From a virus (Duplodnaviria > Heunggongvirae > Uroviricota > Caudoviricetes): a stretch of 64,000 nucleotides of DNA. The notes beneath the pieces were generated by a model, which did not search any database, was not told where the DNA came from, and was given only the letters and a program-made list of their open reading frames with translations. Shown in pieces: positions 1 to 64,000 of the stretch (position 1 is its first letter; every line of letters starts with the position of its first letter). The DNA is taken from IMG/VR virus record IMGVR_UViG_3300029935_000001, positions 201,867-265,866 of that record. One strand, 5' to 3'. The position numbers were made by a program, and so were the translations under genes.

Positions 1-536
1 ACATAGTCGATGAACCTGCACACCCGTTAACTATTCCAGAAGAGGTTGCAACCCAAGCGAAACCATCGTATACTGCTAATTATACTCCGGTCGAAGTAAC
101 TTTTGAGGATATACAACAGCTTGCTGGCCCGGTTAAAGACCTAGTCTCTGTTGATCTTCCTAGCGAGCCAAAACTTTCGTTAGTGCAGGAAATGGCACAT
201 GCTCAACGAGAGGAATCAGCTGCAATTGTTAACCCAACTAATCTTAGCACCACTGATTGCCAATTTGGTGTTAAATTTCCGCTAGTTGCAAACAAAGGGG
301 ATTTATTTTTGCGAGTAGACTTTCTCCCAACTAAACTGTTTAAGTTTAACGGAAGCAAGTGGATTGAAGTTAACAAACAAAACACAGACCAATACGCATA
401 CAACGATGCTTATATCGAAATGCTCATAAGTAAGATTAGTAAAGGCGAATACGAGCCAGACTGGTTGAGTGATATTGAGCGCCAACAAATCGAAACGGTA
501 CTGCAACAAGATCCAAACACAAAAGGTAATGTATGA
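1..536 (+). CDS. hypothetical protein, 5'-truncated at window edge
   Basis: The reading frame of ORF 183..536 stays open back to position 3 with no stop (IVDEPAHPLTIPEEV...), so the gene starts upstream of the window. Confidence 0.5.
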   Translation, partial: IVDEPAHPLTIPEEVATQAKPSYTANYTPVEVTFEDIQQLAGPVKDLVSVDLPSEPKLSLVQEMAHAQREESAAIVNPTNLSTTDCQFGVKFPLVANKGDLFLRVDFLPTKLFKFNGSKWIEVNKQNTDQYAYNDAYIEMLISKISKGEYEPDWLSDIERQQIETVLQQDPNTKGNV

Positions 537-1741
537 GAACTGATGAAAATTACGAACACTGTTCATTTTGCGGAAAGCACAAAGACGCAGTAAAACGCCT
601 GATCGTCGGTAACGATGTTGGGATCTGCGACGAGTGTGTGTCTATGTGCAGCGAGTTGCTCGTGGATCAGCCAGCATCAGATTTGTCATCGCCGACTGAG
701 GAGTCCGACGGTACCATTGATCCGATTGCTCTTAAGGCGTATCTTGATCAGTATGTCATTGGGCAAGATGACGCTAAGATCATGCTTAGCGTCGCGATCG
801 CCAACCATTACAAACGCATTCAGCATAGCGCCGCAGATGTCGAAATTGACAAAGCTAACGTTCTTTTACTGGGGCCTACCGGTTCTGGCAAAACCCTTCT
901 AGCCAGGTCTGTTGCCCGTTATTTGGACGTGCCTTTTGCTATTGCTGACGCCACTTCGTTGACCGAAGCTGGCTACGTTGGCGACGACGTTGAAACCCTC
1001 GTCGCTCGCTTGCTTACAGCCGCCGGCGGCGACGTAGCAAAAGCTGAACGCGGTATAATCTTTGTTGACGAAATCGACAAAATTGCTAGGAAATCGGAGT
1101 CGGCATCAATTACCCGCGACGTATCGGGCGAAGGCGTGCAACAGGCCCTGCTCAAGCTGGTCGAAGGGTCAAGCGTGCGGGTACCTACAACAGGCAACCG
1201 CAAGCACCCTAGTGGGGACATGGTTGAGGTTAACACACGCAACATTCTCTTCATTGCTGGCGGCGCGTTTGTTGGTGTCGAAAACATTGTTAAATCACGA
1301 AAAGCACCGACGTCGTGTGGGTTCACCTCTGCAGTTAAAACTGCAACTAATGTTGATGTTAGCGACGTAACCCCAGATGATTTGGTCAAGTTTGGTCTGA
1401 TACCAGAATTTGTAGGGCGCTTTCCAAACCGTGTTACACTGCAAAAGCTCACCAAGGAAACTCTGGTGCAAATCTTGTCCAGCGTAAAGAACAGCTTGTC
1501 GTCGCAATACAAAACGCTTTTTCATCTCGACGGTGTTGCGCTTGATTTGCCTGTTGATACCCTCGACGACATTGCGCAGCGCACGTTAAAATCCAACACA
1601 GGAGCCCGCGGTCTTCAGACTGAGCTTGAGCGAATTTTGCTGCCACACATGTTCAACATCAAACGGTATCAACGCGCTGGTATCAAAACTCTTACTATCA
1701 CTCCTGAGATGGTAAATAATCCAAAAGCGCTTGAAGCGTAA
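533..1741 (+). CDS. clpX: ATP-dependent Clp protease ATP-binding subunit ClpX
   Basis: N-terminal C4 zinc-binding domain (CSFCGK...CDEC); Walker A LLLGPTGSGKTLLA; Walker B IIFVDEIDKI; full-length AAA+ unfoldase organisation. Confidence 0.9.
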   Translation: MRTDENYEHCSFCGKHKDAVKRLIVGNDVGICDECVSMCSELLVDQPASDLSSPTEESDGTIDPIALKAYLDQYVIGQDDAKIMLSVAIANHYKRIQHSAADVEIDKANVLLLGPTGSGKTLLARSVARYLDVPFAIADATSLTEAGYVGDDVETLVARLLTAAGGDVAKAERGIIFVDEIDKIARKSESASITRDVSGEGVQQALLKLVEGSSVRVPTTGNRKHPSGDMVEVNTRNILFIAGGAFVGVENIVKSRKAPTSCGFTSAVKTATNVDVSDVTPDDLVKFGLIPEFVGRFPNRVTLQKLTKETLVQILSSVKNSLSSQYKTLFHLDGVALDLPVDTLDDIAQRTLKSNTGARGLQTELERILLPHMFNIKRYQRAGIKTLTITPEMVNNPKALEA

Positions 1742-1754
1742 TAAGGAGGATTGA

Positions 1755-1973
1755 GTGGTTTCTGGCAACACCGTTTATATTAACGATGGCAACGTCGAAA
1801 AAGCGTTGCGCAAATTTAAGAAAAAAGTAGCAGAAAGTAAAATTCTGCAAGAACTTCGCGAGCGCGAACATTATACCAAACCAACTACTGCGCGCAAAGT
1901 AAAAAAAACGCAAGCTCGCAGTCGCTGGCTCAAGCACGTTCGTTCACAACAACTACCTGACGCCAAATTTTAA
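1755..1973 (+). CDS. rpsU: ribosomal protein bS21 homolog
   Basis: GTG start 8 nt after AAGGAGG; basic 72-aa protein; VEKALRKFKKKV...REHYTKPTTARKVKK matches the bS21 signature. Confidence 0.8.
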   Translation: MVSGNTVYINDGNVEKALRKFKKKVAESKILQELREREHYTKPTTARKVKKTQARSRWLKHVRSQQLPDAKF

Positions 1974-2065
1974 GATTTTATAACGAGCAAGGGTGCTCGT
2001 TATAAATTAACCGTAGATGCCTAATGGGTCTACATTTTTATCTTGCTTATAAGGAGAAATTTGAA

Positions 2066-2521
2066 ATGGCAACACAAGATCTAGCTCGTTCTATTCGTAG
2101 TATCGACATCCCTGCCCTTCGCCGCTATGCCATTGGGTTTGACACACTGTTTGACGAAATGCAGCGTGCAGTGGACACAAAGGCGATAAATTATCCGCCG
2201 TATAACATCATCAAGCTGTCGGACACCGAGTATGTTGTTGAACTAGCTGTTGCTGGATTCGCCGACGACGAACTTGCCGTTGACGTTCACGAAAACCTGC
2301 TAACAGTAACAGGCACGCCCGAGGACGCAGTTTTGCCAGTGGGGGCCACTGTGCTGACCCAGGGAATTTCGCACCGGGCATTTACTCGCGAGTTTCGGCT
2401 AGCTGAGCACGTAGTAGTTGACTCGGCAGAAGTAGTTCGAGGACTACTGCGGATCAGCTTACACGTTGAGGTTCCTGAAGAAAAACGTCCGCGCCGTATT
2501 GCAATTGAGTTCAAATCGTAA
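2066..2521 (+). CDS. small heat-shock protein (Hsp20/IbpA family)
   Basis: alpha-crystallin domain motifs YPPYNIIKLSDTEYVVELAVAGF...LLTVTGT; SD AAGGAGA upstream of the ATG at 2066 (the six-frame track begins the ORF at 2024). Confidence 0.8.
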   Translation: MATQDLARSIRSIDIPALRRYAIGFDTLFDEMQRAVDTKAINYPPYNIIKLSDTEYVVELAVAGFADDELAVDVHENLLTVTGTPEDAVLPVGATVLTQGISHRAFTREFRLAEHVVVDSAEVVRGLLRISLHVEVPEEKRPRRIAIEFKS

Positions 2522-2539
2522 TACAATAATGTAAATACT

Positions 2540-2560
2540 GTAGGGGCGCGGTGCCCCTAC
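2540..2560 (+). terminator. GC-rich stem-loop downstream of hsp20 (gtaggggc/gcccctac)
   Basis: Perfect 8-bp inverted repeat; no clear U-tract. Confidence 0.35.
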
Positions 2561-2579
2561 ATACACCAAGGAAACTAGT

Positions 2580-2882
2580 ATGGCACACACTGAACTCAAA
2601 GAACAAACCAAGCTTCGGGTTGCTGAACCTCCGATGTTTAAGGTAATTTACCTCAACGACGAAGTAACTACTGTGGAATTTGTAATGGCATCGTTGATGG
2701 AGGTGTTTCATTATGCACCTAGCACCGCCGAGCAAATCACCTGGGACATCCACGAAAATGGCGCGGCTGTAGTTGCTGTGCTGCCATACGAACTGGCTGA
2801 ACAAAAAGGGTCAGAAGTCCTGGTGAGTGCGCGTTCAAAACAGTACCCGTTACAGGTAAAGCTCGAACCCGACATGAGCTAA
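2580..2882 (+). CDS. clpS: ClpS adaptor protein
   Basis: 100 aa; PPMFKVIYLNDEVTTVEFVMASLMEVFHY matches the ClpS core (PxxYKVxLxNDDxTxMEFV). Confidence 0.8.
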   Translation: MAHTELKEQTKLRVAEPPMFKVIYLNDEVTTVEFVMASLMEVFHYAPSTAEQITWDIHENGAAVVAVLPYELAEQKGSEVLVSARSKQYPLQVKLEPDMS

Positions 2883-2887
2883 CTTGC

Positions 2888-3658
2888 TCAAATAGTAAAC
2901 TGCCTCGGATAATAGCACAGCGACTGGTTATTTCCGAGGCATTGTTTTGGGTTGCTAGTAAACCGCACGCGACCGCAGTTGATCCCAACTGGATTGTAGT
3001 AATAGCCGTGAACCCACTGAACAATTTTATGTTCTGTGTCTGCGGGGCTAGCTATGGTAAAGAGTAAGCTCGAAGCTGCTGCAAGTTCGCTAGTAATCGG
3101 CGTTGGGTTAACCAGTTTAAGATCTGGAATAGCGCTAGTGACTATACAAATTTTTTGTACATCCGGGTGCCGCTGGAGCTTTTCTAAGGATGATTTTAAA
3201 TAATTGATGTCGTTAATGCTAGCCCCCATAATCAATTTAACCTCGTGCTCGCTGGCATTATGCTTTTGCATAAACAAAGATTGTACATTTATGAAATTTT
3301 CCGAATCTTCGACATTGAAATTTGACCACCCATTGGTGCCGAGAATTGCAACACCGTCGGAAATAATTACTCGATCATGTAAGTAGACTACATTGTTTAG
3401 TTCGTCGGCAATGTCTTCAAGGAACTGTTGGGTTTCGTTTATCGCGCTCCAATTTGCAGAATGTTCGAGCAAGCCGTCGATAAAAAATACGTGTTTGTAT
3501 AGCCCTGACAGGTGTTTTAGTACACTGTGAACAACAAGCAAGTCGCTAGAGATATTTCCTGCTACCACGCAAAAAAGGCTGGTTTGTTGATTTTTAAAAT
3601 CAAAGTGATCCTGGTCCGTTAAATACAAGTCAGAAATGACATCAAAAGAGTAATCCAT
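2888..3658 (-). CDS. metallophosphoesterase-fold protein, predicted catalytically inactive paralog of 26364..27215
   Basis: Block-by-block similar to the downstream calcineurin-like phosphoesterase, but metal-ligand motifs are replaced: DVH->DLY, GD->GN, GNHE->GLLE, HHAP->TSAIP, GHLH->GYYY. Confidence 0.55.
   Translation of the reverse strand: MDYSFDVISDLYLTDQDHFDFKNQQTSLFCVVAGNISSDLLVVHSVLKHLSGLYKHVFFIDGLLEHSANWSAINETQQFLEDIADELNNVVYLHDRVIISDGVAILGTNGWSNFNVEDSENFINVQSLFMQKHNASEHEVKLIMGASINDINYLKSSLEKLQRHPDVQKICIVTSAIPDLKLVNPTPITSELAAASSLLFTIASPADTEHKIVQWVHGYYYNPVGINCGRVRFTSNPKQCLGNNQSLCYYPRQFTI
2902..2950. terminator. bidirectional hairpin terminator between convergent clpS and the minus-strand gene
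   Basis: gcctcgga...tccgaggc inverted repeat followed by attgttttgg. Confidence 0.5.
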
Positions 3659-3683
3659 AATTCTATTTACAATCGAGGAACCA

Positions 3684-4013
3684 ATGTATATTATTTTTGA
3701 CGATCAAGTAACCACTGAGCTACGTGCCCATTATACGTTGCTAGAGTTAGAAACGTTTGATAGCAAGCATGGGCCCCGAACTGCGTATTGCGTTATTGAC
3801 ACCCAGCGGCTTTCAACTGAGGATTTGTTTTACTTGGACAAGTATTCTGAAGTGCATGCAGCCCTGATAAGTAACTACAAGGAAGGCCACTTTGAATTTT
3901 GCCACCAGGCCCTCGAAGTCTTGCGCGGCAAATGGGGCGGGCAAATAGACAGTTTTTATGAAGTGTTAAACAGCCGCGTGTCTGTAGCACCAAAACAGGA
4001 CAGTGTTTTTTAG
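3684..4013 (+). CDS. hypothetical protein
   Basis: ORF with SD-like GAGGAA upstream. Confidence 0.45.
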   Translation: MYIIFDDQVTTELRAHYTLLELETFDSKHGPRTAYCVIDTQRLSTEDLFYLDKYSEVHAALISNYKEGHFEFCHQALEVLRGKWGGQIDSFYEVLNSRVSVAPKQDSVF

Positions 4014-5256
4014 GAAAATAATGGATTTTATCAACGTTGCTGCATTAAACGAATCAGTCTCGCAAACCGTTACGCAAATGGTTGCCGAGCTGCTTTCGCA
4101 CGAAAACGTTCTAGCCGAGCTTAATCGCACCGCAGCCGATGTATTAAGGGCGCAAATCACCGAACAAGTAATGCAACGAGACTTCCAGCCTCTTGTTCGG
4201 GCTGCTATCGAAAAATTTGTTAGTGAAAATACGTTGCCAACTATCGGTAACATTATCGTCGAGCATCACGGGTCAGCTCCAGTTGACTCGTTTATTGCCC
4301 TAGCAGTTGAACACGAAGTAACTCGCATTGTTGCTGCGCTAGCCCAATCTCCAGAGTGGAATGCACAGATACGTCGTTTATTGTTAAACGACGTAAACCA
4401 CGTAATCTCTACTTATATAGACCGAATCGACGTCAACAGTGCAATAGCGCAAGAAATACAAAAATACCTTGCTGCTAAGCACAGTGAATCGTTACCAAAG
4501 TTTGGTATTGTTGATAATACTACTAAACCTGTGATGTCGTTGTCAGACAATGGCGTTGACACCCAAAAACTTGTTTGTTCTGAACTTACCTGCGATACTA
4601 TCGAAGTGACGGACCTGCAAGTTAATGGGCAGCTTAAATTTGATCCTTCTGCACTCAAAGACGAGCTTACGTCGCAAATTGCCTGCCAATTAGTTGAGCA
4701 AGTTACGTCAGTTGCGATTGCGCAAACTAAAGAGATTGTATCTAGCCACCGGGTACAAGCGGATCAAGTATTTACAGGACCGGTTCCGTTACTAGCTGAC
4801 GGTAAACTAAGCCGGCTGGTTACTCACTCGTCACTAGAGTCCGTTGGCGAGCTCGAGTCGTTGACTGTATTAGGCAAAACGGAACTAAACGATACTGTTG
4901 CGGTCTTAAAGAGTCGGGTCGGTATTAACACCGCAATGCCTGATTCTGCGCTTACTGTGTGGGACGAAGAGACAGCGTTGTCATTTGGCAAACACTCTTC
5001 AAACGCGTGTTATATCGGCAGCAATCGAGGCAATAAACTAGTATTAGGGATCAACCGCAAAGGCGTTGTGGAAATTACAGACACTAAAGTTACTGTTCCT
5101 GCGTTGCAAATTAATAAAAATATGGTAGGGTTTAGTAACACAACGCCAGTGCATGCCGGCACCCGCGGAGACTGGTTATGGAACACTGAAGTTACTGACG
5201 CGTCGCCGTATGCGTGGGTGTGTCTTGGCGGTTCTCGATGGAAGGCGCTAAAATGA
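4003..5256 (+). CDS. hypothetical protein, possibly fibre-like structural (Ser/Thr/Gly/Val-rich C-terminus)
   Basis: 417-aa ORF; start overlaps the previous gene; composition resembles phage fibre/receptor-binding proteins (weak). Confidence 0.45.
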   Translation: MFFRKIMDFINVAALNESVSQTVTQMVAELLSHENVLAELNRTAADVLRAQITEQVMQRDFQPLVRAAIEKFVSENTLPTIGNIIVEHHGSAPVDSFIALAVEHEVTRIVAALAQSPEWNAQIRRLLLNDVNHVISTYIDRIDVNSAIAQEIQKYLAAKHSESLPKFGIVDNTTKPVMSLSDNGVDTQKLVCSELTCDTIEVTDLQVNGQLKFDPSALKDELTSQIACQLVEQVTSVAIAQTKEIVSSHRVQADQVFTGPVPLLADGKLSRLVTHSSLESVGELESLTVLGKTELNDTVAVLKSRVGINTAMPDSALTVWDEETALSFGKHSSNACYIGSNRGNKLVLGINRKGVVEITDTKVTVPALQINKNMVGFSNTTPVHAGTRGDWLWNTEVTDASPYAWVCLGGSRWKALK

Positions 5257-5747
5257 GGATAGCTTGGATTGTAGGGCAAAGCGATCAGAATTACGATGTT
5301 GCTGCCCTCAAGGCAATCGGTCCTCTCTGGGGCACTTGGCAGTCGTGGCGGAAGTTTAAAACTGATAACGTAGTAGTAACAGACTTTAGCAAAGCAGTTG
5401 ACTTAACTGGCCGTGCCTTTCATAGTGTTTGTAACTTGTATCTCCCCGAAGACTTGTATCAAGCTGCTCAACGGCCAGCTGGCGTGCGCTTGTTTGCGCG
5501 TCCTGCAGGCGCTGGCGATTTAGCTGCATTAATGGGAGTAGTAGCAACTGTGGCCGACATTGTTCTTATTATTGGGTTGAGGCCGGGCTCACCTAACGAA
5601 GAACGTGAAGTGAAGTCAATTGTGCTAGCACACCCTAATATTCAATGGGTGAGCCTCGATGCCACTGAACCTTTTTTTGGTGGCAATGCTCCGCCAAACT
5701 GCCTAGTAGACACCACTGCTAATGTCTTGGCGATGCTTTCTGGTTGA
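5253..5747 (+). CDS. hypothetical protein
   Basis: The ATG overlaps the upstream stop (aaATGa); the gene's stop TGA lies inside the -35 TTGACT of the next promoter. Confidence 0.45.
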   Translation: MRIAWIVGQSDQNYDVAALKAIGPLWGTWQSWRKFKTDNVVVTDFSKAVDLTGRAFHSVCNLYLPEDLYQAAQRPAGVRLFARPAGAGDLAALMGVVATVADIVLIIGLRPGSPNEEREVKSIVLAHPNIQWVSLDATEPFFGGNAPPNCLVDTTANVLAMLSG

Positions 5748-5803
5748 CTAGCTGCTGCTACGGCGTTATAATAGCTACATACATTACTACTGCGGAGAAC
5801 ACA
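5744..5803 (+). promoter_or_regulatory. sigma70-type promoter (TTGACT-17-TATAAT) plus conserved leader variant
   Basis: -35 at 5744-5749, -10 at 5767-5772; leader agctacatacattactactgcggagaacacaATG. Confidence 0.6.
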
Positions 5804-6202
5804 ATGACTGCGCTCAACGAAACCGATCTTGTCACAGTTGTCGACCAAAGCTTGGGTTTCTTGCAGGCCCTTGCTGAGGTGTATGGCTCCGAGCGCGCAC
5901 AAGAAGCGTGGGCTAAGATAAGCGAGGCCCTCGGGCACGACGTTAGAGACGCAGTGTTCTTAGCTATGCTCGCCGGCGATAACGGTTCGGCTCGTGTGAC
6001 CTTCAAAATCACAAACCAAATCGTTAGCCATCGAGTGGCTGCTATTCGAGCGATTCGCGAGGCTGCATCGCTGGGCCTTAAAGAGGCCAAAGATCTTACG
6101 GATGCGGCAATGATGCGCGCCACTGTTGTGACGTGTAAAAATCGCCAATCAGCAAAAGGCCTGCGGCAAGCGTTGCGAGATCTTGGCATGGAGGCACAGT
6201 GA
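5804..6202 (+). CDS. protein with a ribosomal protein bL12 (L7/L12) C-terminal-domain-like region
   Basis: The C-terminal 70 aa read RVTFKITNQIVSHRVAAIRAIREAASLGLKEAKDL..., closely matching the bL12 CTD (EFDVIL...KIAVIKAVRxxTGLGLKEAKDL...); the N-terminal half is unrelated. Confidence 0.55.
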   Translation: MTALNETDLVTVVDQSLGFLQALAEVYGSERAQEAWAKISEALGHDVRDAVFLAMLAGDNGSARVTFKITNQIVSHRVAAIRAIREAASLGLKEAKDLTDAAMMRATVVTCKNRQSAKGLRQALRDLGMEAQ

Positions 6203-6286
6203 TGATTGACTAGGGACTGGTTGCGTATGGAGTGATTTTGTTTGCGGTAATTTGTGTTGGTGGGTCCATTTCGACAGGAGCGAAAG

Positions 6287-6511
6287 ATGACTAAGCGTTT
6301 CGAAAAGGTACAGGTAGTTGAGCACAAGATCGATGCCAACGTGGCGTGCGTTGAGCTAGTAGCTGCGCAGCGAGCAGACACTTCATTGGTAGTGGGCAAG
6401 TTCCTGGTTCCAGTTACTGATGATTTTGACGAGTTTGTTGCTACGGTGCGTGAGCGTGCTCGCGAAACTGCGGGTGTTGAGTTTGATCACTTTCGTGTAG
6501 AGTTTCAGTAA
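6287..6511 (+). CDS. hypothetical protein
   Basis: SD GGAG 7 nt before the ATG; followed by a hairpin. Confidence 0.45.
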   Translation: MTKRFEKVQVVEHKIDANVACVELVAAQRADTSLVVGKFLVPVTDDFDEFVATVRERARETAGVEFDHFRVEFQ

Positions 6512-6548
6512 CTTTAGCGGTCAACGCAAAAACTGGCGGTTTTACAAG

Positions 6549-6590
6549 GATTCGGGCATTGTAAGTCTTTGATTTATAAGGGCCCGAATC
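6549..6590 (+). terminator. stem-loop (gattcgggc...gcccgaatc) followed by a T-rich run
   Basis: 9-bp perfect inverted repeat with a 24-nt loop, then ttgttt. Confidence 0.3.
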
Positions 6591-6705
6591 TTGTTTAAAA
6601 CGCTAAAAACTGCAAAGTGCGTGCTTACCAGCAAAGTGTCGAGACTTTTGCTGTAAATGTGCTCGATCAGAAATTACATAAACTGTGCTTAAAAAGGAAG
6701 CAATA

Positions 6706-7119
6706 ATGCCCTGGATCACTAATGTGCCGCTGCGCTGGATCGCCGAAGGTCACTACCCTAACCCGGGCTCAAACAGTATGCTGATCCAAATCGTGGACCC
6801 GGCGATGGAGTTTCCTGTACCAGCGACGCCGTTTCGGGAGATTCATCAGTTTGAGTTTCTCGACCTCGAGGACTCCGACGACTTTGCTGAAGAGTTCAAG
6901 ATCACAGACGAGCAGGCTGCCGAGCTGGTCGCGCTCCTGCAGCACGCGCTCAACCAAGGCATGAACGTTATTGTCCACTGTGTCGCTGGAGTGTGTCGCA
7001 GCGGGGCAGTATGCGAGGTTGGCGTGATGATGGGGTTTGATGATGCTGGCGCGTACCGGGCTCCTAACCTCATGGTCAAACGTCTCATGATGAGGTGTCT
7101 TGGCTGGACCTACGATTAG
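6706..7119 (+). CDS. Cys-based protein phosphatase (dual-specificity/tyrosine phosphatase fold)
   Basis: CX5R P-loop VHCVAGVCRSGAV; SD AAAAAGGAAG upstream. Confidence 0.65.
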   Translation: MPWITNVPLRWIAEGHYPNPGSNSMLIQIVDPAMEFPVPATPFREIHQFEFLDLEDSDDFAEEFKITDEQAAELVALLQHALNQGMNVIVHCVAGVCRSGAVCEVGVMMGFDDAGAYRAPNLMVKRLMMRCLGWTYD

Positions 7120-7120
7120 G

Positions 7121-7179
7121 TTGACAGCACCTGCTCAGATCCGTATAATACGAACATAGACAACGCGCCGGAGAGCAAA
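7121..7179 (+). promoter_or_regulatory. sigma70-type promoter TTGACA-17-TATAAT
   Basis: -35 at 7121-7126, -10 at 7144-7149; leader cgccggagagcaaaATG. Confidence 0.6.
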
Positions 7180-7362
7180 ATGGGTTATCGAGTGTTTGAA
7201 GCCAACGACGGGTTCGGCGCGCGCAAAGGCCTCGAAGGCCCGTTCCGTTACCCCAGCGGTCGCGTTGTATATTACGATCCCAAAGAGGGCAAGTATTATG
7301 ACCCCAAAACGGACTGGTACTTAAGCCATCAAGAGGCGTTAGAACTTTATGCATTAACCTGA
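7180..7362 (+). CDS. hypothetical small protein
   Basis: Promoter-driven 60-aa ORF. Confidence 0.45.
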
Positions 7363-7928
7363 GCACGTTGAGCTGCTCGATACGCGAGCATCTTCTCGCG
7401 TATCTTTTGCTTATGTTCTTCGGTTTGTTTGTGCCCTTTCTTTTTAGGCTTGCCAAGATGCGCTGCTGCTATCTTAGCTTTAGTCTCTTCAGAATGTTTA
7501 TCAGGAGAACCATCTAGACGAGCAGGTTTTTTGCGTCCTTTGAACTTTTCGCTCATCTTCTGTTTCCATTCGTCACTATGTTCAATTTTCTGTTTAGCTC
7601 GTGCAGCACGAATCTTTGCCTTAGCTTCTTCTGTATGGGTTCTACCAAACATATAGTTGAGCTCTCCAGGGAATGATCCCCCATCCCCGCCGTCGGTTTT
7701 GTTATAGAGAATACCTGTACCAATATCCTTTCTGCCATACCAACGGATATACCTGCGCTCAAGAGCCAATGCACCAACTTCGGTTAATCCTGTCTCAAGA
7801 AACACTATTCTCGAACGATCGCGAGGAACAGTAACATTGTGTCGGCCAAACACGCGGTTGCCTTGGCCTTTTCCGATATAGTACGGGGTTCCGTCTTTAC
7901 GGAGATAAGCATATGTATAGTAGTTCAT
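7347..7928 (-). CDS. GIY-YIG homing endonuclease with NUMOD3 DNA-binding repeats
   Basis: N-terminal [20 protein letters not shown]...R...E (GIY-YIG); three NUMOD3-like repeats ([15 protein letters not shown]; [15 protein letters not shown]; [15 protein letters not shown]); minus strand against the genome polarity. Confidence 0.8.
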
Positions 7929-8035
7929 ATTATTATTTATCCGCGCACTGATTTTTACCTCTCAGACGACGAGGTTCGCGCACTCCAGGATTCCATCTAC
8001 AATGTGCTGCGCACGTAAAAAGATTTAGATTTAGG

Positions 8036-8097
8036 TTGCCCAGAGCAGCAGAATACGGTATAATAGCTACATACAGTAACGCAACGGAGCATACAAA
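8036..8097 (+). promoter_or_regulatory. conserved promoter-leader cassette (TTGCCC-17-TATAAT-AGCTACATACAGTAACGCAACGGAGCAtacaaa)
   Basis: Near-identical to more than 13 other copies. Confidence 0.7.
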
Positions 8098-8271
8098 ATG
8101 TTTGAAACTTTCCTCACTATTCTTGCTGTGCTGGTGTTCCTGTTCTGCACGCTTGTGCTGCTTGCGGTAGGCCGCAAGAACCCGTCCAAGATTGATGGGG
8201 CTAAAGTCCTGAAACTTTTGCTGGTGTGGGCTGTCTCTGGTGCGTGGTTGGTTGCTGCTGTTATTTCCTAA
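8098..8271 (+). CDS. small hydrophobic membrane protein (57 aa)
   Basis: ATG sits directly at the end of the conserved leader; two predicted TM helices; below the ORF-track length cut-off. Confidence 0.5.
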   Translation: MFETFLTILAVLVFLFCTLVLLAVGRKNPSKIDGAKVLKLLLVWAVSGAWLVAAVIS

Positions 8272-8283
8272 CTGTCCAAAAAG

Positions 8284-8478
8284 GTGAATGCTATGACTAT
8301 CTCCCAAGAGCGCATGGTTCAAATGATTCGCATGGACGTTCGTGAATGCTACTCCGAGCAAGGTCGTGCAGGCACTGCAACCGAGTACGGAGTTGAAGCG
8401 TTTGTTGGCGCGAGCGAATCGCTTGAACAGTTTGTCGATCGTTGTGTGGCCGCCGAGCTCAACCGCTGCTACGCCTGA
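8284..8478 (+). CDS. hypothetical protein
   Basis: SD AAAAAGGTGA upstream of the ATG. Confidence 0.45.
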   Translation: MNAMTISQERMVQMIRMDVRECYSEQGRAGTATEYGVEAFVGASESLEQFVDRCVAAELNRCYA

Positions 8479-8479
8479 C

Positions 8480-8800
8480 ATGGACTACCGAGACTCGCCA
8501 ACAAAAACTCAAATCGGACTGGTAGTTGAGTGTGTAGGGCCCGATTCGAGCAAGACCTCGGTCATTTATTCCGTTGCTGGATTAGGTGTAATTTGTCCCG
8601 ACTTGCTGCTAACTTGCGGGTCCGCTTTTCGAATGTCAGTGTATCTCAGCGCACTGATTGACGGCACCGATCGATTGGCCGATGCGTTTGGACGCTACGC
8701 TATTAGCGTTTGGATTTCTGGGGAACAATACTACGACGCCGAGTCAATCGCAGCCGCTCTTGTTGCTGCTCACTATAACGCACAAAATAAGACTATATGA
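8480..8800 (+). CDS. hypothetical protein
   Basis: ATG overlaps the upstream stop (tgacATGg); in frame with track ORF 8342..8800. Confidence 0.4.
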   Translation: MDYRDSPTKTQIGLVVECVGPDSSKTSVIYSVAGLGVICPDLLLTCGSAFRMSVYLSALIDGTDRLADAFGRYAISVWISGEQYYDAESIAAALVAAHYNAQNKTI

Positions 8801-9246
8801 AATACACAATCGAACAAGCTGCTCAGATCCTCAACCTTGCTGGGCCTCGGCATGTGTCGGGATATGCTTGGCGCAAAACATTCCTTAATCACGTCACTTT
8901 GACCGAGGCACAGTGGCTGGCTACAAATCGCTGGCGCCGCGACATTCCGCAGCTTCAGAACGAAACTACTTACGATCGGTGTGTCGATGCTTGTGTGTGT
9001 GCACAATCGGGTAAGATTATCGTGACGGTTACTATCTACAACGGCGACCTGGTAGACGGGTTCCCCACTGATGCGCGTTGCAAGTTCGCCGGCGAGTTGA
9101 CCGAAATGTGCCCTGAGGTTGCAACGGTTGTAGAACAGGCGTTTGGGACACTGGTCGAAGCGGAAGTAGAACGACGCGAGAAAGCCCGTATCGACCGGCT
9201 GCGCGCAGAGGTCGAAGCACAGTTTTCCAGAACTTTCAACCTCTAA
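8797..9246 (+). CDS. hypothetical protein
   Basis: ATGA start/stop overlap with the previous gene. Confidence 0.45.
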   Translation: MKYTIEQAAQILNLAGPRHVSGYAWRKTFLNHVTLTEAQWLATNRWRRDIPQLQNETTYDRCVDACVCAQSGKIIVTVTIYNGDLVDGFPTDARCKFAGELTEMCPEVATVVEQAFGTLVEAEVERREKARIDRLRAEVEAQFSRTFNL

Positions 9247-9249
9247 CGG

Positions 9250-9306
9250 TTGACTTAAAACTCCCAAGTAGTTATAATAAGTTATTAAACAAATAAAGAG
9301 GCAAAT
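9250..9306 (+). promoter_or_regulatory. sigma70 promoter TTGACT-17-TATAAT with SD AAAGAGG (the original pnk promoter)
   Basis: -35 at 9250-9255, -10 at 9273-9278. Confidence 0.55.
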
Positions 9307-9339
9307 ATGCAAGCCATTATCACTGTTGGCGTTTCGTAA
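9307..9339 (+). pseudogene. displaced 5' remnant of pnk (MQAIITVGVS-stop)
   Basis: A 10-codon ORF behind a strong SD whose peptide and DNA (..GGCGTTTCG) match the start of the intact pnk gene (MGKAVICVGVSASGKS); it diverges exactly where the endonuclease cassette begins. Confidence 0.6.
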
Positions 9340-9395
9340 GGTAACTATTGCTGTCTCTGCCTAAAAGTGCATAAATAAAGCGTCAGGAGAGAATA

Positions 9396-10388
9396 GTGAT
9401 ACCAACAAGAGCGCAATACTTTTTTACTGAGCGTGGATTTTTTAGAAAAAACGTCCTCAAAGAAGAAAAGTTCAGTCAACGCTATCCAGCTGTTTATGCA
9501 GAAATTAACAAAATTACTTCAACCTCGTTGCCGTGGCGAGAACGAGTGTATCTATATATACATGATGCACAAGAACCCCCACTCTGCCACTGCGGATGCG
9601 GAGAGCGGTGTGCTTTTTCGAACTGCCAAGACTCGAGTCGATTTACATATTTAAAGTTTTATTCAACTAAGTGCAAAGCTCGTGCTTATGGCGGTGTTGG
9701 AAATCCGTTTTTTGGTAAAAATCACTCAGATGAGACAAAAGAAGCAATCAGAGTTAAAAAGCAGGGCAAAACATATTCGCCCGAAGTAAACGCTAAAAAA
9801 GTGCGTCGCGGTGCTCAAAACGGAATGTACCAGCGTTGTAACTATGACGTTTGGCTCGAAAAATACGGCCCAGAAATTGCTTTACAAAAGCAGTTAGCAG
9901 CAAACGCTAAAAAAGTGCGTCGCGGTGCTCAAAACGGAATGTATGGTAAGTCGCCATCAAAAAAAGCTGGCAATTCTGTTAAGTGTTGGTACAAAGGTTA
10001 CTTTTGCCGCAGTTTATCCGAGCTAAGTTTTATAATAAACTACTGCGAGCGATTTAGGTTATTGTTTGAAACTGCCGAAACTACAAAATACAAAGTTGTT
10101 ATAGGTCCTAATAAAACGTACAGACCGGATTTTTTAGTAAACAACAAATTTATTGTTGAGATCAAACCAAAAGGGCTACAGAAGGCCCATGCTGACAAGT
10201 TTAGCATAGCCAAAGCAGAGTTTCTAAAGCAAGGGCTAACGTTTAAAGTCATTGACCCTATTAAAAAACTAAGTTATAATGACATTTTTGCGCTAATGCA
10301 AACGGGTGCCGTAGAAATAATGGCTGCTACGCATAGCAAAACTTATAACAACTTTATGAAAAGGTATCAAAAATGGGCAAAGCGGTAA
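9396..10388 (+). CDS. free-standing homing endonuclease (Zn-finger + NUMOD3 repeats + C-terminal PD-(D/E)xK-like nuclease)
   Basis: GTG start after AGGAGAG; CHCGCG zinc motif; NUMOD3-like GKNHSDETKEAIRVKKQGK; duplicated AKKVRRGAQNGMY module; C-terminal RPDF...VEIKPK motif; inserted between the pnk remnant and the intact pnk. Confidence 0.7.
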   Translation: MIPTRAQYFFTERGFFRKNVLKEEKFSQRYPAVYAEINKITSTSLPWRERVYLYIHDAQEPPLCHCGCGERCAFSNCQDSSRFTYLKFYSTKCKARAYGGVGNPFFGKNHSDETKEAIRVKKQGKTYSPEVNAKKVRRGAQNGMYQRCNYDVWLEKYGPEIALQKQLAANAKKVRRGAQNGMYGKSPSKKAGNSVKCWYKGYFCRSLSELSFIINYCERFRLLFETAETTKYKVVIGPNKTYRPDFLVNNKFIVEIKPKGLQKAHADKFSIAKAEFLKQGLTFKVIDPIKKLSYNDIFALMQTGAVEIMAATHSKTYNNFMKRYQKWAKR

Positions 10389-11281
10389 TCTGTGTCGGCG
10401 TTTCGGCTTCTGGAAAAAGCACCTGGGCGCGCAATTTCATCCACGACCGTACTACGAATGCCGGCGAGCAGTGGGTTGACATCAATCGCGACTGGGAACG
10501 GCGCTGTATTTTGGTCGAAAAGTCGCAAGGTCAGATTGACCGGCTCGTTTGGCGCCACTGGAAGTGGAAGTGGGAGGACGAAGTCACCCAACGTTGTGAA
10601 GCTCGTCTTGCCGAAGCGGCTGCTGCCCAGAAAAGTGTTGTGATCTCGGATACCAACCTGAATCGAGACCGCCGGACGGCTTTGAAGCACAAGCTCGAAG
10701 CACTTGGGTACGATGTTGAATACAAGTTTTTCTCGGTTACGTTCGAGGAAGCGTGCCGGCGCGATGCTGAACGCGAAAACGGTGTTGGTTACTCGGTGAT
10801 CGCTAAGCAGTTTGAGCAGTGGAATGCCGAGTTTCATGCTAAGCACATCCTGCAAGCTGGTTTGCCTGAATGCGTGATCGTTGACATCGACGGCACCATG
10901 GCTCACATGAAGGGGCGCGGCCCGTTTGATTGGGCGCGAGTGGGCGAAGATACAGTCGACCCGGTTGTGGATCGAATGGTCCAAGCCCTTCAAGACCAAG
11001 GATTTAAGATCGTTTTCCTGTCGGGGCGCGATGGCTGCTGCGAAGCTGAAACTCGCGAATGGCTCCGCAACAAGACCAGCGTCGGCGAGTTCGAGCTGTT
11101 TATGCGCACGGCAGGCGATTCGCGACGCGACGACATTGTCAAGCAAGAATTGCTTGCTGAGCATGTCGAAGGGCGTTACAATGTTTTTTGCGTGTTCGAC
11201 GATCGCCCCCAAATGATTCGCAAGTGGCATGCTATGGGTCTCAAGGTAATGGCTGTTAGCAACCCGTACCTCGAGTTTTAA
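10373..11281 (+). CDS. pnk: polynucleotide 5'-kinase/3'-phosphatase (T4 Pnk-like)
   Basis: N-terminal P-loop GVSASGKST; C-terminal HAD phosphatase motif VIVDIDGTM (DxDGT) plus downstream Asp residues; same domain order as T4 PseT. Confidence 0.8.
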   Translation: MGKAVICVGVSASGKSTWARNFIHDRTTNAGEQWVDINRDWERRCILVEKSQGQIDRLVWRHWKWKWEDEVTQRCEARLAEAAAAQKSVVISDTNLNRDRRTALKHKLEALGYDVEYKFFSVTFEEACRRDAERENGVGYSVIAKQFEQWNAEFHAKHILQAGLPECVIVDIDGTMAHMKGRGPFDWARVGEDTVDPVVDRMVQALQDQGFKIVFLSGRDGCCEAETREWLRNKTSVGEFELFMRTAGDSRRDDIVKQELLAEHVEGRYNVFCVFDDRPQMIRKWHAMGLKVMAVSNPYLEF

Positions 11282-11282
11282 C

Positions 11283-11570
11283 ATGTGGTTTGAAGTATTA
11301 GATGAGCGTGTTGGCCCGTATGTAGTAGTTAACGGACACGGATTTGTCTACTACATACGGGCCGAACACTACTATCATCACCTGCTGTCAGGTGATACAT
11401 TCTATTCGCTAACCCTGCTGCAGATTGCTGACTTCGCGATTGATCTACAAACTAATGAGATCAAAAAGTGTCGAGTACCGTGTCACAAGTTAGTCGAATC
11501 TTATATTTTAAGGAATCACCAAGATGATGTTCATCCCGAAAGAAAAACTGAAGAGCGGTGCGTACTATGA
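11283..11570 (+). CDS. hypothetical protein
   Basis: ORF immediately after pnk. Confidence 0.4.
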   Translation: MWFEVLDERVGPYVVVNGHGFVYYIRAEHYYHHLLSGDTFYSLTLLQIADFAIDLQTNEIKKCRVPCHKLVESYILRNHQDDVHPERKTEERCVL

Positions 11571-11784
11571 AGGGCGCAGTCGAAACTCATCGCTGGCCCG
11601 CTGGAACGGCGATGTGTTTATCTACTGGCGCTATAAGATGGGCGAGCATTTTCTCGACGAAATCGGTTGCCCTGAGGATGACCGATACAATGGGTTCGAC
11701 GTGTTTTTGCCTACTCGCGAGCTCAAAGAACTACCAAAGGGCTGCAAGGTTATCCCAATGTCTATAACTCCAGGGAAAGAATAA
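11524..11784 (+). CDS. hypothetical protein
   Basis: ORF with AGGAATCACCAAG ahead of the ATG. Confidence 0.4.
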   Translation: MMFIPKEKLKSGAYYEGRSRNSSLARWNGDVFIYWRYKMGEHFLDEIGCPEDDRYNGFDVFLPTRELKELPKGCKVIPMSITPGKE

Positions 11785-11930
11785 TGGCTAAGAAAAAAGT
11801 CAAAGCAAAGGTGATTACAGCCCGCCCTGCTGAGTATGCTCGATTTTACCTTCGAGTATCCGAAAGCCCGGCGTCTCCGGCACAGCTTCCTGAGCTCATG
11901 GTTCGGCAGGTTCTGGACCGAGGGGTCTAA
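11784..11930 (+). CDS. small basic protein (48 aa)
   Basis: taATGg overlap with the upstream stop; SD GGGAAAGAA. Confidence 0.35.
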   Translation: MAKKKVKAKVITARPAEYARFYLRVSESPASPAQLPELMVRQVLDRGV

Positions 11931-11933
11931 GCT

Positions 11934-12737
11934 ATGCGCGTAGGGATCGTTGGGCATTGTGGCGTAGTTGGTTCTGCATACGCCCGCATTTATACAAATC
12001 GTGGAGCCAATGTCATTGGAATTGATCCAGCTGACCACAACTCTGCTAGCTATAGCGACCTCGATGGTGTTCGGTTAGTGTATGTTTGTGTGCCTAGCCC
12101 AACCACCGGGACTGGCTGGTGCGATACCTCGGTGCTAGAGCAAACGGTTATGCAGGTAGCTGCATTAAATCTGAAGGTGCCGATTGTGTGCAAGACTACT
12201 GCGCCGCCGTCGGTCTATGCGCAACTTCAAGCGCAGGCACCGGAAGTGATTCATGCACCTGAATTTTTGCGGCAAGACCACGCTCGCTACGATATTGAGC
12301 ATGCTGAGCTGTTAGTGTATGGGGGCGCAGCCCGAGTGACCCAACTGGTTGCGCGGCTCGAAGCTGAGTTTATTTACGATTCATTTCGTGCTCGCGTCGA
12401 AATGACTGACATCAAGACTGCTGCGCTATACAAATACCTGCGCAACGCGTACCTGGCTGCTAAGGTCACGTTCATGAATGATTTCTACAATCTAGCCACA
12501 GCCGCACAGGTAGATTGGAAGAACGTCCAGCACATCCTCGAGCGCGACGAGCACCTCGGTCCTACTCACAACGCAGTACCTGGCAAGGACGGGTTTGGCT
12601 GGGCCGGTCCGTGTTTTCCGAAAGACTTGACTGCGCTAGTTAGCTATGCTAACGTACATGCTGTAGACTTACCTGTGCTCGAAACCGTTCTCAAGCGCAA
12701 TCAACAACATCGTCTAAAAAACAAGGACACAAAATGA
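11934..12737 (+). CDS. UDP-glucose/GDP-mannose dehydrogenase-family protein (short form)
   Basis: Rossmann GIVGHCGVVGSA; APEFLRQDHARYD (compare NPEFLREG); catalytic-Cys motif GWAGPCFPKDL (compare GGSCFPKD); lacks the C-terminal UDP-binding domain. Confidence 0.55.
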   Translation: MRVGIVGHCGVVGSAYARIYTNRGANVIGIDPADHNSASYSDLDGVRLVYVCVPSPTTGTGWCDTSVLEQTVMQVAALNLKVPIVCKTTAPPSVYAQLQAQAPEVIHAPEFLRQDHARYDIEHAELLVYGGAARVTQLVARLEAEFIYDSFRARVEMTDIKTAALYKYLRNAYLAAKVTFMNDFYNLATAAQVDWKNVQHILERDEHLGPTHNAVPGKDGFGWAGPCFPKDLTALVSYANVHAVDLPVLETVLKRNQQHRLKNKDTK

Positions 12738-13285
12738 AAGTTCAAACTGAAGAAAGTATTGTTAACCAACTCGCTGATCAAATCGCGCGACTAGAAACTC
12801 TTATTGCTGAGGCCAAGGCAGTTCTTGGCATTAAAGCAGACACTCAAACTGCTGATCTATCCAGCACTTCGCCCATCATTTACCGTCGGCTTCGCTTGCA
12901 GACTGAACAAGGCACCCCCGACAACCTCAACTGTATTACGTTTGCGTTCCGCATCAACTACGCTGCCAACGTATTGCAGGCGGGCTGGAGTATTGCTAAC
13001 AACGAAAACGTGGATCTCGAGCGTGGTCGTGCGTTGGCTGCTGAACGCCTTGACAAGGATCCACTTGAAGTAGAGTACAAGGCTGGTCGCAGCCTAGTCA
13101 ACAACGTATATGCTCACTTTTTTGGTGCGGGGCCGCTGGCTCACCTGCTTAACGGTTCGTTTAACAACAATCTATACAACGCGCTAAAGCGCAAGCTTCG
13201 CGGCATGCAGTCACAAAAAACTGTGCACATCGAAGACGCGTTCGAACAGGTAGTTCAAACTATGAATCGTAGAAAAAAAGGTTGA
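12734..13285 (+). CDS. hypothetical protein
   Basis: ATGA overlap with the previous gene; ends ...RRKKG-stop, with the TGA inside the next -35 box. Confidence 0.45.
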   Translation: MKVQTEESIVNQLADQIARLETLIAEAKAVLGIKADTQTADLSSTSPIIYRRLRLQTEQGTPDNLNCITFAFRINYAANVLQAGWSIANNENVDLERGRALAAERLDKDPLEVEYKAGRSLVNNVYAHFFGAGPLAHLLNGSFNNNLYNALKRKLRGMQSQKTVHIEDAFEQVVQTMNRRKKG

Positions 13286-13341
13286 CCAGAGCAGCCACGT
13301 TGCGTATAATACGTACATAAGATAACGCAACGGAGCAAGCA
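13282..13341 (+). promoter_or_regulatory. conserved promoter-leader cassette
   Basis: aaaaaaGGTTGACC-17-TATAAT-acgtacataagataACGCAACGGAGCAAGCAATG. Confidence 0.7.
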
Positions 13342-13503
13342 ATGCGCCAAGTTACTAAGAAAGAGTTTTACGAAGTATGCAAGAGCAAACCCCGTGCTGC
13401 GTCGGTCGTTGGCGGCGTTGAACTGCGTTATTACAGCCGAGCCAAACAACTAATCGGCAAGGCGTGCCGCATCAACAAAAAAATTACATATTGGGTGTTC
13501 TAA
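13342..13503 (+). CDS. small basic protein (53 aa)
   Basis: ATG at the canonical position after the conserved leader. Confidence 0.5.
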   Translation: MRQVTKKEFYEVCKSKPRAASVVGGVELRYYSRAKQLIGKACRINKKITYWVF

Positions 13504-13516
13504 GAAAGGCCACAAA

Positions 13517-13909
13517 ATGATCTCTTACGCAAACGCATGTGCCGCAGTTGGTTATGACCCGCGTGCCGAACGTCCGGCTCCCGAGTACCAGTTTTACGCC
13601 TACAAAGCCGGAAAGGCTGTAGCATTTCCCGCCTTCGACCTTGCGATGAAGTATAGCCGGAACGTCGAGCGAGTAGCTGTCAACCAAAACGAGATCGACG
13701 CCTTCCGGGACAACCAACGCAAGCGCGAGCAGCAAGCCGCTAAGTATTGGTACGATGAGCTGCGTAGCGACTTCCGGGACCTCTCGGACAAGCAATTTGC
13801 GCTGGTGTATGCTCGCGCGTACGAAGAGTGCCACAGCTCAGGCTACGACGATATTGCTGCTGAGGTTGACACGCTTGTGGATCTATGCCGAGCGTTCGCT
13901 AACGCCTAA
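13517..13909 (+). CDS. hypothetical protein
   Basis: SD AAGAAAGG upstream. Confidence 0.45.
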   Translation: MISYANACAAVGYDPRAERPAPEYQFYAYKAGKAVAFPAFDLAMKYSRNVERVAVNQNEIDAFRDNQRKREQQAAKYWYDELRSDFRDLSDKQFALVYARAYEECHSSGYDDIAAEVDTLVDLCRAFANA

Positions 13910-13920
13910 TCGCAAAAAAA

Positions 13921-13984
13921 GGTTGCTCGCCTGGGCAGCCTTTGCTATAATGTTTTTGTTAAGACACTACTAAGGAACCGCACA
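13921..13984 (+). promoter_or_regulatory. sigma70 promoter TTGCTC-17-TATAAT
   Basis: aaaaaaaGGTTGCTC...TATAAT at 13944-13949; drives the RNA ligase gene. Confidence 0.55.
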
Positions 13985-15082
13985 ATGCGTAAGCTTGCTA
14001 CCATTCGTAAGATCGCCGAGATCAAGCCCATCGAGGGCGCCGACGCCATTGAACATTACCGCGTACTTGGGTGGTGGGTCGTTGACAAAAAAGGTGCCCA
14101 TCAAGTCGGCGACCTTGTCATTTACCTCGAGATCGATTCCTGGGCGCCCAATGAGCTGGCTCCGTTCCTGAGCAAGGGCAAAGAGCCGCGCGAATACAAC
14201 GGCGTTAAGGGCGAGCGCCTCAAAACTGTTAAGCTTCGCGGCGCTATCTCGCAAGGGCTGCTGCTGCCCGTTAAAACCGGAATCGGCGGCTACCCGTTTG
14301 TTGAGGGCTCCGCCGGCGAGCACACTGTTGTTCACGAAGGCGACGATGTCTCCGAACTGCTCGGCATTCAAAAATACGAGCCGCCCGTTCCGGCTCAGCT
14401 GCGCGGCAAGATTGCCGGCACGTTCCCGAGCTGGCTGCGAAAAACTGACCAGGAACGGATCCAATCTTGTTTTGCGGAGATTGAGCCTCTGCTCAGCGGC
14501 CTTTGGGTGATTGAAGAAAAGCTCGATGGGTCGTCTATGACTGTTGGCTACCGCAAGGGTGATTTTATCCTCGACAAGGATGGCCAGCCCATCCCTGAAG
14601 AAACTGTGGTTTGCTCGCGTAATCTGTCGCTCAAGCTCGACGATGACGCTAACTCGTTTGTGCGTGTGGCCCGAGAAACTGGCGTGCTTGACGCGCTGAA
14701 GGCGTATGGCCGTAACCTGGGCATTTCAGGCGAGCTGTGCGGCGAGGGCATCCAGGGTAACAAGTATAACCTCAAGGGCCAGCGCTGGTTTGTTTTCGAC
14801 ATTCTCGACGTTGATCGGGCCGAGTACGTTAGTTACGAAGAGCGCCAGCTGATCATCAATGATCTCGTTGCGCTCGGCGCCCAACTTGATCAAACTCCAC
14901 TGATTGCTGAGGGCGTTACGCTTGAGGGCATGACCGTCGACGGCTTGCTCCGAGCTGCTGAAGCGAAGAGTGCGCTGAATATTCAAGCCGAGCGTGAAGG
15001 ACTGGTATATAAGAGTGTTGAGCGGCCTGATGTGTCGTTCAAGGCTATTAGCAATCGGTGGTTGCTTAAAACTGGGGAATAA
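13985..15082 (+). CDS. ATP-dependent RNA ligase with N-terminal OB/tRNA-binding-like domain (Rnl5/DraRnl-like)
   Basis: N-terminal Myf/EMAP-like OB segment (RKIAEIKPIEGADAIEHYRVLGWWVV); nucleotidyltransferase motif I KLDGSS, motif IV EGLVYK, motif V FKAIS. Confidence 0.75.
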   Translation: MRKLATIRKIAEIKPIEGADAIEHYRVLGWWVVDKKGAHQVGDLVIYLEIDSWAPNELAPFLSKGKEPREYNGVKGERLKTVKLRGAISQGLLLPVKTGIGGYPFVEGSAGEHTVVHEGDDVSELLGIQKYEPPVPAQLRGKIAGTFPSWLRKTDQERIQSCFAEIEPLLSGLWVIEEKLDGSSMTVGYRKGDFILDKDGQPIPEETVVCSRNLSLKLDDDANSFVRVARETGVLDALKAYGRNLGISGELCGEGIQGNKYNLKGQRWFVFDILDVDRAEYVSYEERQLIINDLVALGAQLDQTPLIAEGVTLEGMTVDGLLRAAEAKSALNIQAEREGLVYKSVERPDVSFKAISNRWLLKTGE

Positions 15083-15086
15083 CAGT

Positions 15087-15188
15087 ATGACCAATCGTTT
15101 TGTTGCTTGGGTAGAATATCACTGCCCTGTTATTAGTGCAGCCGCGCAAGCGGCTGCGTTTGGCTACGTTACTGGAATGCAGCTATGA
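15087..15188 (+). CDS. very small ORF (33 aa)
   Basis: SD GGGGAA ahead of the ATG. Confidence 0.25.
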   Translation: MTNRFVAWVEYHCPVISAAAQAAAFGYVTGMQL

Positions 15189-15601
15189 AAAATCACACCG
15201 TTACGTTCTACAGTCCAGGCACGTTTGTGTCCGAAACCACCAAGGTCGAAATCTCCGAGTGGGATGTTGATACTGCGCTGCGGCTTGCGTTTGGGATTAC
15301 TGAACGCCACGGTGCTCGACCGTACGCGTTCCGCTTTGCTACCGAAACAGTCGGGCTGGATGCCCCAGCTACCGAAACAGCAAGATCGCCATTGCACTTT
15401 ATTGGCGGTCGTGTTCGCACGTTAGCTGAAGTCGAAGCAGACAACCTGCCCGGCGAAGAAGTGCTGCGCTGGAACATGAAGCACAACGGTATTGCTCGTG
15501 TGATCGAAACCAACACATCATACAAGCATACCTCCGAGCTAAAAGACGACGATATCGTTCTCGACGAGAAATATCTGACAGCTTTTAGACTCGCAAACTG
15601 A
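15185..15601 (+). CDS. hypothetical protein
   Basis: ATGA overlap with the previous ORF; followed by an intrinsic terminator. Confidence 0.45.
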   Translation: MKNHTVTFYSPGTFVSETTKVEISEWDVDTALRLAFGITERHGARPYAFRFATETVGLDAPATETARSPLHFIGGRVRTLAEVEADNLPGEEVLRWNMKHNGIARVIETNTSYKHTSELKDDDIVLDEKYLTAFRLAN

Positions 15602-15609
15602 TGTAAATA

Positions 15610-15643
15610 GCGAGGTGTGTTGAAAAACCACCTCGCTTTGTTG
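15610..15643 (+). terminator. intrinsic terminator (gcgaggtg...cacctcgc + tttgttg)
   Basis: 8-bp GC-rich stem followed by a U-tract. Confidence 0.65.
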
Positions 15644-16117
15644 CATCAACAGTGGGACCGCAAACCACTATAAAAAGTGCGCTAACAGGACAGTCTGGTA
15701 TGCGCTCGCATACTCCCATTGAGCTAGCCGAGGTAGTGCTCGTAGCCAGCAGATCTTGGGTCCGCCGCCAGCAGGCAAACGGTTGCCGATTTTGTGACCC
15801 GAGGAAAGCCGCCGAGAGGAGATGCGAGAGTTCTCTAAATGATGTGGGCAACTGTGAAAAAGATACAACCCACGCTTTGTATAACTGAAGGTGTAGAGGT
15901 TATACAAGGAACCGTTGAAAGCCAATAACCGATGTAGGGGGTACAGGTCAACCGCCTCCGCGCTGCAGATGTTCGGCAGTAATCAGGGCTACACCCACGC
16001 GGAAACGCCCGACTCGTCGAATTCCTGTGAAAATTTGCCCGCTCTGGGCAAATTACGACCAATCTTTCGAATATCCCTTAAAAACTTTAAAATAATTGCC
16101 ATAAGAATTTGTTTGCG

Positions 16118-16157
16118 AACGAGTTGAACACGAGTGACAAACGAGTGTGAGCGAGTG
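16118..16157. repeat. four iteron-like ACGAGTG repeats phased about 11 bp apart, next to an AT-rich stretch
   Basis: aACGAGTTg / cACGAGTG / aACGAGTG / gCGAGTG at 16118-16157; the AT-rich run aaaactttaaaataattgccataagaattt lies at 16081-16110. Confidence 0.45.
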
Positions 16158-16289
16158 AAGCAAACAGGTGTTTGTAGAACACCTTCATACAGTAAAACCC
16201 GTTTGGGCATTTGTAAGTGTCTAGAATTCTGAGTTGACAATCAGCGTTCGTTTTTGTAAACTATGATTTATTAACCACAGAGGTGTTAA

Positions 16290-16616
16290 ATGCCTAGAAC
16301 TAAAGCCGAACGGCTTGCTGCAATCCAAACAATGTATTTGCTTGCAGCTGATAATGGACGGCTCTCAGAGAGCCAAATTGCCCAACTTATTGCAGATGTC
16401 GAACAGGTAATGGATCCTCACTATACTGTGACTTTTCGGTGCCGGCACAGTCAGATGAAAAAACTTCTGCAAGCAGTAAACCGAAAGCGCAATCGTTTAT
16501 TCTTTGACGTTGACCTCGAAGTAAATGAAATTAAAAAATCGTATTTCAAACTCGAAGATACTCAATACGCGGTAACTATGCGCTATGCTACTCGCCCGTC
16601 CGGCGCGCATTATTAA
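16290..16616 (+). CDS. hypothetical protein
   Basis: SD GAGGTG ahead of the ATG. Confidence 0.45.
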   Translation: MPRTKAERLAAIQTMYLLAADNGRLSESQIAQLIADVEQVMDPHYTVTFRCRHSQMKKLLQAVNRKRNRLFFDVDLEVNEIKKSYFKLEDTQYAVTMRYATRPSGAHY

Positions 16617-16624
16617 CGTACTTT

Positions 16625-16870
16625 ATGCATTTGTTAGAAATTGGCAGCAAAGACATTGAGTGGCTAGGTCCACTCACCGACGAATTTCGAGCCCGGCACA
16701 ACTGCCCTGAGGGCCAAGTTTTGGATGGCGAATTGTTTTGCTATGAGTACGGCATTGCTAGTATAAAAACCGAGCCTGCGCCTGACTGTGAAGGTTTGTT
16801 GTCGCTAATGTGGTTTGAGTTTGCTTCGGAGGCTGATTTACTTTTGTTTGTAATGAGGTACAAAAAGTGA
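16625..16870 (+). CDS. hypothetical protein
   Basis: ORF in the same operon. Confidence 0.4.
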   Translation: MHLLEIGSKDIEWLGPLTDEFRARHNCPEGQVLDGELFCYEYGIASIKTEPAPDCEGLLSLMWFEFASEADLLLFVMRYKK

Positions 16871-17127
16871 AGGTGTTTGAGGAGTACGTACACGATCGCA
16901 CTAACCGCATGCTCGGATATAGGGTTGACACAATTTTGCTAACCAATGCAGAACTGACCAAACTTGATAAGTTTGCTCAGCAAGTTGGCGTGAGCGCAGA
17001 AACATTTTTAGATTACGAAGTTACTATGGCGGGCGATGTTGACATTCCGGCGTTGTTACTGTATTATAACGACGGTGCTGACGTAGACTATATTCGAACC
17101 TGGTTACGCCTTTATTACGAGAGCTAA
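16867..17127 (+). CDS. hypothetical protein
   Basis: GTGA/ATGA-type overlap with the previous gene. Confidence 0.4.
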   Translation: MKVFEEYVHDRTNRMLGYRVDTILLTNAELTKLDKFAQQVGVSAETFLDYEVTMAGDVDIPALLLYYNDGADVDYIRTWLRLYYES

Positions 17128-17128
17128 G

Positions 17129-18115
17129 ATGCAGATTGGATTTTGTTGCAAGATGGTTATGCCGGCGGTGAAAAAAGGTTTTGAAAACATCGAATCCTGC
17201 AACTTCAAGACTACTACGGCTAAGTGGCTGCGCGAGCATCCGGGCTCGGCTCCTGAACGGCTTGATAGTATCTTGCGTCACAATTTGCAAGCAGTCAAGG
17301 ACCTAATCAGGCGGGTAGCTCAGCGGCCGCAAGTGGGACGCATGGTTCGCATTGGCTCGGATATTTTTCCACTCTTCACGCACCCTGACGCTCGGTGGTA
17401 TTGGTCAGACCCGCTAGTGCTCAAGTTTGCTGAGTCTCAACTAGCTATAGCGGGTGCTACTGCTCGCGCAAGCGGTGTTCGTTTGTCTATGCACCCGGGA
17501 CAGTTTGTTGTACTCGCGTCCGAATCAGAGAACGTCCGCGCTAACTCAGTCGAAGAGTTTGAGTACCACGCGTTAGTAGCTCGCATGATGGGCTACTGTG
17601 TCACCGATCACGATTTTAAGATTAACGTTCATTTATCGGGCAAAGGCGGCACAGCAGTGTTTCGTCAGACTTACGCTCAGCTCAGCCCCGAAGCACGTTC
17701 CTGCATTACCATTGAGAACGACGAGTTTCAAGCTGGGCTCGATCGAGTGCTTGAAATTGCTGATTTGTGCCCGATTGTGCTTGACCTACACCACCACTTT
17801 ATTCACTCCGGCGAGTACATCCAGCCCACCGATCCTCGCATTCAGCAAGTTATTGCGTCGTGGCGCGGCGTTCGACCAGTTATCCACTACTCGCAGTCTG
17901 GTGAGCAGTATCTTGCTCACTTCCCTAACACCTTGCCTACTCATGCCGAGCTACTCCAAGTTGCTCCGCGCAGCAAGCTTCGCGCACACTCGGACTTTTA
18001 CACCCACACTCAAACAAACGCCTGGGCGCTGCAACACTTAGAGTGGGCAGACATCCAGGCAGAATGTAAAGCCAAAAACTTAGGTGCCGACCAGCTTATT
18101 GCTGCTTTGTCTTAG
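17129..18115 (+). CDS. UV-damage endonuclease (UvdE/UVDE family, TIM barrel)
   Basis: MQIGFCCK start (compare M-R-L-G-Y-x-C); ITIENDE (compare LENDD); IVLDLHHH triple-His; 328 aa, typical length. Confidence 0.6.
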   Translation: MQIGFCCKMVMPAVKKGFENIESCNFKTTTAKWLREHPGSAPERLDSILRHNLQAVKDLIRRVAQRPQVGRMVRIGSDIFPLFTHPDARWYWSDPLVLKFAESQLAIAGATARASGVRLSMHPGQFVVLASESENVRANSVEEFEYHALVARMMGYCVTDHDFKINVHLSGKGGTAVFRQTYAQLSPEARSCITIENDEFQAGLDRVLEIADLCPIVLDLHHHFIHSGEYIQPTDPRIQQVIASWRGVRPVIHYSQSGEQYLAHFPNTLPTHAELLQVAPRSKLRAHSDFYTHTQTNAWALQHLEWADIQAECKAKNLGADQLIAALS

Positions 18116-18287
18116 TAGCAGGCTTGCGACGCCGCGGCTTTTTAGGTGCCGCGACGGGCTGTGCAGTCGCGGCTGCTACAGGGTCTGGCTCTTTGGCTGG
18201 AGCAGAGCATTCTGTTTTTTCAAACAGTTTTTTGATGCGGTTAACAACCCCTGCTACCCACGAAAGACTTTGTATCCAATTAAGCAT
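18096..18287 (-). CDS. small Lys/Pro/Ala-rich basic protein (63 aa), minus strand
   Basis: Strong SD AAGGAGG 6 nt upstream of the ATG on the minus strand; C-terminus PKKPRRRKPATKTKQQ looks like a histone-like DNA binder. Confidence 0.45.
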   Translation of the reverse strand: MLNWIQSLSWVAGVVNRIKKLFEKTECSAPAKEPDPVAAATAQPVAAPKKPRRRKPATKTKQQ

Positions 18288-18426
18288 GTTTTTCCTCCTT
18301 GTGTGTGTATTTATGGTTGATTATCCGAGGAAAAATGTGTTATGCTGCACTGCAAGGTAAATAACATTGTTGAGCGCCGAATGGTTCGGGCCGACACTTT
18401 ACACTCGCTTAATAAAGGAGCTTTTT

Positions 18427-18645
18427 ATGTTTAAATCTTTCACCCCGTTTGCTTCAGTAACTGCTTTTGCCAACTCAGCTATCGACGCCACTGAGCGCAC
18501 CGTAGAACAGCTTGTTAGTTTTGCGCCAGACGCAGTTAAAGGTCACGCTCAACAGTTTAACCAATCGTACTTTGCGATCGTCCGCGCCAACTCTGCTGCA
18601 GTCAGTAATTTTTACGAGCAAGCCACAAAGAGCTTTGCTAAGTAA
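18427..18645 (+). CDS. small Ala/Ser-rich helical protein
   Basis: SD AAAGGAG 7 nt upstream; followed by a strong bidirectional terminator. Confidence 0.5.
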   Translation: MFKSFTPFASVTAFANSAIDATERTVEQLVSFAPDAVKGHAQQFNQSYFAIVRANSAAVSNFYEQATKSFAK

Positions 18646-18646
18646 C

Positions 18647-18670
18647 AAAAGCCCCGCAAGGGGCTTTTTT
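18647..18670. terminator. bidirectional intrinsic terminator aaaaGCCCCgcaaGGGGCtttttt
   Basis: Perfect GC stem flanked by an A-tract and a T-tract. Confidence 0.75.
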
Positions 18671-18674
18671 GTGG

Positions 18675-18731
18675 TTGCTCTTCCTGCATCAATACCGTAT
18701 AATACGGCATAGACACCACTGAGCGAGCACT
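18675..18731 (+). promoter_or_regulatory. sigma70 promoter TTGCTC-16-TATAAT
   Basis: -10 at 18697-18702. Confidence 0.5.
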
Positions 18732-18866
18732 ATGAGAGGCGTTGAACTTGAGCTATTAGATCGCCTAAAGACACCATATCTTGCAGCGCCCCGAAGCGTG
18801 CTCCATCAAGCATTGGCTGAGCTTATCAGCTTGCGCGAAGAATTCGCCCACGCCACTTTACTGTAA
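18732..18866 (+). CDS. small ORF (44 aa)
   Basis: First ATG after the promoter. Confidence 0.3.
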   Translation: MRGVELELLDRLKTPYLAAPRSVLHQALAELISLREEFAHATLL

Positions 18867-18878
18867 GGAATACCTACC

Positions 18879-19835
18879 ATGGGATCATGGAACAAGACGT
18901 GTGGTTTGTCAAACTTGCACATCTACTCTGGCACGCCAGTCTATGTGTTTGTAATGGAACAAAACCGAGACCGCTACGACCGTTGTTACACGACTGCGCT
19001 GTATAAGCCTTGCCTGCTCGCGTTCAAAAGTGTCTACAACGACTACGGCGGCGGCGAAAACTCTAGCGGACCCGGTCTCCCATTCATCATGGCTGCGCTC
19101 AAAGAGCATCTACACGAAATGCCATTGGGCAAAAACAAGTACCACGACATTGCTGTGACCAAAGCTGCGTTTGACGAGGAACTGTTTTTCCGCGCGGTTC
19201 ACGAAGGGCGACTCAAGCTGGACCTACACTGCAGCGAACCCGTTGACGTTGAGTTTGTAATGTTCCGCCAAGACGTAGTAGATCAAATCCTGCGTACTTA
19301 CGTAGCCGAACGTTATGTTGGCGCAGGCCAGGGCACCGGCGGCTGGAACAACGCCTATGTTCACTACTCGTGGGCTGACGTAGCAACTGACGTGCCTGCG
19401 CTAGTAGACGCCATTGCTGCAAAGGTCAACGCCGTTGACAGCAGGTTTGCTGGTATGCCTGCGCAGTGGCGGCCTGGGACCAGCCTTGATCAAATCAGTG
19501 ATCGCTGCGGTAGCAACAAGGCAGCATGGTATGTGCCTGTTAACGCCCACCAATACGCTAGCTTTTTGCGGGTTGATAGGCTTGTAATTGACCTAGTTGA
19601 AGCCAAGGACAGCAGCACTGCCGTTGCTGTGCTCACAGAGTACCTACGTGGCGCCTTTCTAGACGAGTTTATGATGGCCACGCGCCGGATCTGGGTCCCA
19701 GGCTGTCACGAAGGCAGTCAGGGAGCTGGCTATAAAGAGTACCTGGTCCTAGCCGACACTGTTCGCGATTGCTTGCGCCGCGAGATTGAGGAAAACGAAG
19801 AAGAAAACGACGACACCGTTGACCTTTCTGAATAA
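18879..19835 (+). CDS. hypothetical protein (318 aa, acidic C-terminus)
   Basis: SD-like AAGGAATACC ahead of the ATG. Confidence 0.5.
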   Translation: MGSWNKTCGLSNLHIYSGTPVYVFVMEQNRDRYDRCYTTALYKPCLLAFKSVYNDYGGGENSSGPGLPFIMAALKEHLHEMPLGKNKYHDIAVTKAAFDEELFFRAVHEGRLKLDLHCSEPVDVEFVMFRQDVVDQILRTYVAERYVGAGQGTGGWNNAYVHYSWADVATDVPALVDAIAAKVNAVDSRFAGMPAQWRPGTSLDQISDRCGSNKAAWYVPVNAHQYASFLRVDRLVIDLVEAKDSSTAVAVLTEYLRGAFLDEFMMATRRIWVPGCHEGSQGAGYKEYLVLADTVRDCLRREIEENEEENDDTVDLSE

Positions 19836-19878
19836 TTCCGGTATAATAGCTACATAACGTAACGCAACGGAGCAAGCA
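19819..19878 (+). promoter_or_regulatory. conserved promoter-leader cassette
   Basis: TTGACC-17-TATAAT-AGCTACATAACGTAACGCAACGGAGCAAGCAATG; the -35 lies inside the end of the upstream gene. Confidence 0.7.
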
Positions 19879-20232
19879 ATGGTTGAAGGCACAGTAATTC
19901 AAACGGACGGTAATGGGCTGTGGAGTCGAGTCGCAAAAGATGTCCGCCTCACCAGGCTGACTGTTGACACCTGGGAAGGCCTCGACGAAGATCTTCCCGG
20001 GGAAATGCGTGTTTTCTTTGACACAGCAACCTGGAATGTCTACGAAGACGGCTTGATTTACACTGACGAGCAGTTTAAAGGCCGCCTGGCGCTGTTGTTA
20101 AAAATCAAAGGCTTTGATGCCGACGATTGGTTTGAGTATTCAGAACAAGGGATGCAAGGTCGTGACTTTGTTTCGTTTGACGTCGGCGGCAAACTACTTC
20201 ATGAACTGATTGCTGCTCAAGCAAAGGATTGA
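19879..20232 (+). CDS. hypothetical protein
   Basis: Start at the end of the conserved leader. Confidence 0.5.
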   Translation: MVEGTVIQTDGNGLWSRVAKDVRLTRLTVDTWEGLDEDLPGEMRVFFDTATWNVYEDGLIYTDEQFKGRLALLLKIKGFDADDWFEYSEQGMQGRDFVSFDVGGKLLHELIAAQAKD

Positions 20233-20236
20233 TACT

Positions 20237-20386
20237 ATGGGCAAGTTTATTCTTGGCTTTATCCTGGGGCTGGTTGTTGCTACCATCGGCCTCGACGGAG
20301 TGTATAACCTCACTACCCGCGCAGTTGACGCATCCAAAACGGTGATCGTCGAAAACGCCAAGCCCATCGAAGGAGCCGCAAAATGA
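20237..20386 (+). CDS. small membrane protein (49 aa)
   Basis: One TM helix (FILGFILGLVVATIGL); ATGA overlap into the next gene. Confidence 0.4.
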   Translation: MGKFILGFILGLVVATIGLDGVYNLTTRAVDASKTVIVENAKPIEGAAK

Positions 20387-20646
20387 AAGTCATTCCGGTA
20401 ATTGAAGTGAGCACTTGGGACGGCGGTGATCGCCATAACTTTGCGTTTTACATTGACAATACCAATCGGTGCGGCGTAAGCCACGCGCGTGCTTACCAGG
20501 ACAAACACCCTCACGACATCGTTCGTGAAACCGAGATTGTTATTTTTGAGGGCCAGGTCGATTACAACGAGTTCCGTTCAGGCAAGGTGCGCGAGCGCGC
20601 GCTGGCCAAGCTGACAGCCGAAGAACGAAAAGCGCTCGGCTTCTAA
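20383..20646 (+). CDS. hypothetical protein
   Basis: Translationally coupled ORF. Confidence 0.45.
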   Translation: MKVIPVIEVSTWDGGDRHNFAFYIDNTNRCGVSHARAYQDKHPHDIVRETEIVIFEGQVDYNEFRSGKVRERALAKLTAEERKALGF

Positions 20647-20655
20647 GGAATAGCC

Positions 20656-21066
20656 ATGACAAAGCCTAACGCGTTTGTGTTTTACTTTGCTTTCGTGCAC
20701 GATGGGCTGCCCGGCGTGACCATGGGCTTTGTTGTGCCCGACGCCGAAGCAGTCTTTAAAAAGTTTTACGCATCTGACTTCGAAGATATGGTCGAAAAGC
20801 TTTACGCCGACGGACCATTCGACGACCTCGAATCGGCGTTTGGGGTTCACGACTGGAGAACATCGCCGAGCCAAGAAGTCGACGCAGTCGGGTTCAACAC
20901 TTACGAAGTTGAACCCAGTCAAATCGCAACGCTGATGGAACGGTGGCGCGAGGTATTTACAACCAACGTTGCCCCCGGGCCGGCTGTTGAGATCCCTGAG
21001 ATTGTCGCGTCAGGCTCGGATCACAGCATCTACAAATATATCACCGAACGCTACGAAAAAGGTTGA
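20656..21066 (+). CDS. hypothetical protein
   Basis: SD AAGGAATAG ahead of the ATG; ends ...YEKG-stop inside the next -35 box. Confidence 0.45.
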   Translation: MTKPNAFVFYFAFVHDGLPGVTMGFVVPDAEAVFKKFYASDFEDMVEKLYADGPFDDLESAFGVHDWRTSPSQEVDAVGFNTYEVEPSQIATLMERWREVFTTNVAPGPAVEIPEIVASGSDHSIYKYITERYEKG

Positions 21067-21124
21067 CTGCTAAGCTCTGTCTGCATATAATACGTATATA
21101 AAATAATGCAACGGAGCAGCCGAC
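21063..21124 (+). promoter_or_regulatory. conserved promoter-leader cassette (variant)
   Basis: TTGACT-17-TATAAT-acgtatataaaataATGCAACGGAGCAgccgacATG. Confidence 0.65.
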
Positions 21125-21424
21125 ATGATGAGCATGAAGACCCTCGAGCGGTACCATCAACTTCAAGGACTGATGGTCGGCTATAGCACCGAACCAGAAA
21201 AAAAGCAAACTCTCACGGAGATGCAACGGCTGTTCCAGCACCTCGATGTTGTTTCCTGTGTTGAGTATGCTCGCGCGTGCAAAACCGAACTAGTGCTAGT
21301 TGATTGCAAGCTCGAGGGCGAAGACATGTTCCAGGTCGCGCACAGCAAAACTAAATTCTGCTTCTTTATCGGCACTCGCACCGCTTGTGAAGAATTTCTC
21401 TCCAAGGTGTTTAAAAAAGGTTGA
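21125..21424 (+). CDS. hypothetical protein
   Basis: Ends ...FKKG-stop inside the next -35 box. Confidence 0.45.
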   Translation: MMSMKTLERYHQLQGLMVGYSTEPEKKQTLTEMQRLFQHLDVVSCVEYARACKTELVLVDCKLEGEDMFQVAHSKTKFCFFIGTRTACEEFLSKVFKKG

Positions 21425-21482
21425 CCGCCTGCCTGCTTTCTGGTATAATAGCTACATACAGTAACGCAACGGAGCAAAGATC
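21421..21482 (+). promoter_or_regulatory. conserved promoter-leader cassette
   Basis: TTGACC-17-TATAAT-AGCTACATACAGTAACGCAACGGAGCAaagatcATG. Confidence 0.7.
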
Positions 21483-21647
21483 ATGCAAGTCACCAAATAT
21501 GTTTCAAAGCAGAGCCCGGCGAACTTGGACTTTGCGGTTGTTGTTGTTGGCATTCTCGATAAGCTCTCCTACATGATCGACGACTACGAAGAAGGTCTCC
21601 AAGCTGAGCGCGACATGATGAGTTTTATCTACGGCGATGGACAGTGA
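21483..21647 (+). CDS. small protein (54 aa) with a hydrophobic segment
   Basis: Starts at the leader ATG; ends in a gTGAttGTG overlap with the next ORF. Confidence 0.4.
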   Translation: MQVTKYVSKQSPANLDFAVVVVGILDKLSYMIDDYEEGLQAERDMMSFIYGDGQ

Positions 21648-21811
21648 TTGTGACTCACGAACGTTTCAAACCTCCGCGCATTCGACGCCGGCCAACCGAA
21701 CTTTACGACGCTGACAGCCCGTTTCGCTATCAGCGGGTAGTTCAAGACAAGACCCGTCCTAAACGCAAAGACAAACATCCGGTGCGTTATGATCTCAAAG
21801 ACCTTGATTAG
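21644..21811 (+). CDS. small basic protein (GTG start)
   Basis: Start overlaps the upstream stop; Arg/Lys-rich. Confidence 0.3.
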   Translation: MIVTHERFKPPRIRRRPTELYDADSPFRYQRVVQDKTRPKRKDKHPVRYDLKDLD

Positions 21812-22037
21812 TTTAGCCGCAGCAACACTGGTAGGGTGTTCGACTGTTGCTGTGCCAAACGCGCGCAATGTAATGATAATACCCGACGACTGTGCCAATT
21901 CAAAGGCAATTGGTCAGTGGCTCGAAGAGCAGTCGCAGCGTCCTAAGCTTATTATTGAATCTCGTGAGCATCATAATGAAAGTGTTCAAGCAGTCAAAGT
22001 TCGTTTGTGGAGCTTGCGTTATCGTTGCCAGTCTTAG
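21789..22037 (+). CDS. lipoprotein (lipobox LVGC)
   Basis: Signal peptide MISKTLISLAAATLVGCSTV. Confidence 0.5.
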   Translation: MISKTLISLAAATLVGCSTVAVPNARNVMIIPDDCANSKAIGQWLEEQSQRPKLIIESREHHNESVQAVKVRLWSLRYRCQS

Positions 22038-22314
22038 CACAGGATGTAGCTCTGTGCCCGAAGCGCGATTTCCGCGAGCAATGCTTGACACTTTTGTAGT
22101 GGACTGTTCAAAAAAACGCGAACAAATTGAATTTATCAACTCGCAGCGGACCAGCGGCGGCGACCGGGCAGTTGCGCGTGTTTTGGTGTATCTAACACCG
22201 TGGCAAATGATCACCAACCCGGGGCCAAGGACCAACCAAATTGAAGTTGGGTACGGACAGCAGGATTGGATGTTGAACCAAATTTTGTGGGAGCTAGGAC
22301 AATGCCCCGAGTAA
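21976..22314 (+). CDS. lipoprotein (lipobox LSTGC)
   Basis: MKVFKQSKFVCGACVIVASLSTGCSS; overlaps the previous gene in another frame. Confidence 0.45.
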   Translation: MKVFKQSKFVCGACVIVASLSTGCSSVPEARFPRAMLDTFVVDCSKKREQIEFINSQRTSGGDRAVARVLVYLTPWQMITNPGPRTNQIEVGYGQQDWMLNQILWELGQCPE

Positions 22315-22871
22315 TGTTTGCTGTTGCTGGTATGATTGTGGCTGCTAATGCGGTAGCACAAGATAACTGTGTGCTTCAAATCGCAACCGTGACCAATGCT
22401 GACGCAGTCGTTGAGCGTGGTGCAGTGACCGCAAATATCGTCACTGATTACCGCGGCGTTAAGAAATGCGTGGTATCGTTTCGCGCCAGAGTAGGGTCAG
22501 ATTGGCACGTCACCGGAGGCGAGTGGCAGTGGGACGGAGTTTCGCCTCCCGAAACCGCGTGTGCGCTTGCGGTTAAAGAAGGCGAAAAAGCCTTAGTCGA
22601 AACAATTGCACCAGTTGCTTTGCGTAGCGAGCAACGAATGCTTTGTAATGACAGCGAAAGTCTTCGGACCCTACCGCTGTCGGAAATCGGACAGCGCGGA
22701 AACCTCGATCAGTTTAGAGTCCATCCAGAGTATCCAAATGTGTTTTATCACAACGGAACTGAGTGCCGTTGGACGCTAGACACCGTATTTGAGCGCAGTA
22801 AAGTCAAAACCTACCAAGGTATTATTTGTAAGATGGCCGGTAACCAATGGGTTCTGGTCGATCGCTTCTAA
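22302..22871 (+). CDS. secreted protein with cleavable signal peptide
   Basis: MPRVMFAVAGMIVAANAVAQDN; the track shows a TTG start at 22266. Confidence 0.5.
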   Translation: MPRVMFAVAGMIVAANAVAQDNCVLQIATVTNADAVVERGAVTANIVTDYRGVKKCVVSFRARVGSDWHVTGGEWQWDGVSPPETACALAVKEGEKALVETIAPVALRSEQRMLCNDSESLRTLPLSEIGQRGNLDQFRVHPEYPNVFYHNGTECRWTLDTVFERSKVKTYQGIICKMAGNQWVLVDRF

Positions 22872-22883
22872 CCGGAGAATGTC

Positions 22884-23471
22884 ATGAAAGTCAAAATGAT
22901 TGCAATTGCCTGTCTTGCTGCCACGCTTGCTGCGTGCTCGAGCACCCCTAACGTAGTGAAAGAAGCCCGCGAAGCCGAGCGAGTTGCTGCCAAGCAAGTT
23001 GAGAAAGCAATTGACCGCGCGCCGAGCTGGTATCTTCGTCCACCGGAGACCACGCGCGAAGTAGTCTTTGTTACTGGCACCAGCACGTCCAACAACATGA
23101 GCATGAGCCGTAACAAAGCTGTTCTTGACGCACAAGCCCAACTTGGCGACCAGCTCAACGCCCTGGTATTGGGTATGACCAAGCAGTATTTACGCGACGC
23201 AGGCGTGAACATCACGTCTACTATCGAAGACACTGAAATGATCACGCGTAAGCTGATTGCCGAAGCCAACGTAGCTGGCTACCGCGTGGAAAAGATCGAA
23301 GTTTACCCCGAAGGTCGTTACTTCCGCACCTACGTAATGCTGGCTTATCCAATTGGTGAAACTAATACTATCCGCGCCCAGCAAGAGCAAGCTCAGATGC
23401 TCAAAGCCCTGCCCGAGCAAAAGGCAAAAGCGTTTGATGAGCTCGACGCCCTACTTCAGGAGCGCCAATAA
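22884..23471 (+). CDS. lipoprotein with C-terminal coiled-coil
   Basis: MKVKMIAIACLAATLAACSS lipobox; Gln/Glu/Ala-rich helical C-terminus. Confidence 0.55.
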   Translation: MKVKMIAIACLAATLAACSSTPNVVKEAREAERVAAKQVEKAIDRAPSWYLRPPETTREVVFVTGTSTSNNMSMSRNKAVLDAQAQLGDQLNALVLGMTKQYLRDAGVNITSTIEDTEMITRKLIAEANVAGYRVEKIEVYPEGRYFRTYVMLAYPIGETNTIRAQQEQAQMLKALPEQKAKAFDELDALLQERQ

Positions 23472-23710
23472 TGGGGGCCTGGACTAACGTAGACGTCCCA
23501 ACGTTTGCTGAATGGCAGCGCGATGAGTACGAGCTCAAACTTGCTGCTGAACGAGAGTTTTGGAAAAAGCGTGCCGAACATCTACGCGACCAGCTTAACA
23601 ATATCCCAGCGGCAGTCAAGCAATACGGATACTGCGACATTACTGACACTAATGGGGTCAAGGTCCGACTTGTTGCTGAGTCGCAAGCCTCAGCGACGAG
23701 CCCGACCTAA
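23471..23710 (+). CDS. hypothetical protein
   Basis: taATGg overlap with the previous gene; 3' end overlaps the convergent minus-strand gene by 20 nt. Confidence 0.4.
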   Translation: MGAWTNVDVPTFAEWQRDEYELKLAAEREFWKKRAEHLRDQLNNIPAAVKQYGYCDITDTNGVKVRLVAESQASATSPT

Positions 23711-25258
23711 TGAGCTGGTATCTTTTTTCACAGTCTTTTTAGAATCACTAGCCTTTACGGTTGACTTAGATGTGCCGACGTCGACTGTATCGGCGCTAAT
23801 TTCAACAGGCGCGGTGGGCTTGTCGTTGTCTACGTCTGGCAGGTCTTTGGTGCCGTTTTTTAATATTTTAAACGTGAAGTTGCCTTTGATGCCGGTGCTG
23901 TAGTAGCTTTTTGACGCAGAAAACAGTACGCCGGTGGTAGCGCTGCCTGGATAGGTGGCTTTGAATTCCTTCAATACCCATTCGTGTTCGCGCTCGATTG
24001 CTGAAGTATGCACTTGAACCAGCGCACCGTGATTGAGAATATCTGCTGCTGCTGCAGAAAATCCAGTACGGGTGTTTATATGCTCGGCGACTCGGTGTGC
24101 AATAGCGGCGAGCATATGATAGTAAGCGCTAGCCGAGTTAGCATCAGCAGTATTGCGGTCTGCGTACAATTTCTTTAAACGAGGCGAAAGGGCATTCGAT
24201 CCGAGCGCAGTGGTGTAGGTTACTAATCCGCGCTGCTCTAGTCCGGCAAGGTCGTCTACTTGGCCAGCCTCGGCGTCAGATATTATACCAAGCTGAACTC
24301 CGAGCACCAGCGGCGCACTCTTGTAACCAGCTGATTTTACCGCTCGGATCATGCTAATAGTTTCTTGATAACGGTTCTTGAGCTTGGTATTGCCTGCCAT
24401 TGAAAGCTCGTCGATAGCGTCAATTAGATTTTTAATCGACGCTTGCGCCCCTAACCCGCCCTTGGAGGAAATGCGGACTAACTCGCCTCCGGGTCCGTTA
24501 AAGACCGAATCCGACAAGCCCTCAGTTTTAGTGCCACCAAAGGAAATTTTGCAACCAGCAAACCCAACATCGCCGAGAAAGATTTCCTCAGCTTCCGCAG
24601 CATTGCCTGTGACTAAGTTGCGTTGCAAAGCGATTGGGTGCATTAGCTCGCAAAAATAGTCTCGGAACGCAGTAAATGACGTGTCCAGAGGTTTAGGTAC
24701 TGAGATAGGCAACGGCATTCCGGCGTTGATGCGGTTGGCTATTGCAGTAAGGGGATGATCAGATCCAAACCGCTCAGACACCTGCTCCACAATGTGGTCC
24801 GCATCAAGGTCGTCAAGTGAAGTTAGGATATCTTGAGGCATCATTCCTGCTTGCGCTTTTGAAGCAGTTTTGCTACTATACTTGTATCCAGGAATTCCAG
24901 AGTTTGGCCAAAAGTTATCGTTGATAAAACGCTTTACTTCTTGGAAGTATCTGCCAAAATAAATAGACTGCCCTGTTTCAGTTTCGAATGTAGCGATTGC
25001 AAATCCGCCCATGCGTGCGTTGGGTTGGTTAGACCAAACCAATCCAGGATGTTGCTCAGTAGCTACCGCACCGGCTGTTGCAAGCGCCTGGGGATCAAGC
25101 TTTCCTCCTTCGGCAGGCACAAACTTGATGGATTTGAAGTAAATTTCGCCACTACCGTCGGCAGCAACAAAAACATCACCGGGTTTACGATGCGCAATAC
25201 CAGTGGATTCGGCTAAAAAAAGTTTGTTTAGGATGTCTCTCATAACTATAGTTATCAA
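23690..25258 (-). CDS. large hypothetical protein (522 aa) with Lys/Ser/Thr-rich C-terminal tail
   Basis: Long uninterrupted minus-strand ORF divergent from clpP; no recognisable motifs; the tail ([19 protein letters not shown]) suggests a nucleic-acid-binding or virion-internal protein. Confidence 0.55.
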
Positions 25259-25263
25259 AAAAA

Positions 25264-25321
25264 GCGACTAACGTATCGCTATCGTGTATTATTTAACTTT
25301 GTTTTTTTACCAGGACCAAAT
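25264..25321 (+). promoter_or_regulatory. extended -10 promoter (TGTATTAT) upstream of clpP
   Basis: tgTATTAT at 25285-25292, 29 nt upstream of the ATG; weak -35. Confidence 0.35.
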
Positions 25322-25918
25322 ATGACCACCCTTATCCCCATCGTTGTTGAACAAACTGCCCGCGGCGAACGCTCCTACGACATCTTTAGTCGTATGCTCA
25401 AGGACCGTATTGTTTTCCTCAACGGCCCTGTTCGCACTGAGATGTCGCATTTGATTGTAGCGCAGCTTCTTCTACTTGAAGCCGAAGATCCTGAGCGAGA
25501 CATTGTTATGTACATTAACTCGCCAGGCGGCGAAGTCACTGCAGGCCTGGCAATCCTTGACACTATGCGTTTCATCAAGCCTGACGTAGTTACGGTAGTA
25601 ATGGGGCAGGCGGCGTCAATGGGCTCACTGCTTGCATCCTCGGGCACTAAAGGAAAGCGCTATCTGCTGCCCAATGCGCGGCACCTCATCCACCAGCCAC
25701 TCGGCGGCGCCTCGGGCCAAGCCTCGGACATCGAGATCCATGCCAAGGAGATTATCCGCCTCAAGCGCGAGCTCACTGAAATTTACGTAGGCAACACAGG
25801 CAAGACATTTGAAACACTCGAGCGCGACATGGATCGTGACAACATTATGACGGCTGCTGAATCCGTGGCATATGGCCTCGCTGACAAAATCATTACTAAC
25901 CGACTTGACGGGCTATGA
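25322..25918 (+). CDS. clpP: ATP-dependent Clp protease proteolytic subunit ClpP
   Basis: 198 aa; [14 protein letters not shown]; active-site Ser in QAASMGS; His in LIHQP; canonical Ser-His-Asp triad spacing. Confidence 0.9.
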
Positions 25919-25962
25919 GATTAACTGTATACTAATAACAGTTAAACAAATGGAGCTCGATT

Positions 25963-26361
25963 ATGCTCGACAGTCTCTTGTACATTGTTACTGCACTCGT
26001 TGTTGGATTTGTAGCGCAAATCGTGTATTACTTTGTTAAGTTTCTAATCGAGCTCCGGGCTAGCGGCTGGGATGTCGACGAGCTCGAACGCCGGCTTGCT
26101 ATCGAGGAGGCAGCAACCGCTGCCGCAGCAGCACCCACTTCGCTGATAATCGAGCTCGAAGCCGAAGCTCACAATGGGGTAGTTTATTGCTTTTCGCCAA
26201 GCACTCGAGAGTTTATATGCCAAGGTGCCACAATAGATGAACTGGTATCGAACCTCTCGCACCGTTTTGGGCATCGAAACGTTAAAGGCAAAATTGTATC
26301 AACGACGCAAGAAGCACGAAATCTGCTTATCAAAGCGGGTGCTAGCTTGATTAAGGATTAG
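25963..26361 (+). CDS. membrane-anchored hypothetical protein
   Basis: N-terminal TM helix (LLYIVTALVVGFVAQIVYYFV). Confidence 0.45.
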   Translation: MLDSLLYIVTALVVGFVAQIVYYFVKFLIELRASGWDVDELERRLAIEEAATAAAAAPTSLIIELEAEAHNGVVYCFSPSTREFICQGATIDELVSNLSHRFGHRNVKGKIVSTTQEARNLLIKAGASLIKD

Positions 26362-26363
26362 GT

Positions 26364-27215
26364 ATGCCTAAGGTAGCAGTAGTAAGTGATGTTCACCTCG
26401 AGTTTGGGTCTGGAACCATCGAAAACAAAGAAGCTGCAGATATTTTGCTCCTCGCCGGCGATATTTGTGTAGCCGAAGACCTTAAGCGACACCCGGTTGA
26501 CGCTACAGTAGTAGACAAACGAACAAGCCCGCGCCTAGTTAGTGCAATGGCTTATCGCGAGTTTTTCCGCGAGTGTGCTAAACAGTTTGAGCATGTAGTT
26601 TATGTGCTAGGCAACCACGAGCACTATGACGGCAACTACGACGAGTCTTATTCAGTAATTAAGGCAGCACTGGCTGAGATTAGCCCCCGGTTTCACGTGC
26701 TCGAGCAAGAAGCAGTCACGCTTGATGGTGTAGTATTTGTTGGGAGTACCTTATGGACTGATATGTTCAAAGGCGATTCGTTAGCGGTGTATCACGCCCG
26801 CGAGAGAATGAGTGATTACAACTGTGTTCGGGTGGCAAAGAAAAGCTATCGCAAGTTGCAACCTGCTGACACCATGCATGACCACTGGCGCAGTGTTCAG
26901 TTCATCAAGACCGTAGCCGAAAACAATCGAGCTAGTGACACACCTAAGTCGATTGTGGTCGTATCGCACCACGCGCCTGCGTCACTGTCGCTGAATCCTG
27001 CTTATCGCGGTGACTTGCTCAATGCGGCGTATTACTCGGACTTGTCGGATCTGATCCTAGACAACCCAGAGATTCGCCTTTGGATTCATGGTCACCTGCA
27101 CAACGAATCTGATTACATGGTAGGAGATCAGACTCGGGTGGTCTGTAACCCACGTGGATACTACGGCGAGCAGCATGCTGATCGCGAGATTCGCTTAGTT
27201 TATGTTGACATTTAA
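26364..27215 (+). CDS. calcineurin-like metallophosphoesterase
   Basis: All conserved motifs present: DVHLE, GDIC, GNHEHYDG, HHAP, GHLHN. Confidence 0.8.
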   Translation: MPKVAVVSDVHLEFGSGTIENKEAADILLLAGDICVAEDLKRHPVDATVVDKRTSPRLVSAMAYREFFRECAKQFEHVVYVLGNHEHYDGNYDESYSVIKAALAEISPRFHVLEQEAVTLDGVVFVGSTLWTDMFKGDSLAVYHARERMSDYNCVRVAKKSYRKLQPADTMHDHWRSVQFIKTVAENNRASDTPKSIVVVSHHAPASLSLNPAYRGDLLNAAYYSDLSDLILDNPEIRLWIHGHLHNESDYMVGDQTRVVCNPRGYYGEQHADREIRLVYVDI

Positions 27216-27262
27216 CTCGGTGCCTGTTATAATCTAATCATCAACTACAAGCAGCGACGAAC
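27205..27262 (+). promoter_or_regulatory. sigma70 promoter TTGACA-17-TATAAT
   Basis: -35 at 27205-27210 overlaps the end of the phosphoesterase gene; -10 at 27228-27233. Confidence 0.55.
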
Positions 27263-27490
27263 ATGAAGCGTAAAGTTTATAGCAAAAGTGACAAGTTTGC
27301 GCTTGTGCGCGAACTCGGCCCCAAGGGCAAATACCGATACGCAGTAAAGTCATTGCGCTGGCTGCCATCAGACGAAGTAACGCGTATGTTTCAAGTCTTG
27401 CCCAAGGATCAATGGCAGGGTAGTGTGGCTTATTTTAATAAGCATGCAGATGCTAAGCGTTTGTTTCTTGCTCTTGTGTTAATTGTATGA
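27263..27490 (+). CDS. hypothetical protein
   Basis: Promoter-driven ORF. Confidence 0.45.
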   Translation: MKRKVYSKSDKFALVRELGPKGKYRYAVKSLRWLPSDEVTRMFQVLPKDQWQGSVAYFNKHADAKRLFLALVLIV

Positions 27491-27690
27491 AATGGACCCC
27501 TAACAAAAGCTCGCGGCCAGGGTGGACAATGTTAAAAGCGCCGTACACACATGAAGCCCGCCAGTGGTGCCGCGCGAACTATCCAGACTCTGGATGGTGG
27601 TATTGTTGGATGACCGGCAATTTTTACTTCAAACACGAAGAAATTGCATGCGAGTTTGTGCTAAAGTACGGAGCACAATGTAATGTTTAA
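27487..27690 (+). CDS. hypothetical protein (Trp/Cys-rich)
   Basis: ATGA overlap with the previous gene. Confidence 0.4.
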   Translation: MKWTPNKSSRPGWTMLKAPYTHEARQWCRANYPDSGWWYCWMTGNFYFKHEEIACEFVLKYGAQCNV

Positions 27691-27710
27691 CTAGTTAAAA
27701 GGTGTGTAGT

Positions 27711-27881
27711 GTGAAAATATATGTTTGTTACGAGTGTGAATTTGCATATGGTAGCCAGCGGCAAGTAATTTCAACAGTAGTAAAAATCGCACGCAACGAA
27801 GATGCAGCGCTTATATGGTGCAGCGAGCTCGGCGAAAGCAAACTTAAGTGGCGTGAATATGAGGAGCGAGAAGTAGAATGA
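27711..27881 (+). CDS. small Cys-containing protein (GTG start; CYECE motif)
   Basis: SD AAAAGGTG upstream; stop overlaps the next ATG (aATGA). Confidence 0.3.
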   Translation: MKIYVCYECEFAYGSQRQVISTVVKIARNEDAALIWCSELGESKLKWREYEEREVE

Positions 27882-28180
27882 ACCCATCCTTAGCTGAACA
27901 AATGAATCGTAAGATCTCAAACATCATCAAAGAGCTTAATTCAGTACGTTACGAGACTAGTCAAGACAACGATCACTCGTGGCGGTCGATGTGCGCTCAG
28001 ATTCTCATAATGGTACAAACTGAATCCAAGCGAGCTCGAGACTTGGTCGAAGACATGAAGCACGAAGGCTTCACTGTTGGCCTTATCGAGGCCGAAGGCT
28101 TCTTGCGTGCTGTGCGCACCATCGAAGAAGAAGTTAAGGGCATTCTCGAGGACAAGCTCGACGAAGTTCAACTTGACTAA
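27878..28180 (+). CDS. hypothetical helical protein
   Basis: Translationally coupled ORF. Confidence 0.45.
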   Translation: MNPSLAEQMNRKISNIIKELNSVRYETSQDNDHSWRSMCAQILIMVQTESKRARDLVEDMKHEGFTVGLIEAEGFLRAVRTIEEEVKGILEDKLDEVQLD

Positions 28181-28188
28181 CTGCTAAC

Positions 28189-28503
28189 ATGAACCACTTC
28201 TACCTTCTGTTAGTTCCAAACTCTGAAATATGGCAACTAATTGACGTAACAGCCGTTGAAAAACAAGCAGTTTGGGATCAGTTATCCAGCACACTAAGTA
28301 ACCCACTAGCGATGTGTGCAGCTTCAATTACACGATTCTATCTCAAACACAAAAACATAAAGGTATTATCGTTTGAATCTGAGCTAACACTAGCTGAGCT
28401 CCGTAGTCTACTAACGGCGGAGCAAACGCGCATGATTGCTCTTATTAGCGAAAACAGTAACTTGGTTTTTCTGCCCACTGGATTTAGTCATGACATCACC
28501 TAA
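28189..28503 (+). CDS. hypothetical protein
   Basis: ORF in the same gene train. Confidence 0.4.
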   Translation: MNHFYLLLVPNSEIWQLIDVTAVEKQAVWDQLSSTLSNPLAMCAASITRFYLKHKNIKVLSFESELTLAELRSLLTAEQTRMIALISENSNLVFLPTGFSHDIT

Positions 28504-28960
28504 CGCATCAACTCTGTATCGCAAAGAAGGTCGAAAGTATGTTCCAGTTCAGCTTGTAGAAGACGTGTATCACCGATTCCCGCACGGGGCGCATTTGGTA
28601 GTCGCCGATTTGCCCCATTGTACAATCTTCCGCTATAATGTAGAAAACTTGGATGTAGCTGTGCTAGCTGCCTTAGTTCGTTGCGAGAATCGGCTTGTTG
28701 AAGAGATTTGCGTCGAATCCGCATTGCGCCCTTCACGCCCTCCAATTACACCGGAGCAACACCGGGCTTGGAAAAACTTCATTGCTGTAATGGGCGACAG
28801 CGGGCGCACAGTAACCCACAATTCTGCCCAGCAAATAGCAGCTTCTGCGTTACAAAAGCTCAGCAAAGACATTGAGCAGACTTTGGCTGATCCACGCGTT
28901 CGGGAAGCATACGAAAAATTTAAACTTGTAGTAACAATGCTCGACAACGAGGAAAAATAA
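28490..28960 (+). CDS. hypothetical protein
   Basis: Internal ATG of track ORF 28436..28960 chosen to minimise overlap. Confidence 0.4.
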   Translation: MTSPNASTLYRKEGRKYVPVQLVEDVYHRFPHGAHLVVADLPHCTIFRYNVENLDVAVLAALVRCENRLVEEICVESALRPSRPPITPEQHRAWKNFIAVMGDSGRTVTHNSAQQIAASALQKLSKDIEQTLADPRVREAYEKFKLVVTMLDNEEK

Positions 28961-29601
28961 TGCTCTTTGATCTTGACGAACTTTCGTGGACTCGTCCGGT
29001 CCCAGTCAGGCCATCAATTAAAGTGATCCCAGGGCAATATCCGTTGGTGCCCGAAGCTGACCAAGGTGCAGTGACGCTAATTGGACCAAATCTCGAGCAC
29101 GGGCCTTGGATTGCCGGCGGAGCCCCCTTACATTGGTATCGCGGGGAGTCGATTGGTCTACATCACGACATTGACGTGTGGTTTAAAGACTTGGAACAGT
29201 TTTCGGCGGCAGTGTTACGCCTCCGCGATTATGGGGACGTGGTGTGTGAATCACCTAATGCACAGACTTTCCGATATTATCACCCTGACAGTGGCACCTG
29301 CACAATCCAGTTAATCAAGGTAAACTTTTTTGCTAGCGCACAAGAAGTTATTGATCACTTTGACTTCAGTGTGTGCCAGCTAGTTACCGATGGCAAAGTT
29401 ATGCTCTATGGCAAACACACGCGCGAGGACATCGAATCCAAGCGCCTTCGAGTAGTAAAGGTTCGAGCTGATTGCGCTAAACGCATTGTGAAATACCTGT
29501 CGTATGGTTACAAAATGGCGCTTACTGACATTAAAGAGCACTTTGCTCTAACTGAAAATTGGGAGTTCACCCACGAGGATTACGAGGCAACAAAGCTATG
29601 A
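28960..29601 (+). CDS. possible minimal nucleotidyltransferase-fold protein
   Basis: RGESIGLHHDIDVWF resembles a G[GS]...DxD pol-beta NTase motif, with a later DHFDFS acidic patch; weak. Confidence 0.3.
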   Translation: MLFDLDELSWTRPVPVRPSIKVIPGQYPLVPEADQGAVTLIGPNLEHGPWIAGGAPLHWYRGESIGLHHDIDVWFKDLEQFSAAVLRLRDYGDVVCESPNAQTFRYYHPDSGTCTIQLIKVNFFASAQEVIDHFDFSVCQLVTDGKVMLYGKHTREDIESKRLRVVKVRADCAKRIVKYLSYGYKMALTDIKEHFALTENWEFTHEDYEATKL

Positions 29602-30002
29602 CTGTGCAATACAACGAATCGCTCAAACTGTTCACGAAGTTTGCACCTCTCCCGGCAGTAGATCCCACCACTCGAGTTGAAGACCGGCTGGTGTATTGGG
29701 CCGGTCATGCAATGCCAGTGCCACTTGCTCTTGCTATTGCCATCGCTGCAGGTGGCGCCTTTCCTACGCCAGCAATGAAAAAAGAGCTGACACAGCGGTT
29801 TATTGAGGCGTATGAATCTGGTATGTTTAAAGGCGCAGATGGAGTGCACGACCCTGACGCAGCCTACTTGTATGAACGTGCGCTTGTTGGGCGTTGTGTG
29901 TATGGCTTTTATCAAAACTACGTCTTCACTCGTTTTTACGGAACCCAGCCACGTCCGTCTGATGCAGAAGCACTCGTGGACATTATTTTGAGTACTGAAT
30001 AA
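29598..30002 (+). CDS. hypothetical protein
   Basis: ATGA overlap with the previous gene. Confidence 0.4.
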   Translation: MTVQYNESLKLFTKFAPLPAVDPTTRVEDRLVYWAGHAMPVPLALAIAIAAGGAFPTPAMKKELTQRFIEAYESGMFKGADGVHDPDAAYLYERALVGRCVYGFYQNYVFTRFYGTQPRPSDAEALVDIILSTE

Positions 30003-30401
30003 ATGTTGCAACATATCTGGTTGCTACTAACGTTTCGACACCGCGGACAAGGGCTTTCCCGTACTCCGTTGGCGTTTGCTGCTGTAATAGTAGGTATTGC
30101 TGTAGCGTTGGATGCGTTCCGGTTTGGGGTAGCAAGCGCGGAACCAATGGTCACTGCAGCAGCATGGACCGCGTGGGCGATCGCCCAAGCACTTGGTGCA
30201 ACCTTGCTCTGGGCTATTTCTCGAGGAACGGAACATCGGCCCATGTTCGCAGGATGGTATATGATTGCTATAGCGTTTGACGTTGTTGCAATCACGTTGT
30301 TTGCAGCTGGAGTGCCTTACCCGGGGTTACTTGTGCTGTATGAAGTAGCTGCTGCAATAACCTTTGCAACCCGCCTGCGGGTCTCGGTTGACCAAACATA
30401 A
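30003..30401 (+). CDS. integral membrane protein (4 TM)
   Basis: Hydrophobic throughout (AAVIVGIAVALDAF..., WAIAQALGATLLWAI..., MIAIAFDVVAITLFAAGV...). Confidence 0.5.
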   Translation: MLQHIWLLLTFRHRGQGLSRTPLAFAAVIVGIAVALDAFRFGVASAEPMVTAAAWTAWAIAQALGATLLWAISRGTEHRPMFAGWYMIAIAFDVVAITLFAAGVPYPGLLVLYEVAAAITFATRLRVSVDQT

Positions 30402-30450
30402 CTATTCTGTTACAATGTTGTTTACTAATTAATAGTTTTGAGAGCTAACT
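30388..30450 (+). promoter_or_regulatory. sigma70 promoter TTGACC-17-TACAAT
   Basis: The -35 overlaps the stop of the upstream gene. Confidence 0.45.
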
Positions 30451-31242
30451 ATGGCAATCATTCAAGCGTGGAAGTGCCTAAAAACCGGCAAGTTGTTTGA
30501 ATCTGAGCGAGCTTACAAAAAACATCGCCGGCAACTGGCGGTCTTGGCTCGGAATTTGCTTATGAACAAGCGCAGCCTGCGAAACTACGCACATGACCTA
30601 CAAGAGCTGGTTGAGGTTGAGCGCAGCCTGCCAATGCTCATGGACGCGCTCATTGCCAAGCAAGGTAAGTTCTGGGCCCGCGCAAAACAGCTCAACAGCT
30701 GGATCCATGGTCGAAAAGATTTTGAAGAGTGGCCCGAGTTGGTTAAGGTCAATTTTCGCAATATTACCTATCGCGATCGAGTGTCTAACTCACACAGCCG
30801 CCCAGTCGGCGGAGTAACCAATTGGGGCGGCGACCCCAATAAACCGCGTGGATATCCCGGGTGGACCGGCAATATCGACTTCAAGTACCGGTATCTCAAA
30901 AAAGCGAGCGGCTACTACCCGGGCGGTGCTCTGTTTGCTGCGATCAATGTCCATACCGGAACCGGTGGCGGCGGCGGCCACATAGACGACCCAACTAGCA
31001 AAGATCACATCATCCAGTCGTATAGCTACGGCGTCGAGATCTTTGCTCACGATCACCCAGGGCTGTGGAAGCATCATGCTCGTCAGGTAGAGCAAAAGCG
31101 GCGCGCAGCGGCGTGGAAGGCTGTTGGCGGCAGGGAGTTCGTGCTCCCTGCCCTCGAAGATGACTGGGAGCCGCCTGCCTTGCCGAGTCTCGAAGAATAC
31201 CTCGTTAACCCTTCTCTTAACATCGGATATGAGCATGCGTAA
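30451..31242 (+). CDS. hypothetical protein (263 aa, Gly-rich loop HTGTGGGGGH)
   Basis: SD GAGAGCTAACT ahead of the ATG. Confidence 0.5.
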   Translation: MAIIQAWKCLKTGKLFESERAYKKHRRQLAVLARNLLMNKRSLRNYAHDLQELVEVERSLPMLMDALIAKQGKFWARAKQLNSWIHGRKDFEEWPELVKVNFRNITYRDRVSNSHSRPVGGVTNWGGDPNKPRGYPGWTGNIDFKYRYLKKASGYYPGGALFAAINVHTGTGGGGGHIDDPTSKDHIIQSYSYGVEIFAHDHPGLWKHHARQVEQKRRAAAWKAVGGREFVLPALEDDWEPPALPSLEEYLVNPSLNIGYEHA

Positions 31243-31456
31243 ACCACAAGCGGCTGTTTTGCCAGCCCCAAAATCGGTGACTGAAAAGCGTATTGAGCTA
31301 TTTGTGCAGCTCAAGGCGCTTGGCTTGCCAACCTCAAAAGCCAAAACCGAGGCATGGACAAAAGCGTGGCAACTATTTTACTCAGGAGAGCTAGATGATA
31401 AACCCGCGGCCGTATTTTACTCAGGCAGTCCCGAAGCCACCAGTCCAACTTGTTGA
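31235..31456 (+). CDS. hypothetical protein
   Basis: Overlapping start (ATGcgTAA). Confidence 0.4.
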   Translation: MRKPQAAVLPAPKSVTEKRIELFVQLKALGLPTSKAKTEAWTKAWQLFYSGELDDKPAAVFYSGSPEATSPTC

Positions 31457-31491
31457 GGAACGATGTTGGCTAGTAACCCCACCAAAAAAGC

Positions 31492-31552
31492 TTGACCCTG
31501 TTGGCCTAAACCAGTATAATACAACTTCCAAAACTAAGCAAGGAGAACTCAA
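31492..31552 (+). promoter_or_regulatory. sigma70 promoter aaaaaagcTTGACC-17-TATAAT with SD AAGGAGAA
   Basis: -10 at 31515-31520. Confidence 0.6.
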
Positions 31553-32467
31553 ATGAATTTCAAATCTGTACCTGCCGTAATCTTCGACTTTCCGCCCCTT
31601 GCGGCAATTCTCGTAACTCTCTCTACACTGTTTCTTGCTGCGTGCGGCGACCGAGTTGAAGTGCCCCCAGCACATGTAGCCAAGATCATGACCAAGGATG
31701 GCTACAAGGCCGACACCATCGGCACGTCAAAATTTCGTCTTGAATGGTGCTGGGCATACTGCGACAAGCTGGTTCTGCTTGACGCGTCTGACCAAGCAGT
31801 GTCTGAAAAGATGGAACTTTTCATGCCGCAAGACAAGTTGAACATGGCGTTTGACTTGCGTCTAACGCTAGTGGTCAATCCCGACAAGTACGAAGAACTT
31901 TTTGCGCGGGTGCCGCCAGTTGAACAAAACGGCATCGAGTACATTGCCTGGGCAAAAGCATATCAAACGTATGCGCAGCAAATCGTTCGAGCCGAGGCAC
32001 GTGAATTCCTGAGCGGTTTTACGATTGCTGAAATCGCCAGCTCGCGCGAAGCGATTAACGCACAGCTTAGCACACGACTGACTGAGAGCATCAACAAGCG
32101 CACCCCGTTCCAAGTACGGTACGTTGGGCTAGCTGACATTCAGTACCCAGCAATTATTGTCGAAGCGCAAGAAAATGCAGCGCAGCGACGTGAGCAGATC
32201 CAACAAGAAGAAGCGCAGCTCGAAATTAGCAAAGTGGCACTTGAGCGACAACTGCAAGAGCAACAACTTCAGCGCCGAATTGACGTTGAACGCGCTCAAG
32301 CAGAAGCAGAAGTTGCGCGCATTCAATCGCAATCGCTTACTCCGCAATACATGAAGTATCGCGAACTTCAGATCCTAGAGAAGCTCGCAACAAGCGACAA
32401 CAAGGTGTTTGTGCCTAGCACGATGCTAGATTCGATCGCCGGTCAAGTGCAACTTGGTCGTCAGTAA
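31553..32467 (+). CDS. SPFH/band-7 (stomatin/prohibitin/HflKC-like) lipoprotein
   Basis: Lipobox LAAC after the signal peptide; central SPFH-like region; long C-terminal coiled-coil Q/E/A/R heptads (EQIQQEEAQLEISKVALERQLQEQQLQRR...). Confidence 0.5.
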   Translation: MNFKSVPAVIFDFPPLAAILVTLSTLFLAACGDRVEVPPAHVAKIMTKDGYKADTIGTSKFRLEWCWAYCDKLVLLDASDQAVSEKMELFMPQDKLNMAFDLRLTLVVNPDKYEELFARVPPVEQNGIEYIAWAKAYQTYAQQIVRAEAREFLSGFTIAEIASSREAINAQLSTRLTESINKRTPFQVRYVGLADIQYPAIIVEAQENAAQRREQIQQEEAQLEISKVALERQLQEQQLQRRIDVERAQAEAEVARIQSQSLTPQYMKYRELQILEKLATSDNKVFVPSTMLDSIAGQVQLGRQ

Positions 32468-32477
32468 ATAACGCAAC

Positions 32478-32498
32478 CGAGGGGCCTGAGGCCCCTCG
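32478..32498 (+). terminator. GC-rich stem-loop cgaggggcc-tga-ggcccctcg
   Basis: Perfect 9-bp stem; no U-tract. Confidence 0.35.
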
Positions 32499-32513
32499 CA
32501 ATGGGAGAATAGG

Positions 32514-32885
32514 ATGCTTGATTATCTGTATAACGTAGCGCAAAGCTTTATGCCATATTTAGTAGGCGGAGTGTTTGTGCTTGCTATGTTTGTAGCGATT
32601 CTATCGATTGTTAATGTTTCAACCGAGCAACGTGCTCGAGTGCGAAGATACGTATTTAAAACTGTGCTCGCGATTTGGGTGCTCGGTTTGCTCCTTGCGC
32701 TGGTAGCGCCAGCAAACACATTTAAGCGCGAACCGCACAACAAGGCTGCGACAAACGCTCAGATTGAGCAGCATCAAAAGTCCTTGACAAGCAATCAACT
32801 AATTGTCGATCGCTCGAGAAAGCCGGCGATGACAGACGAAGAACGCGCAGCCCATGTTCGAAATTTAGTGGATTACCGAAAATGA
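32514..32885 (+). CDS. membrane protein (2 TM)
   Basis: SD GGGAGAATAGG; TM helices in the N-terminal half. Confidence 0.5.
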   Translation: MLDYLYNVAQSFMPYLVGGVFVLAMFVAILSIVNVSTEQRARVRRYVFKTVLAIWVLGLLLALVAPANTFKREPHNKAATNAQIEQHQKSLTSNQLIVDRSRKPAMTDEERAAHVRNLVDYRK

Positions 32886-33100
32886 AAGTAGTAATGGACA
32901 CTGACGAAGTTGGTCGAGCTGACGGTCTGCCAGTTTCGCTCGAGATTGGGTACAATATGATCAATGACGGCGAAGATAACTCTATTCGGCCTTTGCTGTG
33001 GTTCGAAACTCCGATGGAAACCGTAACGGTAGAGTTGTCCCCAGCGAAAGCTCGGCGATTGATTCGGGCTCTTGAAATGCTCGTTGACACCTTGGAGTAA
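32882..33100 (+). CDS. hypothetical protein
   Basis: ATGA coupling. Confidence 0.4.
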   Translation: MKVVMDTDEVGRADGLPVSLEIGYNMINDGEDNSIRPLLWFETPMETVTVELSPAKARRLIRALEMLVDTLE

Positions 33101-33102
33101 GC

Positions 33103-33348
33103 ATGCGAGCACGCAAACTGATACGAAGCGGAAAGTGGATCAGCTATACGGTCCCTTGTCACGCACCGATTCGGCGGTTTTCTGAGCTCGCAAATAGGTT
33201 TACCCTGATGGCCAGCATGCGATCGTGGTGCTCAGAAAACCTCCAAGAACCGTTTGTTGTTAAGTGGCACTCAGGTAATGACATTGTGTGCTTGGTTACA
33301 AACTCGCTTGATTTGATGCGTGTGATGGCAGAGTTCCCTAATGAATGA
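33103..33348 (+). CDS. hypothetical protein
   Basis: Coupled ORF. Confidence 0.4.
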   Translation: MRARKLIRSGKWISYTVPCHAPIRRFSELANRFTLMASMRSWCSENLQEPFVVKWHSGNDIVCLVTNSLDLMRVMAEFPNE

Positions 33349-33574
33349 ATACGATCGCGAAGATTTTACTTACCTGCTCGAGCTCACGGTCGAAGGCATG
33401 ACCGATCGGGGCTACGAGTGGGTAAACGATCAAATGGCGGTAAACCCGGAGCGAATGTGCTGGTTAATAGCCCTTGCTGCCGAAATGGTGGATTTGGCTG
33501 CTATTGACAAAAAAACAGCCAACACTCTGGATTTTCCTGAAATTATCAAAATACTCAAAGAGATTTTAAAGTGA
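33341..33574 (+). CDS. hypothetical protein
   Basis: Overlapping start. Confidence 0.4.
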   Translation: MNEYDREDFTYLLELTVEGMTDRGYEWVNDQMAVNPERMCWLIALAAEMVDLAAIDKKTANTLDFPEIIKILKEILK

Positions 33575-33849
33575 CACTACTTTACGTGGCTGAATCAACC
33601 GCCTGGCCAGCCTCCTTGGTGCCACTAATGTACGAACCAGCGCAACGCAAGCTTGTCGCTGTTGGGAGTAACATGGTATATACAGAAGTGAGTTTTGCAC
33701 ATCCCCCTGAGCTCCTCGCTGTAGTAACCTGGGCAAAACAAAAAATGCTCGAAGAAAGCGAGATCAATCACCTCGTACAATCTAACCCTGCGATTCGTGA
33801 CGCAAAAACTGCCCTTGATGTATTATTGGCGCTGAACAAATCCAGTTGA
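33571..33849 (+). CDS. hypothetical protein
   Basis: GTGA overlap. Confidence 0.4.
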   Translation: MTLLYVAESTAWPASLVPLMYEPAQRKLVAVGSNMVYTEVSFAHPPELLAVVTWAKQKMLEESEINHLVQSNPAIRDAKTALDVLLALNKSS

Positions 33850-33896
33850 CATCTGGACATAGTGTGCTATAATAGCTTATACCAAGGAGAAGCAGC
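33846..33896 (+). promoter_or_regulatory. sigma70 promoter TTGACA-16-TATAAT, leader with SD AAGGAGAA
   Basis: -10 at 33868-33873. Confidence 0.55.
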
Positions 33897-34151
33897 ATGG
33901 ATAACTCTGTTGTTGAAGTAGCCGAAGATCTCGAAGAATTTGTCAAGACAATCGCAGCAACCGAACCAATGCAGAAGGTCTACTATAATCCTGGTGTGGT
34001 CAAGTATGAGTTTCAGTTTCGCTCGTCGCAAATAAATAACGGTAAGGTGGTTGTTGCGTCAAAGAAAGACATTGTGTTGGTGCTCGATAACGAGATTTAT
34101 CATAGCACTGATTTTTTCGACGCCCGCCGGAATCTTATAATGATGACTTGA
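33897..34151 (+). CDS. hypothetical protein
   Basis: Promoter-driven ORF. Confidence 0.45.
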   Translation: MDNSVVEVAEDLEEFVKTIAATEPMQKVYYNPGVVKYEFQFRSSQINNGKVVVASKKDIVLVLDNEIYHSTDFFDARRNLIMMT

Positions 34152-34154
34152 CAC

Positions 34155-34421
34155 ATGGGACCTTACGCGGAAGTGGATATAGATTTAGAATTTGCAAATT
34201 TGCGGAGTCACTCGCTTGCCCGCATTGCGGACAGGATTGAGTCGATTTGGGGGACCTCCGAAGCTGTGTCTTACCTCAACAGCTTAATAATCGACTACCG
34301 CGGCAATCGATCAGGGTTTCCGCGTTCGGTGATGTCAAGTTTGCTTAAACTATACAGTGCGCATCCAAGCCTTGGGCAACCTGATGGGAGCAACCCGTGG
34401 ATAACAACTCGGTACCAGTAG
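34155..34421 (+). CDS. hypothetical protein
   Basis: ORF in the gene train. Confidence 0.4.
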   Translation: MGPYAEVDIDLEFANLRSHSLARIADRIESIWGTSEAVSYLNSLIIDYRGNRSGFPRSVMSSLLKLYSAHPSLGQPDGSNPWITTRYQ

Positions 34422-34756
34422 GCGACTTGCATCTTGCAATGTGGTGCAGCGAAGGCCTCGAAGCTTTAGTTAATCTTAGCGAGCAATCGCGGGCTGACAC
34501 TTTTTCTGTTCTTTCTACCAGCAAGGCTGACCCTAAGTCTTTTAACAGCCACCAATTGGAAATGATGAAATTGCGCGCTCGTATGAATTCGCAACGCTGC
34601 TACGAAATCTATGCGTTTTGGTCTACAGTCGACACCAACACCGTTCGTGAAGTGTTTGATAGCGATCCGCAAATGCTGGTAGACTGGGTCCGCGAGCATG
34701 GCGAAAAAATTTACTCAGACCGTGTAGTTCACCATCGCAAAATCCTTATTACTTAA
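34397..34756 (+). CDS. hypothetical protein
   Basis: Overlapping ORF. Confidence 0.4.
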   Translation: MDNNSVPVGDLHLAMWCSEGLEALVNLSEQSRADTFSVLSTSKADPKSFNSHQLEMMKLRARMNSQRCYEIYAFWSTVDTNTVREVFDSDPQMLVDWVREHGEKIYSDRVVHHRKILIT

Positions 34757-34794
34757 CGTTATCTTGCCTATAACAACACCTGCCCTGAGGTAGC

Positions 34795-35124
34795 ATGAGC
34801 GACCAACCAGAACTATTCACACTCGACGACAGCAGCCAGGATTGGTGGCTTAACGGCGAACTACATCGCGATGATGGCCCTGCTGTAATCGATAGCGACG
34901 GAACCGAGTGGTGGTTCCGCAATGGGCGATTACATCGCGAAGACGGGCCTGCTGTAATTCGGACCGATGGTACCCAGGAGTGGTATCGCAACGGCCAACT
35001 ACATCGCGAAGATGGTCCTGCTGTTATCTATGCAAACGATGGCACCCAGGAGTGGTTTCTTGATGGCAACCGAGTAGACCCCATTGTTCACTTAATGCTG
35101 CGTTATGAGCAAGAAACAGGTTGA
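34795..35124 (+). CDS. MORN-variant repeat protein, paralog 1 (3.5 repeats)
   Basis: 23-aa repeats DGTxEWWxRNGxLHREDGPAVI; conserved tail VDPIVHLMLRYEQETG. Confidence 0.65.
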   Translation: MSDQPELFTLDDSSQDWWLNGELHRDDGPAVIDSDGTEWWFRNGRLHREDGPAVIRTDGTQEWYRNGQLHREDGPAVIYANDGTQEWFLDGNRVDPIVHLMLRYEQETG

Positions 35125-35178
35125 CCGTTGCGTTAATTCCGGTATAATATAAATATACAGATAATCCAGGAGTTTCGC
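35121..35178 (+). promoter_or_regulatory. promoter unit duplicated with the MORN genes
   Basis: cagGTTGACCgttgcgttaattccggTATAAT; the -35 overlaps the ...ETG-stop of the upstream gene. Confidence 0.6.
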
Positions 35179-35505
35179 ATGAACAACAAACCAACCCTAC
35201 AAAAACGCACAAACGGCACCCAGCAGTGGGTCCTCAATGGGCAACTACATCGCGAAGATGGGCCTGCTGTTATTCAAGCCGATGGTACCAGGATGTGGTA
35301 TCTTAATGGCCAGCGACATCGCGAAGATGGCCCTGCTGTGATCGATAGCGACGGAACCGAGTGGTGGTTCCGTAATGGCGAACTACATCGCGAAGATGGC
35401 CCTGCTGTTGTTCAAACAGACGGAACCAAAGAATGGTGGATCAACGGCGAAGAAGTAGACTTCGTGACTCACGCAGTGCTGCAACACAAAAATAAAAATC
35501 GTTGA
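35179..35505 (+). CDS. MORN-variant repeat protein, paralog 2
   Basis: Same repeat type; divergent tail VDFVTHAVLQHKNKNR. Confidence 0.65.
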   Translation: MNNKPTLQKRTNGTQQWVLNGQLHREDGPAVIQADGTRMWYLNGQRHREDGPAVIDSDGTEWWFRNGELHREDGPAVVQTDGTKEWWINGEEVDFVTHAVLQHKNKNR

Positions 35506-35561
35506 CCATCCGGGCTTGTTTTGGTATAATAACTATATCAACAACGCATTAGGTACGTGTT
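35502..35561 (+). promoter_or_regulatory. promoter TTGACC-17-TATAAT
   Basis: -10 at 35525-35530. Confidence 0.55.
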
Positions 35562-36029
35562 ATGAGCGGCAAACCAGAACTACACAAGCTCACCGACGGC
35601 ACCCAAAAGTGGTATCGCAACGGCGAACTACATCGCGAAGATGGGCCTGCTGTTATTCGGGCAGATGGCACTCGGTGGTGGTACCTCAATGGTCAAATTC
35701 ACAGAGAAGATGGTCCTGCGTGTATTTGCTCCAATGGCACCCAGGAGTGGTGGATCAACGGCCGACTACATCGAGAAGACGGGCCTGCATATATCGATGC
35801 AGACAGCACCCAGGAGTGGCACCTCACTGGCCTGCGACATCGCGAAGATGGGCCTGCATACATTGGTGCAGATGGCTCTCAGTGGTGGTACCGCAATGGC
35901 CGACTACATCGCAAAGACGGGCCTGCTGTTATCTATGCAAACGATGGCACCCAGGAGTGGTACCTCAATGGCAACCGAGTAGATCCTATCGCTCACTTAG
36001 TGCTGCGTTATGAGCAAGAAACGAGTTGA
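35562..36029 (+). CDS. MORN-variant repeat protein, paralog 3 (6 repeats)
   Basis: Six consecutive W-x-x-N-G-x-x-H-R-E/K-D-G-P-A repeats; tail VDPIAHLVLRYEQETS. Confidence 0.65.
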   Translation: MSGKPELHKLTDGTQKWYRNGELHREDGPAVIRADGTRWWYLNGQIHREDGPACICSNGTQEWWINGRLHREDGPAYIDADSTQEWHLTGLRHREDGPAYIGADGSQWWYRNGRLHRKDGPAVIYANDGTQEWYLNGNRVDPIAHLVLRYEQETS

Positions 36030-36086
36030 CCACCTGGGCTCGTTTCGGTGTAATAACTACATACAACAACACATTGGGTATGTGCA
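36027..36086 (+). promoter_or_regulatory. promoter TTGACC-17-TGTAAT
   Basis: The -35 overlaps the ...ETS-stop. Confidence 0.5.
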
Positions 36087-36482
36087 ATGAGCAGTAAGAC
36101 AGAAATGCGCGAATTCGCGGATGGCGGCCGGATGTGGCTACTTAATAGCCAACCACACCGCACGGACGGACCTGCTGTTATTCAAGCAGATGGAACCCAA
36201 AAGTGGTTCAGGAATGGCCGACTACATCGCGAAGACGGACCTGCTTTTATTCATGCAGATGGAACCCAAAAGTGGTATCGCAACGGCGATCTACATCGCG
36301 AAGATGGACCTGCTGTTACTTGGATTGATGGAACACAAGCCTGGTATCGAAATAGCCAACTACATCGCGCGGATGGACCTGCATATATTGATGCAAACGG
36401 CACCCAAATGTGGTACCTCAATGGCAAACGAGTAGATCCCATCACTCACTTAGTGCTGCGTTACGAGCAAGAAACAGGTTGA
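36087..36482 (+). CDS. MORN-variant repeat protein, paralog 4 (5 repeats)
   Basis: Same family; tail VDPITHLVLRYEQETG. Confidence 0.65.
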   Translation: MSSKTEMREFADGGRMWLLNSQPHRTDGPAVIQADGTQKWFRNGRLHREDGPAFIHADGTQKWYRNGDLHREDGPAVTWIDGTQAWYRNSQLHRADGPAYIDANGTQMWYLNGKRVDPITHLVLRYEQETG

Positions 36483-36524
36483 CCGTTGCGTTTAATTCTG
36501 GTATAATAGCATTGGGTATATGCC
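36479..36524 (+). promoter_or_regulatory. promoter TTGACC-17-TATAAT
   Basis: Nearly identical to the unit at 36848. Confidence 0.55.
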
Positions 36525-36851
36525 ATGAGCAACCGACTAAAACTACGTAAACTCGCTAATGGCACCCAGATGTGGGCCCTTGGCGGCCGACTACATCGCG
36601 AAGACGGGCCTGCTGTTATTCACGCCGACGGCGACCAGATGTGGTATCGCAATGGCCAACTACATCGAGAAGATGGGCCTGCAGTTGTCTACTCTGATGG
36701 ACAACAAGAGTGGTGGATCAACGGCCAACTACATCGCGAAGATGGACCTGCTGTTGTTTGGCCCAATGGCACCCGAATGTGGTGGCTTAATGGCAAACAT
36801 GTAGACCCCATCACTCACCTAATGCTGCGTTATGAGCAAGAAACAGGTTGA
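36525..36851 (+). CDS. MORN-variant repeat protein, paralog 5 (4 repeats)
   Basis: Same family; tail VDPITHLMLRYEQETG. Confidence 0.65.
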   Translation: MSNRLKLRKLANGTQMWALGGRLHREDGPAVIHADGDQMWYRNGQLHREDGPAVVYSDGQQEWWINGQLHREDGPAVVWPNGTRMWWLNGKHVDPITHLMLRYEQETG

Positions 36852-36909
36852 CCGTTGCGTTTAATTCTGGTATAATAACTACATACGGTAATTGAACGGA
36901 CAAAAAGAA
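36848..36909 (+). promoter_or_regulatory. promoter TTGACC-17-TATAAT plus leader variant (actacatacggtaattgAACGGAcaaaaagaaATG)
   Basis: -10 at 36871-36876. Confidence 0.6.
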
Positions 36910-37605
36910 ATGGCTCGCCAACAATACGCAAAACCTGCACCAGTAATGATTCCGGCTGAACGAGTGTGGGCGGCTATCGCTCTTGCTTGGCGTGTAGTTG
37001 GTAATCAATATCTCGCCGAACCTTTGGTGGTCTACGGCAACCAAGGCGAAGTGCTGTCGACCACACCGCCCAACAAAGTCCTGGTTCGCCAAATTCTAAC
37101 CAACGAATCAGAGTATCGAATCACTGCTGCCGACCAGGAAAAAGGCGCCGAGTTCCGGCAGCAAATCAATGCCCTGAGCTTTGCAGTGCTTATGGGCCGT
37201 CGGCTCAATAGCTTTCTCACCAACTTGGTTGAGCTTGCGCAAAAAGATGAAGTTGACCTCAACGACCGGTTCGCCGTTGGTGTGCTCTCATGTGCGCCCA
37301 AGACTGCTATCGCCGAGCATACGCGAGCAATGCAAGATCAGCGACTGGCGTTTGCCAATACCAAGCACCTTGGCAAAGTTGGCGAGCGCGTCAACATACA
37401 AGTTGAAGTGATTAAATCCGTCTACTCGCAGCAGTGGAACACTTATTACATCACTGCTATTTCCGAAACTGACCAAGCGGTCTGGTTTGCGTATCGCAAG
37501 CCAATTGAGCTTGGCACCAAGATCTCGATTGCTGGCACAGTCAAGCGGCTGGCTGACAACGGGCAAACCCAACTCAGTCGCGTGACTGTTAAATCCACCC
37601 TGTAA
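36910..37605 (+). CDS. hypothetical protein (231 aa)
   Basis: ATG at the canonical leader position; the track's 36892 start lies inside the leader. Confidence 0.5.
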   Translation: MARQQYAKPAPVMIPAERVWAAIALAWRVVGNQYLAEPLVVYGNQGEVLSTTPPNKVLVRQILTNESEYRITAADQEKGAEFRQQINALSFAVLMGRRLNSFLTNLVELAQKDEVDLNDRFAVGVLSCAPKTAIAEHTRAMQDQRLAFANTKHLGKVGERVNIQVEVIKSVYSQQWNTYYITAISETDQAVWFAYRKPIELGTKISIAGTVKRLADNGQTQLSRVTVKSTL

Positions 37606-37627
37606 TAATCCTCCAAAGGAGTAGTAT

Positions 37628-37954
37628 ATGAGTAAAGATCTATTTTCTGTTGCTGGCGTCGCACGCAACCCCGACGGCGAAATGAAGGTTCGCTTTGCAA
37701 ACGACATTGTGTCCAGGACCAAGATCCTCGTCAAGGCCAACTGCACTGATATTGACCTTAACGAGCTTCCGGCGCCAATGAGCAAGCTCGAAGCCCTCAA
37801 ATGGCTTAATGCCAACAAGAACTACGAAGGCGATGCTCAGTTTGTTGTTCAACTCAAGCTTCAAGAAAAGAACAAAGAAGCAAAGAAAGCTCAACTCAAG
37901 CTCAGCGGCATCGTCACGCACCTCAAAGAAAAGGAACCCGCTACTGAGGGGTAA
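37628..37954 (+). CDS. hypothetical protein with Lys-rich coiled-coil C-terminus
   Basis: Strong SD AAAGGAG. Confidence 0.5.
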   Translation: MSKDLFSVAGVARNPDGEMKVRFANDIVSRTKILVKANCTDIDLNELPAPMSKLEALKWLNANKNYEGDAQFVVQLKLQEKNKEAKKAQLKLSGIVTHLKEKEPATEG

Positions 37955-37978
37955 TAAATACCCCTACAAGGGGGTTAA

Positions 37979-38206
37979 ATGGCTTTGTCGGCATTATGTC
38001 TCAAATGGCTTACTACAGCGTTATTTTTAGCCGCCGGGTTGATATTAGCGCTTAATCTGCCGTTTAGCGTTTTGGGATTTTTCCTGTTTTTAACAGGACA
38101 CTTAATACTAATCGCGGTCTTTCTGCAAGCCAAAGACTGGCCGCTGGTATCGCAAAATTTAATGTTTTGCACAATAGATCTGATTGGGATCTATAGATGG
38201 CTTTAA
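37979..38206 (+). CDS. small membrane protein (2 TM)
   Basis: Hydrophobic 75-aa ORF; SD-like GGGGTTAAATGG. Confidence 0.45.
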   Translation: MALSALCLKWLTTALFLAAGLILALNLPFSVLGFFLFLTGHLILIAVFLQAKDWPLVSQNLMFCTIDLIGIYRWL

Positions 38207-38218
38207 TAAGGAGAATAT

Positions 38219-38410
38219 ATGACATCGCATGAAATTATCGTTGAGCAGTTTAACCAGTACCTTGCCGAACACGCCAAGTTTACGGAAAAAGGCGTTAAGG
38301 CCAGTGCCGCCCGCGCCCGCAAAGCGCTGCAAGAAATTGCTAAAGCAGTGAAAGAGCGTCGCAAAGAAATCACAGCCGAAAAAGAAGCAATGTCGGCTGT
38401 TGCTGAGTAA
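38219..38410 (+). CDS. small basic helical protein (63 aa)
   Basis: SD AAGGAGAA; Lys/Ala/Glu-rich; followed by a hairpin. Confidence 0.5.
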   Translation: MTSHEIIVEQFNQYLAEHAKFTEKGVKASAARARKALQEIAKAVKERRKEITAEKEAMSAVAE

Positions 38411-38421
38411 TACTTACCTGC

Positions 38422-38444
38422 GGGCACGGCTATAAACCGTGCCC
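38422..38444 (+). terminator. stem-loop gggcacgg...ccgtgccc
   Basis: 8-bp perfect stem with a weak T-run. Confidence 0.4.
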
Positions 38445-38792
38445 AATTTGACTATGTCAGTTATTAACCCACACCAGCAGACTGCTGGCCACACAGTTGT
38501 AAACATAAGTTCCGCGGCAGCGATCCCGTGGTCAGATGCTAATTTGCCCCACAAAATTAGCAACACTATAAATACATCTTTGCGTATTGATTCAGATTCT
38601 ATTGTAATCGGCGACCAAACACTCAGTGTTATTTTGCAAAACTTGCAAGAGCAAATAGCTCTTTTGGTTCCAAGTCTTGAGCTGCACAAAGAGTATGCCG
38701 AGCTTCGAGAGCTCTACGATCAGTACCAAACTAAGCGCAACGAAATCAAGGAGAAGCGCCGAATGTGGGAAACACTAAAAAGCAATGGCTAA
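38439..38792 (+). CDS. hypothetical protein
   Basis: ORF; C-terminal helical region. Confidence 0.4.
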
Positions 38793-39003
38793 AGAAGAAG
38801 CAATCCGTTTAGACGGGGTAGTAACCGAAGTCCTGCCTAACGCAATGTTCAAGGTAGAAGTTGGTGACACAAAGCACCAAGCAGTAGCACATATTAGTGG
38901 ACGAATGCGCCAAAACTCGATCAAAGTGATTGCCGGGGATCGCGTAGAGATTGAGTTTTCGCCCTACGATTTGACCAAGGGCCGAGTAGTGCGTCGCCTG
39001 TAA
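38785..39003 (+). CDS. infA: translation initiation factor IF-1
   Basis: 72 aa; the S1-like OB signature [64 protein letters not shown] aligns along its full length to bacterial IF-1. Confidence 0.85.
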
Positions 39004-39036
39004 AATAGCTAAATACTCGTATAAAACGAGTAAGCT

Positions 39037-41811
39037 ATGACGCAAATACGCTGGATAACAAGTGCCGGGTCGTTAGGGACCATTCCGGAAGGACGATTTT
39101 ACCGACTACCACTCCAGGCGGTTGCTCCCGGTGAAGATGTGAAATTTAAACTGATCTCAGGCAGGCTTCCTGCAGGGATTCAAGTAAAAATAAACGGAAC
39201 ACTTGAGGGCATACCAGAAGCAGTGGCAATAACACAAGGTGTTCCACTTCCGGTTGACCGCAATGTAACTTCAAAATTCACTGTTCGAGCATACGTCACT
39301 GACGCCCATGGCACAGTGATTGGCATTGCTGACCGGACGTTCGAAGTTACCGTCACGGGTCAAGACGCGCCGCGGTTTGTTACCCCAAGCGGTAGTCTCG
39401 GCGGTTTTTTAGATGCCACCGAGGTCCGCATTCCTATTCAAGTAGCTGACGACGACAACGAAGAGTTAACAATCACTGTCGCGTCTGGCCAGCTCCCACC
39501 GGGCCTTACTGTTGTTGGTAATGTTATTCAAGGCATTATTGAGCCCGAACTTACTCTCGAAAACACTGCTATTCCTGGATTTGACAGATCATCATACGAC
39601 CAGTATCCGTTTGACTTTTCTGCTATCGCAGTGGACCGTAATTATCAATTTACCTTAGAAGTTACCGACGGAAAAGAAACCGATCGCCGCCAATACTCAA
39701 TATTTGTAATGGCGCGCAACAACATCCCACTGGATCCGAGCGAACGGTTTGCGTTATTATCAGGGTTGGTATCAAATTCCGACTCCGATTGGACAGTTGA
39801 GCGGCCTCCGTTTATTACAAACGCATTAAACGAGTTAACAGTTCGCCACGACAACTACTTTTTTTTAAAATTTAATACTGTCGATTTCGACGGCGATCAA
39901 GTGGGAGTTAGGGTCGTCGGCGGGGTGGTGCCGCCATTTCTTTATAATTTCAAAGACACAAACACAACGTTCGATAATGGGACTACTACATTTAAAGAGC
40001 GTTTAGAGGCGTATAAGACTGTTACCTTTGATAATAAGACTACAGTGTTTGATAGCGGCCGTACTCAAATGTTTGTTTCTGGGCATATAACTTTCGACAC
40101 AACCACTCCGAATTTAACATCTAACGCAACAACATTTGATTGCAGGTTGAGCAGCGGCGAAACCTCCGCTACGAGGTTTTATAGTTATTTGCCAGTTAAT
40201 GTTGCTACTTCTTTTGTTAACAATTCGTTGTTCGGCCAACTACCAGACCAGGGTGCCACTGAAGAAGAGTATGTGTTTGTAGTCGAAGCCTACAAACTCA
40301 ACAACCCCGCAATTCGAAGCCGCCCATACCAGTTTAAAATAACCGTAGTCGGCGACATCGAAAAAGAGGTTACCTGGTTAACTGCTACAGTAGACTCAGT
40401 TTGGACTGGCCAGCCATCAACGTCGTTTGTTCAAGCAGCCAGTAAGCTGGGTTATCCGCTACAGTATCGGTTAGCGAAGAACACAGCTAGCAAGTTGCCG
40501 CAAGGCTTACAACTGTTGCCAACAGGTGAAATTGCCGGCCGCCCAAGTATTAACCAGCTAATGTTCGACGGTGAAAAAACCACATTTGATTCGGAACTGG
40601 CCACCCGTCGCGAAGTTAAACCAACTACGTTTGACCGAACTTTTGAATTTGTTGTTGAAGCTTTTTACGTCGATCCTGCCGACGCAACTAACACAATTGT
40701 TTCGACATTTAAGCAATTTACCATCCAGGTGCGTGATTCCGCTAAGCGGCCGTGGGAAGGGTTGTATATTCAAGCAATGCCTCCACTGGACGACCGCGCA
40801 ATAGTGCGGGAGTTTTTATCTAGTACCATTTTTGATCCTGAGATGTTGTTTCGGCCAAATGACCCAAACTTTGGCTTAGCTCGAAACATAGTTTATCATC
40901 ACGCGTTTGGTGTCACTGCTGCTGATTTAGAACAATATGTAGATGCCGTGCAACAATCGCATTATTCCAAAGAAGTCACAATCGGTGAACTGAAGAGCGC
41001 ACAAGCCCTGGACGACAACGGTCAAGTTGAATATGAAGTAATTTATGCGTCTATTGTCGACGATTTAGTCACCGCTAGCGGAGAGTCAATTTCTACTCGT
41101 GTTCAGTTACCGCCATTAAAAAATCGTCCGGTTGATGCTAGCGGAGTTCCAGTCTCTGGTGTTTATCCAAACAGTTTGCAAAATATGCAGAAGCGTATAT
41201 TTACTGAAGTTGGGAGAGTAATACCGTCACTCCCAGCTTGGATGCGTTCTAAACAACCCGACGGCCGGGTGTTAGGCTTTACACCTGCGTGGGTTATAGC
41301 TTACACCAAACCCGGAAAATCACGCGAACTGCTGTATCGAATACAAGAAAATTTTATAAATGTTTTTAATAAAATTGACTTTTCGGTTGATCGATTTATT
41401 GTTGACAAAGAACTAACGTATATCTGGGGTGCAACGCGAACCCCTTCGTATGCAGCTTCGCTTGCGGGTGCAGGAGTTACTGTGTTGCCTGGCGCGTGGG
41501 ATACTCCAACATACACTACGTTTGACATTGATGTCAATCGCACATTTGATCCAGTTAACACATACGACCGTGGCACGGTCACAACAGAAACGCTCGCAGA
41601 CCCGCCGTTTTGGATCAGCGGCGCTGTGTCAACTATTATTTCAAATTCGTGTGGCCAGTGGGACTGCGGCGAAGTGTTGGGTCTAAGCGGCGGAACTGGC
41701 ACTACTTTTGATCGAGCCCGGTTGCGGTTTGTTGCTCCTGTGATTTCCTACGGGCAAGGCGACATTCATAATAAATATGTTATGTTCACAAAACGAGGTA
41801 TTTTTAAATGA
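39037..41811 (+). CDS. large structural protein (924 aa) with N-terminal Ig-like (He_PIG-type) repeats and multiple T-T-F-D motifs
   Basis: Repeats ISGRLPAGIQVKINGTLEGIP / ASGQLPPGLTVVGNVIQGIIEP / ASKLPQGLQLLPTGEIAGRP; at least 8 copies of (T)TFD; likely tail-fibre, baseplate or decoration protein. Confidence 0.55.
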   Translation: MTQIRWITSAGSLGTIPEGRFYRLPLQAVAPGEDVKFKLISGRLPAGIQVKINGTLEGIPEAVAITQGVPLPVDRNVTSKFTVRAYVTDAHGTVIGIADRTFEVTVTGQDAPRFVTPSGSLGGFLDATEVRIPIQVADDDNEELTITVASGQLPPGLTVVGNVIQGIIEPELTLENTAIPGFDRSSYDQYPFDFSAIAVDRNYQFTLEVTDGKETDRRQYSIFVMARNNIPLDPSERFALLSGLVSNSDSDWTVERPPFITNALNELTVRHDNYFFLKFNTVDFDGDQVGVRVVGGVVPPFLYNFKDTNTTFDNGTTTFKERLEAYKTVTFDNKTTVFDSGRTQMFVSGHITFDTTTPNLTSNATTFDCRLSSGETSATRFYSYLPVNVATSFVNNSLFGQLPDQGATEEEYVFVVEAYKLNNPAIRSRPYQFKITVVGDIEKEVTWLTATVDSVWTGQPSTSFVQAASKLGYPLQYRLAKNTASKLPQGLQLLPTGEIAGRPSINQLMFDGEKTTFDSELATRREVKPTTFDRTFEFVVEAFYVDPADATNTIVSTFKQFTIQVRDSAKRPWEGLYIQAMPPLDDRAIVREFLSSTIFDPEMLFRPNDPNFGLARNIVYHHAFGVTAADLEQYVDAVQQSHYSKEVTIGELKSAQALDDNGQVEYEVIYASIVDDLVTASGESISTRVQLPPLKNRPVDASGVPVSGVYPNSLQNMQKRIFTEVGRVIPSLPAWMRSKQPDGRVLGFTPAWVIAYTKPGKSRELLYRIQENFINVFNKIDFSVDRFIVDKELTYIWGATRTPSYAASLAGAGVTVLPGAWDTPTYTTFDIDVNRTFDPVNTYDRGTVTTETLADPPFWISGAVSTIISNSCGQWDCGEVLGLSGGTGTTFDRARLRFVAPVISYGQGDIHNKYVMFTKRGIFK

Positions 41812-42116
41812 GCACAATCGATCCAACTACTATTGATGTAAACTATCCTATTCCAGGCCAGGATAATGATTCGCAAGGATTCCGCGATAACTTTTTCAAC
41901 ACCCGCAGAAACTTTGAATTTGCTGCAACCGAACTTGACCAGCTAAACCTAAACTTTTCGAGGCTGGGCCGCCCCGGCCCCAATGGCATACTGACCTTAT
42001 GGCCGTCCACTAGCGCAGTAATTCCAGCCGGCTGGAGTGATACTAATCATAAGTTAGTGGCAAAAGACGCTGCCAACGCCGATGTAGAGTACAAAATTAT
42101 TCGATTTGACGGCTAA
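41808..42116 (+). CDS. hypothetical protein (probably structural partner)
   Basis: ATGA coupling to the large gene. Confidence 0.45.
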   Translation: MSTIDPTTIDVNYPIPGQDNDSQGFRDNFFNTRRNFEFAATELDQLNLNFSRLGRPGPNGILTLWPSTSAVIPAGWSDTNHKLVAKDAANADVEYKIIRFDG

Positions 42117-42130
42117 TTTACCAAAATCTA

Positions 42131-42184
42131 TTGCTTGCAGCACCCGTGTGCTATATACTCAAGTTATAAGGAGATATAGCACAC
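42131..42184 (+). promoter_or_regulatory. sigma70 promoter TTGCTT-17-TATACT with SD AAGGAGA
   Basis: -10 at 42154-42159. Confidence 0.45.
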
Positions 42185-42589
42185 ATGACACAAGTAAATC
42201 TACACGCTTACCAAGATTTTGTTCAAGCAATCACCAGCGAGGACAGCAATGACCCTGAGGCGTTTGTTCGACGCATTCAAGCGCTCGTTGAGCAAGGAGT
42301 AAATCCGGCGCTGCTTAATACTGCAGCCATTGGTCTGCCTAGCGAAGCCGGTGAATTTTCGGACCTGGTGAAAAAAGTTTTGTTCCATCGCAAAGAACTT
42401 ACAGCCGAGGTTCGCAACAAACTCAACCAGGAACTTGGCGACGTGGCTTTCTATTGGATTACAGCATGCCGCGCACTTGGCTTAGACCCGAACCAAGTGA
42501 TTCAAGACAACATTCAAAAATTATCAAATCGATACCCTAACGGGTTTGATGTTTTTCGAGCTGAGAATAAAGACAAGCTAGGCATTTAG
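42185..42589 (+). CDS. mazG: MazG-like nucleoside triphosphate pyrophosphohydrolase
   Basis: All-alpha NTP-PPase motifs EAGEFSDLVKK and ELGDVAFYW. Confidence 0.65.
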   Translation: MTQVNLHAYQDFVQAITSEDSNDPEAFVRRIQALVEQGVNPALLNTAAIGLPSEAGEFSDLVKKVLFHRKELTAEVRNKLNQELGDVAFYWITACRALGLDPNQVIQDNIQKLSNRYPNGFDVFRAENKDKLGI

Positions 42590-42602
42590 TATATGCGCAT
42601 TT

Positions 42603-42646
42603 AATGTCTCCTAGTGGAGCATAAGTATTATGAACTAGGAGACATT
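42603..42646 (+). promoter_or_regulatory. 13-bp perfect hairpin that occludes the SD of the homing endonuclease gene
   Basis: aatgtctcctagt...actaggagacatt; the 3' arm contains AGGAGAC 5 nt before the ATG at 42651. Confidence 0.55.
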
Positions 42647-42650
42647 ATCT

Positions 42651-43559
42651 ATGAGGCTAGACGACCACACCCTCGTTGCAAATTTTATCAAACGGGTGCA
42701 ATTAAGACAGCCGAACTTTTTTGCGTATTATGATTACTCTGAGGCCGAGCTCAACAGAAGCAATGGCAAAATTAAATTAAAATGCCCAGCACATGGGGAA
42801 TTCTGGACAAACAGGGGCGATCATTTAAGTGGGTATGCAGGGTGTTCTGAATGCTCGGCAGAAAAAAGAAAGAAGACGCTTTTAGCAAAATACGGGGTTG
42901 ACAATTTTTTTAAGAGGACGGACTTAGTTGAGCAAGCGATGCTCAAAAAACACGGGGTTAAAAATCCCGGGTTGTTGCCAGATCACGTGGCTAAAATTCA
43001 AGAAACTAGTCAACAAAGATACGGAATACTGTGGGCCAACCAAACTGATGTATCAAAAGCACATCGAAAGAAAACTAATTTAGAAAAATTCGGCCACGAA
43101 TATCCGATGCAAAATACCGCAGTATCAAAAAAAATGGTCGCAACTAAGATAAAAACTGGCGGATTTACAAAGTCAAATTCAAGCAAACAAGCTACATCCT
43201 ATATTAAAAGTTATATTGAGAGTAAACACTACGACTTATCACAGTGCGCTTTTGCTAGTGTTGAGGATGGCCTCTACGAGTGGGGTATTTATGTTAGCGG
43301 CCGGTGGCTGTTGTTTGACTTAGTAGTGTTTGAAAAAGGGCATCGTGGAAATAAAGAAAAGATACTCGAAATACTCGAATTCCACGGGCCTTTCCACTAT
43401 AATGAAATAGATGTTCAGTTGCGCGGCAATGATGCGGCATATCCTTGGAAAACTAATCGAACCACTATTATGGAGAGCTATATGCGAGATAAAGAAAAAG
43501 AAGCCGTTGCGTTATTGTTAACGGATAAGTTTACAATTGTATGGGGCAAAGATTTATGA
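42651..43559 (+). CDS. free-standing homing endonuclease-like protein (repeated KYGV-N DNA-binding modules + C-terminal nuclease-like domain)
   Basis: Four ~22-aa modules (AKYGVDNFFKRTDLVEQAM / KKHGVKNPGLLPDHVAKIQET / QRYGILWANQTDVSKAHRKKT / EKFGHEYPMQNTAVSKKMVAT); inserted between mazG and a duplicated mazG 3' fragment. Confidence 0.55.
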   Translation: MRLDDHTLVANFIKRVQLRQPNFFAYYDYSEAELNRSNGKIKLKCPAHGEFWTNRGDHLSGYAGCSECSAEKRKKTLLAKYGVDNFFKRTDLVEQAMLKKHGVKNPGLLPDHVAKIQETSQQRYGILWANQTDVSKAHRKKTNLEKFGHEYPMQNTAVSKKMVATKIKTGGFTKSNSSKQATSYIKSYIESKHYDLSQCAFASVEDGLYEWGIYVSGRWLLFDLVVFEKGHRGNKEKILEILEFHGPFHYNEIDVQLRGNDAAYPWKTNRTTIMESYMRDKEKEAVALLLTDKFTIVWGKDL

Positions 43560-43681
43560 GACAAGCGCTCGGCCTGGACCCAAATCAAGTGATTCAAGAC
43601 AACGTAACCAAGCTCGAGGCGCGGCATCCTGCTGGTGTGTTTAATGTTAATTTCGAAAACACTCGCAATGAACCAAAATAA
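43556..43681 (+). pseudogene. displaced 3' fragment of mazG (MRQALGLDPNQVIQDNVTKLEARHPAGVFNVNFENTRNEPK)
   Basis: The peptide duplicates the MazG C-terminus (ACRALGLDPNQVIQDNIQKLSNRYPNGFDVF...), but with diverged codons. Confidence 0.6.
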
Positions 43682-43923
43682 TGGAACACCCATTTATTCA
43701 CGGCTTGGGCCATCTTAGTGCAGACGAGATTCAAGCCACGCTTTCGGAGTTGTATAAAAAACTAGCGTTCGCATCTCGCTCTGGAAATAGTATGCTAGCG
43801 AATCAGATTCGAATGGCAATAGAATCATACCAAGTTGCACATACTCGTAAGCTAGAGGAAATGATCCCTAAGCCCAACGATGATGACGACAGCGACCCTT
43901 TTACTCTAATAGATATATCATGA
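43681..43923 (+). CDS. hypothetical protein
   Basis: taATGg coupling. Confidence 0.4.
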   Translation: MEHPFIHGLGHLSADEIQATLSELYKKLAFASRSGNSMLANQIRMAIESYQVAHTRKLEEMIPKPNDDDDSDPFTLIDIS

Positions 43924-44525
43924 ATGTACGAATCCAGCAGTCATTTGGCTTTTTAGCCGGAGTCTTTGATTCATCCGAGGGACTACTTATGAATGAGTAT
44001 TCCTTGACGCTAGATCTTATTACCAACACTGTTGACTCGATTGAACAAAACATTGCGTTCGACCGGATAACTCACTTTATTGAGAATGTGGTGTCGAATG
44101 CGGTCTTTGTGCGCGACACAGACGTTGAGGTTTGTAAAAATTTGCACGCTGCTGGAGTTCGAGTAATCACTCTACCCGAAGAGCCGTACGATCAAATTGT
44201 TGGGCTGGCATTGTATGCCAAGCTAAGTGCAATAATGGAGCAGCGAATGTTTATCACCGACTGCGAAATTTCCAGCAGCGAAGGCCGTCATGTTGTGTAT
44301 ATGCACGCTGCTGAAGAATCTATCGGACCATTCGAGCTGCCAGGCTGGTGGAATGACCCCAGCAGGTCGTACTGCGATAAAAAGTTGTTTGCCTGGGATA
44401 AAAAAATAATCAAACTTAGTAAATCCGACGACTCGTGGCGGAACTTCAATTTAGATTGGGAAGCTGCAACAGAACCCGCCGATTCGAATGTGGTGGTAGT
44501 AAAATTCGACTATGAAAAAGAGTAG
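43920..44525 (+). CDS. hypothetical protein (201 aa)
   Basis: ATGA coupling. Confidence 0.45.
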   Translation: MNVRIQQSFGFLAGVFDSSEGLLMNEYSLTLDLITNTVDSIEQNIAFDRITHFIENVVSNAVFVRDTDVEVCKNLHAAGVRVITLPEEPYDQIVGLALYAKLSAIMEQRMFITDCEISSSEGRHVVYMHAAEESIGPFELPGWWNDPSRSYCDKKLFAWDKKIIKLSKSDDSWRNFNLDWEAATEPADSNVVVVKFDYEKE

Positions 44526-45015
44526 TGTTGGCGAAAATATTTACTCCGAAGACGAGTTAATTGACTCGTTAATGCGCGACCCTGCTGCGCAACTGTCAGG
44601 CGCTACTGCCGACGTTACACTGCCGACAAATTTAGCCGAAGTGTTAGACGATGTGCCGCATTTTGTTCAACCGACTAAGTTACTGGATGTAGCGGCGTTT
44701 GATCAAAAAAATCAACAACAGTGGCTAATGCCAGACGAGTACAAAGAGTTTGATGTTGCCAAATATGTATTAGAGTTGTGTACCACTGACGCCGAGTTGC
44801 AGCGAGTAGGAAATGAATTATTACTTTACCAAGAGAGGGATTTGTTTAACTTGCTGCGGTATTTAAAGTTTTTAGTAGACACAATGCAACAGCACAATAT
44901 TATTTACGGCGTTGGTCGTGGATCGAGTGTTGCGTCGTATGTGTTGTACTTATTAAAAGTACATAGAATTAATTCTATGTACTATGATTTAGACATTGGT
45001 GAGTTTTTACGCTAA
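44512..45015 (+). CDS. hypothetical protein (167 aa)
   Basis: Overlapping start. Confidence 0.45.
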   Translation: MKKSSVGENIYSEDELIDSLMRDPAAQLSGATADVTLPTNLAEVLDDVPHFVQPTKLLDVAAFDQKNQQQWLMPDEYKEFDVAKYVLELCTTDAELQRVGNELLLYQERDLFNLLRYLKFLVDTMQQHNIIYGVGRGSSVASYVLYLLKVHRINSMYYDLDIGEFLR

Positions 45016-45039
45016 GTAAGCGTATAGGAGATTATCAAA

Positions 45040-45471
45040 ATGACAAAACGAATATATAGATCAGCCAATGGCAAAATGGTCGACCTTGGTCAGTTAATTT
45101 TGCAAAACGAAGATGCGGTTGCAGTTGGCAACATGAATGTAAATGCTCGCGGGGATGTGGTTTCCCCAACAGGAGCGATTGTAGAACCGCGAGCAGCAAC
45201 GGTTGCTGCATATGTTGATGATCAGATTGAGTATGCAAAGCCAGGCCGAGTGCCTACATCGCGTCGAGCTGCAACAATAGAAGCTGCCGAAAAAGTCAAA
45301 TCCCCAGCGATCTCAGGCGAGCACACCACCAAAGCAGAAGTGGAAGCCGAGGAAGTAGCTGCACTAAGTGGCATTGCTGCTGCACTGGCCCGGACTAAAT
45401 TGGTTCAACAAGATGAGTTAACTCCGCCAAATAAAGTGGCTCGAGCCAAGACTGGAGTGAGTAAAATCTAA
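45040..45471 (+). CDS. hypothetical protein (Ala/Val-rich)
   Basis: SD AGGAGATTATC. Confidence 0.45.
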   Translation: MTKRIYRSANGKMVDLGQLILQNEDAVAVGNMNVNARGDVVSPTGAIVEPRAATVAAYVDDQIEYAKPGRVPTSRRAATIEAAEKVKSPAISGEHTTKAEVEAEEVAALSGIAAALARTKLVQQDELTPPNKVARAKTGVSKI

Positions 45472-45848
45472 TGGCAGTAATTTTTCAACCACATCGGATT
45501 AAATCATTTACTGCATTGGCTGATCATGTCATTGTCGAAGACATGAACTTCGAAGGACGGAAACTCGCATCGGGTATTATACTTCACTCAGATAATGCCA
45601 AGTCGGAAGGTATTCGACCACGGTGGGGTCGAGTTTACGCAGTCGGTCCGGAACAAAAAGAAATTCAAGTCGGGCAGTGGGTTTGCGTAGAGCACGGCCG
45701 GTGGACCCGCGGGGTAAAGATTGAAGACTCTGCAGGCAATCATACAATTCGCAGAGTAGACATTAACGCGATCATGATGGTCTCAGACGAACAACCGTCC
45801 GACGAGACAATGTCCGACGCTATTTCGGTGACTGCAAAATCATGCTAA
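45471..45848 (+). CDS. GroES/Cpn10-like co-chaperonin (T4 gp31-like)
   Basis: LADHVIVEDMNFEGRKLASGIILHSD...GRVYAVGPE...VGQWVCVEHGRW follows the GroES beta-barrel pattern (RVLVK...GGIVLP...GxVVAVGxG...GDxVxF). Confidence 0.55.
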   Translation: MAVIFQPHRIKSFTALADHVIVEDMNFEGRKLASGIILHSDNAKSEGIRPRWGRVYAVGPEQKEIQVGQWVCVEHGRWTRGVKIEDSAGNHTIRRVDINAIMMVSDEQPSDETMSDAISVTAKSC

Positions 45849-46084
45849 ACCTAACCCAAGAAGAGGCGAGAGCGCGGATTCGTAAGCTCTCGCCTTACCG
45901 CACTGTATCTGGCACCGAGCGCAAGCAGCTTGAGCTAGTGTTTGCGCTCATGGAACCGGTTTATCAATTTAATGATCAGCGTAGCTGGACCGACGTATAT
46001 CACTTAGATGACCAGATATTTTATGTGTCAAGTGGCTGCGGCGACGAAGTTGAAATAGTTGAGCGCCTGCCGGACGTGGATTAA
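45842..46084 (+). CDS. hypothetical protein
   Basis: Overlapping ORF. Confidence 0.4.
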   Translation: MLNLTQEEARARIRKLSPYRTVSGTERKQLELVFALMEPVYQFNDQRSWTDVYHLDDQIFYVSSGCGDEVEIVERLPDVD

Positions 46085-46149
46085 TTATGACACCAACAAA
46101 AGAACTAATTATCACCAACATCATGTTGGCAACTTGTCGTCCGGAATAA

Positions 46150-46236
46150 CTGACACCGAAGCAGCGTTTTTGTATAATCAAATGAAACAAGTGTTTGAAA
46201 ACTGTATCGAACCCTACGTAACGTTTAAGGAATAAT
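46150..46236 (+). promoter_or_regulatory. sigma70 promoter CTGACA-17-TATAAT with long leader, SD AAGGAATAAT
   Basis: -10 at 46173-46178. Confidence 0.45.
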
Positions 46237-47160
46237 ATGAGTAAGCTCTGGACGGAACATTACCGCCCTAAAACCGTTGATGGTTATGTGTTTCGCGACG
46301 CCAGCCAAAAAGAACAAGTAGCAGCCTGGCTACGAGAGGGAATGATTCCCCACTTACTGTTTTCGGGTGCGCCGGGTACTGGCAAAACCACCTTAGCCAA
46401 GGTGTTGCTCAATGAGCTCGGCGTTGACGATTACGATGTGCTTGAGATCAACGCATCGCGCGAAAACTCGGTCGACACCATTCGTGACAAGATCACAAAC
46501 TTTGTTCAAACCATGCCGTTTGGCAAGTTCAAAGTGGTGTTACTCGACGAAGCTGACTACATTTCGCCCAATGGCCAGGCCGCCTTGCGTGGGGTAATGG
46601 AAATGTATGCTGCGACTGCCAGATTCATCCTGACTTGTAACTACCCGCACAAAGTTTTGCCGGCACTAAAGTCTCGGTGTCAAGGATTTCACATCGAACA
46701 GCTGGACGAAGTTGAATTCACTGCGCGAGTTGCTACGGTACTGGTCGAAGAAGGAGTTGAGTTTGACCTCGATACTCTGGACTTGTATGTTAAGGCTACT
46801 CGTCCAGACTTGCGCAAGTGCTTAAACCTACTCCAGATGAACTCAGGTACGGGTAAGTTGCTTGCGCCGGCTGCTGAAGAGTTGTCAGACACAAGTGGAT
46901 ACTTGCTACAAGCGGTAGAGCTATTTAAAGCAGGGCGCAGCCGAGATGCCCGGCAAGTGCTATGCAGCAACACGCGCGTCGACGAAGTAGAAAAAGTGTT
47001 CCGCTGGATGTATGATAATCTCAGTTTGTGGGGGCAGTCGCCAGAACAGCAAGACCGGGCGATTGTGATCATTCGTCAAGGCTTAGTAAATCATTCGTTT
47101 GTTGGCGACCCAGAAATCAACCTCAGCGCTACTATCACAGAACTAATCAATATAGAGTAA
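46237..47160 (+). CDS. clamp-loader ATPase (RFC small-subunit / T4 gp44 type)
   Basis: HYRPKTVDGYV; Walker A LLFSGAPGTGKTT; DEAD box VVLLDEADYIS; sensor-1 TCN; SRC motif LKSRCQGF. Confidence 0.85.
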   Translation: MSKLWTEHYRPKTVDGYVFRDASQKEQVAAWLREGMIPHLLFSGAPGTGKTTLAKVLLNELGVDDYDVLEINASRENSVDTIRDKITNFVQTMPFGKFKVVLLDEADYISPNGQAALRGVMEMYAATARFILTCNYPHKVLPALKSRCQGFHIEQLDEVEFTARVATVLVEEGVEFDLDTLDLYVKATRPDLRKCLNLLQMNSGTGKLLAPAAEELSDTSGYLLQAVELFKAGRSRDARQVLCSNTRVDEVEKVFRWMYDNLSLWGQSPEQQDRAIVIIRQGLVNHSFVGDPEINLSATITELINIE

Positions 47161-47162
47161 CT

Positions 47163-47441
47163 ATGCGATACCTAATCATCCGTTATACCCGACAGCCATC
47201 GGGCGAATTCAAAGAGCAGGCCACTGTTGCTGAAACCCTCAAAAACCATGACTTACAAATGGCCGCAGTGATTTTGGACTATCGAGCCCAGGCGGTAGTA
47301 AAGGCGGTCATCGACGGCAAAACTTTGCCACGAGTATTCCAGCGCTTTCACACTTACTATCAAGAATTTTTCCCAGCGATCGTCGACCGCTTAGAAAAAG
47401 AAAACAAATCGGTTGTTGTACCGGAGCCTCCTGTGTTATAA
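47163..47441 (+). CDS. hypothetical protein (possible clamp-loader accessory subunit)
   Basis: ATG 3 nt after the stop of the clamp-loader gene; the gp44-gp62 analogy is based on position only. Confidence 0.4.
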   Translation: MRYLIIRYTRQPSGEFKEQATVAETLKNHDLQMAAVILDYRAQAVVKAVIDGKTLPRVFQRFHTYYQEFFPAIVDRLEKENKSVVVPEPPVL

Positions 47442-47448
47442 TCTATTC

Positions 47449-47835
47449 ATGATTGCTGCTATTATTGGTTCGCGCGGATTTAACAACTACGTCGGCCTCA
47501 GTCGCGTACTCTCGGAGTATCCGATCACTCGGATCGTGTCGGGCGGCGCCGTTGGGGCCGACACCTTAGGCGCTGAGTGGTCTGACGCGCAAGGCTTGCC
47601 TGAGCCGATTATCTTTCTCCCAGACTGGACCCGGTATGGTCGAGCGGCCGGCCCTATTCGCAACCAAGACATTGTTGACGCTGCAGATTTTGTGGTAGCA
47701 TTTTGGGACGGCAAATCCCGTGGCACACGGTCTGCGCTGCGTTACGCAAAAAAAGTAGGCAAGCCGGCTCACGTGTGGTTATACGATGCCGAGACCTTTG
47801 AAATTCTGCGCCTCCTCGATCCCGCCGAGCATTGA
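47449..47835 (+). CDS. SLOG-superfamily (DprA/Smf-like Rossmann) protein
   Basis: IVSGGAVGADTLGAEW matches the DprA/SLOG glycine-rich loop (VSGxAxGxD); about 128 aa. Confidence 0.5.
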   Translation: MIAAIIGSRGFNNYVGLSRVLSEYPITRIVSGGAVGADTLGAEWSDAQGLPEPIIFLPDWTRYGRAAGPIRNQDIVDAADFVVAFWDGKSRGTRSALRYAKKVGKPAHVWLYDAETFEILRLLDPAEH

Positions 47836-48599
47836 TGGAACTTGACAATAAATACTGCATGTTCCTAAATGATTTGTTCGATGATATTAACGTTGTTAAC
47901 GATAAGTTAGCGTTTGACTACCGCGACCGCACCGGTGTTTCTACTGCGCTTGGCAAAAGCAACTTTGTGCCATATGCTCGCAAAGACAAAACACTTGATG
48001 GCTATACTATATATAGCGTCTACGCCAGCGGCGACGATTCCCTTACTGACGTGTTGCTTGCGTTAAAAAAGAAGTCGTTTATTAAAGTAGATCCGCAGGA
48101 TTACGAGTATTTTCTCAAGCGCACAGCAATTTTCATCACCAGCAAAATCTTGCGCCCTACGCGGTGTGACATCATCATCACACCGCGGTCGTCGACGAAC
48201 ATTCTCAACGACATTCTCAAGTATCTACAAGCGCAAAATCCGCACATTGAGTTTCTACCTGAGTCGTATGTCAAAACCGTAGATCTGACGCGAATCGAGG
48301 TAGATCGAGCCCACCCGCAGATCACTGACAAGATTGCGTATGGCTTAGAGCGCATTATCAAAAACGCTCAGCAAACAGGCAAGTTTGAAATCAAAAAAGC
48401 GCTCCCGCAGTATCGAAAATTTTTCCGCAACTTTTTCGAAGTAGTAGACCCAAGGTTGACAAAAAAGTTTGCAGGTCGTAACATATGTGTATTAGATGAT
48501 GTGCTTTCGTCAGGAACTACTGTAGTTCAAATACTCAAGGATGTGGCCAATTATGCGCCTGCAGAAGCATTCGGCTGCACCCTCTTCAAGACAAAATAA
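47832..48599 (+). CDS. phosphoribosyltransferase-domain protein
   Basis: PRPP-binding motif ICVLDDVLSSGTTV near the C-terminus; ATGA coupled to the SLOG gene. Confidence 0.55.
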   Translation: MMELDNKYCMFLNDLFDDINVVNDKLAFDYRDRTGVSTALGKSNFVPYARKDKTLDGYTIYSVYASGDDSLTDVLLALKKKSFIKVDPQDYEYFLKRTAIFITSKILRPTRCDIIITPRSSTNILNDILKYLQAQNPHIEFLPESYVKTVDLTRIEVDRAHPQITDKIAYGLERIIKNAQQTGKFEIKKALPQYRKFFRNFFEVVDPRLTKKFAGRNICVLDDVLSSGTTVVQILKDVANYAPAEAFGCTLFKTK

Positions 48600-48876
48600 A
48601 TGTGACCCCATACAAGTCCACCTAACGGCTGAATTTGACTACGACATATTAACTAAACTGGTTAGCGTGGCTGAGTTTTACGACCTGATTACCGCCGTGA
48701 CCTCTTTTGCTGTCCAGAAACTACCAGGGCAGTTGCCCGATAATGAGTTGTTTCGAGACCACTTTGGATTTTGGTTTGACATGACCAAATCGGCGGTAAA
48801 GATCAACGACCAGCAAAAATATCTTCTTTTTGTCTTGCAATCAGGGATGACGGTTGACCAGTTTGTGGCTGAGTAG
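48541..48876 (+). CDS. hypothetical protein (start uncertain)
   Basis: ORF overlapping the PRTase 3' end by 59 nt; the next promoter's -35 lies inside its 3' end. Confidence 0.35.
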   Translation: MWPIMRLQKHSAAPSSRQNKCDPIQVHLTAEFDYDILTKLVSVAEFYDLITAVTSFAVQKLPGQLPDNELFRDHFGFWFDMTKSAVKINDQQKYLLFVLQSGMTVDQFVAE

Positions 48877-48913
48877 TATAATACTTGTTGTCTACTAACT
48901 AAGCGGTGGTTAT
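48854..48913 (+). promoter_or_regulatory. sigma70 promoter TTGACC-17-TATAAT
   Basis: -10 at 48877-48882. Confidence 0.55.
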
Positions 48914-49237
48914 ATGAATGTCACTCTCGATGCCAGGCGCAATGCCTACGACCATCATGATCGCGAGCAGGTTCGAAAGCAGCTATTGTTTCACGCACAC
49001 TATCCTTATGTAATAGTTGTAGACGGTGGCACGCCTGCGCGGACAGTGCACGGCACGCCAGGCCGCGACGAGCGCAAGGCATGGTGTTACTCAGCTAAAC
49101 TGCACGGTGCATGGATGACCGTCGACACGTACCGCAGCCGAGATTATTATTTTGCCGTTGAGCAAGACGCTCTGCTGTTTGTTATGACCTTTGGTGGCAA
49201 CTACGTCAAGCAAGAAGATACCAATGACAACCCCTGA
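48914..49237 (+). CDS. hypothetical protein
   Basis: Promoter-driven ORF. Confidence 0.45.
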   Translation: MNVTLDARRNAYDHHDREQVRKQLLFHAHYPYVIVVDGGTPARTVHGTPGRDERKAWCYSAKLHGAWMTVDTYRSRDYYFAVEQDALLFVMTFGGNYVKQEDTNDNP

Positions 49238-49424
49238 CGATACCTATCGCGCCCTTGCCGGGCACCCGCTTCCGGTCCGCAGAATCTGGTGCCGAGTAGG
49301 CATTCATATGTGGACACCATGGTCTGAGTCGCGATCGGTAAAGTGGTCGTCTTACTACGTCCAAGAATCGACATGCGTGTTCTGCAACCGACTCCGCGTG
49401 CGAAGAATCAAGGGTACCGGTTGA
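49191..49424 (+). CDS. hypothetical protein (Trp/Cys-rich)
   Basis: Overlapping ORF. Confidence 0.35.
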   Translation: MVATTSSKKIPMTTPDDTYRALAGHPLPVRRIWCRVGIHMWTPWSESRSVKWSSYYVQESTCVFCNRLRVRRIKGTG

Positions 49425-49475
49425 CCTTTCAGAATGATTCTAGTATAATAGCTACATAACGAACGGAGCAAATAA
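49421..49475 (+). promoter_or_regulatory. conserved promoter-leader cassette (short-leader variant)
   Basis: TTGACC-17-TATAAT-AGCTACATAACGAACGGAGCAAATAAATG. Confidence 0.7.
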
Positions 49476-49643
49476 ATGACCCAAGTTTTTGTTTCAAAGC
49501 GCACAGGCAAGCAAATAACCGCAACTCCGCTGGTAGTTGGGTTCACAAATCGACGAGCCGATATGTTTCGGGTCACGCATGCCGACGGCCGCGTAACGAC
49601 TGTTGACCGCGATTCGATTCGTCGTCGATACTGCGCAGCCTAA
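49476..49643 (+). CDS. small protein (55 aa)
   Basis: ATG at the end of the conserved leader. Confidence 0.45.
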   Translation: MTQVFVSKRTGKQITATPLVVGFTNRRADMFRVTHADGRVTTVDRDSIRRRYCAA

Positions 49644-49651
49644 GGCGGTAA

Positions 49652-49858
49652 TTGAATGCATCTGGTCTGGTACTAACAACAAGTGTCTCTGAAATGAATC
49701 GACTATATAAACTAACAGGCACAGTCACAAAAACTAAGTCTGTTGACACAATTTACGTTATTGCTCCAACTGCGGCGCAAGCGCAAGCTGATGCGGAAGC
49801 CTTTGCTACTGCAGTCACGGTTGTAAGTTCAGAAAAACTCAGTGAGGAATGGAATTAA
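49652..49858 (+). CDS. hypothetical protein
   Basis: ORF in the gene train. Confidence 0.4.
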   Translation: MNASGLVLTTSVSEMNRLYKLTGTVTKTKSVDTIYVIAPTAAQAQADAEAFATAVTVVSSEKLSEEWN

Positions 49859-50088
49859 TGGAGTCGTTTCAACTTGAAAATCTGGCCGAAGAAGAATTTG
49901 GCCAGCTACAAGCATATCACTTCAGCGAAGACGCAGTGCGCGCCTTTCGTGAAGCACTGCCAAAGGGACCAAGTCTTTCGGAGTGTATCGACTGTGGCGA
50001 TGACATTCCCGAAGCACGACAACAAGCTGTTGCTGGGTGCAAGCGCTGCGTTGATTGCCAAACTATGTACGACAAGTATAAAAAATGA
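49849..50088 (+). CDS. TraR/DksA-family C4 zinc-finger protein
   Basis: CIDCGDDIPEARQQAVAGCKRCVDCQ matches the C-x2-C-x17-C-x2-C DksA/TraR finger; 79 aa, typical of phage TraR. Confidence 0.6.
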   Translation: MELMESFQLENLAEEEFGQLQAYHFSEDAVRAFREALPKGPSLSECIDCGDDIPEARQQAVAGCKRCVDCQTMYDKYKK

Positions 50089-50237
50089 TTACTGCTGCCG
50101 AATCGACGATTCTGTCAACTCCTGATGAGCTCACGGTAACACTAATTATGGAACAGGTTGTAGACGGCCTCGGACTAAGCTGTCAGACCCCCAGCGTCCT
50201 CTGAGGACTGCTTAATAGTTATTTAATAGGTTAAATT

Positions 50238-50507
50238 ATGCTAAAAGTAGCGTTTAGTGTAGCTATTAGTCCGCCCGAGTTTCAGAACGAAGATTCCTGG
50301 CGAAGTCTTTGCGAATGGATGGCCAAGCAATCGGATCTGATTACGACGGTCTCGCAACTGATTCAAATACACTCGCCTAACCTTTCAACCAAGCCAACGG
50401 CTTGTCAGTGCCAGACAATAAATTGTTGGGAATTCGCCAACACTGGCGACCTTGAATATTTTCTCTTATGCTTGCCGCCGGGCGTATGTTATCAGATCCA
50501 CGAGTAA
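50238..50507 (+). CDS. hypothetical protein
   Basis: ORF. Confidence 0.4.
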   Translation: MLKVAFSVAISPPEFQNEDSWRSLCEWMAKQSDLITTVSQLIQIHSPNLSTKPTACQCQTINCWEFANTGDLEYFLLCLPPGVCYQIHE

Positions 50508-50710
50508 TTGCGCAAAAGCCTGCGGAGCCACCGTTTCTCTACAAAATAGTGATCGAGCGGCACTACAATCCCGCATATGGTGACAGCCGATTGTGTGAGT
50601 GCGGGCATCCGTACCGCCGGCACTTTGACTTTTACGAAAGCACAGAACTATGCGGCTGTAAGCATTGTGGATGTTTTGAGTTCAAACCGGTTGACACTGA
50701 GGTAACTTGA
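50468..50710 (+). CDS. hypothetical Cys/His-rich protein
   Basis: CECGHPYRRH...CGCKHCGC suggests a zinc-binding fold. Confidence 0.4.
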   Translation: MLAAGRMLSDPRVIAQKPAEPPFLYKIVIERHYNPAYGDSRLCECGHPYRRHFDFYESTELCGCKHCGCFEFKPVDTEVT

Positions 50711-50749
50711 CACTACAATGTAGCTTTATATAGTAAAGCGAACAAACTT

Positions 50750-51223
50750 ATGACTACTTGTTATCGCATTTGGCCTTGTTTGGGCTACTTCTATGACGTT
50801 GACTCAGGAATGGTCTACTCAGAAGCCCGCGGGAATAACCGCCTACTTTCGTGGAATCGGCGGAGTGATTCGCTGAACGACTCTATGAGGTTTTATATCC
50901 ACGGAGTGCAAGTGAGTCGAACCCGACGTCAAATTCTTGACTTAATTCAACCCCAGATTGACAGAGCAAACACACTTACTGAGGAAATTCAAATGATCAA
51001 AAATTCGCATCGCACCAGTGCTATGCACACCACAAAGGGCTATATTGTTGGGTCAATCCGCCAAGACGGCACCCACAGCATTTCGACCAAGCCGAAGTAT
51101 CACGAATCCTACGCCGAAGCCAGCGCCGAGGCTGCGCGCCTTGCTACACAACACCCCGGTGTCAGGTTCATGGTCCTGACCGTTGGCGGTGTTGTGTCTG
51201 TTAGCACCATCAGCTGGGAGTAA
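50750..51223 (+). CDS. hypothetical protein
   Basis: ORF. Confidence 0.45.
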   Translation: MTTCYRIWPCLGYFYDVDSGMVYSEARGNNRLLSWNRRSDSLNDSMRFYIHGVQVSRTRRQILDLIQPQIDRANTLTEEIQMIKNSHRTSAMHTTKGYIVGSIRQDGTHSISTKPKYHESYAEASAEAARLATQHPGVRFMVLTVGGVVSVSTISWE

Positions 51224-51227
51224 ACTT

Positions 51228-51527
51228 ATGCCCGTTGTGGCTCATTTCCAAGTTGAAGATCGTTACTTTCAGCACCAGATAAATTACGTCACTGACGAAG
51301 TTGTGTGTGTTGAGCTATCCGACAGTGCCGCAGTAGACCCACTGGTAGTCTACACTGCCGACGGTACAGTTACTACCGGCGGGAAGTGCGCTGGACGAAT
51401 GAGCCTCGGGCTTGATGGCTACTGGTCATTTGTGGACAACAGCGGTGCCCGGCACCAACTTGGCGCTGACTTGTACGCCGCCGAAGCACTGGTTAGTCAA
51501 CTTTTAATTGGAGATAGTAATGTTTGA
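51228..51527 (+). CDS. hypothetical protein
   Basis: Internal ATG chosen right after the upstream stop. Confidence 0.4.
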   Translation: MPVVAHFQVEDRYFQHQINYVTDEVVCVELSDSAAVDPLVVYTADGTVTTGGKCAGRMSLGLDGYWSFVDNSGARHQLGADLYAAEALVSQLLIGDSNV

Positions 51528-51780
51528 ATGGTTTACAAAAAAAGACAAGGTCGACGCTACGCCGGAGTACACAGAGTTTGATTGGAAGATTCATCACCTT
51601 ACATTAGGCCACATCACTGTTCGAGCAGCTTGTGTTGATGTTGGTACTACCGGTGCATGGTTCCGCGACCAGTCGCTGGCAGGGATTTTGTTTGTGCCAA
51701 CGTCTGAACTTGGATGTATCCAGCGAGTCGACTGTGCTGGAGAGGAAGTAGATGCTGATCTACCCGGCACAGCTGACTGA
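51520..51780 (+). CDS. hypothetical protein
   Basis: GGAG 8 nt upstream of the ATG. Confidence 0.4.
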   Translation: MFEWFTKKDKVDATPEYTEFDWKIHHLTLGHITVRAACVDVGTTGAWFRDQSLAGILFVPTSELGCIQRVDCAGEEVDADLPGTAD

Positions 51781-52351
51781 TCTCACGTCATTGCACAACC
51801 ACCAAGCAGAGGTATGTATTGCGCAGTGGTTTGCGCAATGGACAAAGTGGCCTGTCCTATATGAGCCCAAGGCAAGCTATTTTCCAGACTGGGATTTTGT
51901 TATTGCACACTCGAATTCTCGAAAGGTTGCCCGCGTAGAAATCAAGATTTCCGCAAAAGGAAATTATGACGGCTCGTTAGAAATCAGCCGAAGTGACGGA
52001 TCACCGTCGGGATTGACGGCTACTACGGCGGATTTTTATCTAATGCTTAATGTAGCAAGCAGATCTACTGGCAAGATCCGAGCCATTCGTACTGAACATC
52101 TTAGGCAATATGCCGCTTCGCGCATTCACACTGCAATTGACTTGCCAACCCGCGGCACAAACATAGGCTCGAAGGTGTTGCCGCTAAATCTTACATCGTC
52201 GCAGATACAGGACTTAATGATAGCTGAGTTGCCGTGGGATAGCAGCACAGGTGCGTTCGACTTTGATCCTGCGCGTTTCAAATACAACACTTTTGCAAAC
52301 CGAAATATTTCACGCTTTTTAGTAGACGATAACTGGTACAGTAGTAAATAG
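51752..52351 (+). CDS. hypothetical protein (199 aa)
   Basis: ORF. Confidence 0.45.
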   Translation: MLIYPAQLTDLTSLHNHQAEVCIAQWFAQWTKWPVLYEPKASYFPDWDFVIAHSNSRKVARVEIKISAKGNYDGSLEISRSDGSPSGLTATTADFYLMLNVASRSTGKIRAIRTEHLRQYAASRIHTAIDLPTRGTNIGSKVLPLNLTSSQIQDLMIAELPWDSSTGAFDFDPARFKYNTFANRNISRFLVDDNWYSSK

Positions 52352-52505
52352 TATTTTACACTGAGGCATTTATGTCGTTGTTTGCTTTTATGCAGTTGCA
52401 CGTTCAGTATTCCTGTAACCTTAGTACCTACTATATATTGCACAAGCGTAGGCTGACTGAAGAGGAGAATCGCGTGCTCGACGACGCATTTACTTTTATG
52501 TGAGG

Positions 52506-52566
52506 TTGACCGTCGGTCTCGGTTGCCGTATAATACGTACATAAGATAACGCGACGGAGCAAGCAA
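52506..52566 (+). promoter_or_regulatory. conserved promoter-leader cassette
   Basis: gaGGTTGACC-17-TATAAT-acgtacataagataACGCGACGGAGCAAGCAAATG. Confidence 0.7.
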
Positions 52567-53091
52567 ATGAACCCGATAGAAACCGCAGTTCTCCCGCTCA
52601 AAGCTGCTGCTATCGAACGCGCTCGCAATCGCGCTGTTGAGCTTGTTGAAACCATGCGCCAGCAACTCGAAGCCGTTGACTTTGATCTCAACAAGGCTGC
52701 TCCCTACCCCAAAGCCAACATCGGTCGTCCGGCGTACATGGCTGCAATGTCGCGTCGCCAAATGTTCCAACGCGTGTTCCGCCCTACTCAGTGCTCGCGC
52801 AAAATGACCGATCCCGACACTGTCTACCTCAACGAAGAATGCCGTGACCTGTTTATCCAGCACGCTGGCGAAAACGCTGCGTTCGAGTACGATGCGTTTG
52901 TGGCCAAGCTCAACGCTAAGATTGGCGAGGTGGTCAGTGCCGAGCTCGAAGGCAACCACGTGTGGGGCCACTCAATTCTGCGTGTTGTTAAGGCCGACGG
53001 CTCCAAAGAAAACTGGAAAACGCAGATGATCATCAACGTGAGCAAGCTGGGTAAGCTGTTCAACCAATACCCAACCCGTAAGGTTAAGTGA
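52567..53091 (+). CDS. hypothetical protein (174 aa)
   Basis: Leader-positioned ATG. Confidence 0.5.
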   Translation: MNPIETAVLPLKAAAIERARNRAVELVETMRQQLEAVDFDLNKAAPYPKANIGRPAYMAAMSRRQMFQRVFRPTQCSRKMTDPDTVYLNEECRDLFIQHAGENAAFEYDAFVAKLNAKIGEVVSAELEGNHVWGHSILRVVKADGSKENWKTQMIINVSKLGKLFNQYPTRKVK

Positions 53092-53609
53092 TGGGCAATT
53101 TTACTTCCATCTTCCGACACCCTGAAAAAGGGGTGTATCGCTACAGCTTCGGCTCGGGCTCGCTCGAAGAAGAAAGAAAAACAGCCGAGCTTATGGGCGC
53201 CATGTCCAGTGAGATCTTCGGCGACTTTCTCTACAGCAGGCCAGTGCGTCAGGTACTGCCCCGCTGCGGTCAAAGGTACCAGTTTAGGGTTGACAAAGCA
53301 GCAATGCGCCTACACTATCGAGCCGTAAACGAGGAGATGTTCGGACAGTTTGACTATTTTAACATTAACGGGCCTCATAACTCCACTATTGACTTTTTAG
53401 TCGACGTTATCAAAACCGGCGCCTTTGAGACTCAAGCTCGCGGCAGTTTTAACGCTGCAATGTCATTCAAATTTGCCGACTTTTGTAACCAGTGCGAGTT
53501 TGAGTTTGTGCGTGCTGACGGCGGGATTTACTTGTTAGGAGTCGACGCGTCTCGCCGAAAAATTGTTCAAATCCCGCTCGAAATCGGTCACACTCATATG
53601 TGGTTATGA
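53088..53609 (+). CDS. hypothetical protein (173 aa)
   Basis: GTGATG coupling. Confidence 0.45.
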   Translation: MMGNFTSIFRHPEKGVYRYSFGSGSLEEERKTAELMGAMSSEIFGDFLYSRPVRQVLPRCGQRYQFRVDKAAMRLHYRAVNEEMFGQFDYFNINGPHNSTIDFLVDVIKTGAFETQARGSFNAAMSFKFADFCNQCEFEFVRADGGIYLLGVDASRRKIVQIPLEIGHTHMWL

Positions 53610-53757
53610 TGCGGTTATTAGCGCTTCGTGTGGATGCTGTCCACCCCACAGTATCTGAGGCAGTGAATAACTTTTGCCGCGACCACGGTGCTCACTGGTA
53701 CTCAATCGGTTGACTTTGCTGTAGCTGTGTATATAATGTTTGTACGTTAATGCGTAG

Positions 53758-53958
53758 GTGCCCGCAATGATCCGCAAAAATTTCCAACTCACAATCACCA
53801 AAGCAGACCGTCGGCACAAGAGCGGTGTTCGACTGTGGAACACGTACACCTACTCTGATGTTGACCCAGCGTGGATGGCCGAGGAAGTTCGAGTCTTGCG
53901 CAACCAGCTTTACCGAGTTGAGGATGGCTTTGCCCTTACTGTGGAGGAAGTGCAATGA
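53758..53958 (+). CDS. hypothetical protein
   Basis: Upstream TATAAT-like element at about 53732. Confidence 0.4.
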   Translation: MPAMIRKNFQLTITKADRRHKSGVRLWNTYTYSDVDPAWMAEEVRVLRNQLYRVEDGFALTVEEVQ

Positions 53959-54248
53959 GCGTGTCCAAGGTCGAGGAACTCCTCAAAGTAGCCGGGCAGA
54001 CACTGTACTTTGAGCTGCCCGAGTCAGTGCAGAAGCAACTCAATCTGCCCAAATACGTATGTTCAGGCCCGATTGTCACCCAGCGATTGACTTACGTTGC
54101 GCATCGAATCTGGCAAGTAAGCAATGGCGAAGCTCGGTATCTAAAAAATAGGTTCGCGCCAGTGCAATGCCCGCCTGATCCTGCCGAGCTAACGGCTATC
54201 ATCCTCTCGGCGCGGCGGATTCAAAACACGGATTTATATGACTTATAA
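53955..54248 (+). CDS. hypothetical protein
   Basis: ATGA coupling. Confidence 0.4.
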   Translation: MSVSKVEELLKVAGQTLYFELPESVQKQLNLPKYVCSGPIVTQRLTYVAHRIWQVSNGEARYLKNRFAPVQCPPDPAELTAIILSARRIQNTDLYDL

Positions 54249-54549
54249 AATTTTAAAATATCGCAAGCGTCACTCGGCTTCGATCCCAGAGCCGAAAAGC
54301 ATCGACGATCAGTTGCGCGATGTGCTGTTCCGACCGCGGGTAACGGGCGCAGCTCGCCGAGCCGAGATTGTACGTTTGCTTGCGCAATCAGAACATAAGC
54401 AAATCCCCGTTAATCGTCGCTATTGTATCGTTGTTGATCGCGACGCTGACTTCCGGTATATGATCAAACACGGCATTGGTCGCCTTGTGCGCCAGCATCT
54501 TTCGCGTACAAACGCCCGCACATACTTTGAGCTTGTTGACTGTGATTAA
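54238..54549 (+). CDS. hypothetical protein
   Basis: Overlapping ORF. Confidence 0.4.
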   Translation: MTYKILKYRKRHSASIPEPKSIDDQLRDVLFRPRVTGAARRAEIVRLLAQSEHKQIPVNRRYCIVVDRDADFRYMIKHGIGRLVRQHLSRTNARTYFELVDCD

Positions 54550-54716
54550 ATGGATCATTAATCACGCCCCGGCGGGGGTCCTGGCAGTGCTCTTTTACAT
54601 TGCTATAGGGCTTGGTGCCGCAGCGACTCGCGTACAAGAAGCGTACTATATCGTTTTTCGGATTCCGTATTACAAAGGTACGGGCAAGTTCCACTATTAC
54701 GTAGTGAGGAAGTCGA

Positions 54717-54905
54717 ATGTTCGGTAAAAAGCTATCGTTCCGTGACGTGCTTGTTGCTCGCGGTTGGGTTGGTCACATCGATCGAATGTATGAGTATGCG
54801 CATACCCTCGATTACCCTTACTTTTTGTGGAACGGTCGTATCTACCAGCTCGTTAATGAAGGCGGGTTTGTTCCTACTAATTATTTGCTCGAGGATGTAG
54901 AATAA
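54717..54905 (+). CDS. hypothetical protein
   Basis: ORF. Confidence 0.35.
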   Translation: MFGKKLSFRDVLVARGWVGHIDRMYEYAHTLDYPYFLWNGRIYQLVNEGGFVPTNYLLEDVE

Positions 54906-54982
54906 TGGATATTTTGTTACGAGTATCTTCGCAGGCTGGCTAATCACCGCGGTTATCGTAGCAGTGTATCAGCTCTCTTAGG

Positions 54983-55038
54983 TTGACCTTCGGCGCCTAT
55001 GTCCGTATAATAACAACATACGCTAACGGAGAGAAGCA
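54983..55038 (+). promoter_or_regulatory. conserved promoter-leader cassette (variant)
   Basis: taGGTTGACC-17-TATAAT-aacaacatacgctAACGGAGAGAAGCAATG. Confidence 0.65.
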
Positions 55039-55203
55039 ATGTCGAACGAATGGGTTGTGTATTTTGTAGAATACGGTCTCGACGGCGAGCAATGGGAATC
55101 TCACGTTGAATACTGCCCGACCGAGGCAGAAGCCGAAGTGGCGCGCGCCGAGTGGCAAGCAGCTGACCCCCACAACACGTATCTGGTTCGGGAGGCATTC
55201 TAA
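55039..55203 (+). CDS. small acidic protein (54 aa)
   Basis: Leader ATG; taATGc coupling into the next gene. Confidence 0.45.
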   Translation: MSNEWVVYFVEYGLDGEQWESHVEYCPTEAEAEVARAEWQAADPHNTYLVREAF

Positions 55204-55697
55204 TGCGCAAAGGCGAAATGCTCAGCCTGGCGATCCTAATCGCTACTCTTGCCCACGAAGGTCAGTTTGACAAGGGCGGCAAGCCCTACATTCTCCATTC
55301 GCTCACTGTCCTATACAAGCTCAACACCAACGACGAAGAGCTCCAGTGCGCTGCTGTGCTTCACGACGTCATTGAAGACTGCTCGGGCAAGCGCATCCAC
55401 TTCGCCGGTGAAGATCGAGTGATCAGCTTCGCGATGCTTGCAGACGCAGGCATGTCGACTCGAGTGATCGATATCGTGCGGCGCCTCACTAAGATGCCAG
55501 GCCAAACCTACGAAGAGTACCAAGCCGCAGTGCTCGGCGATGTTGGTGCTATGCTGGTCAAGCGCGAAGACCTGCGCACCAATAGCGATCTTCGCCGACT
55601 GAAGTCTCGCACAATTACTGAAAAAGACGTTGCCCGCGTCGCAAAGTACATGACATTTTACGCCTTGATTGAGGCCAAACTCGCAGAAAAAGGTTGA
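55203..55697 (+). CDS. small alarmone hydrolase (RelA/SpoT-type HD-domain (p)ppGpp pyrophosphohydrolase)
   Basis: LAHEGQFDKGGKPYILHSL...AAVLHDVIEDC matches the SpoT/Mesh1 HD motif (AHxGQxRxxGxPYIxHP...LHDxxED); 164 aa with no synthetase domain. Confidence 0.7.
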   Translation: MRKGEMLSLAILIATLAHEGQFDKGGKPYILHSLTVLYKLNTNDEELQCAAVLHDVIEDCSGKRIHFAGEDRVISFAMLADAGMSTRVIDIVRRLTKMPGQTYEEYQAAVLGDVGAMLVKREDLRTNSDLRRLKSRTITEKDVARVAKYMTFYALIEAKLAEKG

Positions 55698-55699
55698 CC
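55672..55699 (+). terminator. perfect 12-bp hairpin CGCAGAAAAAGG-ttga-CCTTTTTCTGCG at the end of the HD-hydrolase gene
   Basis: The stem embeds the GGTTGACC -35-like box in its loop; a copy of the 5' arm occurs in the promoter at 56773. Confidence 0.5.
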
Positions 55700-55776
55700 T
55701 TTTTCTGCGGAATCAGTGCCCTTACTAAGACAGAGTTTGCCTATAGGAGTCATAAATAAAAAAAAAAGGAAAACCT

Positions 55777-56187
55777 ATGCCAACTTCTTTATTATCGACT
55801 GGGATTCAATTCCCAGACAACACTATCCAAACTACAGCAGCGTCGGGGTCCGGTGGCGCAGCATTTGCGTGGGTCAATTTCAACGGCTCGACGGCCGGCA
55901 TCCGCGCAAGTTTAAACGTGTCGAGCATTACCCGACACGCTGCTGGACAATACACTATTAACTTTATTAATGCAGCAGTAGACAACAACTATGTTGTATG
56001 CGGTATTACTCGCCGAATCGGCTCTGGTTCGGCTACTGACATAAACGCTGGCTTATCGTTAGTGGGCGGCCAAGTCTCAACATGGCCGTATAATGCAGTT
56101 AAAACTACATCTGGTGTGCGAATTTTAGGTGGCACCCGCGACACTATACAAGATTCTGACATGTTTGATATTATTATTTTTCGATAA
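55777..56187 (+). CDS. hypothetical Gly/Ser/Thr-rich protein, possibly fibre/structural
   Basis: SD AAAGGAAAACC; low-complexity beta-rich composition. Confidence 0.45.
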   Translation: MPTSLLSTGIQFPDNTIQTTAASGSGGAAFAWVNFNGSTAGIRASLNVSSITRHAAGQYTINFINAAVDNNYVVCGITRRIGSGSATDINAGLSLVGGQVSTWPYNAVKTTSGVRILGGTRDTIQDSDMFDIIIFR

Positions 56188-56189
56188 CT

Positions 56190-56420
56190 ATGACTAATTT
56201 AGTAATTATATATTTACAAGATAACAACGTCCCGGCGGTGGTAATTCCAGCACCTGGGGCGCTGGAAGCCTTTGCAATCAACGACATCGCAAATAAAGAC
56301 GTACCGTTTGGTAAGAAGTACAAAATATTATCAATTGACGATCTCCCGCTGGATTCGCCGCAAGAATCCTGGACGGTCGACGAAGAAGATTTAACCGACG
56401 GCATAGGATCAAAACTGTGA
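56190..56420 (+). CDS. hypothetical protein
   Basis: ORF. Confidence 0.4.
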   Translation: MTNLVIIYLQDNNVPAVVIPAPGALEAFAINDIANKDVPFGKKYKILSIDDLPLDSPQESWTVDEEDLTDGIGSKL

Positions 56421-56626
56421 GCATAGTTAAAGTTAACCCAGAGATTAAAAGCAAACTTGCAAGACAACGCAGAATTGCAGAGTTACAAGAGTTGCTAAGG
56501 CAAACGGATTACGTTGCACTCTCAGATTATGACGGCTCTTGCGATGCGATTATTCAGCAACGCGCAGCCTGGCGCTCAGAAGTGAGGGCACTAAAGTCAG
56601 ATGCTGACCCGGATGTTATTAGGTAA
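56417..56626 (+). CDS. hypothetical protein
   Basis: GTGA coupling. Confidence 0.4.
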   Translation: MSIVKVNPEIKSKLARQRRIAELQELLRQTDYVALSDYDGSCDAIIQQRAAWRSEVRALKSDADPDVIR

Positions 56627-56791
56627 ACGCACCACTACAGCAGACAACAACAAAAATATATAATCGCGTTGATTGACTATATTTACGTTGCGCTCGCAGT
56701 GCGGTCAAATTGCAGACTATTAGTTTGCGGACTGGCATGCAGCTAGTCGCACACGGCGTTACCAGCATAAGACCAAACTCGCAGAAAAAGG

Positions 56792-56853
56792 TTGACCAGG
56801 TCGCGCCCGCGCTGTATAATAGCTACATACAGTAAACAAACGGAGTAAGAAAC
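56792..56853 (+). promoter_or_regulatory. conserved promoter-leader cassette
   Basis: aaaaaGGTTGACC-17-TATAAT-AGCTACATACAGTAAacAAACGGAGtAAGaAacATG. Confidence 0.7.
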
Positions 56854-57216
56854 ATGGCACGCGAAACCCGAGCACAACGTGAAGCCCGCCTTGCTGCCGA
56901 GCAAGAAGCAAACCGCCGCAAACACCAAGAGCACTACATGCCTCGCTTGCTGGCGCTGCTCGAATCCGCCTTCATTGAGGGATTTGCGCTGCGTGTTGAA
57001 GCCGGGCGCTTTGTGCTCTCCGAAAAGTTTAACAGTCACGGAACTTTCTCGTTTGCTGCAGAGTACAACGACGACGACTGGTTTGACATGGAACGCCTGT
57101 ACCAAGAAATCAACTATCGTAAACAGGAGCGCGAAGAACAAGCTCAACGGGCCGAAGCCAAGCGGGCTGCGCTGGCCAAGCTGACAGCCAATGAACGCGA
57201 CCTGCTGGGGCTTTAA
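56854..57216 (+). CDS. hypothetical Arg/Glu/Ala-rich helical protein
   Basis: Leader ATG. Confidence 0.5.
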   Translation: MARETRAQREARLAAEQEANRRKHQEHYMPRLLALLESAFIEGFALRVEAGRFVLSEKFNSHGTFSFAAEYNDDDWFDMERLYQEINYRKQEREEQAQRAEAKRAALAKLTANERDLLGL

Positions 57217-57245
57217 CCTAAGGCAAATACTCGTTTGGAAAAACA

Positions 57246-57545
57246 ATGACTGACCTACAACAACTCTTCGCCGACCAGCTGGCAATCACGGATCCGATTA
57301 CTCCCGAAATGGCCGCCGCAATGCAAAGCCGTTGCGACGAGCGCAGCAGCAAGCATTGGCTAACGGATCGCATCGAAAACGGAACAATCATTGGGCGCAA
57401 GTTGGTGTTCTTTATGTTCGAAGACGACAACAAGCTTCGTATGCTCGAAGCAGTTGACGACGAACTCGACACTGTGTTGGCTTCACTAATGTATGTGAGA
57501 AGTTCCGGAGTGTATCCTGTATTTCGACATAAGCATAGCGATTAA
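57246..57545 (+). CDS. hypothetical protein
   Basis: ORF. Confidence 0.4.
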   Translation: MTDLQQLFADQLAITDPITPEMAAAMQSRCDERSSKHWLTDRIENGTIIGRKLVFFMFEDDNKLRMLEAVDDELDTVLASLMYVRSSGVYPVFRHKHSD

Positions 57546-57577
57546 CGCGAGAACCGCTCTACCTTAGGAATCGAAAC

Positions 57578-57763
57578 ATGAAACCCAGAACTATTATCGG
57601 AATCTTTCTGTGGGTTGCCCTTAGCGTTGCCCTTGGCTATATGGGTATCGACGCAGTCAACGACCCGTTGAAGTTTCTTGCAATCATTATGATTGTCGGC
57701 GGCATCTACATCAATGGTCGAATGAGCGGTCGACCTCGGCCTGAAGTCGACAGCAGTGATTGA
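57578..57763 (+). CDS. small membrane protein (2 TM)
   Basis: SD TAGGAATCG; hydrophobic. Confidence 0.45.
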   Translation: MKPRTIIGIFLWVALSVALGYMGIDAVNDPLKFLAIIMIVGGIYINGRMSGRPRPEVDSSD

Positions 57764-57806
57764 TGATCGCTAACTCGATGCCCGTCAGCAAATGGAAGGC
57801 CCGCCA

Positions 57807-58076
57807 ATGCAAATCCGAGTAGAAGAATGCTCGTACATCAACATCCGATTTGACGGCGGCCAAGCAGTTCTGCGCCAAGGACTGGTTGCAAACGAGCTCG
57901 AGATTGTGTTCTTCCATGTGTGCTTAGCTAAGCGCAATCAAGGCCTGGCTAAGCAGGCACTACGCGAAATTCAGGCACACTTCCAAGACTGTGTGCTCAA
58001 GCCAATCGACATCCTTGAGACTGCCGAAGGGTTCTGGAACCGAATGGCAACCGAGGGCCTAGTCTCATTACAGTAA
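57807..58076 (+). CDS. possible GNAT-fold acetyltransferase-like protein
   Basis: GGAAGG 7 nt before the ATG; CLAKRNQGLAKQALREI resembles the GNAT motif A (weak). Confidence 0.3.
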   Translation: MQIRVEECSYINIRFDGGQAVLRQGLVANELEIVFFHVCLAKRNQGLAKQALREIQAHFQDCVLKPIDILETAEGFWNRMATEGLVSLQ

Positions 58077-58086
58077 GGAAACAGCT

Positions 58087-58203
58087 ATGAAAAAGATTCT
58101 TGTTCTTGCGGCCGCTGCTCTTGCTCTCGTTGGTTGTGACCAGTATGTCACCCGCACATTCGGCGGCGAAACAAGCTTGAGATTCCTGCCGGCACGCAAC
58201 TGA
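58087..58203 (+). CDS. short lipoprotein ORF (38 aa), possibly the 5' part of a frameshifted gene
   Basis: SD TAAGGAAACAG; MKKILVLAAAALALVGC lipobox; the downstream ORF (to 58367) is open in the -1 frame from about 58140. Confidence 0.4.
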   Translation: MKKILVLAAAALALVGCDQYVTRTFGGETSLRFLPARN

Positions 58204-58537
58204 TGTCGATAACGTGGAAGGGCTCAGACTTGTGGTACCTGTACTTTGACCCTGCAACCAATCGTTGCGTGTTCCGAGAGTCGTCGATGGTGGGCGTAAT
58301 GGAAGGCTCTGTTGTGGTTCCTAATTGCAATCCGGTTGGCGCACATGAAAAAGCGATGGGCGATTAAGTTTGCTTGGTTGCCCACGCGTGTTCAGGCGCG
58401 TTGGGTTTGGCTCAACTGCTACTGGGAACTCGAAGTGTACCGGTGGGCCGGCGACGGGTTTTACTGCTGGTGCTCGACGTTCCCGGAACCTACTCGAGAC
58501 TTTCTCGAATCTTAGCAACCGTTTGCTAAGATTCTCC

Positions 58538-58599
58538 TTGACACCTCCGGTCAGATCCGGTATAATAGCTACATAACGTAACGCAACGGAGCAAGTCAA
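58538..58599 (+). promoter_or_regulatory. conserved promoter-leader cassette
   Basis: TTGACA-17-TATAAT-AGCTACATAACGTAACGCAACGGAGCAAGtCAAATG. Confidence 0.7.
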
Positions 58600-58926
58600 A
58601 TGATCACCGCAGCCGAAGCCAAAACACTGTACGACGACTCGGGCGCCGAGGTTGACAAGTATCTCCAGTACAAGATCGAGCCTGAAGTCAAAGCTGCTGC
58701 GACCTCAGGCAAGCGCATGGTGTTCCATTGCATTGGGTCCCGCGACGTTTTTACGCATCCGCGCCCTGACGCGCTCCAAGCCCGGATCATCGAAAAGCTG
58801 CGCAGCCTTGGTTACACCGTTCAGTGGATGGCATCCGTTGGCGACAGCTATGTTCCGCGCGCCCTGGCCGACGACGACGGCAACGGCCCGGCCTATACCG
58901 ACTACGGCATCCAGATCACCTGGTAA
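58600..58926 (+). CDS. hypothetical protein
   Basis: Leader ATG. Confidence 0.5.
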   Translation: MITAAEAKTLYDDSGAEVDKYLQYKIEPEVKAAATSGKRMVFHCIGSRDVFTHPRPDALQARIIEKLRSLGYTVQWMASVGDSYVPRALADDDGNGPAYTDYGIQITW

Positions 58927-58937
58927 GGCATAGCATA

Positions 58938-59435
58938 ATGACTACGCTCTACGTTGTTCACAGCACCACAGGCGGCTTTGCTCGCGAAGATGCTGCCCAA
59001 AGCACAGTCGAAGGCGCCTACACTGACGAAGCTGTTGCGCGAAAAGTGGCTGCTCTTGTCGGCGGTTGGGTTGCTACTGTAACGCTCAACAAGATCGCGC
59101 CTGGATATCTCAACGCTGCCCAAGAGATGGGTATCTTGCTCCGGCCAACGTCGACCCCACTTGCGAGGTTTGAGCAGATCTACAAAGCCGTTGCTACCCG
59201 TGAGAACCACGTTCGGCCAAGTCATCCCCAAATGGATAATTGGGCTGTTGACCGCTATGAGCGCGCCGACGGCTATTTTGCTGGCATGATGGACAATGGC
59301 TATTACAAGTACGTCGGGCTCAAAATCGACGGCAAGCAAGTGTGGCGTGTAAGCTGCGCCTATACTAGCCCGAGTGACGCGCTGCGTTACGATAATATCT
59401 CTTGTGAAGACTTTGCAACAATGGAGTTCCAATGA
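58938..59435 (+). CDS. hypothetical protein
   Basis: Internal ATG of track ORF 58824..59435 placed after the upstream stop. Confidence 0.4.
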   Translation: MTTLYVVHSTTGGFAREDAAQSTVEGAYTDEAVARKVAALVGGWVATVTLNKIAPGYLNAAQEMGILLRPTSTPLARFEQIYKAVATRENHVRPSHPQMDNWAVDRYERADGYFAGMMDNGYYKYVGLKIDGKQVWRVSCAYTSPSDALRYDNISCEDFATMEFQ

Positions 59436-59629
59436 AGCTCACCGACGTTCGATCTTTGCTCCGCCAGACTATTTACAACAAGAAAGCGTACCTCGCGGAC
59501 CTGGCTAAAGATCAGCCTGCTACTGTAGCTGAGCGCCAAACTCGGTCAACTGTGGTCCAAGTGCTTGACATTAACATCGCCGAGCTCGAGCGGATTCTTG
59601 TTGATCTCGACCGGTGCGATCAACTATGA
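59432..59629 (+). CDS. hypothetical protein
   Basis: ATGA coupling. Confidence 0.4.
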   Translation: MKLTDVRSLLRQTIYNKKAYLADLAKDQPATVAERQTRSTVVQVLDINIAELERILVDLDRCDQL

Positions 59630-59982
59630 AAGTCAACGAAGTCGACAGCGAGGACATTCTGTATGAAATGTCCAACTTCAACGCTCGCACCACCGGCCTA
59701 CCGTCGAGCATCGACATATGGGCGCGCACCGATCTGCAGAATCACGGTCATTCACGCTACCGCGTTAAAATCACAAAGCAACAAGCGTGGGCAGCTATTT
59801 TTACTGTAGGGTCAAGTCCAGGGTTGGTGAAGGACATCAACCAATCTCTTTTGCCCAAAGAGGTTGCGCAAATCCAAGAGTGGATTCGGCAGTTTTACCC
59901 GCTGATCATCAGTCTCATTGACGGAAAAATCGACTCTGCTGAGTTTGCTATAGAGATGCAAAAGATCAGAAATTCTGGTTGA
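59626..59982 (+). CDS. hypothetical protein
   Basis: ATGA coupling. Confidence 0.4.
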   Translation: MKVNEVDSEDILYEMSNFNARTTGLPSSIDIWARTDLQNHGHSRYRVKITKQQAWAAIFTVGSSPGLVKDINQSLLPKEVAQIQEWIRQFYPLIISLIDGKIDSAEFAIEMQKIRNSG

Positions 59983-60040
59983 TCGTTTGAGCTATCTCCA
60001 GTATAATGGCTACATAACGTAACGCAACGGATCAAACCAA
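59979..60040 (+). promoter_or_regulatory. conserved promoter-leader cassette
   Basis: TTGATC-17-TATAAT-gGCTACATAACGTAACGCAACGGAtCAAaCcAAATG. Confidence 0.7.
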
Positions 60041-60433
60041 ATGATTACACCCGCTATCATTGACGCAGTCAAAGTTCAGTTCCTCAAGCCGATCTTCGAA
60101 GACGACTTCCCCGAAAAAGGCATGCGGGCGTGGCTGACCGACGTCAAGTGGGACAAAGGACACGAGTGTTACAAACTCTACTTTGACTTCGCTGACTTTG
60201 AGGCTGAGAACGAGAAATACTTCAAGTGCTGCTACTACGCAAACCGGCATACAGCTGAGATCGCTGCTGCTACTGGTCGCTCGCTTTTTACTGCGCGCGA
60301 AGCTGGGCACTATACGTCCAAATACTCGGTTTATTTCAGCGTCGGAGATATGACCAAGCGCGATGACGCTGCGTTTGCCGAAGAAATCAAAAATTCCTGC
60401 GCGAGGTTGAATGATGAACAAACTCATGCTTGA
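60041..60433 (+). CDS. hypothetical protein
   Basis: Leader ATG. Confidence 0.5.
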   Translation: MITPAIIDAVKVQFLKPIFEDDFPEKGMRAWLTDVKWDKGHECYKLYFDFADFEAENEKYFKCCYYANRHTAEIAAATGRSLFTAREAGHYTSKYSVYFSVGDMTKRDDAAFAEEIKNSCARLNDEQTHA

Positions 60434-60650
60434 ACTGTACCGCCGGGCCCATGTGCCGTCAACTGCGATCGACCCGTCAAACAACATGCCGTACGAAACA
60501 ACGTCGTTTAGCGCTGATCGGTTTGCTGAGCTAATCGTTGAGGAGTGTTTGTCAACGATCAAGACGCAGGCCTTAGAAAAGCCAATGAGCGACTACTACG
60601 TTGCCCAGATTCGCAAGCATTTTGGAAAATCGAAGAACTGTTTGGGGTGA
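60411..60650 (+). CDS. FAELIV-motif small protein, paralog A
   Basis: Shares RFAELIVEEC...with the next two genes. Confidence 0.45.
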   Translation: MMNKLMLELYRRAHVPSTAIDPSNNMPYETTSFSADRFAELIVEECLSTIKTQALEKPMSDYYVAQIRKHFGKSKNCLG

Positions 60651-60654
60651 AATT

Positions 60655-60876
60655 ATGAGCCATGATCTACTGATGAGACTGGTCGAGCAATCGGGGTGCT
60701 TTATGAGCGAGCACCCCGATGACTATGTCAAGTTTGCTGAGCTGATCGTTCGCGAATGCGCTGCTCACTTGGAAACTACTGATTACGGCGATATCGTCAC
60801 CGGGGGCAACACTGTTGCTGAAATTGCTGCGGTGGACTTGCTGGAACTTTTTGGCGTTGACCGGATCGAACCGTGA
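60655..60876 (+). CDS. FAELIV-motif small protein, paralog B
   Basis: KFAELIVRECAAH...LLELFGV. Confidence 0.45.
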   Translation: MSHDLLMRLVEQSGCFMSEHPDDYVKFAELIVRECAAHLETTDYGDIVTGGNTVAEIAAVDLLELFGVDRIEP

Positions 60877-61118
60877 ATAAACAGCTTCAAAAGATTGCCA
60901 AGCAAGCAAGCGGCCACAACAATATCACAAAGTTTCGCGGGCACTGCCTTCCGCCTCCTCCTGATTACATCGACCCCGCGACCGTAGACTTGGAAAAGTT
61001 TGCCGAGTTAATTGTTCTCGAGTGTGCTGCCGTTGCCGACAAAGGCTACGCGTCAGACAACTTCGGCAACGGCATCACCGGAACGCAACTGCTCAAACTC
61101 TTCGGACTTGAAAAATGA
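60873..61118 (+). CDS. FAELIV-motif small protein, paralog C
   Basis: KFAELIVLECAAV...LLKLFGL; GTGA coupling. Confidence 0.45.
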   Translation: MNKQLQKIAKQASGHNNITKFRGHCLPPPPDYIDPATVDLEKFAELIVLECAAVADKGYASDNFGNGITGTQLLKLFGLEK

Positions 61119-61465
61119 GAGCCGTCGACTTGTTTGAAATGAGCAACATCCGGAAGACAGAATCCGGATTGCCGGTTAACATATATGTAAGCAGCGGTGG
61201 CAGTGTTAACAAGCAGCACGGTCCGCGTATAAAAGTAATGACAGACGCAGGGGATCGATTCAATCCAACGCAAACTGTCAGCGTGTTGCTCAAGCCAAAC
61301 ATTACTGCCGAGGACGTTGTGGGCTACAACCGGTTGCCCGAGTCAACATTGCGCGCTGTGCGAGCGTTCATTAACCTAAACTACACTGTGCTCTTGGCTT
61401 ACTGGAACGACGAGATCAGTACCCGAGAAATGATTCTTTCCCTGCAGGCACTACCTAAGGATTAA
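61115..61465 (+). CDS. hypothetical protein
   Basis: ATGA coupling. Confidence 0.4.
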   Translation: MRAVDLFEMSNIRKTESGLPVNIYVSSGGSVNKQHGPRIKVMTDAGDRFNPTQTVSVLLKPNITAEDVVGYNRLPESTLRAVRAFINLNYTVLLAYWNDEISTREMILSLQALPKD

Positions 61466-61467
61466 AA

Positions 61468-61833
61468 ATGTCATTCAATATCTTCCCTGCAAATCGTGCC
61501 CGTGAACTGGTCGAGGCCAGCGAAAAGACTCTTCGTGGCCGTCTTGAAGAAGTTAGCAAAAAGATCGAAGCCTTGGCAGCCAAGGGCGAGCGCGAGTGCT
61601 ACCCGGTTGACTACTTTGGCCCGTCTTCGATCTACGCTGTAGCCAGCGTGAGTCAAACGCAAGCACCCACGTTCACCGCGCAGCAACTCGCAGTCAAAGT
61701 CGAGCTCGAAAAGGCCGGGTACCAAGTGAAGATTACTCGTTACGAATATCGCGAGCTGACCACAATTGATCCTGAACCCGGACAAGCTCCGTACTCGGTC
61801 AAAATCGGCTATAAGTTCGGCATCTTCTGGTAA
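61468..61833 (+). CDS. hypothetical protein
   Basis: ORF. Confidence 0.4.
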   Translation: MSFNIFPANRARELVEASEKTLRGRLEEVSKKIEALAAKGERECYPVDYFGPSSIYAVASVSQTQAPTFTAQQLAVKVELEKAGYQVKITRYEYRELTTIDPEPGQAPYSVKIGYKFGIFW

Positions 61834-61956
61834 TCTGTATGCCATCAAGAGACGAGTTAGACCAGTGCTACATGCAGGTAGCACTTGCGCACCGCTTTGC
61901 TCATCGCAGCGTGCGCAAGGGTGGCACGGTACCAATACAACGTATGTGAGACTACC

Positions 61957-62163
61957 ATGATTAGATACGCGGTTAAGTTCGAAGATGTCAAGACGGGCGA
62001 GGCTCGTTACGAAGCTATCGGCCTAGGCACTAGCCCTGACCGTCAGTACGCCCACCTATACACCACACCGGAACTAGCTGAGAAGAAAGCTGCCCAGTAC
62101 CGTAAGGGCAAGCAGTGGTGGAAGAATGTTGAAGTGATTCCGGTGGAGGTTATTTGGAAATAA
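61957..62163 (+). CDS. hypothetical protein
   Basis: Internal ATG of track ORF 61885..62163. Confidence 0.35.
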   Translation: MIRYAVKFEDVKTGEARYEAIGLGTSPDRQYAHLYTTPELAEKKAAQYRKGKQWWKNVEVIPVEVIWK

Positions 62164-62285
62164 GTGATAGATTATATTCCGACACGGATTTCTATGTCCG
62201 CGTTCAAAAAGACTAAGCTGGCTATCGTTGTCGCCGGCATAGATTTTCTCGCCCGGGCTGGGGTCGAAGTGCGTCAACTTGGTGG

Positions 62286-62346
62286 TTGACAACTTCTCTA
62301 CTTCTTGTTAAAATAGCTACATAACGTAACGAGACGGAGCAACAAA
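62286..62346 (+). promoter_or_regulatory. conserved promoter-leader cassette (-10 TAAAAT)
   Basis: TTGACA-17-TAAAAT-AGCTACATAACGTAACGaGACGGAGCAAcaAAATG. Confidence 0.65.
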
Positions 62347-62550
62347 ATGGCGCGCTGGTTTAGTGAAGACCCCGAGTACTCCGAGATCTCCCCAGCCGAA
62401 AAGGCCATCCGTGATCGCATTGTTGCGGTGATGGCCAGGCATACCCAAGAGATGGAAGGGTATAGCTACTATGGCTCCAACCCTGGCATCGCCGAAGAGG
62501 ACTACGAAGACATCGCCGACGAACTTATGAAGGAGTTTGGCCTCAAATGA
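62347..62550 (+). CDS. small acidic protein
   Basis: Leader ATG. Confidence 0.5.
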   Translation: MARWFSEDPEYSEISPAEKAIRDRIVAVMARHTQEMEGYSYYGSNPGIAEEDYEDIADELMKEFGLK

Positions 62551-62708
62551 TCCCTCTCCATCTCGCAATCATCCTGTACTCGGTAGCAGTGATTTACAGC
62601 TATCGGCGCCAAAAAGACAGTCGTGACACCACAGTAGTCATTGTCAACACGGTTATCATCGCCCTGAACGTGCTGGGCATCCTGTACCGACTTGTTACCC
62701 CTATCTGA
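62547..62708 (+). CDS. small membrane protein (53 aa, 2 TM)
   Basis: ATGA coupling; hydrophobic. Confidence 0.4.
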   Translation: MIPLHLAIILYSVAVIYSYRRQKDSRDTTVVIVNTVIIALNVLGILYRLVTPI

Positions 62709-62716
62709 GAGACACC

Positions 62717-63055
62717 ATGCCTTTTATCATCGAAGTTGTTGACCTCGAAACCGGCCGCACTACCTATGTCACACGAGGCGAGTGGAGTGATTTCAGTCTC
62801 GACGATCGTGTATCTTCGGCCAAGCATTTTGATACGCTTGACGATGTCAACCAAGCACTTCAAAGCCCTGATTTTACGAAGTGTTCGGAATTTTCTGGTG
62901 GCAGCAAAGCCCCTCCGTCGATCTTGTGGACGGGGCTGAAGATCAGCTACGCAAAGCCGCGTGGCCGTGGCGAGATCAGGGTGTATGAATTGATTTACAA
63001 AACAGTAAGCCAACATCGTGTTGAGGCTGAGCTGATTCGAGGCAAGGAGGACTAA
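62717..63055 (+). CDS. hypothetical protein
   Basis: SD GAGAGACACC. Confidence 0.4.
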   Translation: MPFIIEVVDLETGRTTYVTRGEWSDFSLDDRVSSAKHFDTLDDVNQALQSPDFTKCSEFSGGSKAPPSILWTGLKISYAKPRGRGEIRVYELIYKTVSQHRVEAELIRGKED

Positions 63056-63246
63056 CCGTGCGTTGGAATCTCAAAAAAAGCTGAGCTTGGCACTAAACGC
63101 ACGGTTAGGCGGTTTGCGTTTTGGCCGACCCGGTTATGCGATGACAACACTGTAGTATGGCTCGAGTCCTACCTCGAAGACCACGAGTATCGTGAGTATG
63201 GTTACGGTCATCCGTATGCTTGGATTGTTTTGCGGCGACATTTAGG

Positions 63247-63308
63247 TTGACCTCCACCAGCTTGCTCTGTATAATAGTTACATAACGTAACGCAACGGAG
63301 CAAGCCAA
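63247..63308 (+). promoter_or_regulatory. conserved promoter-leader cassette
   Basis: taGGTTGACC-17-TATAAT-AGtTACATAACGTAACGCAACGGAGCAAGCcAAATG. Confidence 0.7.
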
Positions 63309-63506
63309 ATGAAAGCCACTCTTAGCATGATCTCTGCTGTTAAGGCCGTTCAAAAAAGCCAGCGCCTTCAGGCGGCTGCTCTGGCGGAACAAACGTTCCA
63401 CACTTACTACGTTGCGCTCCAAACGATCGACAAATACACTGAAGCCGAGCTGATCGAGATGGCCGGCGACGCTGCTGCGGCCGAAGTTCGCTTTTACTTC
63501 CACTAA
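63309..63506 (+). CDS. small Ala-rich helical protein
   Basis: Leader ATG. Confidence 0.5.
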   Translation: MKATLSMISAVKAVQKSQRLQAAALAEQTFHTYYVALQTIDKYTEAELIEMAGDAAAAEVRFYFH

Positions 63507-63515
63507 GAGGCGGCC

Positions 63516-63674
63516 ATGACTGTTTATATGGTGATCAGTAACGACAAAGTCGTCCAGGTGTTTTGGAGCGTGTATCCTCCGGACGCAAAACAGGCAGCCG
63601 AAGACCTGGTGCGTGAGCTCACAAAGAAATGGGCAATCGCCCGAGTTGTTGAACAGCAAGTAACGGTGGTATAA
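63516..63674 (+). CDS. small protein (52 aa)
   Basis: SD AGAGGCGGCC; taATGa coupling downstream. Confidence 0.35.
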   Translation: MTVYMVISNDKVVQVFWSVYPPDAKQAAEDLVRELTKKWAIARVVEQQVTVV

Positions 63675-63922
63675 TGACCAAGTACCCTAATCTCCGCGAT
63701 GTTCCTGCTAAACTGGCTTACGAATGGGTTCGTACCTGTCGCTGGAACAAACAACAGTTTGTTGCGTGGCTTAACGCCAAGCAGCTCGACCACGGTTCGA
63801 TCCGCACTTTGCCTGGCGGCACTGTAGTGTATCGAACCAGCGCTGAGCTAGCATACGAATGGGTGCGAACTAAGCACTGGAATCGCTGGTTGTTTCAGAA
63901 CTGGTTGAACCACATGCTATGA
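63674..63922 (+). CDS. protein with two tandem ~25-aa Trp-rich repeats
   Basis: LAYEWVRTCRWNKQQFVAWLNAKQL / LAYEWVRTKHWNRWLFQNWLNHML. Confidence 0.45.
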   Translation: MTKYPNLRDVPAKLAYEWVRTCRWNKQQFVAWLNAKQLDHGSIRTLPGGTVVYRTSAELAYEWVRTKHWNRWLFQNWLNHML

Positions 63923-64000
63923 ACCCAATCGTTGAACGCTTTATCGAACACGCGACTCGCGCCGCCACCGCAAACGGCAAGTTAATGGACGACTGGAAGC
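63919..64000 (+). CDS. hypothetical protein, 3'-truncated at window edge
   Basis: ATGA coupling; ORF runs off the end of the window. Confidence 0.3.
   Translation, partial: MNPIVERFIEHATRAATANGKLMDDWK

Follow-up and report, generated by a model that had tools for sequence, protein, structure and literature searches.

The 64-kb window, which is the whole stretch of DNA analysed here, opens with the end of a 483-aa gene followed by the genes for ClpX, ribosomal protein bS21, Hsp20 and ClpS, the last four lying within 2.35 kb. All nine genes that the original prediction had named were recovered where it had placed them by profile searches (Table 1), and their identities, as read from sequence, are strong profile matches far above chance.

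Table 1. Genes and other features of the window, with positions counted from its first nucleotide.
Feature	Position	Strand	Basis or detail
3′ part of a 483-aa gene, start upstream of the window	1..536	+	Gene call on Logan contig, ending at window position 536
ClpX AAA+ unfoldase	533..1741	+	zf-C4_ClpX and AAA_2 domains; NCBIfam ClpX equivalogs
Ribosomal protein bS21, full length	1755..1973	+	TIGR00030, 58.8 bits (cut-off 28.95)
Two hairpins past the bS21 stop	1977..2033	+	Perfect 13-bp stem 1977-2006; second stem 2013-2033, then ATTTTTAT
IbpA-type small heat-shock protein (Hsp20)	2066..2521	+	Pfam HSP20; C-terminal I-x-I motif
Conserved Hsp20-ClpS spacer	2522..2579	+	-10-like element, motif, hairpin, Shine-Dalgarno
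ClpS adaptor: ~17-residue disordered N-terminal extension, Pro-Pro junction, core with N-degron pocket	2580..2882	+	PF02617; AlphaFold model
Metallophosphoesterase-like gene, conserved island neighbour	2888..3658	-	phrog_1649, E = 2.7e-11; in 56 related loci
109-aa gene, conserved island neighbour	3684..4013	+	39 loci
bL12-CTD protein: three-helix N-terminal domain fused to bL12 C-terminal domain	5804..6202	+	PF00542, 33.4 bits (cut-off 25.9)
ClpP peptidase, canonical, no propeptide	25322..25918	+	PF00574, 267 bits
IF-1	38785..39003	+	TIGR00008, 96.3 bits (cut-off 61.15)
Divergent co-chaperonin-like protein, Cpn10 / T4 gp31 type	45471..45848	+	PF00166, 25.1 bits (cut-off 21.1); phrog_931, E = 3.8e-14
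Small HD-domain putative alarmone hydrolase	55203..55697	+	Closest to Aph1, PDB 7SMG, E = 8.5e-16

The stop codon of the 483-aa gene overlaps the ClpX start by 4 nt. This gene has an N-terminal membrane/coiled-coil region and a weak match to phrog_11591, a virion structural protein, and its C-terminus was found upstream of ClpX in 63 loci. ClpX itself scored well above both NCBIfam equivalog cut-offs (NF003745, 524.9 versus 359 bits; TIGR00382, 498.8 versus 370.75 bits). It carries the usual C4 zinc-binding N-domain (PF06689, 51.9 bits, cut-off 27), its four cysteines matching the E. coli ones in the alignment, and no Clp_N domain. Its AAA+ motifs comprise GPTGSGKT (Walker A), FVDEIDK (Walker B), a GYVG pore-1 loop, an RKH loop and GARGL at sensor-2. 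The ClpP-docking loop reads CGF, not IGF, and this Cys is unique among 81 viral ClpX, the others having I, M, V or L and, in one case, S. A phylogeny, which the original prediction had proposed for each protein and which was run for ClpX, separated the viral sequences from the closest sampled bacterial ClpX (NJ bootstrap 100/100); by this sequence comparison, the window ClpX is a member of a virus-only clade.

The clpP gene is located 23.6 kb away from clpX. Its product is ∼63% identical to E. coli ClpP, as estimated by eye from the alignment, and the motifs GQAASMG, IHQPLGG and DRD align with E. coli S97, H122 and D171, in agreement with the earlier description of this protein as a canonical ClpP and confirming the Ser-His-Asp triad that was to be checked. 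It passes the model for the cellular ClpP subfamily (NF001368, 304.7 versus 249 bits) and, being slightly divergent, falls under the equivalog cut-off of TIGR00493 (289 versus 308.6 bits). A head-maturation or prohead protease was considered and rejected in favour of a cellular-type ClpP (NF045542, 92.8 versus 120 bits). As ClpX and ClpP both look functional from their sequences, a phage-encoded ClpXP protease is plausible.

The bS21 gene starts with GTG, 13 nt past the ClpX stop and behind an AGGAGG Shine-Dalgarno sequence. The protein aligns over its full length with E. coli S21 and is devoid of the N-terminal extension seen in many S21 proteins of huge phages (PMC7162821). The two hairpins that follow probably mark the end of a ClpX-bS21 transcription unit. 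Hsp20 lies in an ORF at 2024-2521 (+), with ATG 2066, behind an AAGGAG Shine-Dalgarno sequence, as its likely start, giving 151 aa. It has an alpha-crystallin domain (PF00011, 54.8 bits, cut-off 20.8) and a C-terminal I-x-I motif within RRIAIEF; its best NCBIfam match is IbpA, although the IbpA equivalog cut-off was missed (115.9 versus 212 bits). In the spacer between Hsp20 and ClpS, a -10-like TACAAT right behind the stop codon, with TTGCAA 17 nt upstream of it at 2499, is accompanied by the motif GTAAATAC, a 9-bp GC-rich hairpin (2539-2561) and an AGGAA Shine-Dalgarno sequence. Across 50 unique spacers, 32 begin with TAYAAT and 43 contain a hairpin with 8 bp or more; the stems comprise 44 different sequences, and the median z is -4.2.

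ClpS matches PF02617 with 85.6 bits (cut-off 23) and lies under all nine NCBIfam ClpS equivalog cut-offs (best score 69.1 versus 149 bits; range of cut-offs 86-159). Its AlphaFold model, with a core pLDDT of ∼90, superimposes on Caulobacter ClpS (3gq0) with a TM score of 0.97 and an rmsd of 0.7 Å, and on the ClpS chains of ClpS-ClpA N-domain complexes with an rmsd of 0.9 Å. Residues N34, D35, T38, V43, H66 and L99 (E. coli numbering) are invariant in 65 phage ClpS. In the N-degron pocket, which the original prediction had singled out for inspection, N34, D35, T38 and H66 are kept as in the E. coli and Caulobacter proteins, whereas Glu replaces D36, Val the gatekeeper M40 and Thr M62. Throughout the clade, the D36 position is Asn, Asp or Glu, with Asn in 37 of the 65 sequences. 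E79 and E82 are invariant in the same set and K84 is kept in 64; from the ClpS-ClpA N-domain structures of 2002, we take these three to be ClpA N-domain contacts. Also shared with the E. coli and Caulobacter ClpS are the disordered N-terminal extension (residues 1-17, low pLDDT) and the Pro-Pro junction, and E16-P17-P18 is invariant in 38 ClpS sequences.

Which unfoldase does this adaptor serve? ClpS works by docking to the ClpA (or ClpC) N-domain, a contact that switches ClpAP specificity, and ClpA engages both the Pro-Pro junction and the N-terminal extension (PMC9663308). We found no gene with a Clp_N domain in the window or the 10 kb upstream, and no ClpA on island-bearing contigs among the matches listed in two IMG/VR scans. 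The window clpS adjoins the clpX, S21 and sHsp cluster, not clpA. The original prediction had described a complete ClpXP with ClpS as its adaptor. Although its ClpXP part is plausible, assigning ClpS to this protease is a tempting misreading, as ClpS serves ClpA or ClpC and the window ClpX is without the Clp_N domain. Instead, the sequence would point to control of the host ClpAP protease, a use already proposed for phage ClpS (PMC7824862).

The source of the window is an uncultivated giant (tailed jumbo) phage of at least 323 kb, and not a bacterium or symbiont, as the original prediction had allowed for. Identical ClpS and ClpP proteins are found on a 323,407-bp contig, and the relatives of the window are IMG/VR viral contigs of 150-367 kb. 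The window is ∼95% coding, with short ORFs that mostly lie on the + strand (108 of 146 on one strand) and in the majority have no Pfam match. It encodes homing endonucleases, a T4-type clamp loader, RNA ligase, PNKP, PAAR and cell-wall-hydrolase genes, and within its 64 kb there is no tRNA, rRNA or any other Rfam family, nor a capsid or terminase gene. For a 924-aa protein, homologues are confined to Atu_ph07 and Phosso, cultured jumbo phages of Agrobacterium (Polybotosvirus) and Sinorhizobium, respectively, with which the gene order of the window agrees.

Comparison with related loci showed that ClpX-bS21-Hsp20-ClpS make up an island whose order is kept by hundreds of related phages, within a large clade of uncultivated jumbo phages. 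The island is apparently undescribed before, and the window block is its smallest form. S21 directly follows ClpX in ∼70 of 80 ClpX-seeded loci, usually with a 4-nt overlap or 1 nt apart, and ∼64 of the 80 also contain Hsp20 and ClpS. When the scan was seeded with S21, ClpX was directly upstream in 67 of 80 loci and Hsp20 and ClpS were downstream in 74. The ClpX-bS21 link is not obligatory, as ten S21-seeded loci have lost ClpX and kept S21-Hsp20-ClpS. Relatives insert DnaK (∼17-20 loci) or GroES-GroEL (4-5 loci) between S21 and Hsp20, and in 16 loci ClpP lies 2-5 kb downstream of ClpS. By contrast, 80 bacterial clpX loci had clpP adjacent in 77 and S21, Hsp20 or ClpS in none. Judged from these loci, the NJ bootstrap and a GC content of the block in line with that of the rest of the window, the island is not a captured host operon.

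Atu_ph07 and Phosso carry ClpX, S21, sHsp and ClpS in the order and strand of the window, as well as ClpP, although the island had gone unrecognised there; in the Atu_ph07 record the numbering origin cuts through it, and S21 is labelled a hypothetical protein (AUZ95452.1). Identity to the window proteins is ∼50% for ClpX, ∼42% for Hsp20 and ∼33-34% for ClpS. Compared with the window block, their islands are stretched to ∼5 kb and ∼17 kb, with IF-3 directly behind ClpX and thymidine kinase between sHsp and ClpS. As Atu_ph07 is known to encode ClpX, ClpA, ClpB, ClpP, ClpS and DnaJ (PMC6102473), the ClpX/ClpP/ClpS set, earlier called unusual for a virus, is rare but has a precedent; phage ClpS, ClpP, ClpX and Hsp20 have also been discussed (PMC7824862). 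With the bacterial clpP-clpX operon and gp257-gp258 of Bacillus phage G, the window ClpX and ClpP share the catalytic motifs, and a docking loop is present that here reads CGF. However, clpP is directly upstream of clpX in 77 of 80 bacterial loci and in phage G, whereas in the window S21 comes next after clpX. The phage G ClpX shares 67% identity with that of clostridia, suggestive of a recent capture. Clp components of phages tend to be catalogued as scattered auxiliary genes.

Phages have been known to encode ribosomal protein S21 since 2019. Among viral ribosomal proteins, bS21 is the commonest, occurs in large phages and can enter 70S ribosomes, and bL12-domain fusions are known (Mizuno 2019; Al-Shayeb 2020; Chen 2022); PMC7162821 and PMC6375957 deal with phage S21, L7/L12 and IF1. 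Contexts described for viral bS21 were variable genomic (PMC6375957) or structural-gene (PMC9723584) ones. In the window clade, by contrast, bS21 is fixed directly behind ClpX and has a set place in a chaperone/protease island of a large jumbo-phage lineage.

Overall, we favour, at a probability of roughly 60%, a model in which a proteostasis-plus-bS21 island has been passed on vertically within a large clade of uncultivated jumbo phages, distant kin of Atu_ph07 and Phosso, and the block represents its smallest version. Through their [I/M/V/C]-G-F loops, ClpX hexamers would dock on a tetradecamer of ClpP encoded by the phage or by the host, and a phage-run ClpXP would place substrate choice under phage control. 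Translated in step with ClpX, bS21 may fill the site on host 30S subunits at which bS21 is exchangeable, and there support Shine-Dalgarno-led initiation on phage mRNAs; strong Shine-Dalgarno sequences precede the genes of this block. The sole precedent is pelagiphage bS21, which does enter E. coli 70S ribosomes, and in the one published test in-vitro translation fell to ∼5% with viral bS21 (PMC6375957), from which the effect of phage bS21 could be inhibitory rather than selective. The IbpA-type sHsp would act as a holdase for proteins that unfold or aggregate while virion proteins are made en masse; at this place in the island relatives carry DnaK or GroES-GroEL as well. ClpS, rather than serving ClpX, would bind a ClpA-type unfoldase, which is most likely that of the host, at its N-domain and thread its own N-terminal extension into the pore. 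ClpAP would thus turn to N-degron substrates and aggregated ones, at the expense of ssrA-tagged and other direct substrates. The net result would be a phage hold on both Clp proteases, chaperone capacity and ribosome composition. As two cultured phages, Atu_ph07 and Phosso, carry the island and have hosts that grow in the laboratory, the question is experimentally tractable.

Alternatively, ClpS might chiefly be an inhibitor or decoy of host ClpAP rather than a deliverer of N-degrons, protecting phage proteins or blocking a ClpAP-dependent host response, with the other island genes being independent auxiliaries that are together only via shared early expression. The invariance of the predicted ClpA contacts while D36 drifts to Asn would fit this, as would the variants that keep S21-Hsp20-ClpS without ClpX. 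Nonetheless, six invariant residues, N34 to L99, would be needless for a pure N-domain blocker, and we regard this explanation as unlikely, at perhaps a third of the weight given to the favoured model. Slightly less probable again is that the island is an assembly toolkit and not a host-takeover device, in which ClpX and ClpP serve mainly virion morphogenesis, by removal of scaffold or propeptides or by unfolding and translocation into the head, and the chaperones fold capsid proteins. Upstream of ClpX, the translationally coupled gene bears a weak resemblance to a virion structural protein, ClpP also matches head-maturation-protease PHROGs, the Cpn10-like gene belongs to a head-morphogenesis family (phrog_931), and phage ClpA and ClpX have been proposed as helpers of virion assembly (PMC7824862). 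Yet the close identity of ClpP to the E. coli enzyme and its model scores mark it as cellular, ClpS and bS21 have no obvious assembly role, and no capsid or portal genes adjoin the island in the window. We consider it improbable that the ClpX-bS21 pair is a functional unit in which ClpX (with ClpP) extracts or degrades a ribosome-bound factor or the host's bS21, allowing installation of the phage bS21 translated alongside ClpX, a protease-assisted subunit swap that would reprogramme translation initiation while chaperones and ClpS handle the proteotoxic load. Finally, although these are genes of a cellular kind, with ClpX, S21 and IF-1 scoring above their equivalog thresholds, a piece of bacterial or symbiont chromosome with ordinary housekeeping genes is effectively refuted by the lack of tRNA, rRNA and Rfam families in the window, its coding pattern and phage genes, its clpX being apart from clpP, its viral relatives, and the gene order and 924-aa protein shared with cultured jumbo phages.

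Re-tooling of proteolysis, the ribosome and the stringent response by the phage, as suggested by the original prediction, would be plausible, purely as an inference from the gene content. IF-1 was confirmed by its equivalog score. In the bL12-CTD protein, the predicted C-terminal domain is borne out, and the protein model resembles 1ctf (TM 0.67, 35% identity). However, no L12 N-terminal (dimerisation, L10-binding) domain was matched (TIGR00855, 25.1 versus 84.4 bits), and the three-helix N-terminal domain gave no convincing domain-specific match in a structure search and has no known relatives. As only the C-terminal domain is present, with no stalk-binding N-domain, incorporation into the ribosomal stalk is doubtful. 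The Cpn10-like protein is far from GroES equivalogs (24 versus 109 bits) and from the GroES of relatives (E = 0.04). For the HD protein, a SpoT-type ppGpp hydrolase had been proposed, which was not supported: HD_4 stays under its cut-off (24.8 versus 27.2 bits), SpoT/RelA hydrolase domains are far weaker matches (E = 5e-6 or worse), and the closest solved relative is the (p)ppApp hydrolase Aph1, likewise a single HD domain of ∼150-165 aa, with which residues 6-156 align.

The block of ClpX, bS21, Hsp20 and ClpS at the start of the window is a conserved island and not a chance cluster. A ClpX-seeded scan of IMG/VR retrieved 147 relatives, and the window proteins were mapped onto the best 80 of these loci (50-67% identical, on contigs of up to 367 kb). 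S21 directly followed ClpX in 70/80, usually with a 4-nt overlap or 1 nt apart, which suggests that the two genes are translationally coupled; Hsp20 and ClpS came next in ∼64/80. The ClpX-S21 pair was still kept in a more distant subclade with ∼50% ClpX identity, and ClpP lay 2-5 kb past ClpS in 16 of the best 80 loci. In a reciprocal, S21-seeded scan (368 relatives, best 80 examined), ClpX was immediately 5′ of S21 in 67 loci, and Hsp20 and ClpS were 3′ of it in 74. Ten of these 80 loci had an unrelated 119-aa ORF in the place of ClpX (for example, positions 3617-3976 of locus L320) and kept S21-Hsp20-ClpS; the gene upstream of ClpX was in place in these variants, too. This upstream gene, an opposite-strand metallophosphoesterase-like gene and a 109-aa gene were further conserved neighbours. 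The upstream gene (483 aa, the larger part outside the window) was considered as a possible Clp adaptor and rejected, its sole family match being a weak virion-protein PHROG.

What lies between S21 and Hsp20 varies among relatives. The window has a spacer of 92 nt there, with two hairpins; elsewhere the slot is filled by a full-length DnaK/Hsp70 (∼625 aa) in ∼17-20 relatives, by a GroES and GroEL pair in 4-5 and by an 86-aa ORF in others; both DnaK and the GroES-GroEL pair are absent from the 64-kb window. As a control, clpP adjoined clpX in 77/80 bacterial clpX loci, and S21, Hsp20 and ClpS were found within 3 kb of clpX in none of these 80. Bacillus phage G has a bacterial-style clpP-clpX pair and a ClpX 67% identical to clostridial ClpX, which looks like a separate, recent capture.

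The island of the cultured phages Atu_ph07 and Phosso is, judged by gene content and order, the same as that of the window and had gone unrecognised. Phosso carries ClpX-IF3, S21 and sHsp-thymidine kinase-ClpS, in this order on one strand within ∼17 kb. Atu_ph07 has ClpX-IF3, an S21-like 84-aa protein, two hypothetical genes, sHsp, thymidine kinase and ClpS; here the island is split by the arbitrary origin of the GenBank record, and the S21-like gene (AUZ95452.1; MF403008 489096-489347; minus strand, 21097-21348 of our retrieved locus L087) is annotated 'hypothetical protein'. Identity of the window proteins to those of the two phages is 50% for ClpX, 42% for Hsp20 and 33-34% for ClpS. In a neighbour-joining tree of 161 ClpX sequences, with 100 bootstrap replicates on a 56-taxon subsample, all viral ClpX (both uncultivated subclades, Atu_ph07 and Phosso) stood apart, with 100/100 support, from the nearest bacterial ClpX, although the tree was built from distances and may suffer from long-branch attraction. 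Raw identity puts Atu_ph07 ClpX marginally closer to bacteria (55%) than to the window (51%). The shared gene order gives independent support for common descent.

Each gene type has a precedent in large phages, and as a kind the combination is not novel. Atu_ph07 has seven Clp members as well as Hsp20 (PMC6102473, PMC7824862), ClpS also occurs in PA5oct-like and fHe-Yen9-04 phages, and huge phages with S21, L7/L12 and IF1 have been described (PMC7162821, PMC6375957). To call such genes unusual for a virus was fair, but precedents such as the Atu_ph07 Clp set exist. Mizuno et al. state explicitly that the contexts of viral ribosomal-protein genes vary (PMC6375957). Here the order ClpX-bS21-(DnaK, GroES-GroEL or none)-Hsp20-ClpS is fixed, and apparently in part translationally coupled, across hundreds of contigs and two cultured phages. 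The island appears to be so far undescribed in the literature searched, which is absence of evidence only.

That the contig might be a bacterial or symbiont chromosome, the alternative named in the original prediction, was not borne out, and the gene content points to a virus. No tRNA, rRNA or other Rfam family was found when the entire window was scanned for tRNAs and Rfam families; the window is ∼95% coding, with 108/146 greedy ORFs on the same strand and the majority of ORFs without a Pfam family. A T4-type clamp loader (phrog_168, 3e-75) is present together with a phage-typical set of homing endonucleases, RNA ligase and PNKP (polynucleotide kinase-phosphatase), and DNA ligase, ribonucleotide reductase, a PAAR protein and a cell-wall hydrolase lie just upstream. 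Several independent sequencing runs contain the same phage, and a 323,407 bp contig carries the exact ClpS and ClpP proteins. Megablast of window positions 1-8000 against GenBank phages gave no match, indicating no close cultured or DNA relative among them. The 924-aa protein has homologues in Agrobacterium phage Atu_ph07 and Sinorhizobium phage Phosso only, where they are annotated as serine or S8 peptidases; it matched no Pfam or PHROG family. Together with the viral gene content, this indicates an uncultivated jumbo phage that is distant kin of that lineage. Neither host nor donor could be read from ClpX, whose bacterial matches are 48-55% identical and taxonomically scattered, or from the ClpS and ClpP homologue lists, almost all metagenome proteins; a proteobacterial host is weakly hinted at by the strong Shine-Dalgarno sequences of the genes and by ClpS, which is closest to its Caulobacter and E. 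coli homologues. Homing-endonuclease-type genes were seen at 7347-8481 (-) and 9396-10388 (+) (NUMOD3; TnsA-like nuclease and NUMOD3), and those at 7347-8481 are absent from the otherwise near-identical strain L282, indicating mobile-element polymorphism.

All genes that had been named were found in place, and those of the block are strong profile matches. ClpX (524.9 vs 359), bS21 (58.8 vs 28.95) and IF-1 (96.3 vs 61.15) passed the equivalog cut-offs of NCBI curated models, confirming the predicted IF-1; ClpP passed the subfamily cut-off (304.7 vs 249) and narrowly missed the equivalog one (289 vs 308.6). ClpS, sHsp, the Cpn10-like and the bL12-like protein are divergent, reaching Pfam thresholds and not the NCBI curated cut-offs. 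Aligned to solved structures, ClpX keeps four zinc-finger cysteines, Walker A/B, the GYVG pore loop, the RKH loop and the GARGL sensor. Its ClpP-docking tripeptide is CGF, not IGF (residues 261-263, window 1313-1321), which was found in the window ClpX only among 81 viral ClpX sequences compared. ClpP, with ∼63% identity to its E. coli counterpart as estimated by eye on the alignment, has no propeptide and keeps its Ser-His-Asp triad motifs, as the original prediction had asked to be checked.

Features of the window and inserts of related loci
Feature	Position	Strand	Evidence or remark
ClpX	533-1741	+	zf-C4_ClpX 51.9 bits, AAA_2 113.7 bits
bS21	1755-1973	+	profile 63.3 bits
Hsp20	2024/2066-2521	+	profile 54.8 bits
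Hsp20-ClpS spacer	2522-2579	+	58 nt; design conserved in ∼50 related loci
ClpS	2580-2882	+	profile 85.6 bits
bL12-CTD gene	5804		Pfam 33.4 bits; model vs 1ctf TM 0.67, 35% identity
Dual-specificity-phosphatase-like protein	6685-7119
PNKP	10373-11281	+
RNA ligase	13985-15082	+
ClpP	25322		solid
SPFH/Band_7 protein	31553-32467
IF-1	38785		solid
924-aa protein	39037-41811	+	many T-T-F-D-like repeats
MazG	42185-42589		Pfam scan
Cpn10-like gene	45471		marginal, Pfam 25.1 vs 21.1
YAcAr SLOG-family protein	47449-47835
DksA/TraR zinc-finger protein	49858-50088		Pfam scan
HD gene	55203-55697		below HD_4 gathering score; closest Aph1 (7SMG, 8.5e-16)
Slot insert (DnaK/Hsp70 or GroES and GroEL)	L020:11765-13636, L029:11624-13552, ∼25 other loci		related loci; between S21 and Hsp20

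ClpS is an adaptor of ClpA, or of ClpC in some phyla, and not of ClpX (PMC9663308). It docks on the ClpA N-domain, its disordered N-terminal extension enters the ClpA pore while a Pro-Pro junction shields ClpS itself from degradation, and ClpAP with ClpS is switched towards N-degron substrates and inhibited for ssrA-tagged ones (PMC9663308). The phage ClpS model matched Caulobacter ClpS (TM 0.97, rmsd 0.7 Å) and the ClpS chains of ClpS-ClpA N-domain complexes (rmsd 0.9 Å), its fold being closer to proteobacterial than to actinobacterial or plant ClpS. The N-terminus is disordered over ∼17 residues and the Glu-Pro-Pro junction is invariant. In 65 phage ClpS sequences E79 and E82 (E. coli numbering) are invariant and K84 is kept in 64, residues taken here as contacts to the ClpA N-domain on the basis of crystal structures from 2002. 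The N-domain of phage ClpX is a zinc finger alone. The claim of a ClpXP protease with ClpS as its adaptor does not hold: the observation of the block is confirmed, its interpretation partly supported and the pairing of ClpS with ClpX corrected, and the functions are those we infer. No Clp_N-domain gene was found in the 74 kb viewed (window and upstream). IMG/VR was searched with Atu_ph07 ClpA (36 loci) and a 19-sequence ClpA profile (at least 80 loci); by eye, none of the matches listed placed ClpA on an island-carrying contig, contigs of 300-367 kb included, and the flanks of the listed ClpA loci had no lineage-specific genes in common with the window. Read most economically, ClpS would address host ClpAP, as has already been proposed in general for phage ClpS (PMC7824862); a phage ClpA elsewhere in the genome, as in Atu_ph07 (PMC6102473), is possible. 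The pocket check gave a mixed result: N34, D35, T38, V43, H66 and L99 are invariant in the 65 sequences, but D36 is Glu in the window and Asn, Asp or Glu across the clade, and in the window the gatekeeper M40 is Val and M62 is Thr, differences that may alter substrate specificity. In the ClpA-seeded searches, an IF-1 homologue lay ∼1-2.5 kb 5′ of ClpA in at least 20 viral-contig loci (L093, L094, L096, L115, L131, L172 and others). This echoes the E. coli clpA-infA neighbourhood, and cellular fragments may be among these contigs.

Within the block, bS21 starts with GTG 13 nt past the ClpX stop with AGGAGG in front, two hairpins follow its stop codon with a T-run after the second, and separate Shine-Dalgarno sequences precede Hsp20 and ClpS. 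In related loci, TAYAAT, GTAAATAC and a hairpin recur in the spacer between Hsp20 and ClpS, and AAGGA closes it. Among 50 unique spacers, TAYAAT came right after the Hsp20 stop codon in 32 and a TAAATA motif next in 39; the hairpin had at least 8 consecutive pairs in 43 and z < -2 against shuffles in 48. The stems are of 44 distinct sequences, differing from phage to phage, and the structure is kept. With a -35-like TTGCAA 17 nt 5′ of TACAAT in the window, the spacer looks like a dedicated clpS promoter with a 5′ stem-loop; alternatively, it may be a terminator or attenuator after hsp20. TAYAAT-GTAAATAC-hairpin was rejected as a genome-wide repeat, having a single occurrence in the window in that form. 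Promoter-like and terminator-like counts in positions 1-7200 were not above shuffled controls. A perfect sigma-70 consensus (TTGACA-17-TATAAT) was noted at 7121-7149 (+), and an 11/12 match at 5744-5772 (+), ∼30 nt 5′ of the bL12-like gene.

Outside the block, the predicted bL12 C-terminal domain is genuine. The N-terminal half of this protein is a three-helix domain, which had no convincing, domain-specific structural match in PDB, and the L10-binding domain is lacking; the protein, restricted to seven close relatives, may act off the ribosome, binding translational GTPases, instead of joining the stalk. The GroES-like co-chaperonin stands as a Cpn10 match above the Pfam threshold, but a marginal one, of a T4 gp31-type PHROG and with scant resemblance to the true GroES of relatives (E = 0.04). 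An HD gene is likewise present, but 'SpoT-type' is not supported: matches to SpoT/RelA hydrolase domains are far weaker than that to Aph1, a (p)ppApp hydrolase (PMC10083569). MazG, the DksA/TraR protein and this Aph1-like hydrolase all lie inside 14 kb; a nucleotide-alarmone theme is plausible, and there may be an RNA-polymerase-channel theme with it. PNKP and RNA ligase, encoded close together, likely act as a pair in tRNA/RNA repair. The antisense 305-aa ORF at 10367-11284, which mirrors PNKP, is probably spurious, and a precomputed Pfam label, Gad2 at 28960-29601, was not reproduced by a fresh Pfam scan and was dropped. A 63-aa chlamydial-type histone H1-like protein (Hc1, 46.5 bits) is encoded at 38219-38410 (+), ∼375 nt 5′ of the IF-1 gene with one ORF between.

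Follow-up and report, generated by a model that had tools for sequence, protein, structure and literature searches.

The window, by which we mean the entire 64,000-nucleotide stretch of viral DNA that was analyzed, contains a block of genes in the order clpX, bS21, hsp20 and clpS. On the opposite strand, just past clpS, lies a gene whose product is predicted to have the fold of a calcineurin-like metallophosphoesterase (MPE), and in this product most of the residues that would bind metal have been replaced. For convenience, we call this the dead gene, its product the dead protein, and the homologues of that product the dead family. Divergent from it is a conserved gene, orf109, and elsewhere the window encodes ClpP and a canonical MPE. 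Coordinates of these features and of the motif remnants are given in Table 1. The open reading frame of the dead gene is genuine, and its N-terminus (MDYSFDVISDL) agrees with those of more than 100 homologues.

Table 1. Features of the dead-gene locus and related genes in the window (positions are those of the window)
Feature	Position	Strand	Remarks
clpX	533-1741	+	Pfam
bS21	1755-1973	+	Pfam
hsp20	2024/2066-2521	+	Pfam
clpS	2580..2882	+	Pfam ClpS, 2.1e-24; convergent neighbor of the dead gene
Dead gene	2888..3658	-	ATG start, 256 aa; ligand-poor protein with predicted MPE fold
Motif V remnant, G218-Y-Y-Y221	2996..3007	-	canonical G-H-x-H; both His ligands replaced by Tyr
Motif IV remnant, T174-S-A-I-P178	3125..3139	-	canonical T/S-H-x-x-P; His ligand replaced by Ser
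Motif III remnant, G62-L-L-E-H66	3461..3475	-	canonical G-N-H-E-H; Asn ligand and catalytic His both replaced by Leu
Motif II remnant, G34-N35 (GN)	3554..3559	-	canonical G-D; bridging Asp replaced by Asn
Motif I remnant, D10-L11-Y12 (DLY)	3623..3631	-	canonical D-x-H; Asp kept, His replaced by Tyr
Spacer between divergent starts of dead gene and orf109	3659..3683		25 nt; Shine-Dalgarno GAGGA for orf109 only
orf109	3684..4013	+	109 aa; divergent neighbor of the dead gene, conserved
ClpP gene	25322-25918		
Canonical MPE	26364..27215	+	Pfam PF00149, 1.4e-10; DVH, GD, GNHEH, SHHAP, GHLH

The dead gene and clpS converge, and their stop codons (2888-2890 and 2880-2882, respectively) lie 5 nt apart. 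Among 165 loci that were fetched by using the dead protein, clpS is present in every one and is the immediate convergent neighbor in 164. The opposite orientation of the gene, which had been pointed out from the sequence alone, is therefore genuine and highly conserved. In 162 of the 165 loci the stop-to-stop spacing falls within -12 to +8 nt, and in 134 of the 165 the two stop codons overlap by 4 nt. The block order clpX-(S21)-hsp20-clpS is also conserved in related loci, with the dead-family gene at the end of the block. Insertions were seen between S21 and hsp20, and almost never between clpS and the dead-family gene. On the other flank, orf109 is homologous to the divergent neighbor of a dead-family gene that encodes all metal ligands (a ligand-complete gene; locus L003, 45% identity, E = 5e-25).

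We also surveyed 80 clpS loci, among the matches listed, and detected the dead-family gene in them with an HMM. It is carried by 67 of these loci, in 65 of which it is convergent with and downstream of clpS. Of the others, one runs off the end of its contig, one has an unrelated context, and in one (L289) the gene carries an internal deletion. The gene is cleanly absent from the remaining 10 loci, in which the whole Clp block is kept, and at gene-less loci an orf109 homologue directly follows clpS on the same strand (for example, the gene in L256, E = 5e-27). The dead gene thus forms a one-gene cassette in reverse orientation, with clpS on one side and orf109 on the other. Since it is mostly retained but cleanly missing in 10 of 80 loci, it is an accessory gene, dispensable in some relatives.

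Canonical MPEs have seven metal ligands, which are distributed over the five motifs D-x-H, G-D, G-N-H-[DE], H and G-H-x-H. We located the corresponding remnants in the dead protein by pairwise, family and profile alignments and confirmed their coordinates by translation. The motif strings proposed by the sequence-only reading are correct: DLY, GN, GLLEH, TSAIP and GYYY in the dead protein stand against DVH, GD, GNHEH, SHHAP and GHLH in the canonical enzyme of the window. That reading also held that every metal ligand has been lost. This is so for six of the seven ligand positions, which have been replaced, but not for the Asp of motif I (D10), which is kept. The former pocket is occupied by Tyr and Leu in the window lineage. 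Between the window protein and a 77%-identical relative (P0002), motif V differs at three of three positions (GYYY versus GQFL), and the pocket is therefore not conserved in this lineage. The Mycobacterium tuberculosis enzyme PptH depends on a Mn-Fe binuclear center, and one substitution, H246N, is enough to inactivate it (PMC8557913). Six of the seven positions that would supply the ligands of such a center have been replaced in the window protein. With its two-metal center dismantled, the dead protein is predicted to be no longer a canonical metallophosphoesterase.

The clade of ligand-poor family members has its own pattern of replacements. The motif II position is Asn in 146 of 146 members, and D10, G34, G62 and E65 are each kept at a frequency of at least 99%. 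Elsewhere, the replacements are mostly polar (H12 to N/Y, N63 to S/T, H175 to N/S, and H219 to T/S). The most common residue accounts for 49% of members at position 63, 55% at position 219 and 22% at position 221. Former ligand positions are among the more variable ones in this clade, and are polar yet loosely conserved.

The sequence similarity between the dead protein and the product of the canonical MPE gene is weak, with 20% identity over 208 aa (BLASTP, E = 1e-4), yet it is not spurious. An hhalign comparison of the profiles of the two families gives a probability of 98.3% (E = 1.3e-14, 209 columns), and both proteins match PHROG 1649, "metallo-phosphoesterase" (2.7e-11 for the dead protein and 2.5e-54 for the canonical protein). 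The block-by-block resemblance that had been noticed from the sequence alone thus reflects homology, as indicated by BLASTP, the shared PHROG, profile-profile alignment and the predicted fold described below. Taken with the replaced ligands, the profile and fold homology bears out the proposal of an MPE homologue whose metal site has been dismantled.

The dead protein has no match in Pfam (including PF00149 and PF12850 at the gathering score) or NCBIfam. When the family profile was compared with PDB sequences, nothing better than E = 0.27 (PptH) emerged, and a fold search was therefore required. An AlphaFold (AF2) model derived from 112 homologues (pLDDT 91.8, pTM 0.90) confidently predicts the four-layer alpha/beta/beta/alpha sandwich of the calcineurin-like MPE superfamily, with a two-helix insertion between motifs III and IV. 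The top solved match of this model in Foldseek is M. tuberculosis PptH (6unc, E = 2.9e-8, TM 0.70). Further solved matches include MPPED2, Rv0805, Dbr1, GpdQ, purple acid phosphatases and Mre11, as well as GAP50 (3tgh), Vps29 (8ttd) and PolD DP1. Nearly all of the 34 PDB matches at E <= 1e-3 are MPEs. The 38 viral fold matches are also mostly annotated as MPE-type, and viral metallophosphatases are found among them with E-values down to 9e-15 and TM scores of 0.74 to 0.78. The fold places the dead protein in the calcineurin-like superfamily, but it does not have the ligand set that defines a metallophosphoesterase.

The canonical MPE of the window has all of its ligands intact and a Pfam Metallophos match (Table 1), and is the complete calcineurin-like enzyme that it had been taken for. 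We found orthologues of it at no fewer than 587 IMG/VR loci (38-46% identity). The dead gene and the canonical gene have separate sets of orthologues across the phage lineage, each at 35-45% identity. Four IMG/VR contigs carry both a dead-family gene and a canonical MPE gene. When flanks of 6-10 kb were inspected among the matches listed, 19 of 94 ligand-poor loci, as opposed to 0 of 68 ligand-complete ones, were found to contain a separate canonical copy. A linkage of the canonical MPE to Clp genes was considered and set aside as weak (6 of 55 loci within 2 kb).

In a collection of 5.8 billion proteins, we identified 117 homologues of the dead protein, none of which has a precomputed Pfam domain. 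Their homology extends over the full length of the protein, with E-values of 1e-22 to 1e-133 and identities of 29-77%. The family signature is FD-x-ISDL ... F-x-W ... TS ... G[ND] ... G-x-x-E ... NGW ... D-x-x-Y ... Q-H-D ... P ... D-x-E-x-K ... W-x-x-G ... N, and the window protein conforms to it save for W21F and D225G. Since it departs from otherwise conserved family positions at these two residues, it may have a function unlike that of most ligand-poor members. The P0002 cluster, which is 77% identical to the window protein, has 25 members, every one of which is 257 aa long. A scan of metagenomes for close relatives of the window protein yielded, at best, sequences of 35-37% identity. Residues that are invariant throughout the family (D6, S27 and D207..K211) were entertained as a putative interface. 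This idea was dropped, because several of them are also present in distant, fully catalytic relatives, and they are therefore probably structural and no mark of an interface.

About 40% of family members, P0008 among them, have all seven ligands, in the form DLH, GD, GN[DE]EH, THT and GHYH, and most of the remaining members keep one or two. Intermediates also occur, such as P0018 (DLH/GN/GNHEH/THT/GHYP), and other members with partial ligand sets are P0017, P0021, P0029, P0053, P0013 and L082. All of the intermediates that we saw have already exchanged the bridging Asp in motif II, for Ser in P0053 and for Asn in the others. In an exhaustive profile search of 1.84 billion representatives, the relatives at the next remove proved to be ordinary enzymes (DLH, GD, GNHEH, THT and GHxH). 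Because these more distant relatives are canonical, the ligand states form a series that leads from a canonical enzyme to the ligand-complete GN[DE]EH form, to partial forms and to ligand-poor forms. For the same reason, the dead family descends from a separate active ancestor rather than from the canonical gene of the window.

The site of the gene is informative in this regard. Ligand-complete orthologues of the dead gene occupy the same site in sister phages, where they are flanked by clpS and orf109, and the dead gene is the positional orthologue of this ligand-complete, enzyme-like gene. The window protein also retains the long-form insertions of the ligand-complete forms. In neighbor-joining bootstraps, the window protein and P0002 group together in 100 of 100 replicates, and short ligand-poor forms (approximately 231 aa) are monophyletic in 78 of 100; the window lineage is joined to the short forms in only 38 of 100. 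The description of the dead gene as a paralog of the phage metallophosphoesterase consequently needs qualification. The two proteins are superfamily homologues, but the dead gene is not a recent copy, given the 20% identity, the separate orthologue sets and the ligand-complete positional orthologues. The two genes are old, separate lines in one superfamily and are distant paralogues.

Selection on the dead gene was estimated by the Nei-Gojobori method. DNA of the window lineage (L252-L254) was obtained from a 340-kb ENA contig and from Logan contigs of cluster members. Compared with L252, to which its amino-acid identity is 0.773, the dead gene has a dN of 0.155, and dS is saturated. In the same comparison with the 77% relative, dN is 0.075 for ClpS, 0.076 for ClpX, 0.043 for Hsp20, 0.25 for orf109 and 0.56 for orf417. 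The dead gene thus evolves at roughly twice the rate of ClpS and ClpX, and more slowly than orf109 and orf417. Neighboring genes for which dS can be estimated give values of 1.1-2.7, which implies an omega of approximately 0.1 or less for the dead gene. Against the closer L254, dN is 0.002 and dS is 0.025. Among IMG/VR sequences of the ligand-poor clade, the median omega is 0.14 (149 pairs with unsaturated dS), with values of 0.04-0.12 for close pairs; the median in the ligand-complete clade is 0.059. The purifying selection whose assessment had been suggested as a check is therefore evident both in the window lineage and in the clade.

No disruption of the reading frame was seen in the window, in any of the 25 P0002 cluster members, or in the homologues and loci that were examined, so that the gene is retained and not decaying. 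The lone exception that we found is L289, a genome in which the gene carries a 242-bp internal deletion and which is otherwise 100% identical to L287. Loss of catalytic residues and purifying selection, two properties expected of a pseudoenzyme, are both found in the dead gene.

The dead-protein subfamily is present at a minimum of 547 IMG/VR loci, on contigs of up to 364 kb, and the size of these contigs indicates that the carriers are jumbo phages. Sequences of more than 300 kb occur with either form, for example IMGVR_UViG_3300027759_000045 with a ligand-complete gene and the 340-kb ERZ27247813 k141_189559 with a ligand-poor one. In a collection of 50,697 cultured-phage genomes, we found no member of the dead family; the protein search returned only canonical MPEs of less than 27% identity. 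The best-covered match among these, in Sinorhizobium phage Phosso, was rejected on account of its unrelated gene context. The same collection contains no near-identical DNA, and its ClpS proteins reach at most 36% identity, which leaves the lineage without a cultured representative in that collection. A scan of genomes of 185,579 species with the alignment of the ligand-poor clade (alignment A3) yielded a single 2.3-kb contig of a metagenome-assembled genome. The family is essentially one of viral and metagenomic contigs, to which it is confined almost entirely. Our literature searches turned up no account of the family, nor of any MPE pseudoenzyme in phages, and nothing in reports on moraphages and pmoC phages that matches the clp module with the dead gene.

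Regulatory signals were sought around the gene. The sequence-only reading had placed it after a clpS terminator, and no such element is present: the stop codons are 5 nt apart, a terminator scan of the window gave matches no commoner than in shuffled sequence, and no hairpin is conserved in relatives. Specifically, a terminator-like hairpin lies downstream of the dead-family gene in 5 of 136 loci, as against 6 of 136 for a control stretch. The separate regulation that had been proposed on the same grounds is plausible from the orientation of the gene, but our scan identified no sigma-70-like minus-strand promoter for it. The 25-nt spacer likewise holds no Shine-Dalgarno sequence for the dead gene. 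A TAAATA(T) box recurs 6-13 nt before the ATG in the family, a recurrence confounded by relatedness and by the ribosome-binding site of the divergent gene.

Several known systems can be compared with the dead protein. It shares the alpha/beta sandwich, the order of the five motifs and the two-helix insertion between motifs III and IV with calcineurin-like MPEs (the PF00149 clan and PHROG 1649), including PptH (6unc), and differs from them in that six of seven ligands have been replaced and in having no Pfam or NCBIfam match. The canonical MPE of the window and its jumbo-phage orthologues share the superfamily, the PHROG and the genomes of the dead gene. However, this enzyme is only 20% identical, is encoded at another genomic position and has intact ligands, and the dead copy is not derived from it.

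MPE-fold proteins that serve as binding scaffolds include Vps29 (of the retromer), the B-subunits of the eukaryotic DNA polymerases alpha, delta and epsilon, and GAP50 of Plasmodium. In these, as in the dead protein, the MPE fold has been kept under selection after the loss of catalytic residues, and three such pseudoenzyme lineages (GAP50, Vps29 and PolD DP1) are represented among the fold matches of our model. They have no specific sequence relationship to the dead protein, and represent independent inactivations in eukaryotic cellular complexes. Also unlike them, the dead family has ligand-complete and ligand-poor orthologues that coexist at one locus across a virus lineage. The dead protein therefore resembles the known MPE-fold pseudoenzymes in kind and is related specifically to none of them; by analogy, it would work as they do. 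Among phage proteins, gp48 of mycobacteriophage A10ZJ24 is described as an early-expressed MPE-type protein that is used against the host and acts catalytically on host DNA (PMC12287305). At the level of the superfamily, to which this comparison is limited, both are phage-encoded, accessory, MPE-like proteins; gp48 is described as catalytic, whereas the dead protein has no metal site.

We propose that the dead gene encodes a selectively maintained pseudo-phosphoesterase, a non-catalytic binding protein that is probably an accessory factor in interactions with the host. We assign a probability of roughly 0.6 to the pseudoenzyme core of this reading, and a much lower one to any specific binding partner. 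The loss of ligands, the strong selection and the conserved tail-to-tail position with clpS together suggest that the protein probably survives in a binding role. In this scheme, the MPE sandwich would have been kept intact as the dinuclear site was lost, and the hydrolysis of phosphoesters would have gone with it. Catalysis would have become dispensable or been selected against, and the binding role may have been inherited from the ancestral enzyme or have arisen as catalysis was lost. Replacement of the bridging Asp, already present in every intermediate of the series, would be part of this erosion. Most likely, the protein would bind a partner stoichiometrically, perhaps in host takeover or counter-defense. 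It would presumably be expressed from its own transcription unit, apart from and opposite to the clpX-S21-hsp20-clpS block.

The main rival to a non-catalytic binding protein is that the dead protein is still an enzyme, with its His/Asp site remodelled into, for example, an oxygen-ligand Mg2+ or Ca2+ site, or with metal-independent hydrolysis by means of D10, N35 and E65. The replacements in the ligand-poor clade, mostly polar and non-random, speak for such a site, as do the uniform change of D35 to N (146 of 146), the retention of D10, G34, G62 and E65 at 99% or more, and purifying selection that in close pairs is as strong as in the ligand-complete clade. The near-invariant D10, N35 and E65 may be compatible with a remodelled polar site that binds Mg2+, Ca2+ or an anion. 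We nonetheless consider this explanation unlikely. In the window protein, the replacing residues are Tyr, Leu, Leu, Ser, Tyr and Tyr; motif V changes from GYYY to GQFL in the 77% relative; and former ligand positions (63, 219 and 221) are among the more variable in the clade. We know of no MPE-fold enzyme that works without the dinuclear site. A single ligand mutation suffices to inactivate PptH (PMC8557913). The protein might instead be a retained, inactivated duplicate of the window's own MPE that acts as a decoy, a substrate trap or a regulator of that enzyme. The two proteins are homologous and belong to PHROG 1649, and their genes co-occur, both on the four IMG/VR contigs and within the locus in 19 of 94 ligand-poor cases. 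This explanation is nevertheless very improbable in view of the identity of only 20%, the separate orthologue sets (35-45% identity each), the presence of ligand-complete orthologues at the very site of the dead gene, the canonical GNHEH enzymes that are the distant relatives of the dead family, and the difference in the old pocket between the window protein and P0002. Phosphate binding in MPEs runs largely through the metals, which makes a metal-free trap unlikely; on the sequence evidence, a substrate trap is somewhat disfavored.

The position of the gene raises the possibility that its product is an accessory of the Clp module, an adaptor or anti-adaptor that would bind ClpS, ClpX or Hsp20 of the phage or the substrates of these proteins. 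The tail-to-tail arrangement with clpS in 164 of 165 loci would fit this role, as would the near absence of insertions between clpS and the dead-family gene when insertions do occur between S21 and hsp20. However, where stop codons overlap, there is no space between the genes in which an insertion could lodge, and adjacency to clpS may therefore be purely historical, a matter of inherited gene order. Moreover, the convergent dead gene and clpS are not co-transcribed, and 10 of 80 clpS loci listed keep the whole Clp block without a dead-family gene. We therefore view a Clp accessory as doubtful, and as somewhat less probable than a remodelled site. Finally, a decaying pseudogene or a chance ORF can be practically discounted. 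In favor of this reading are the 242-bp internal deletion in the related genome L289 and the absence of the gene from some relatives. Against it, the window, all 25 members of the P0002 cluster, and the homologues and loci examined have an uninterrupted frame; the fold is predicted with confidence; and dN/dS is far below 1, so that the selection estimates refute decay.

The pseudo-phosphoesterase interpretation also has a bolder extension. Conceivably, a virus-specific phosphoesterase with a single fixed locus was converted there, stepwise and possibly repeatedly, into a metal-free protein with a binding role that serves or controls the phage ClpXP/ClpS/Hsp20 proteostasis module. As an adaptor or anti-adaptor, for instance, it might hold host proteins that are phosphorylated or marked in some other way and leave them unhydrolyzed. 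We consider this a long shot, slightly more so than a Clp accessory in general. If it were true, the ligand-complete, partial and ligand-poor orthologues would be a natural record of an enzyme-to-adaptor transition in phages.

To our knowledge, pseudoenzymes have been much studied in eukaryotic signaling and hardly in phages. This work defines an unannotated, virus-restricted protein family that has no Pfam or NCBIfam model, and corrects the view of the dead gene as a spoiled copy of the canonical enzyme of the window. The interest of the family lies in its natural series of orthologues rather than in a new principle, and its practical impact will be modest until a partner or phenotype is known. 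Across hundreds of genomes of uncultivated jumbo phages, a single locus holds orthologues with complete, half-eroded and fully eroded ligand sets, all under purifying selection, and clean deletions are found as well. These variants provide a comparative series for two questions, namely what role an MPE scaffold can have without its metals, and in which sequence of steps a dinuclear site is taken apart.

The metallophosphoesterase-like (MPE-like) gene is cleanly missing from ten related clpS loci (table), in which the homologue of orf109, its divergent neighbour in the window, directly follows clpS. In a rough neighbour-joining tree of ClpS, these ten loci fall into one or two clusters within lineages that carry the gene, a placement that suggests secondary loss. 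Two IMG/VR contigs, L289 and L287, are 100% identical over 6 kb apart from a deletion inside the MPE-like gene of L289. This deletion is either a knock-out variant that occurs naturally in the population or an error of assembly.

We found no Shine-Dalgarno sequence ahead of the gene, either in the window (3659-3683) or in the sequences preceding it in 124 related loci. About 48 of these 124 loci, the window included, have a TAAATA(T) box 6-13 nt 5' of the ATG, a signal that is confounded by the relatedness of the loci and by the ribosome-binding site of the divergent gene. This box could be the -10 element of a leaderless or short-leader mRNA. In the clade of short (about 231-aa) ligand-poor proteins, the MPE-like gene is directly preceded by a small co-directional gene that overlaps its start, and the two form a two-gene unit. 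The product of this small gene has no Pfam match, and the window does not carry it.

When an alignment of the ligand-poor clade was compared with the genomes of 185,579 species, the only match of the family in a "cellular" genome was a 2.3-kb contig (JAHWHT010000106.1) assigned to a Candidatus Woesearchaeota metagenome-assembled genome. The most probable explanation is that this contig is a mis-binned piece of viral DNA.

Features of the window and of related loci, with positions in nucleotides
Feature	Locus	Position	Remarks
ClpX, ClpP and ClpS genes	window	533-2882 and 25322-25918	
bS21 ribosomal protein gene	window	1755-1973	Pfam 1.6e-17
orf417	window	4003-5256	
orf417 homologue	L252	6798-8051	
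Ribosomal L7/L12 C-terminal domain protein	window	5744-6202	152 aa; Pfam 7.7e-8
Cys-phosphatase-like protein	window	6685-7119	144 aa; signature HCVAGVCRSG
Carbamoyltransferase (Carbam_trans_N/C)	L252	8051-9550	499 aa
Carbamoyltransferase (Carbam_trans_N/C)	L253	3663-5162	499 aa
Small co-directional upstream gene	e.g. L001	9771-10004	about 76 aa
242-bp deletion	L289	about 3452	versus L287 3453-3694
clpS loci without MPE-like gene	L256, L257, L258, L260, L270, L285, L292, L293, L312, L313		

The L12-like gene is kept in the relatives L252-L254, and the occurrence of two ribosome-related products, bS21 and this protein, within a single phage region is unusual. The protein with the Cys-phosphatase signature has sub-threshold matches (28.6 bits versus a cutoff of 33.5) to DSPc and PTP-type "Swiss Army Knife" phosphatase domains, and DSPc genes are seen again in the related loci L001 and L252. 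Between their homologues of orf109 and orf417, the 77%-related phages L252 and L253 carry a carbamoyltransferase gene that the window lacks near position 4003.

ClpX, ClpP and ClpS are all encoded by the phage; the usual partner of ClpS is ClpA. Between the window and L252, ClpX, ClpS and Hsp20 are 88-93% identical, whereas orf417, whose sole family match is a weak one to DUF445, is only 42% identical (dN 0.56). This gene is hypervariable within an otherwise conserved block.

Follow-up and report, generated by a model that had tools for sequence, protein, structure and literature searches.

A phage protein family that joins a bL12-type C-terminal domain to a conserved three-helix N-domain, and its possible link to translational GTPases

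What does a tailed phage do with the C-terminal domain of the ribosomal protein bL12, and where does the sequence in front of that domain come from? The question is raised by a gene on a 64,000-nucleotide stretch of DNA from a member of the Caudoviricetes (IMG/VR record IMGVR_UViG_3300029935_000001, positions 201,867 to 265,866), which is called the window below. The viral origin of the window is supported by its dense same-strand small ORFs, homing endonucleases, a polynucleotide kinase-phosphatase with an RNA ligase, and ClpXP. The gene lies on the + strand at 5804..6202, stop codon included, and encodes a two-domain protein of 132 amino acids. Its reading frame runs intact through 132 codons, from an ATG at 5804 to a TGA at 6200–6202; homologues share the start methionine, and a Shine-Dalgarno-like GGAG, read from the sequence, stands 6 nt 5′ of the ATG (5794..5797, + strand). 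A preliminary description of the locus had proposed that residues ~62–133 reproduce the bL12 C-terminal domain (CTD), and that this domain is fused to an unrelated N-terminus lacking the bL12 N-terminal domain (NTD).

We find that the C-terminal half of the protein is a bL12 CTD by all tests run, with bounds at residues 64–132 (5993..6199, + strand). The peptide cited in the preliminary description covers these same residues, and the last residue of the protein is 132, not 133. Pfam Ribosomal_L12 (PF00542) matches residues 74–129 with 33.4 bits against a gathering cut-off of 25.9 (E 5.5e-8). Since this and the other profile matches are significant, the identification withstands the profile search whose failure, according to the preliminary description, would have refuted it. 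A phmmer search against all PDB chains gives the E. coli L7/L12 CTD (1ctf) as the top match (E 3.7e-6), with bL12 chains as the only matches below E 0.1, and a profile of the family CTDs aligns with 78 genuine bL12 sequences in hhalign at a probability of 99.1% (E 1.5e-18). The predicted structure, also suggested earlier as a check, agrees with this assignment. Specifically, an AF2 model (pLDDT 80) made from an alignment of seven homologues gives residues 64–131 as beta-alpha-alpha-beta-alpha-beta, and bL12 structures rank first when the model is compared with the PDB in Foldseek, with T. maritima L12 (1dd3_A) at E 3.7e-4 and 1ctf at a TM of 0.67 (35% identity over 69 columns).

The helix 4/5 face of this domain (residues 77–100, RVAAIRAIREAASLGLKEAKDLTD; 6032..6103, + strand) corresponds to E. 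coli bL12 K65–E88, the GTPase-binding site in that protein. Here V78, I81, R82, and R85 take the places of V66, I69, K70, and R73 of E. coli bL12, while L92, K93, E94, and K96 take those of L80, K81, E82, and K84. In bL12, contacts with the G′ domain of EF-G are made by V66–V68, K70, L80, and E82 (PMC5887453), and K81 and K84 belong to the helix to which IF2, EF-Tu, EF-G, and RF3 bind (PMC9239087). According to a passage of the latter paper that cites Ge et al. 2018, K81 and K84 are also required for IF2-driven subunit association (PMC9239087).

Conservation of this face was assessed in 130 full-length family representatives that had been retrieved via the N-domain alone—i.e. in a set that avoids ascertainment bias on the CTD. 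The CTD positions of lowest entropy in these representatives are the bL12 helix 4/5 residues, namely K/R82 (100% of the family; K70 in bL12), R85 (99% R; R73), L92 (98%; L80), V/I78 (94%; V66), E/D94 (94%; E82), I81 (92%; I69), K96 (92%; K84), A95 (85%; A83), and K93 (84%; K81). Variable positions are found in strand 2, in helix 6, and in the loop that reads "AP" in all bL12. Of 150 representatives, 79 have the exact motif LKEAK[DEKN] and the remainder are mostly conservative variants, while a few strongly degenerate versions of LKEAKD (e.g. LADSKQ and LQDSIF) are seen in the N-domain-retrieved set. In the IMG/VR set LKEAKD is invariant, but the motif had served as the search pattern there, and its invariance was not counted as evidence. 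G79, L80, and A83, which are among the conserved residues of helix 4/5, have structural roles too.

The retention of these residues agrees with the earlier view that this is the factor-recruiting domain of bL12. It also provides the main argument on function: charged, exposed residues of helix 4/5 are kept in a protein that is not ribosomal, and from this we infer that its ligands belong to the same class as those of bL12, the translational GTPases. The interpretation in terms of translational GTPases is plausible, while the two modes of action put forward in the preliminary description, sequestration of these GTPases or delivery to ribosomes via a new N-terminal anchor, are hypothetical. In the fuller reading that we favor, tentatively and with somewhat less than even confidence, the phage would make the protein early, and it would bind translational GTPases of the host, probably at a place other than the ribosomal stalk.

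The gene is real and is under purifying selection. Comparisons with relatives of 75–76% identity give a dN/dS of 0.16–0.17 at a dS of ~0.8, with constraint in both domains. Upstream of the gene lies a near-consensus sigma-70-type promoter, TTGACT-17 nt-TATAAT (5744..5772, + strand), which agrees with the consensus at 11 of 12 positions and ends 32 nt upstream of the ATG. When scored against the sigma-70 consensus at a threshold of at least 11 of 12 positions, the 64-kb window has 28 such sites, whereas shuffles lead one to expect 0.56 per strand. All 28 lie on the + strand, and the − strand has none. These near-consensus promoters have the form TTGAC[ACT]-16/17-TATAAT, with examples at 7121, 27205, 33846, and 58538 (+). 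Given these 28 same-strand sites, the window has the appearance of a single, very long early region that would be transcribed by the host RNA polymerase.

The protein belongs to a large family. A word-indexed search returns seven relatives, each of 131–132 amino acids and with both domains present, and a scan of IMG/VR finds ~63 viral contigs with proteins that match residues 12–132 at 27–42% identity. Many of the IMG/VR contigs with two-domain relatives are 100–200 kb long; homologues in other large phages, which the preliminary description had advised looking for, are thus present. An exhaustive HMMER search with the N-domain profile against 1.84 billion representatives retrieves 291 clusters, defined at 50% identity, at E ≤ 0.001, and all of these come from viral or metagenomic contigs. 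Nearly all are 125–140 amino acids long with the N-domain at the N-terminus, the exceptions being fragments or apparent assembly chimeras. This uniform layout indicates that the two domains travel together, and that the N-domain essentially never occurs with another partner domain. One protein, P0011, has the family N-domain followed by a GAPDH-like C-terminus and is probably a metagenomic assembly chimera, not a real fusion.

Metagenomes are so far the only source of both the phage and the family. Among 50,697 records of cultured phages, neither DNA nor tblastn searches return a match, be it with the protein itself or with a consensus-like family member as the query. A scan of one genome each for 185,579 species gives, among the matches listed, only true rplL genes, with similarity restricted to the CTD, and neither a prophage copy nor a pointer to the host. 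Similarly, PHROGs contains matches to the CTD core only (phrog_26927, to which no function is assigned there) and no two-domain family. The only link to cultured phages that was found is a 924-amino acid ORF of the window (39037–41811, +) that has no Pfam match; over residues 412–796 it shows 26% identity to S8 peptidases from the jumbo phages Atu_ph07 and Phosso.

The N-domain (residues 1–60; 5804..5983, + strand) is predicted to form a three-helix bundle, with helices at residues 6–27, 29–43, and 45–56, and the same three helices are predicted in the full model and with the N-domain folded alone. Residues conserved in the family are F19, Y27, G28, E30, W36, K/R48, F52, and G58. The linker between the domains is short, at ~6 residues, as the helices extend to residue 56–57 and CTD strand 1 begins at residue 64 in the AF2 model. 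The flexible Ala/Gly/Pro-rich hinge, ~20 residues long in bL12, is absent from the sequence, and in an alignment with 78 bL12 sequences helices 2 and 3 occupy the hinge columns. The hinge gives bL12 its reach, and bL12 needs it to work on the ribosome.

We wondered whether this N-domain is foreign to bL12 or is a bL12 NTD that has changed. Neither Ribosomal_L12_N (PF16320) nor any other Pfam family matches it at E ≤ 10, for the protein itself or for 34 N-domains of the family, and a comparison with the PDB finds designed helical repeats and no natural sequence. These Pfam searches agree with the preliminary description, in which the NTD was said to be lacking. The word "unrelated" is less settled, as profile comparisons reveal a borderline, colinear likeness. 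A 34-sequence N-domain profile aligned in hhalign with the NTD of 78 bL12 gives P 0.04, and a 131-sequence profile gives a score of 16.0 (P 0.008), which is borderline and just above the maximum of 15.9 reached by 60 column-shuffled controls. In this pairing, family residues 9–35 are colinear with bL12 helix 1/2 and the FGV motif, and the family pattern FxxxxxxxYG faces LxxxLEEKFGV of bL12. Moreover, when the whole model is compared in Foldseek, the top match is T. maritima L12 in its full length (1dd3_A), aligned across 138 columns. Taken together, the borderline match and the full-length L12 at the top of the Foldseek list suggest that the protein may be a remodeled full-length bL12 instead of a fusion.

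If that were so, the protein could replace host bL12 in the stalk: its N-domain would still dimerize and dock on uL10 of the host at helix 8, and would exchange with host bL12. The consequence would be stalks with hingeless heads and an altered recruitment of factors on phage-modified ribosomes, alongside the phage-encoded bS21. Beyond the likeness of the N-domain and the Foldseek match, this explanation draws on a similar length (132 vs. ~125 amino acids in bL12), on a full-length profile alignment that is colinear, and on the bS21 gene located 4 kb upstream. Several observations disagree with it, however: the hhalign probability for the N-domain against the bL12 NTD is 1–5% only, Ribosomal_L12_N remains unmatched, the predicted N-terminal fold is a three-helix bundle vs. 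a two-helix hairpin, the hinge is missing, and the score against the NCBIfam bL12 equivalog TIGR00855 (25.1 bits) is far below its cut-off of 84.4. Work on other phages bears on both sides. Mizuno et al. argue that exchangeable ribosomal proteins are favored by viruses, and a different phage bL12-domain protein, that of Salmonella phage FSL SP-076, was seen in 70S by mass spectrometry; yet this is the only phage protein of the type for which 70S association is reported, it was seen through one peptide, and the tagged version did not co-purify with ribosomes (Mizuno et al. 2019, Nat Commun 10:752; PMC6375957). On balance, we consider stalk replacement rather unlikely, but it is the main rival to the reading we prefer.

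Action of the protein on host translational GTPases away from the stalk, the reading we prefer, would proceed as follows. The protein would be made early from a strong host-type promoter and, through its helix 4/5 face, would bind IF2, EF-G, EF-Tu, and RF3 of the host as bL12 does. This binding would most likely take place off the stalk, given that the protein has neither a recognizable uL10-binding domain nor the ~20-residue hinge, and the protein would thereby act as a soluble competitor or adaptor, drawing the factors away or altering their availability. The N-domain could contribute stability, oligomerization, or a second partner. Its position relative to the CTD is uncertain in the AF2 model (pTM 0.51), so that it could partly cover the helix 4/5 face.

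The step most likely to be affected would be translation initiation during host take-over, because genes for bS21 and IF1 are present in the phage as well, and because K81 and K84 of bL12 have a role in IF2-dependent subunit joining. The bS21 gene (1755..1973, + strand; 72 amino acids) matches PF01165 at 63.3 bits and lies directly downstream of the ClpX gene, while the IF1 homologue (38785..39003, + strand; also 72 amino acids) matches PF01176 at E 1.3e-21 and IF-1 chains in the PDB at E 1e-21. With the bL12-like protein, they form the three translation-related genes of the 64-kb window. In 5 other viral loci, the distance between an IF1 gene and the family gene is less than 10 kb, and in locus L007 the two are neighbors. 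The association with bS21 and IF1 may, for its part, reflect shared descent within one large-phage lineage only. The outcome would be either that host translation is inhibited or that phage translation is favored. A more daring version of the same idea, which we hold to be quite improbable, sees the family as a "portable stalk head"—i.e. a bL12 whose hinge has turned into helices, which is no longer able to occupy uL10, and which would instead trap IF2 or EF-G in solution or be a GAP-like partner of either—with bS21, IF1, and this protein acting as an early three-part kit that reprograms initiation.

The protein may also have kept the fold of bL12 for another use. Under this explanation, the bL12/ClpS-like domain is a generic binding module for a partner that is not a translational GTPase; this could be another protein of the phage, its ClpXP/ClpS proteolysis system, or a defense factor of the host. 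The bL12 CTD and ClpS have a common fold, and ClpS chains do appear in the Foldseek list; the phage also encodes Clp components near the gene. Specifically, the window has a full proteostasis set on the + strand with ClpX (533–1741), Hsp20 (2024–2521), ClpS (2580–2882), and ClpP (25322–25918). The ClpS of this set is a true PF02617-type adaptor, encoded 3 kb upstream of the bL12-domain gene and separate from it. The similarity of our protein is, by contrast, specific to bL12: the Pfam match to Ribosomal_L12 is above cut-off, ClpS has zero Pfam matches in the protein at E ≤ 10, and the ClpS chains found by Foldseek are weaker than those of bL12, with E > 0.2 and 9–17% identity. A ClpS-like function was rejected for these reasons.

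The genes around the family members also speak to this alternative. Across 63 viral loci the neighborhoods are variable accessory regions, with phosphatases, RNA ligase, kinases, and small ORFs, and this counts in its favor, as does the degenerate LKEAKD motif in part of the family. No fixed partner gene is found near the family gene in any consistent way across these 63 loci, however, and PADLOC defense families have no match at E ≤ 0.01. Selection, moreover, keeps the very residues of bL12 that are charged, surface-exposed, and in contact with factors. Re-use of the fold for a partner other than a GTPase is, in our view, unlikely. As for a decaying, functionless remnant of a captured rplL, for which it can be said that no donor is identifiable, it is extremely improbable and was excluded given the dN/dS of 0.16–0.17 in both domains and the same architecture in 291 clusters, to which the gene's own strong promoter and ribosome-binding site and the conserved synteny in relatives can be added.

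The accessory genes that recur most often near the family gene, with the window counted in, are a metallophosphoesterase (16 loci), an RNA ligase (10 loci), and a dual-specificity phosphatase (7 loci). In the window, 480 nt separate the bL12-domain gene from the dual-specificity phosphatase downstream of it (6685–7119, +), which has an HCxxGxxRS motif, and the order ClpX-bS21-Hsp20-ClpS-…-bL12-domain gene-…-phosphatase is kept in relatives. Five other viral loci (L018, L032, L034, L042, and L043) have a homologue of this phosphatase less than 1 kb downstream of the family gene, and in L025 one is located ~2.9 kb upstream of it. A polynucleotide kinase-phosphatase (10373–11281, +) and an RNA ligase (13985–15082, +) follow, and resemble the tRNA-repair pair of T4.

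Other genes of the window differ even among close relatives. For example, a putative homing endonuclease with NUMOD3 motifs (7347–7928, − strand) is absent from the gene table of L001, a Logan contig that is 99% identical to the window, and is present in L003. An ORF with NUMOD3 and a TnsA-like domain (9396–10388, +) is likewise absent from the L001 gene table, and both look like insertion polymorphisms between near-identical phages. The window also has an ORF assigned to PF26128 (Gad2; 28960–29601, +) by precomputed Pfam annotation on an identical contig, for which PADLOC gives no match, and single ORFs that match Hc1 (chlamydial histone H1-like, E 3e-12), MazG (E 6e-9), and YAcAr SLOG (E 2e-9).

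What is new here is a coherent, large, and phage-only subfamily with its own N-domain, in which the factor-binding face is the part of the protein under strongest constraint, and a gene, probably early, that stands near bS21 in a genome also encoding IF1. We know of no demonstrated function for any phage bL12-domain protein. As a large and compact family that keeps the EF-G and IF2 contact residues, the present one offers a practical test case for phage interference with translational GTPases, and three outcomes are at stake, in which the protein would be a decoy for the factors, would modify the stalk, or would use the fold for something unrelated. If it were a decoy or GAP-like partner, viruses would have an inhibitor of translation of a new kind, which would also be useful as a reagent.

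It remains to place the family among known systems. Bacterial bL12 (L7/L12, rplL; TIGR00855; 1ctf, 1dd3, and 1rqu) has the CTD fold and sequence and the helix 4/5 residues in common with our protein, as well as a similar total length and a weak, colinear resemblance at the N-terminus. It differs in its Ribosomal_L12_N match and its Ala/Pro-rich hinge, where our protein has a three-helix bundle at the N-terminus. The A90–P91 loop, K95–E96, and the C-terminal K120, all invariant in bL12, are missing here, and bacterial rplL lies next to rplJ whereas this gene lies in what appears to be a phage early region. The protein is thus set apart from true bL12 by equivalog score, hinge, and context. Full-length bL12 is also encoded by huge phages, on contigs of 363 and 529 kb (L075:9764-10177 and L078:9788-10174, respectively). 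These proteins share phage origin and an identical GLGLKEAKDL core with ours but, unlike it, keep the canonical NTD (…LTKKLETAWGVSA…) as well as an Ala/Pro-rich hinge, and they have the look of true stalk proteins, which ours does not. ClpS (PF02617), lastly, is of the same alpha/beta fold class as the CTD but has no sequence match to the protein, whose conserved residues are those of bL12.

Within the same two-domain family, UniProt/BFVD contains A0A6J7WGF4, a 132-amino acid protein of an uncultured Caudovirales phage that matches ours in Foldseek at E 3.5e-10 (127 columns, 31% identity). Its annotation, "Ribosomal protein L7/L12, C-terminal", is automatic only, and we found neither a published study of this protein nor, in the literature searched, a paper on the two-domain subfamily.

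The closest described relatives are the virus-encoded bL12-domain proteins of Mizuno et al. (PMC6375957), and the preliminary description overstated the novelty of the locus in this respect, as bL12 domains in phages were already reported there. Their examples include proteins of Ralstonia phage RSB3 (BAN92321), Dinoroseobacter phage DFL12phi1 (AHX01035), and Salmonella phage FSL SP-076 (AGF88397), in which the bL12 domain is stand-alone or embedded in unrelated polypeptides, is under purifying selection, and keeps the residues that contact uL11, EF-G, and EF-Tu; the authors suggested that such domains might offer interfaces for translation factors (PMC6375957). Our protein shares every testable feature of this type: it is phage-encoded, has a PF00542 CTD with ~30–40% identity to cellular bL12, keeps the factor-contact residues, lacks a recognizable canonical NTD, carries attached nonribosomal sequence, and is under purifying selection. 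By contrast, the examples of Mizuno et al. come from cultured podoviruses with genomes below 80 kb and are either CTD-only proteins of 92–107 amino acids or large ones of 418–724 amino acids with variable flanks, whereas the family described here has so far been found in uncultivated phages only, many of them on contigs above 100 kb, and has a fixed length of ~130 amino acids and a conserved three-helix N-domain of its own.
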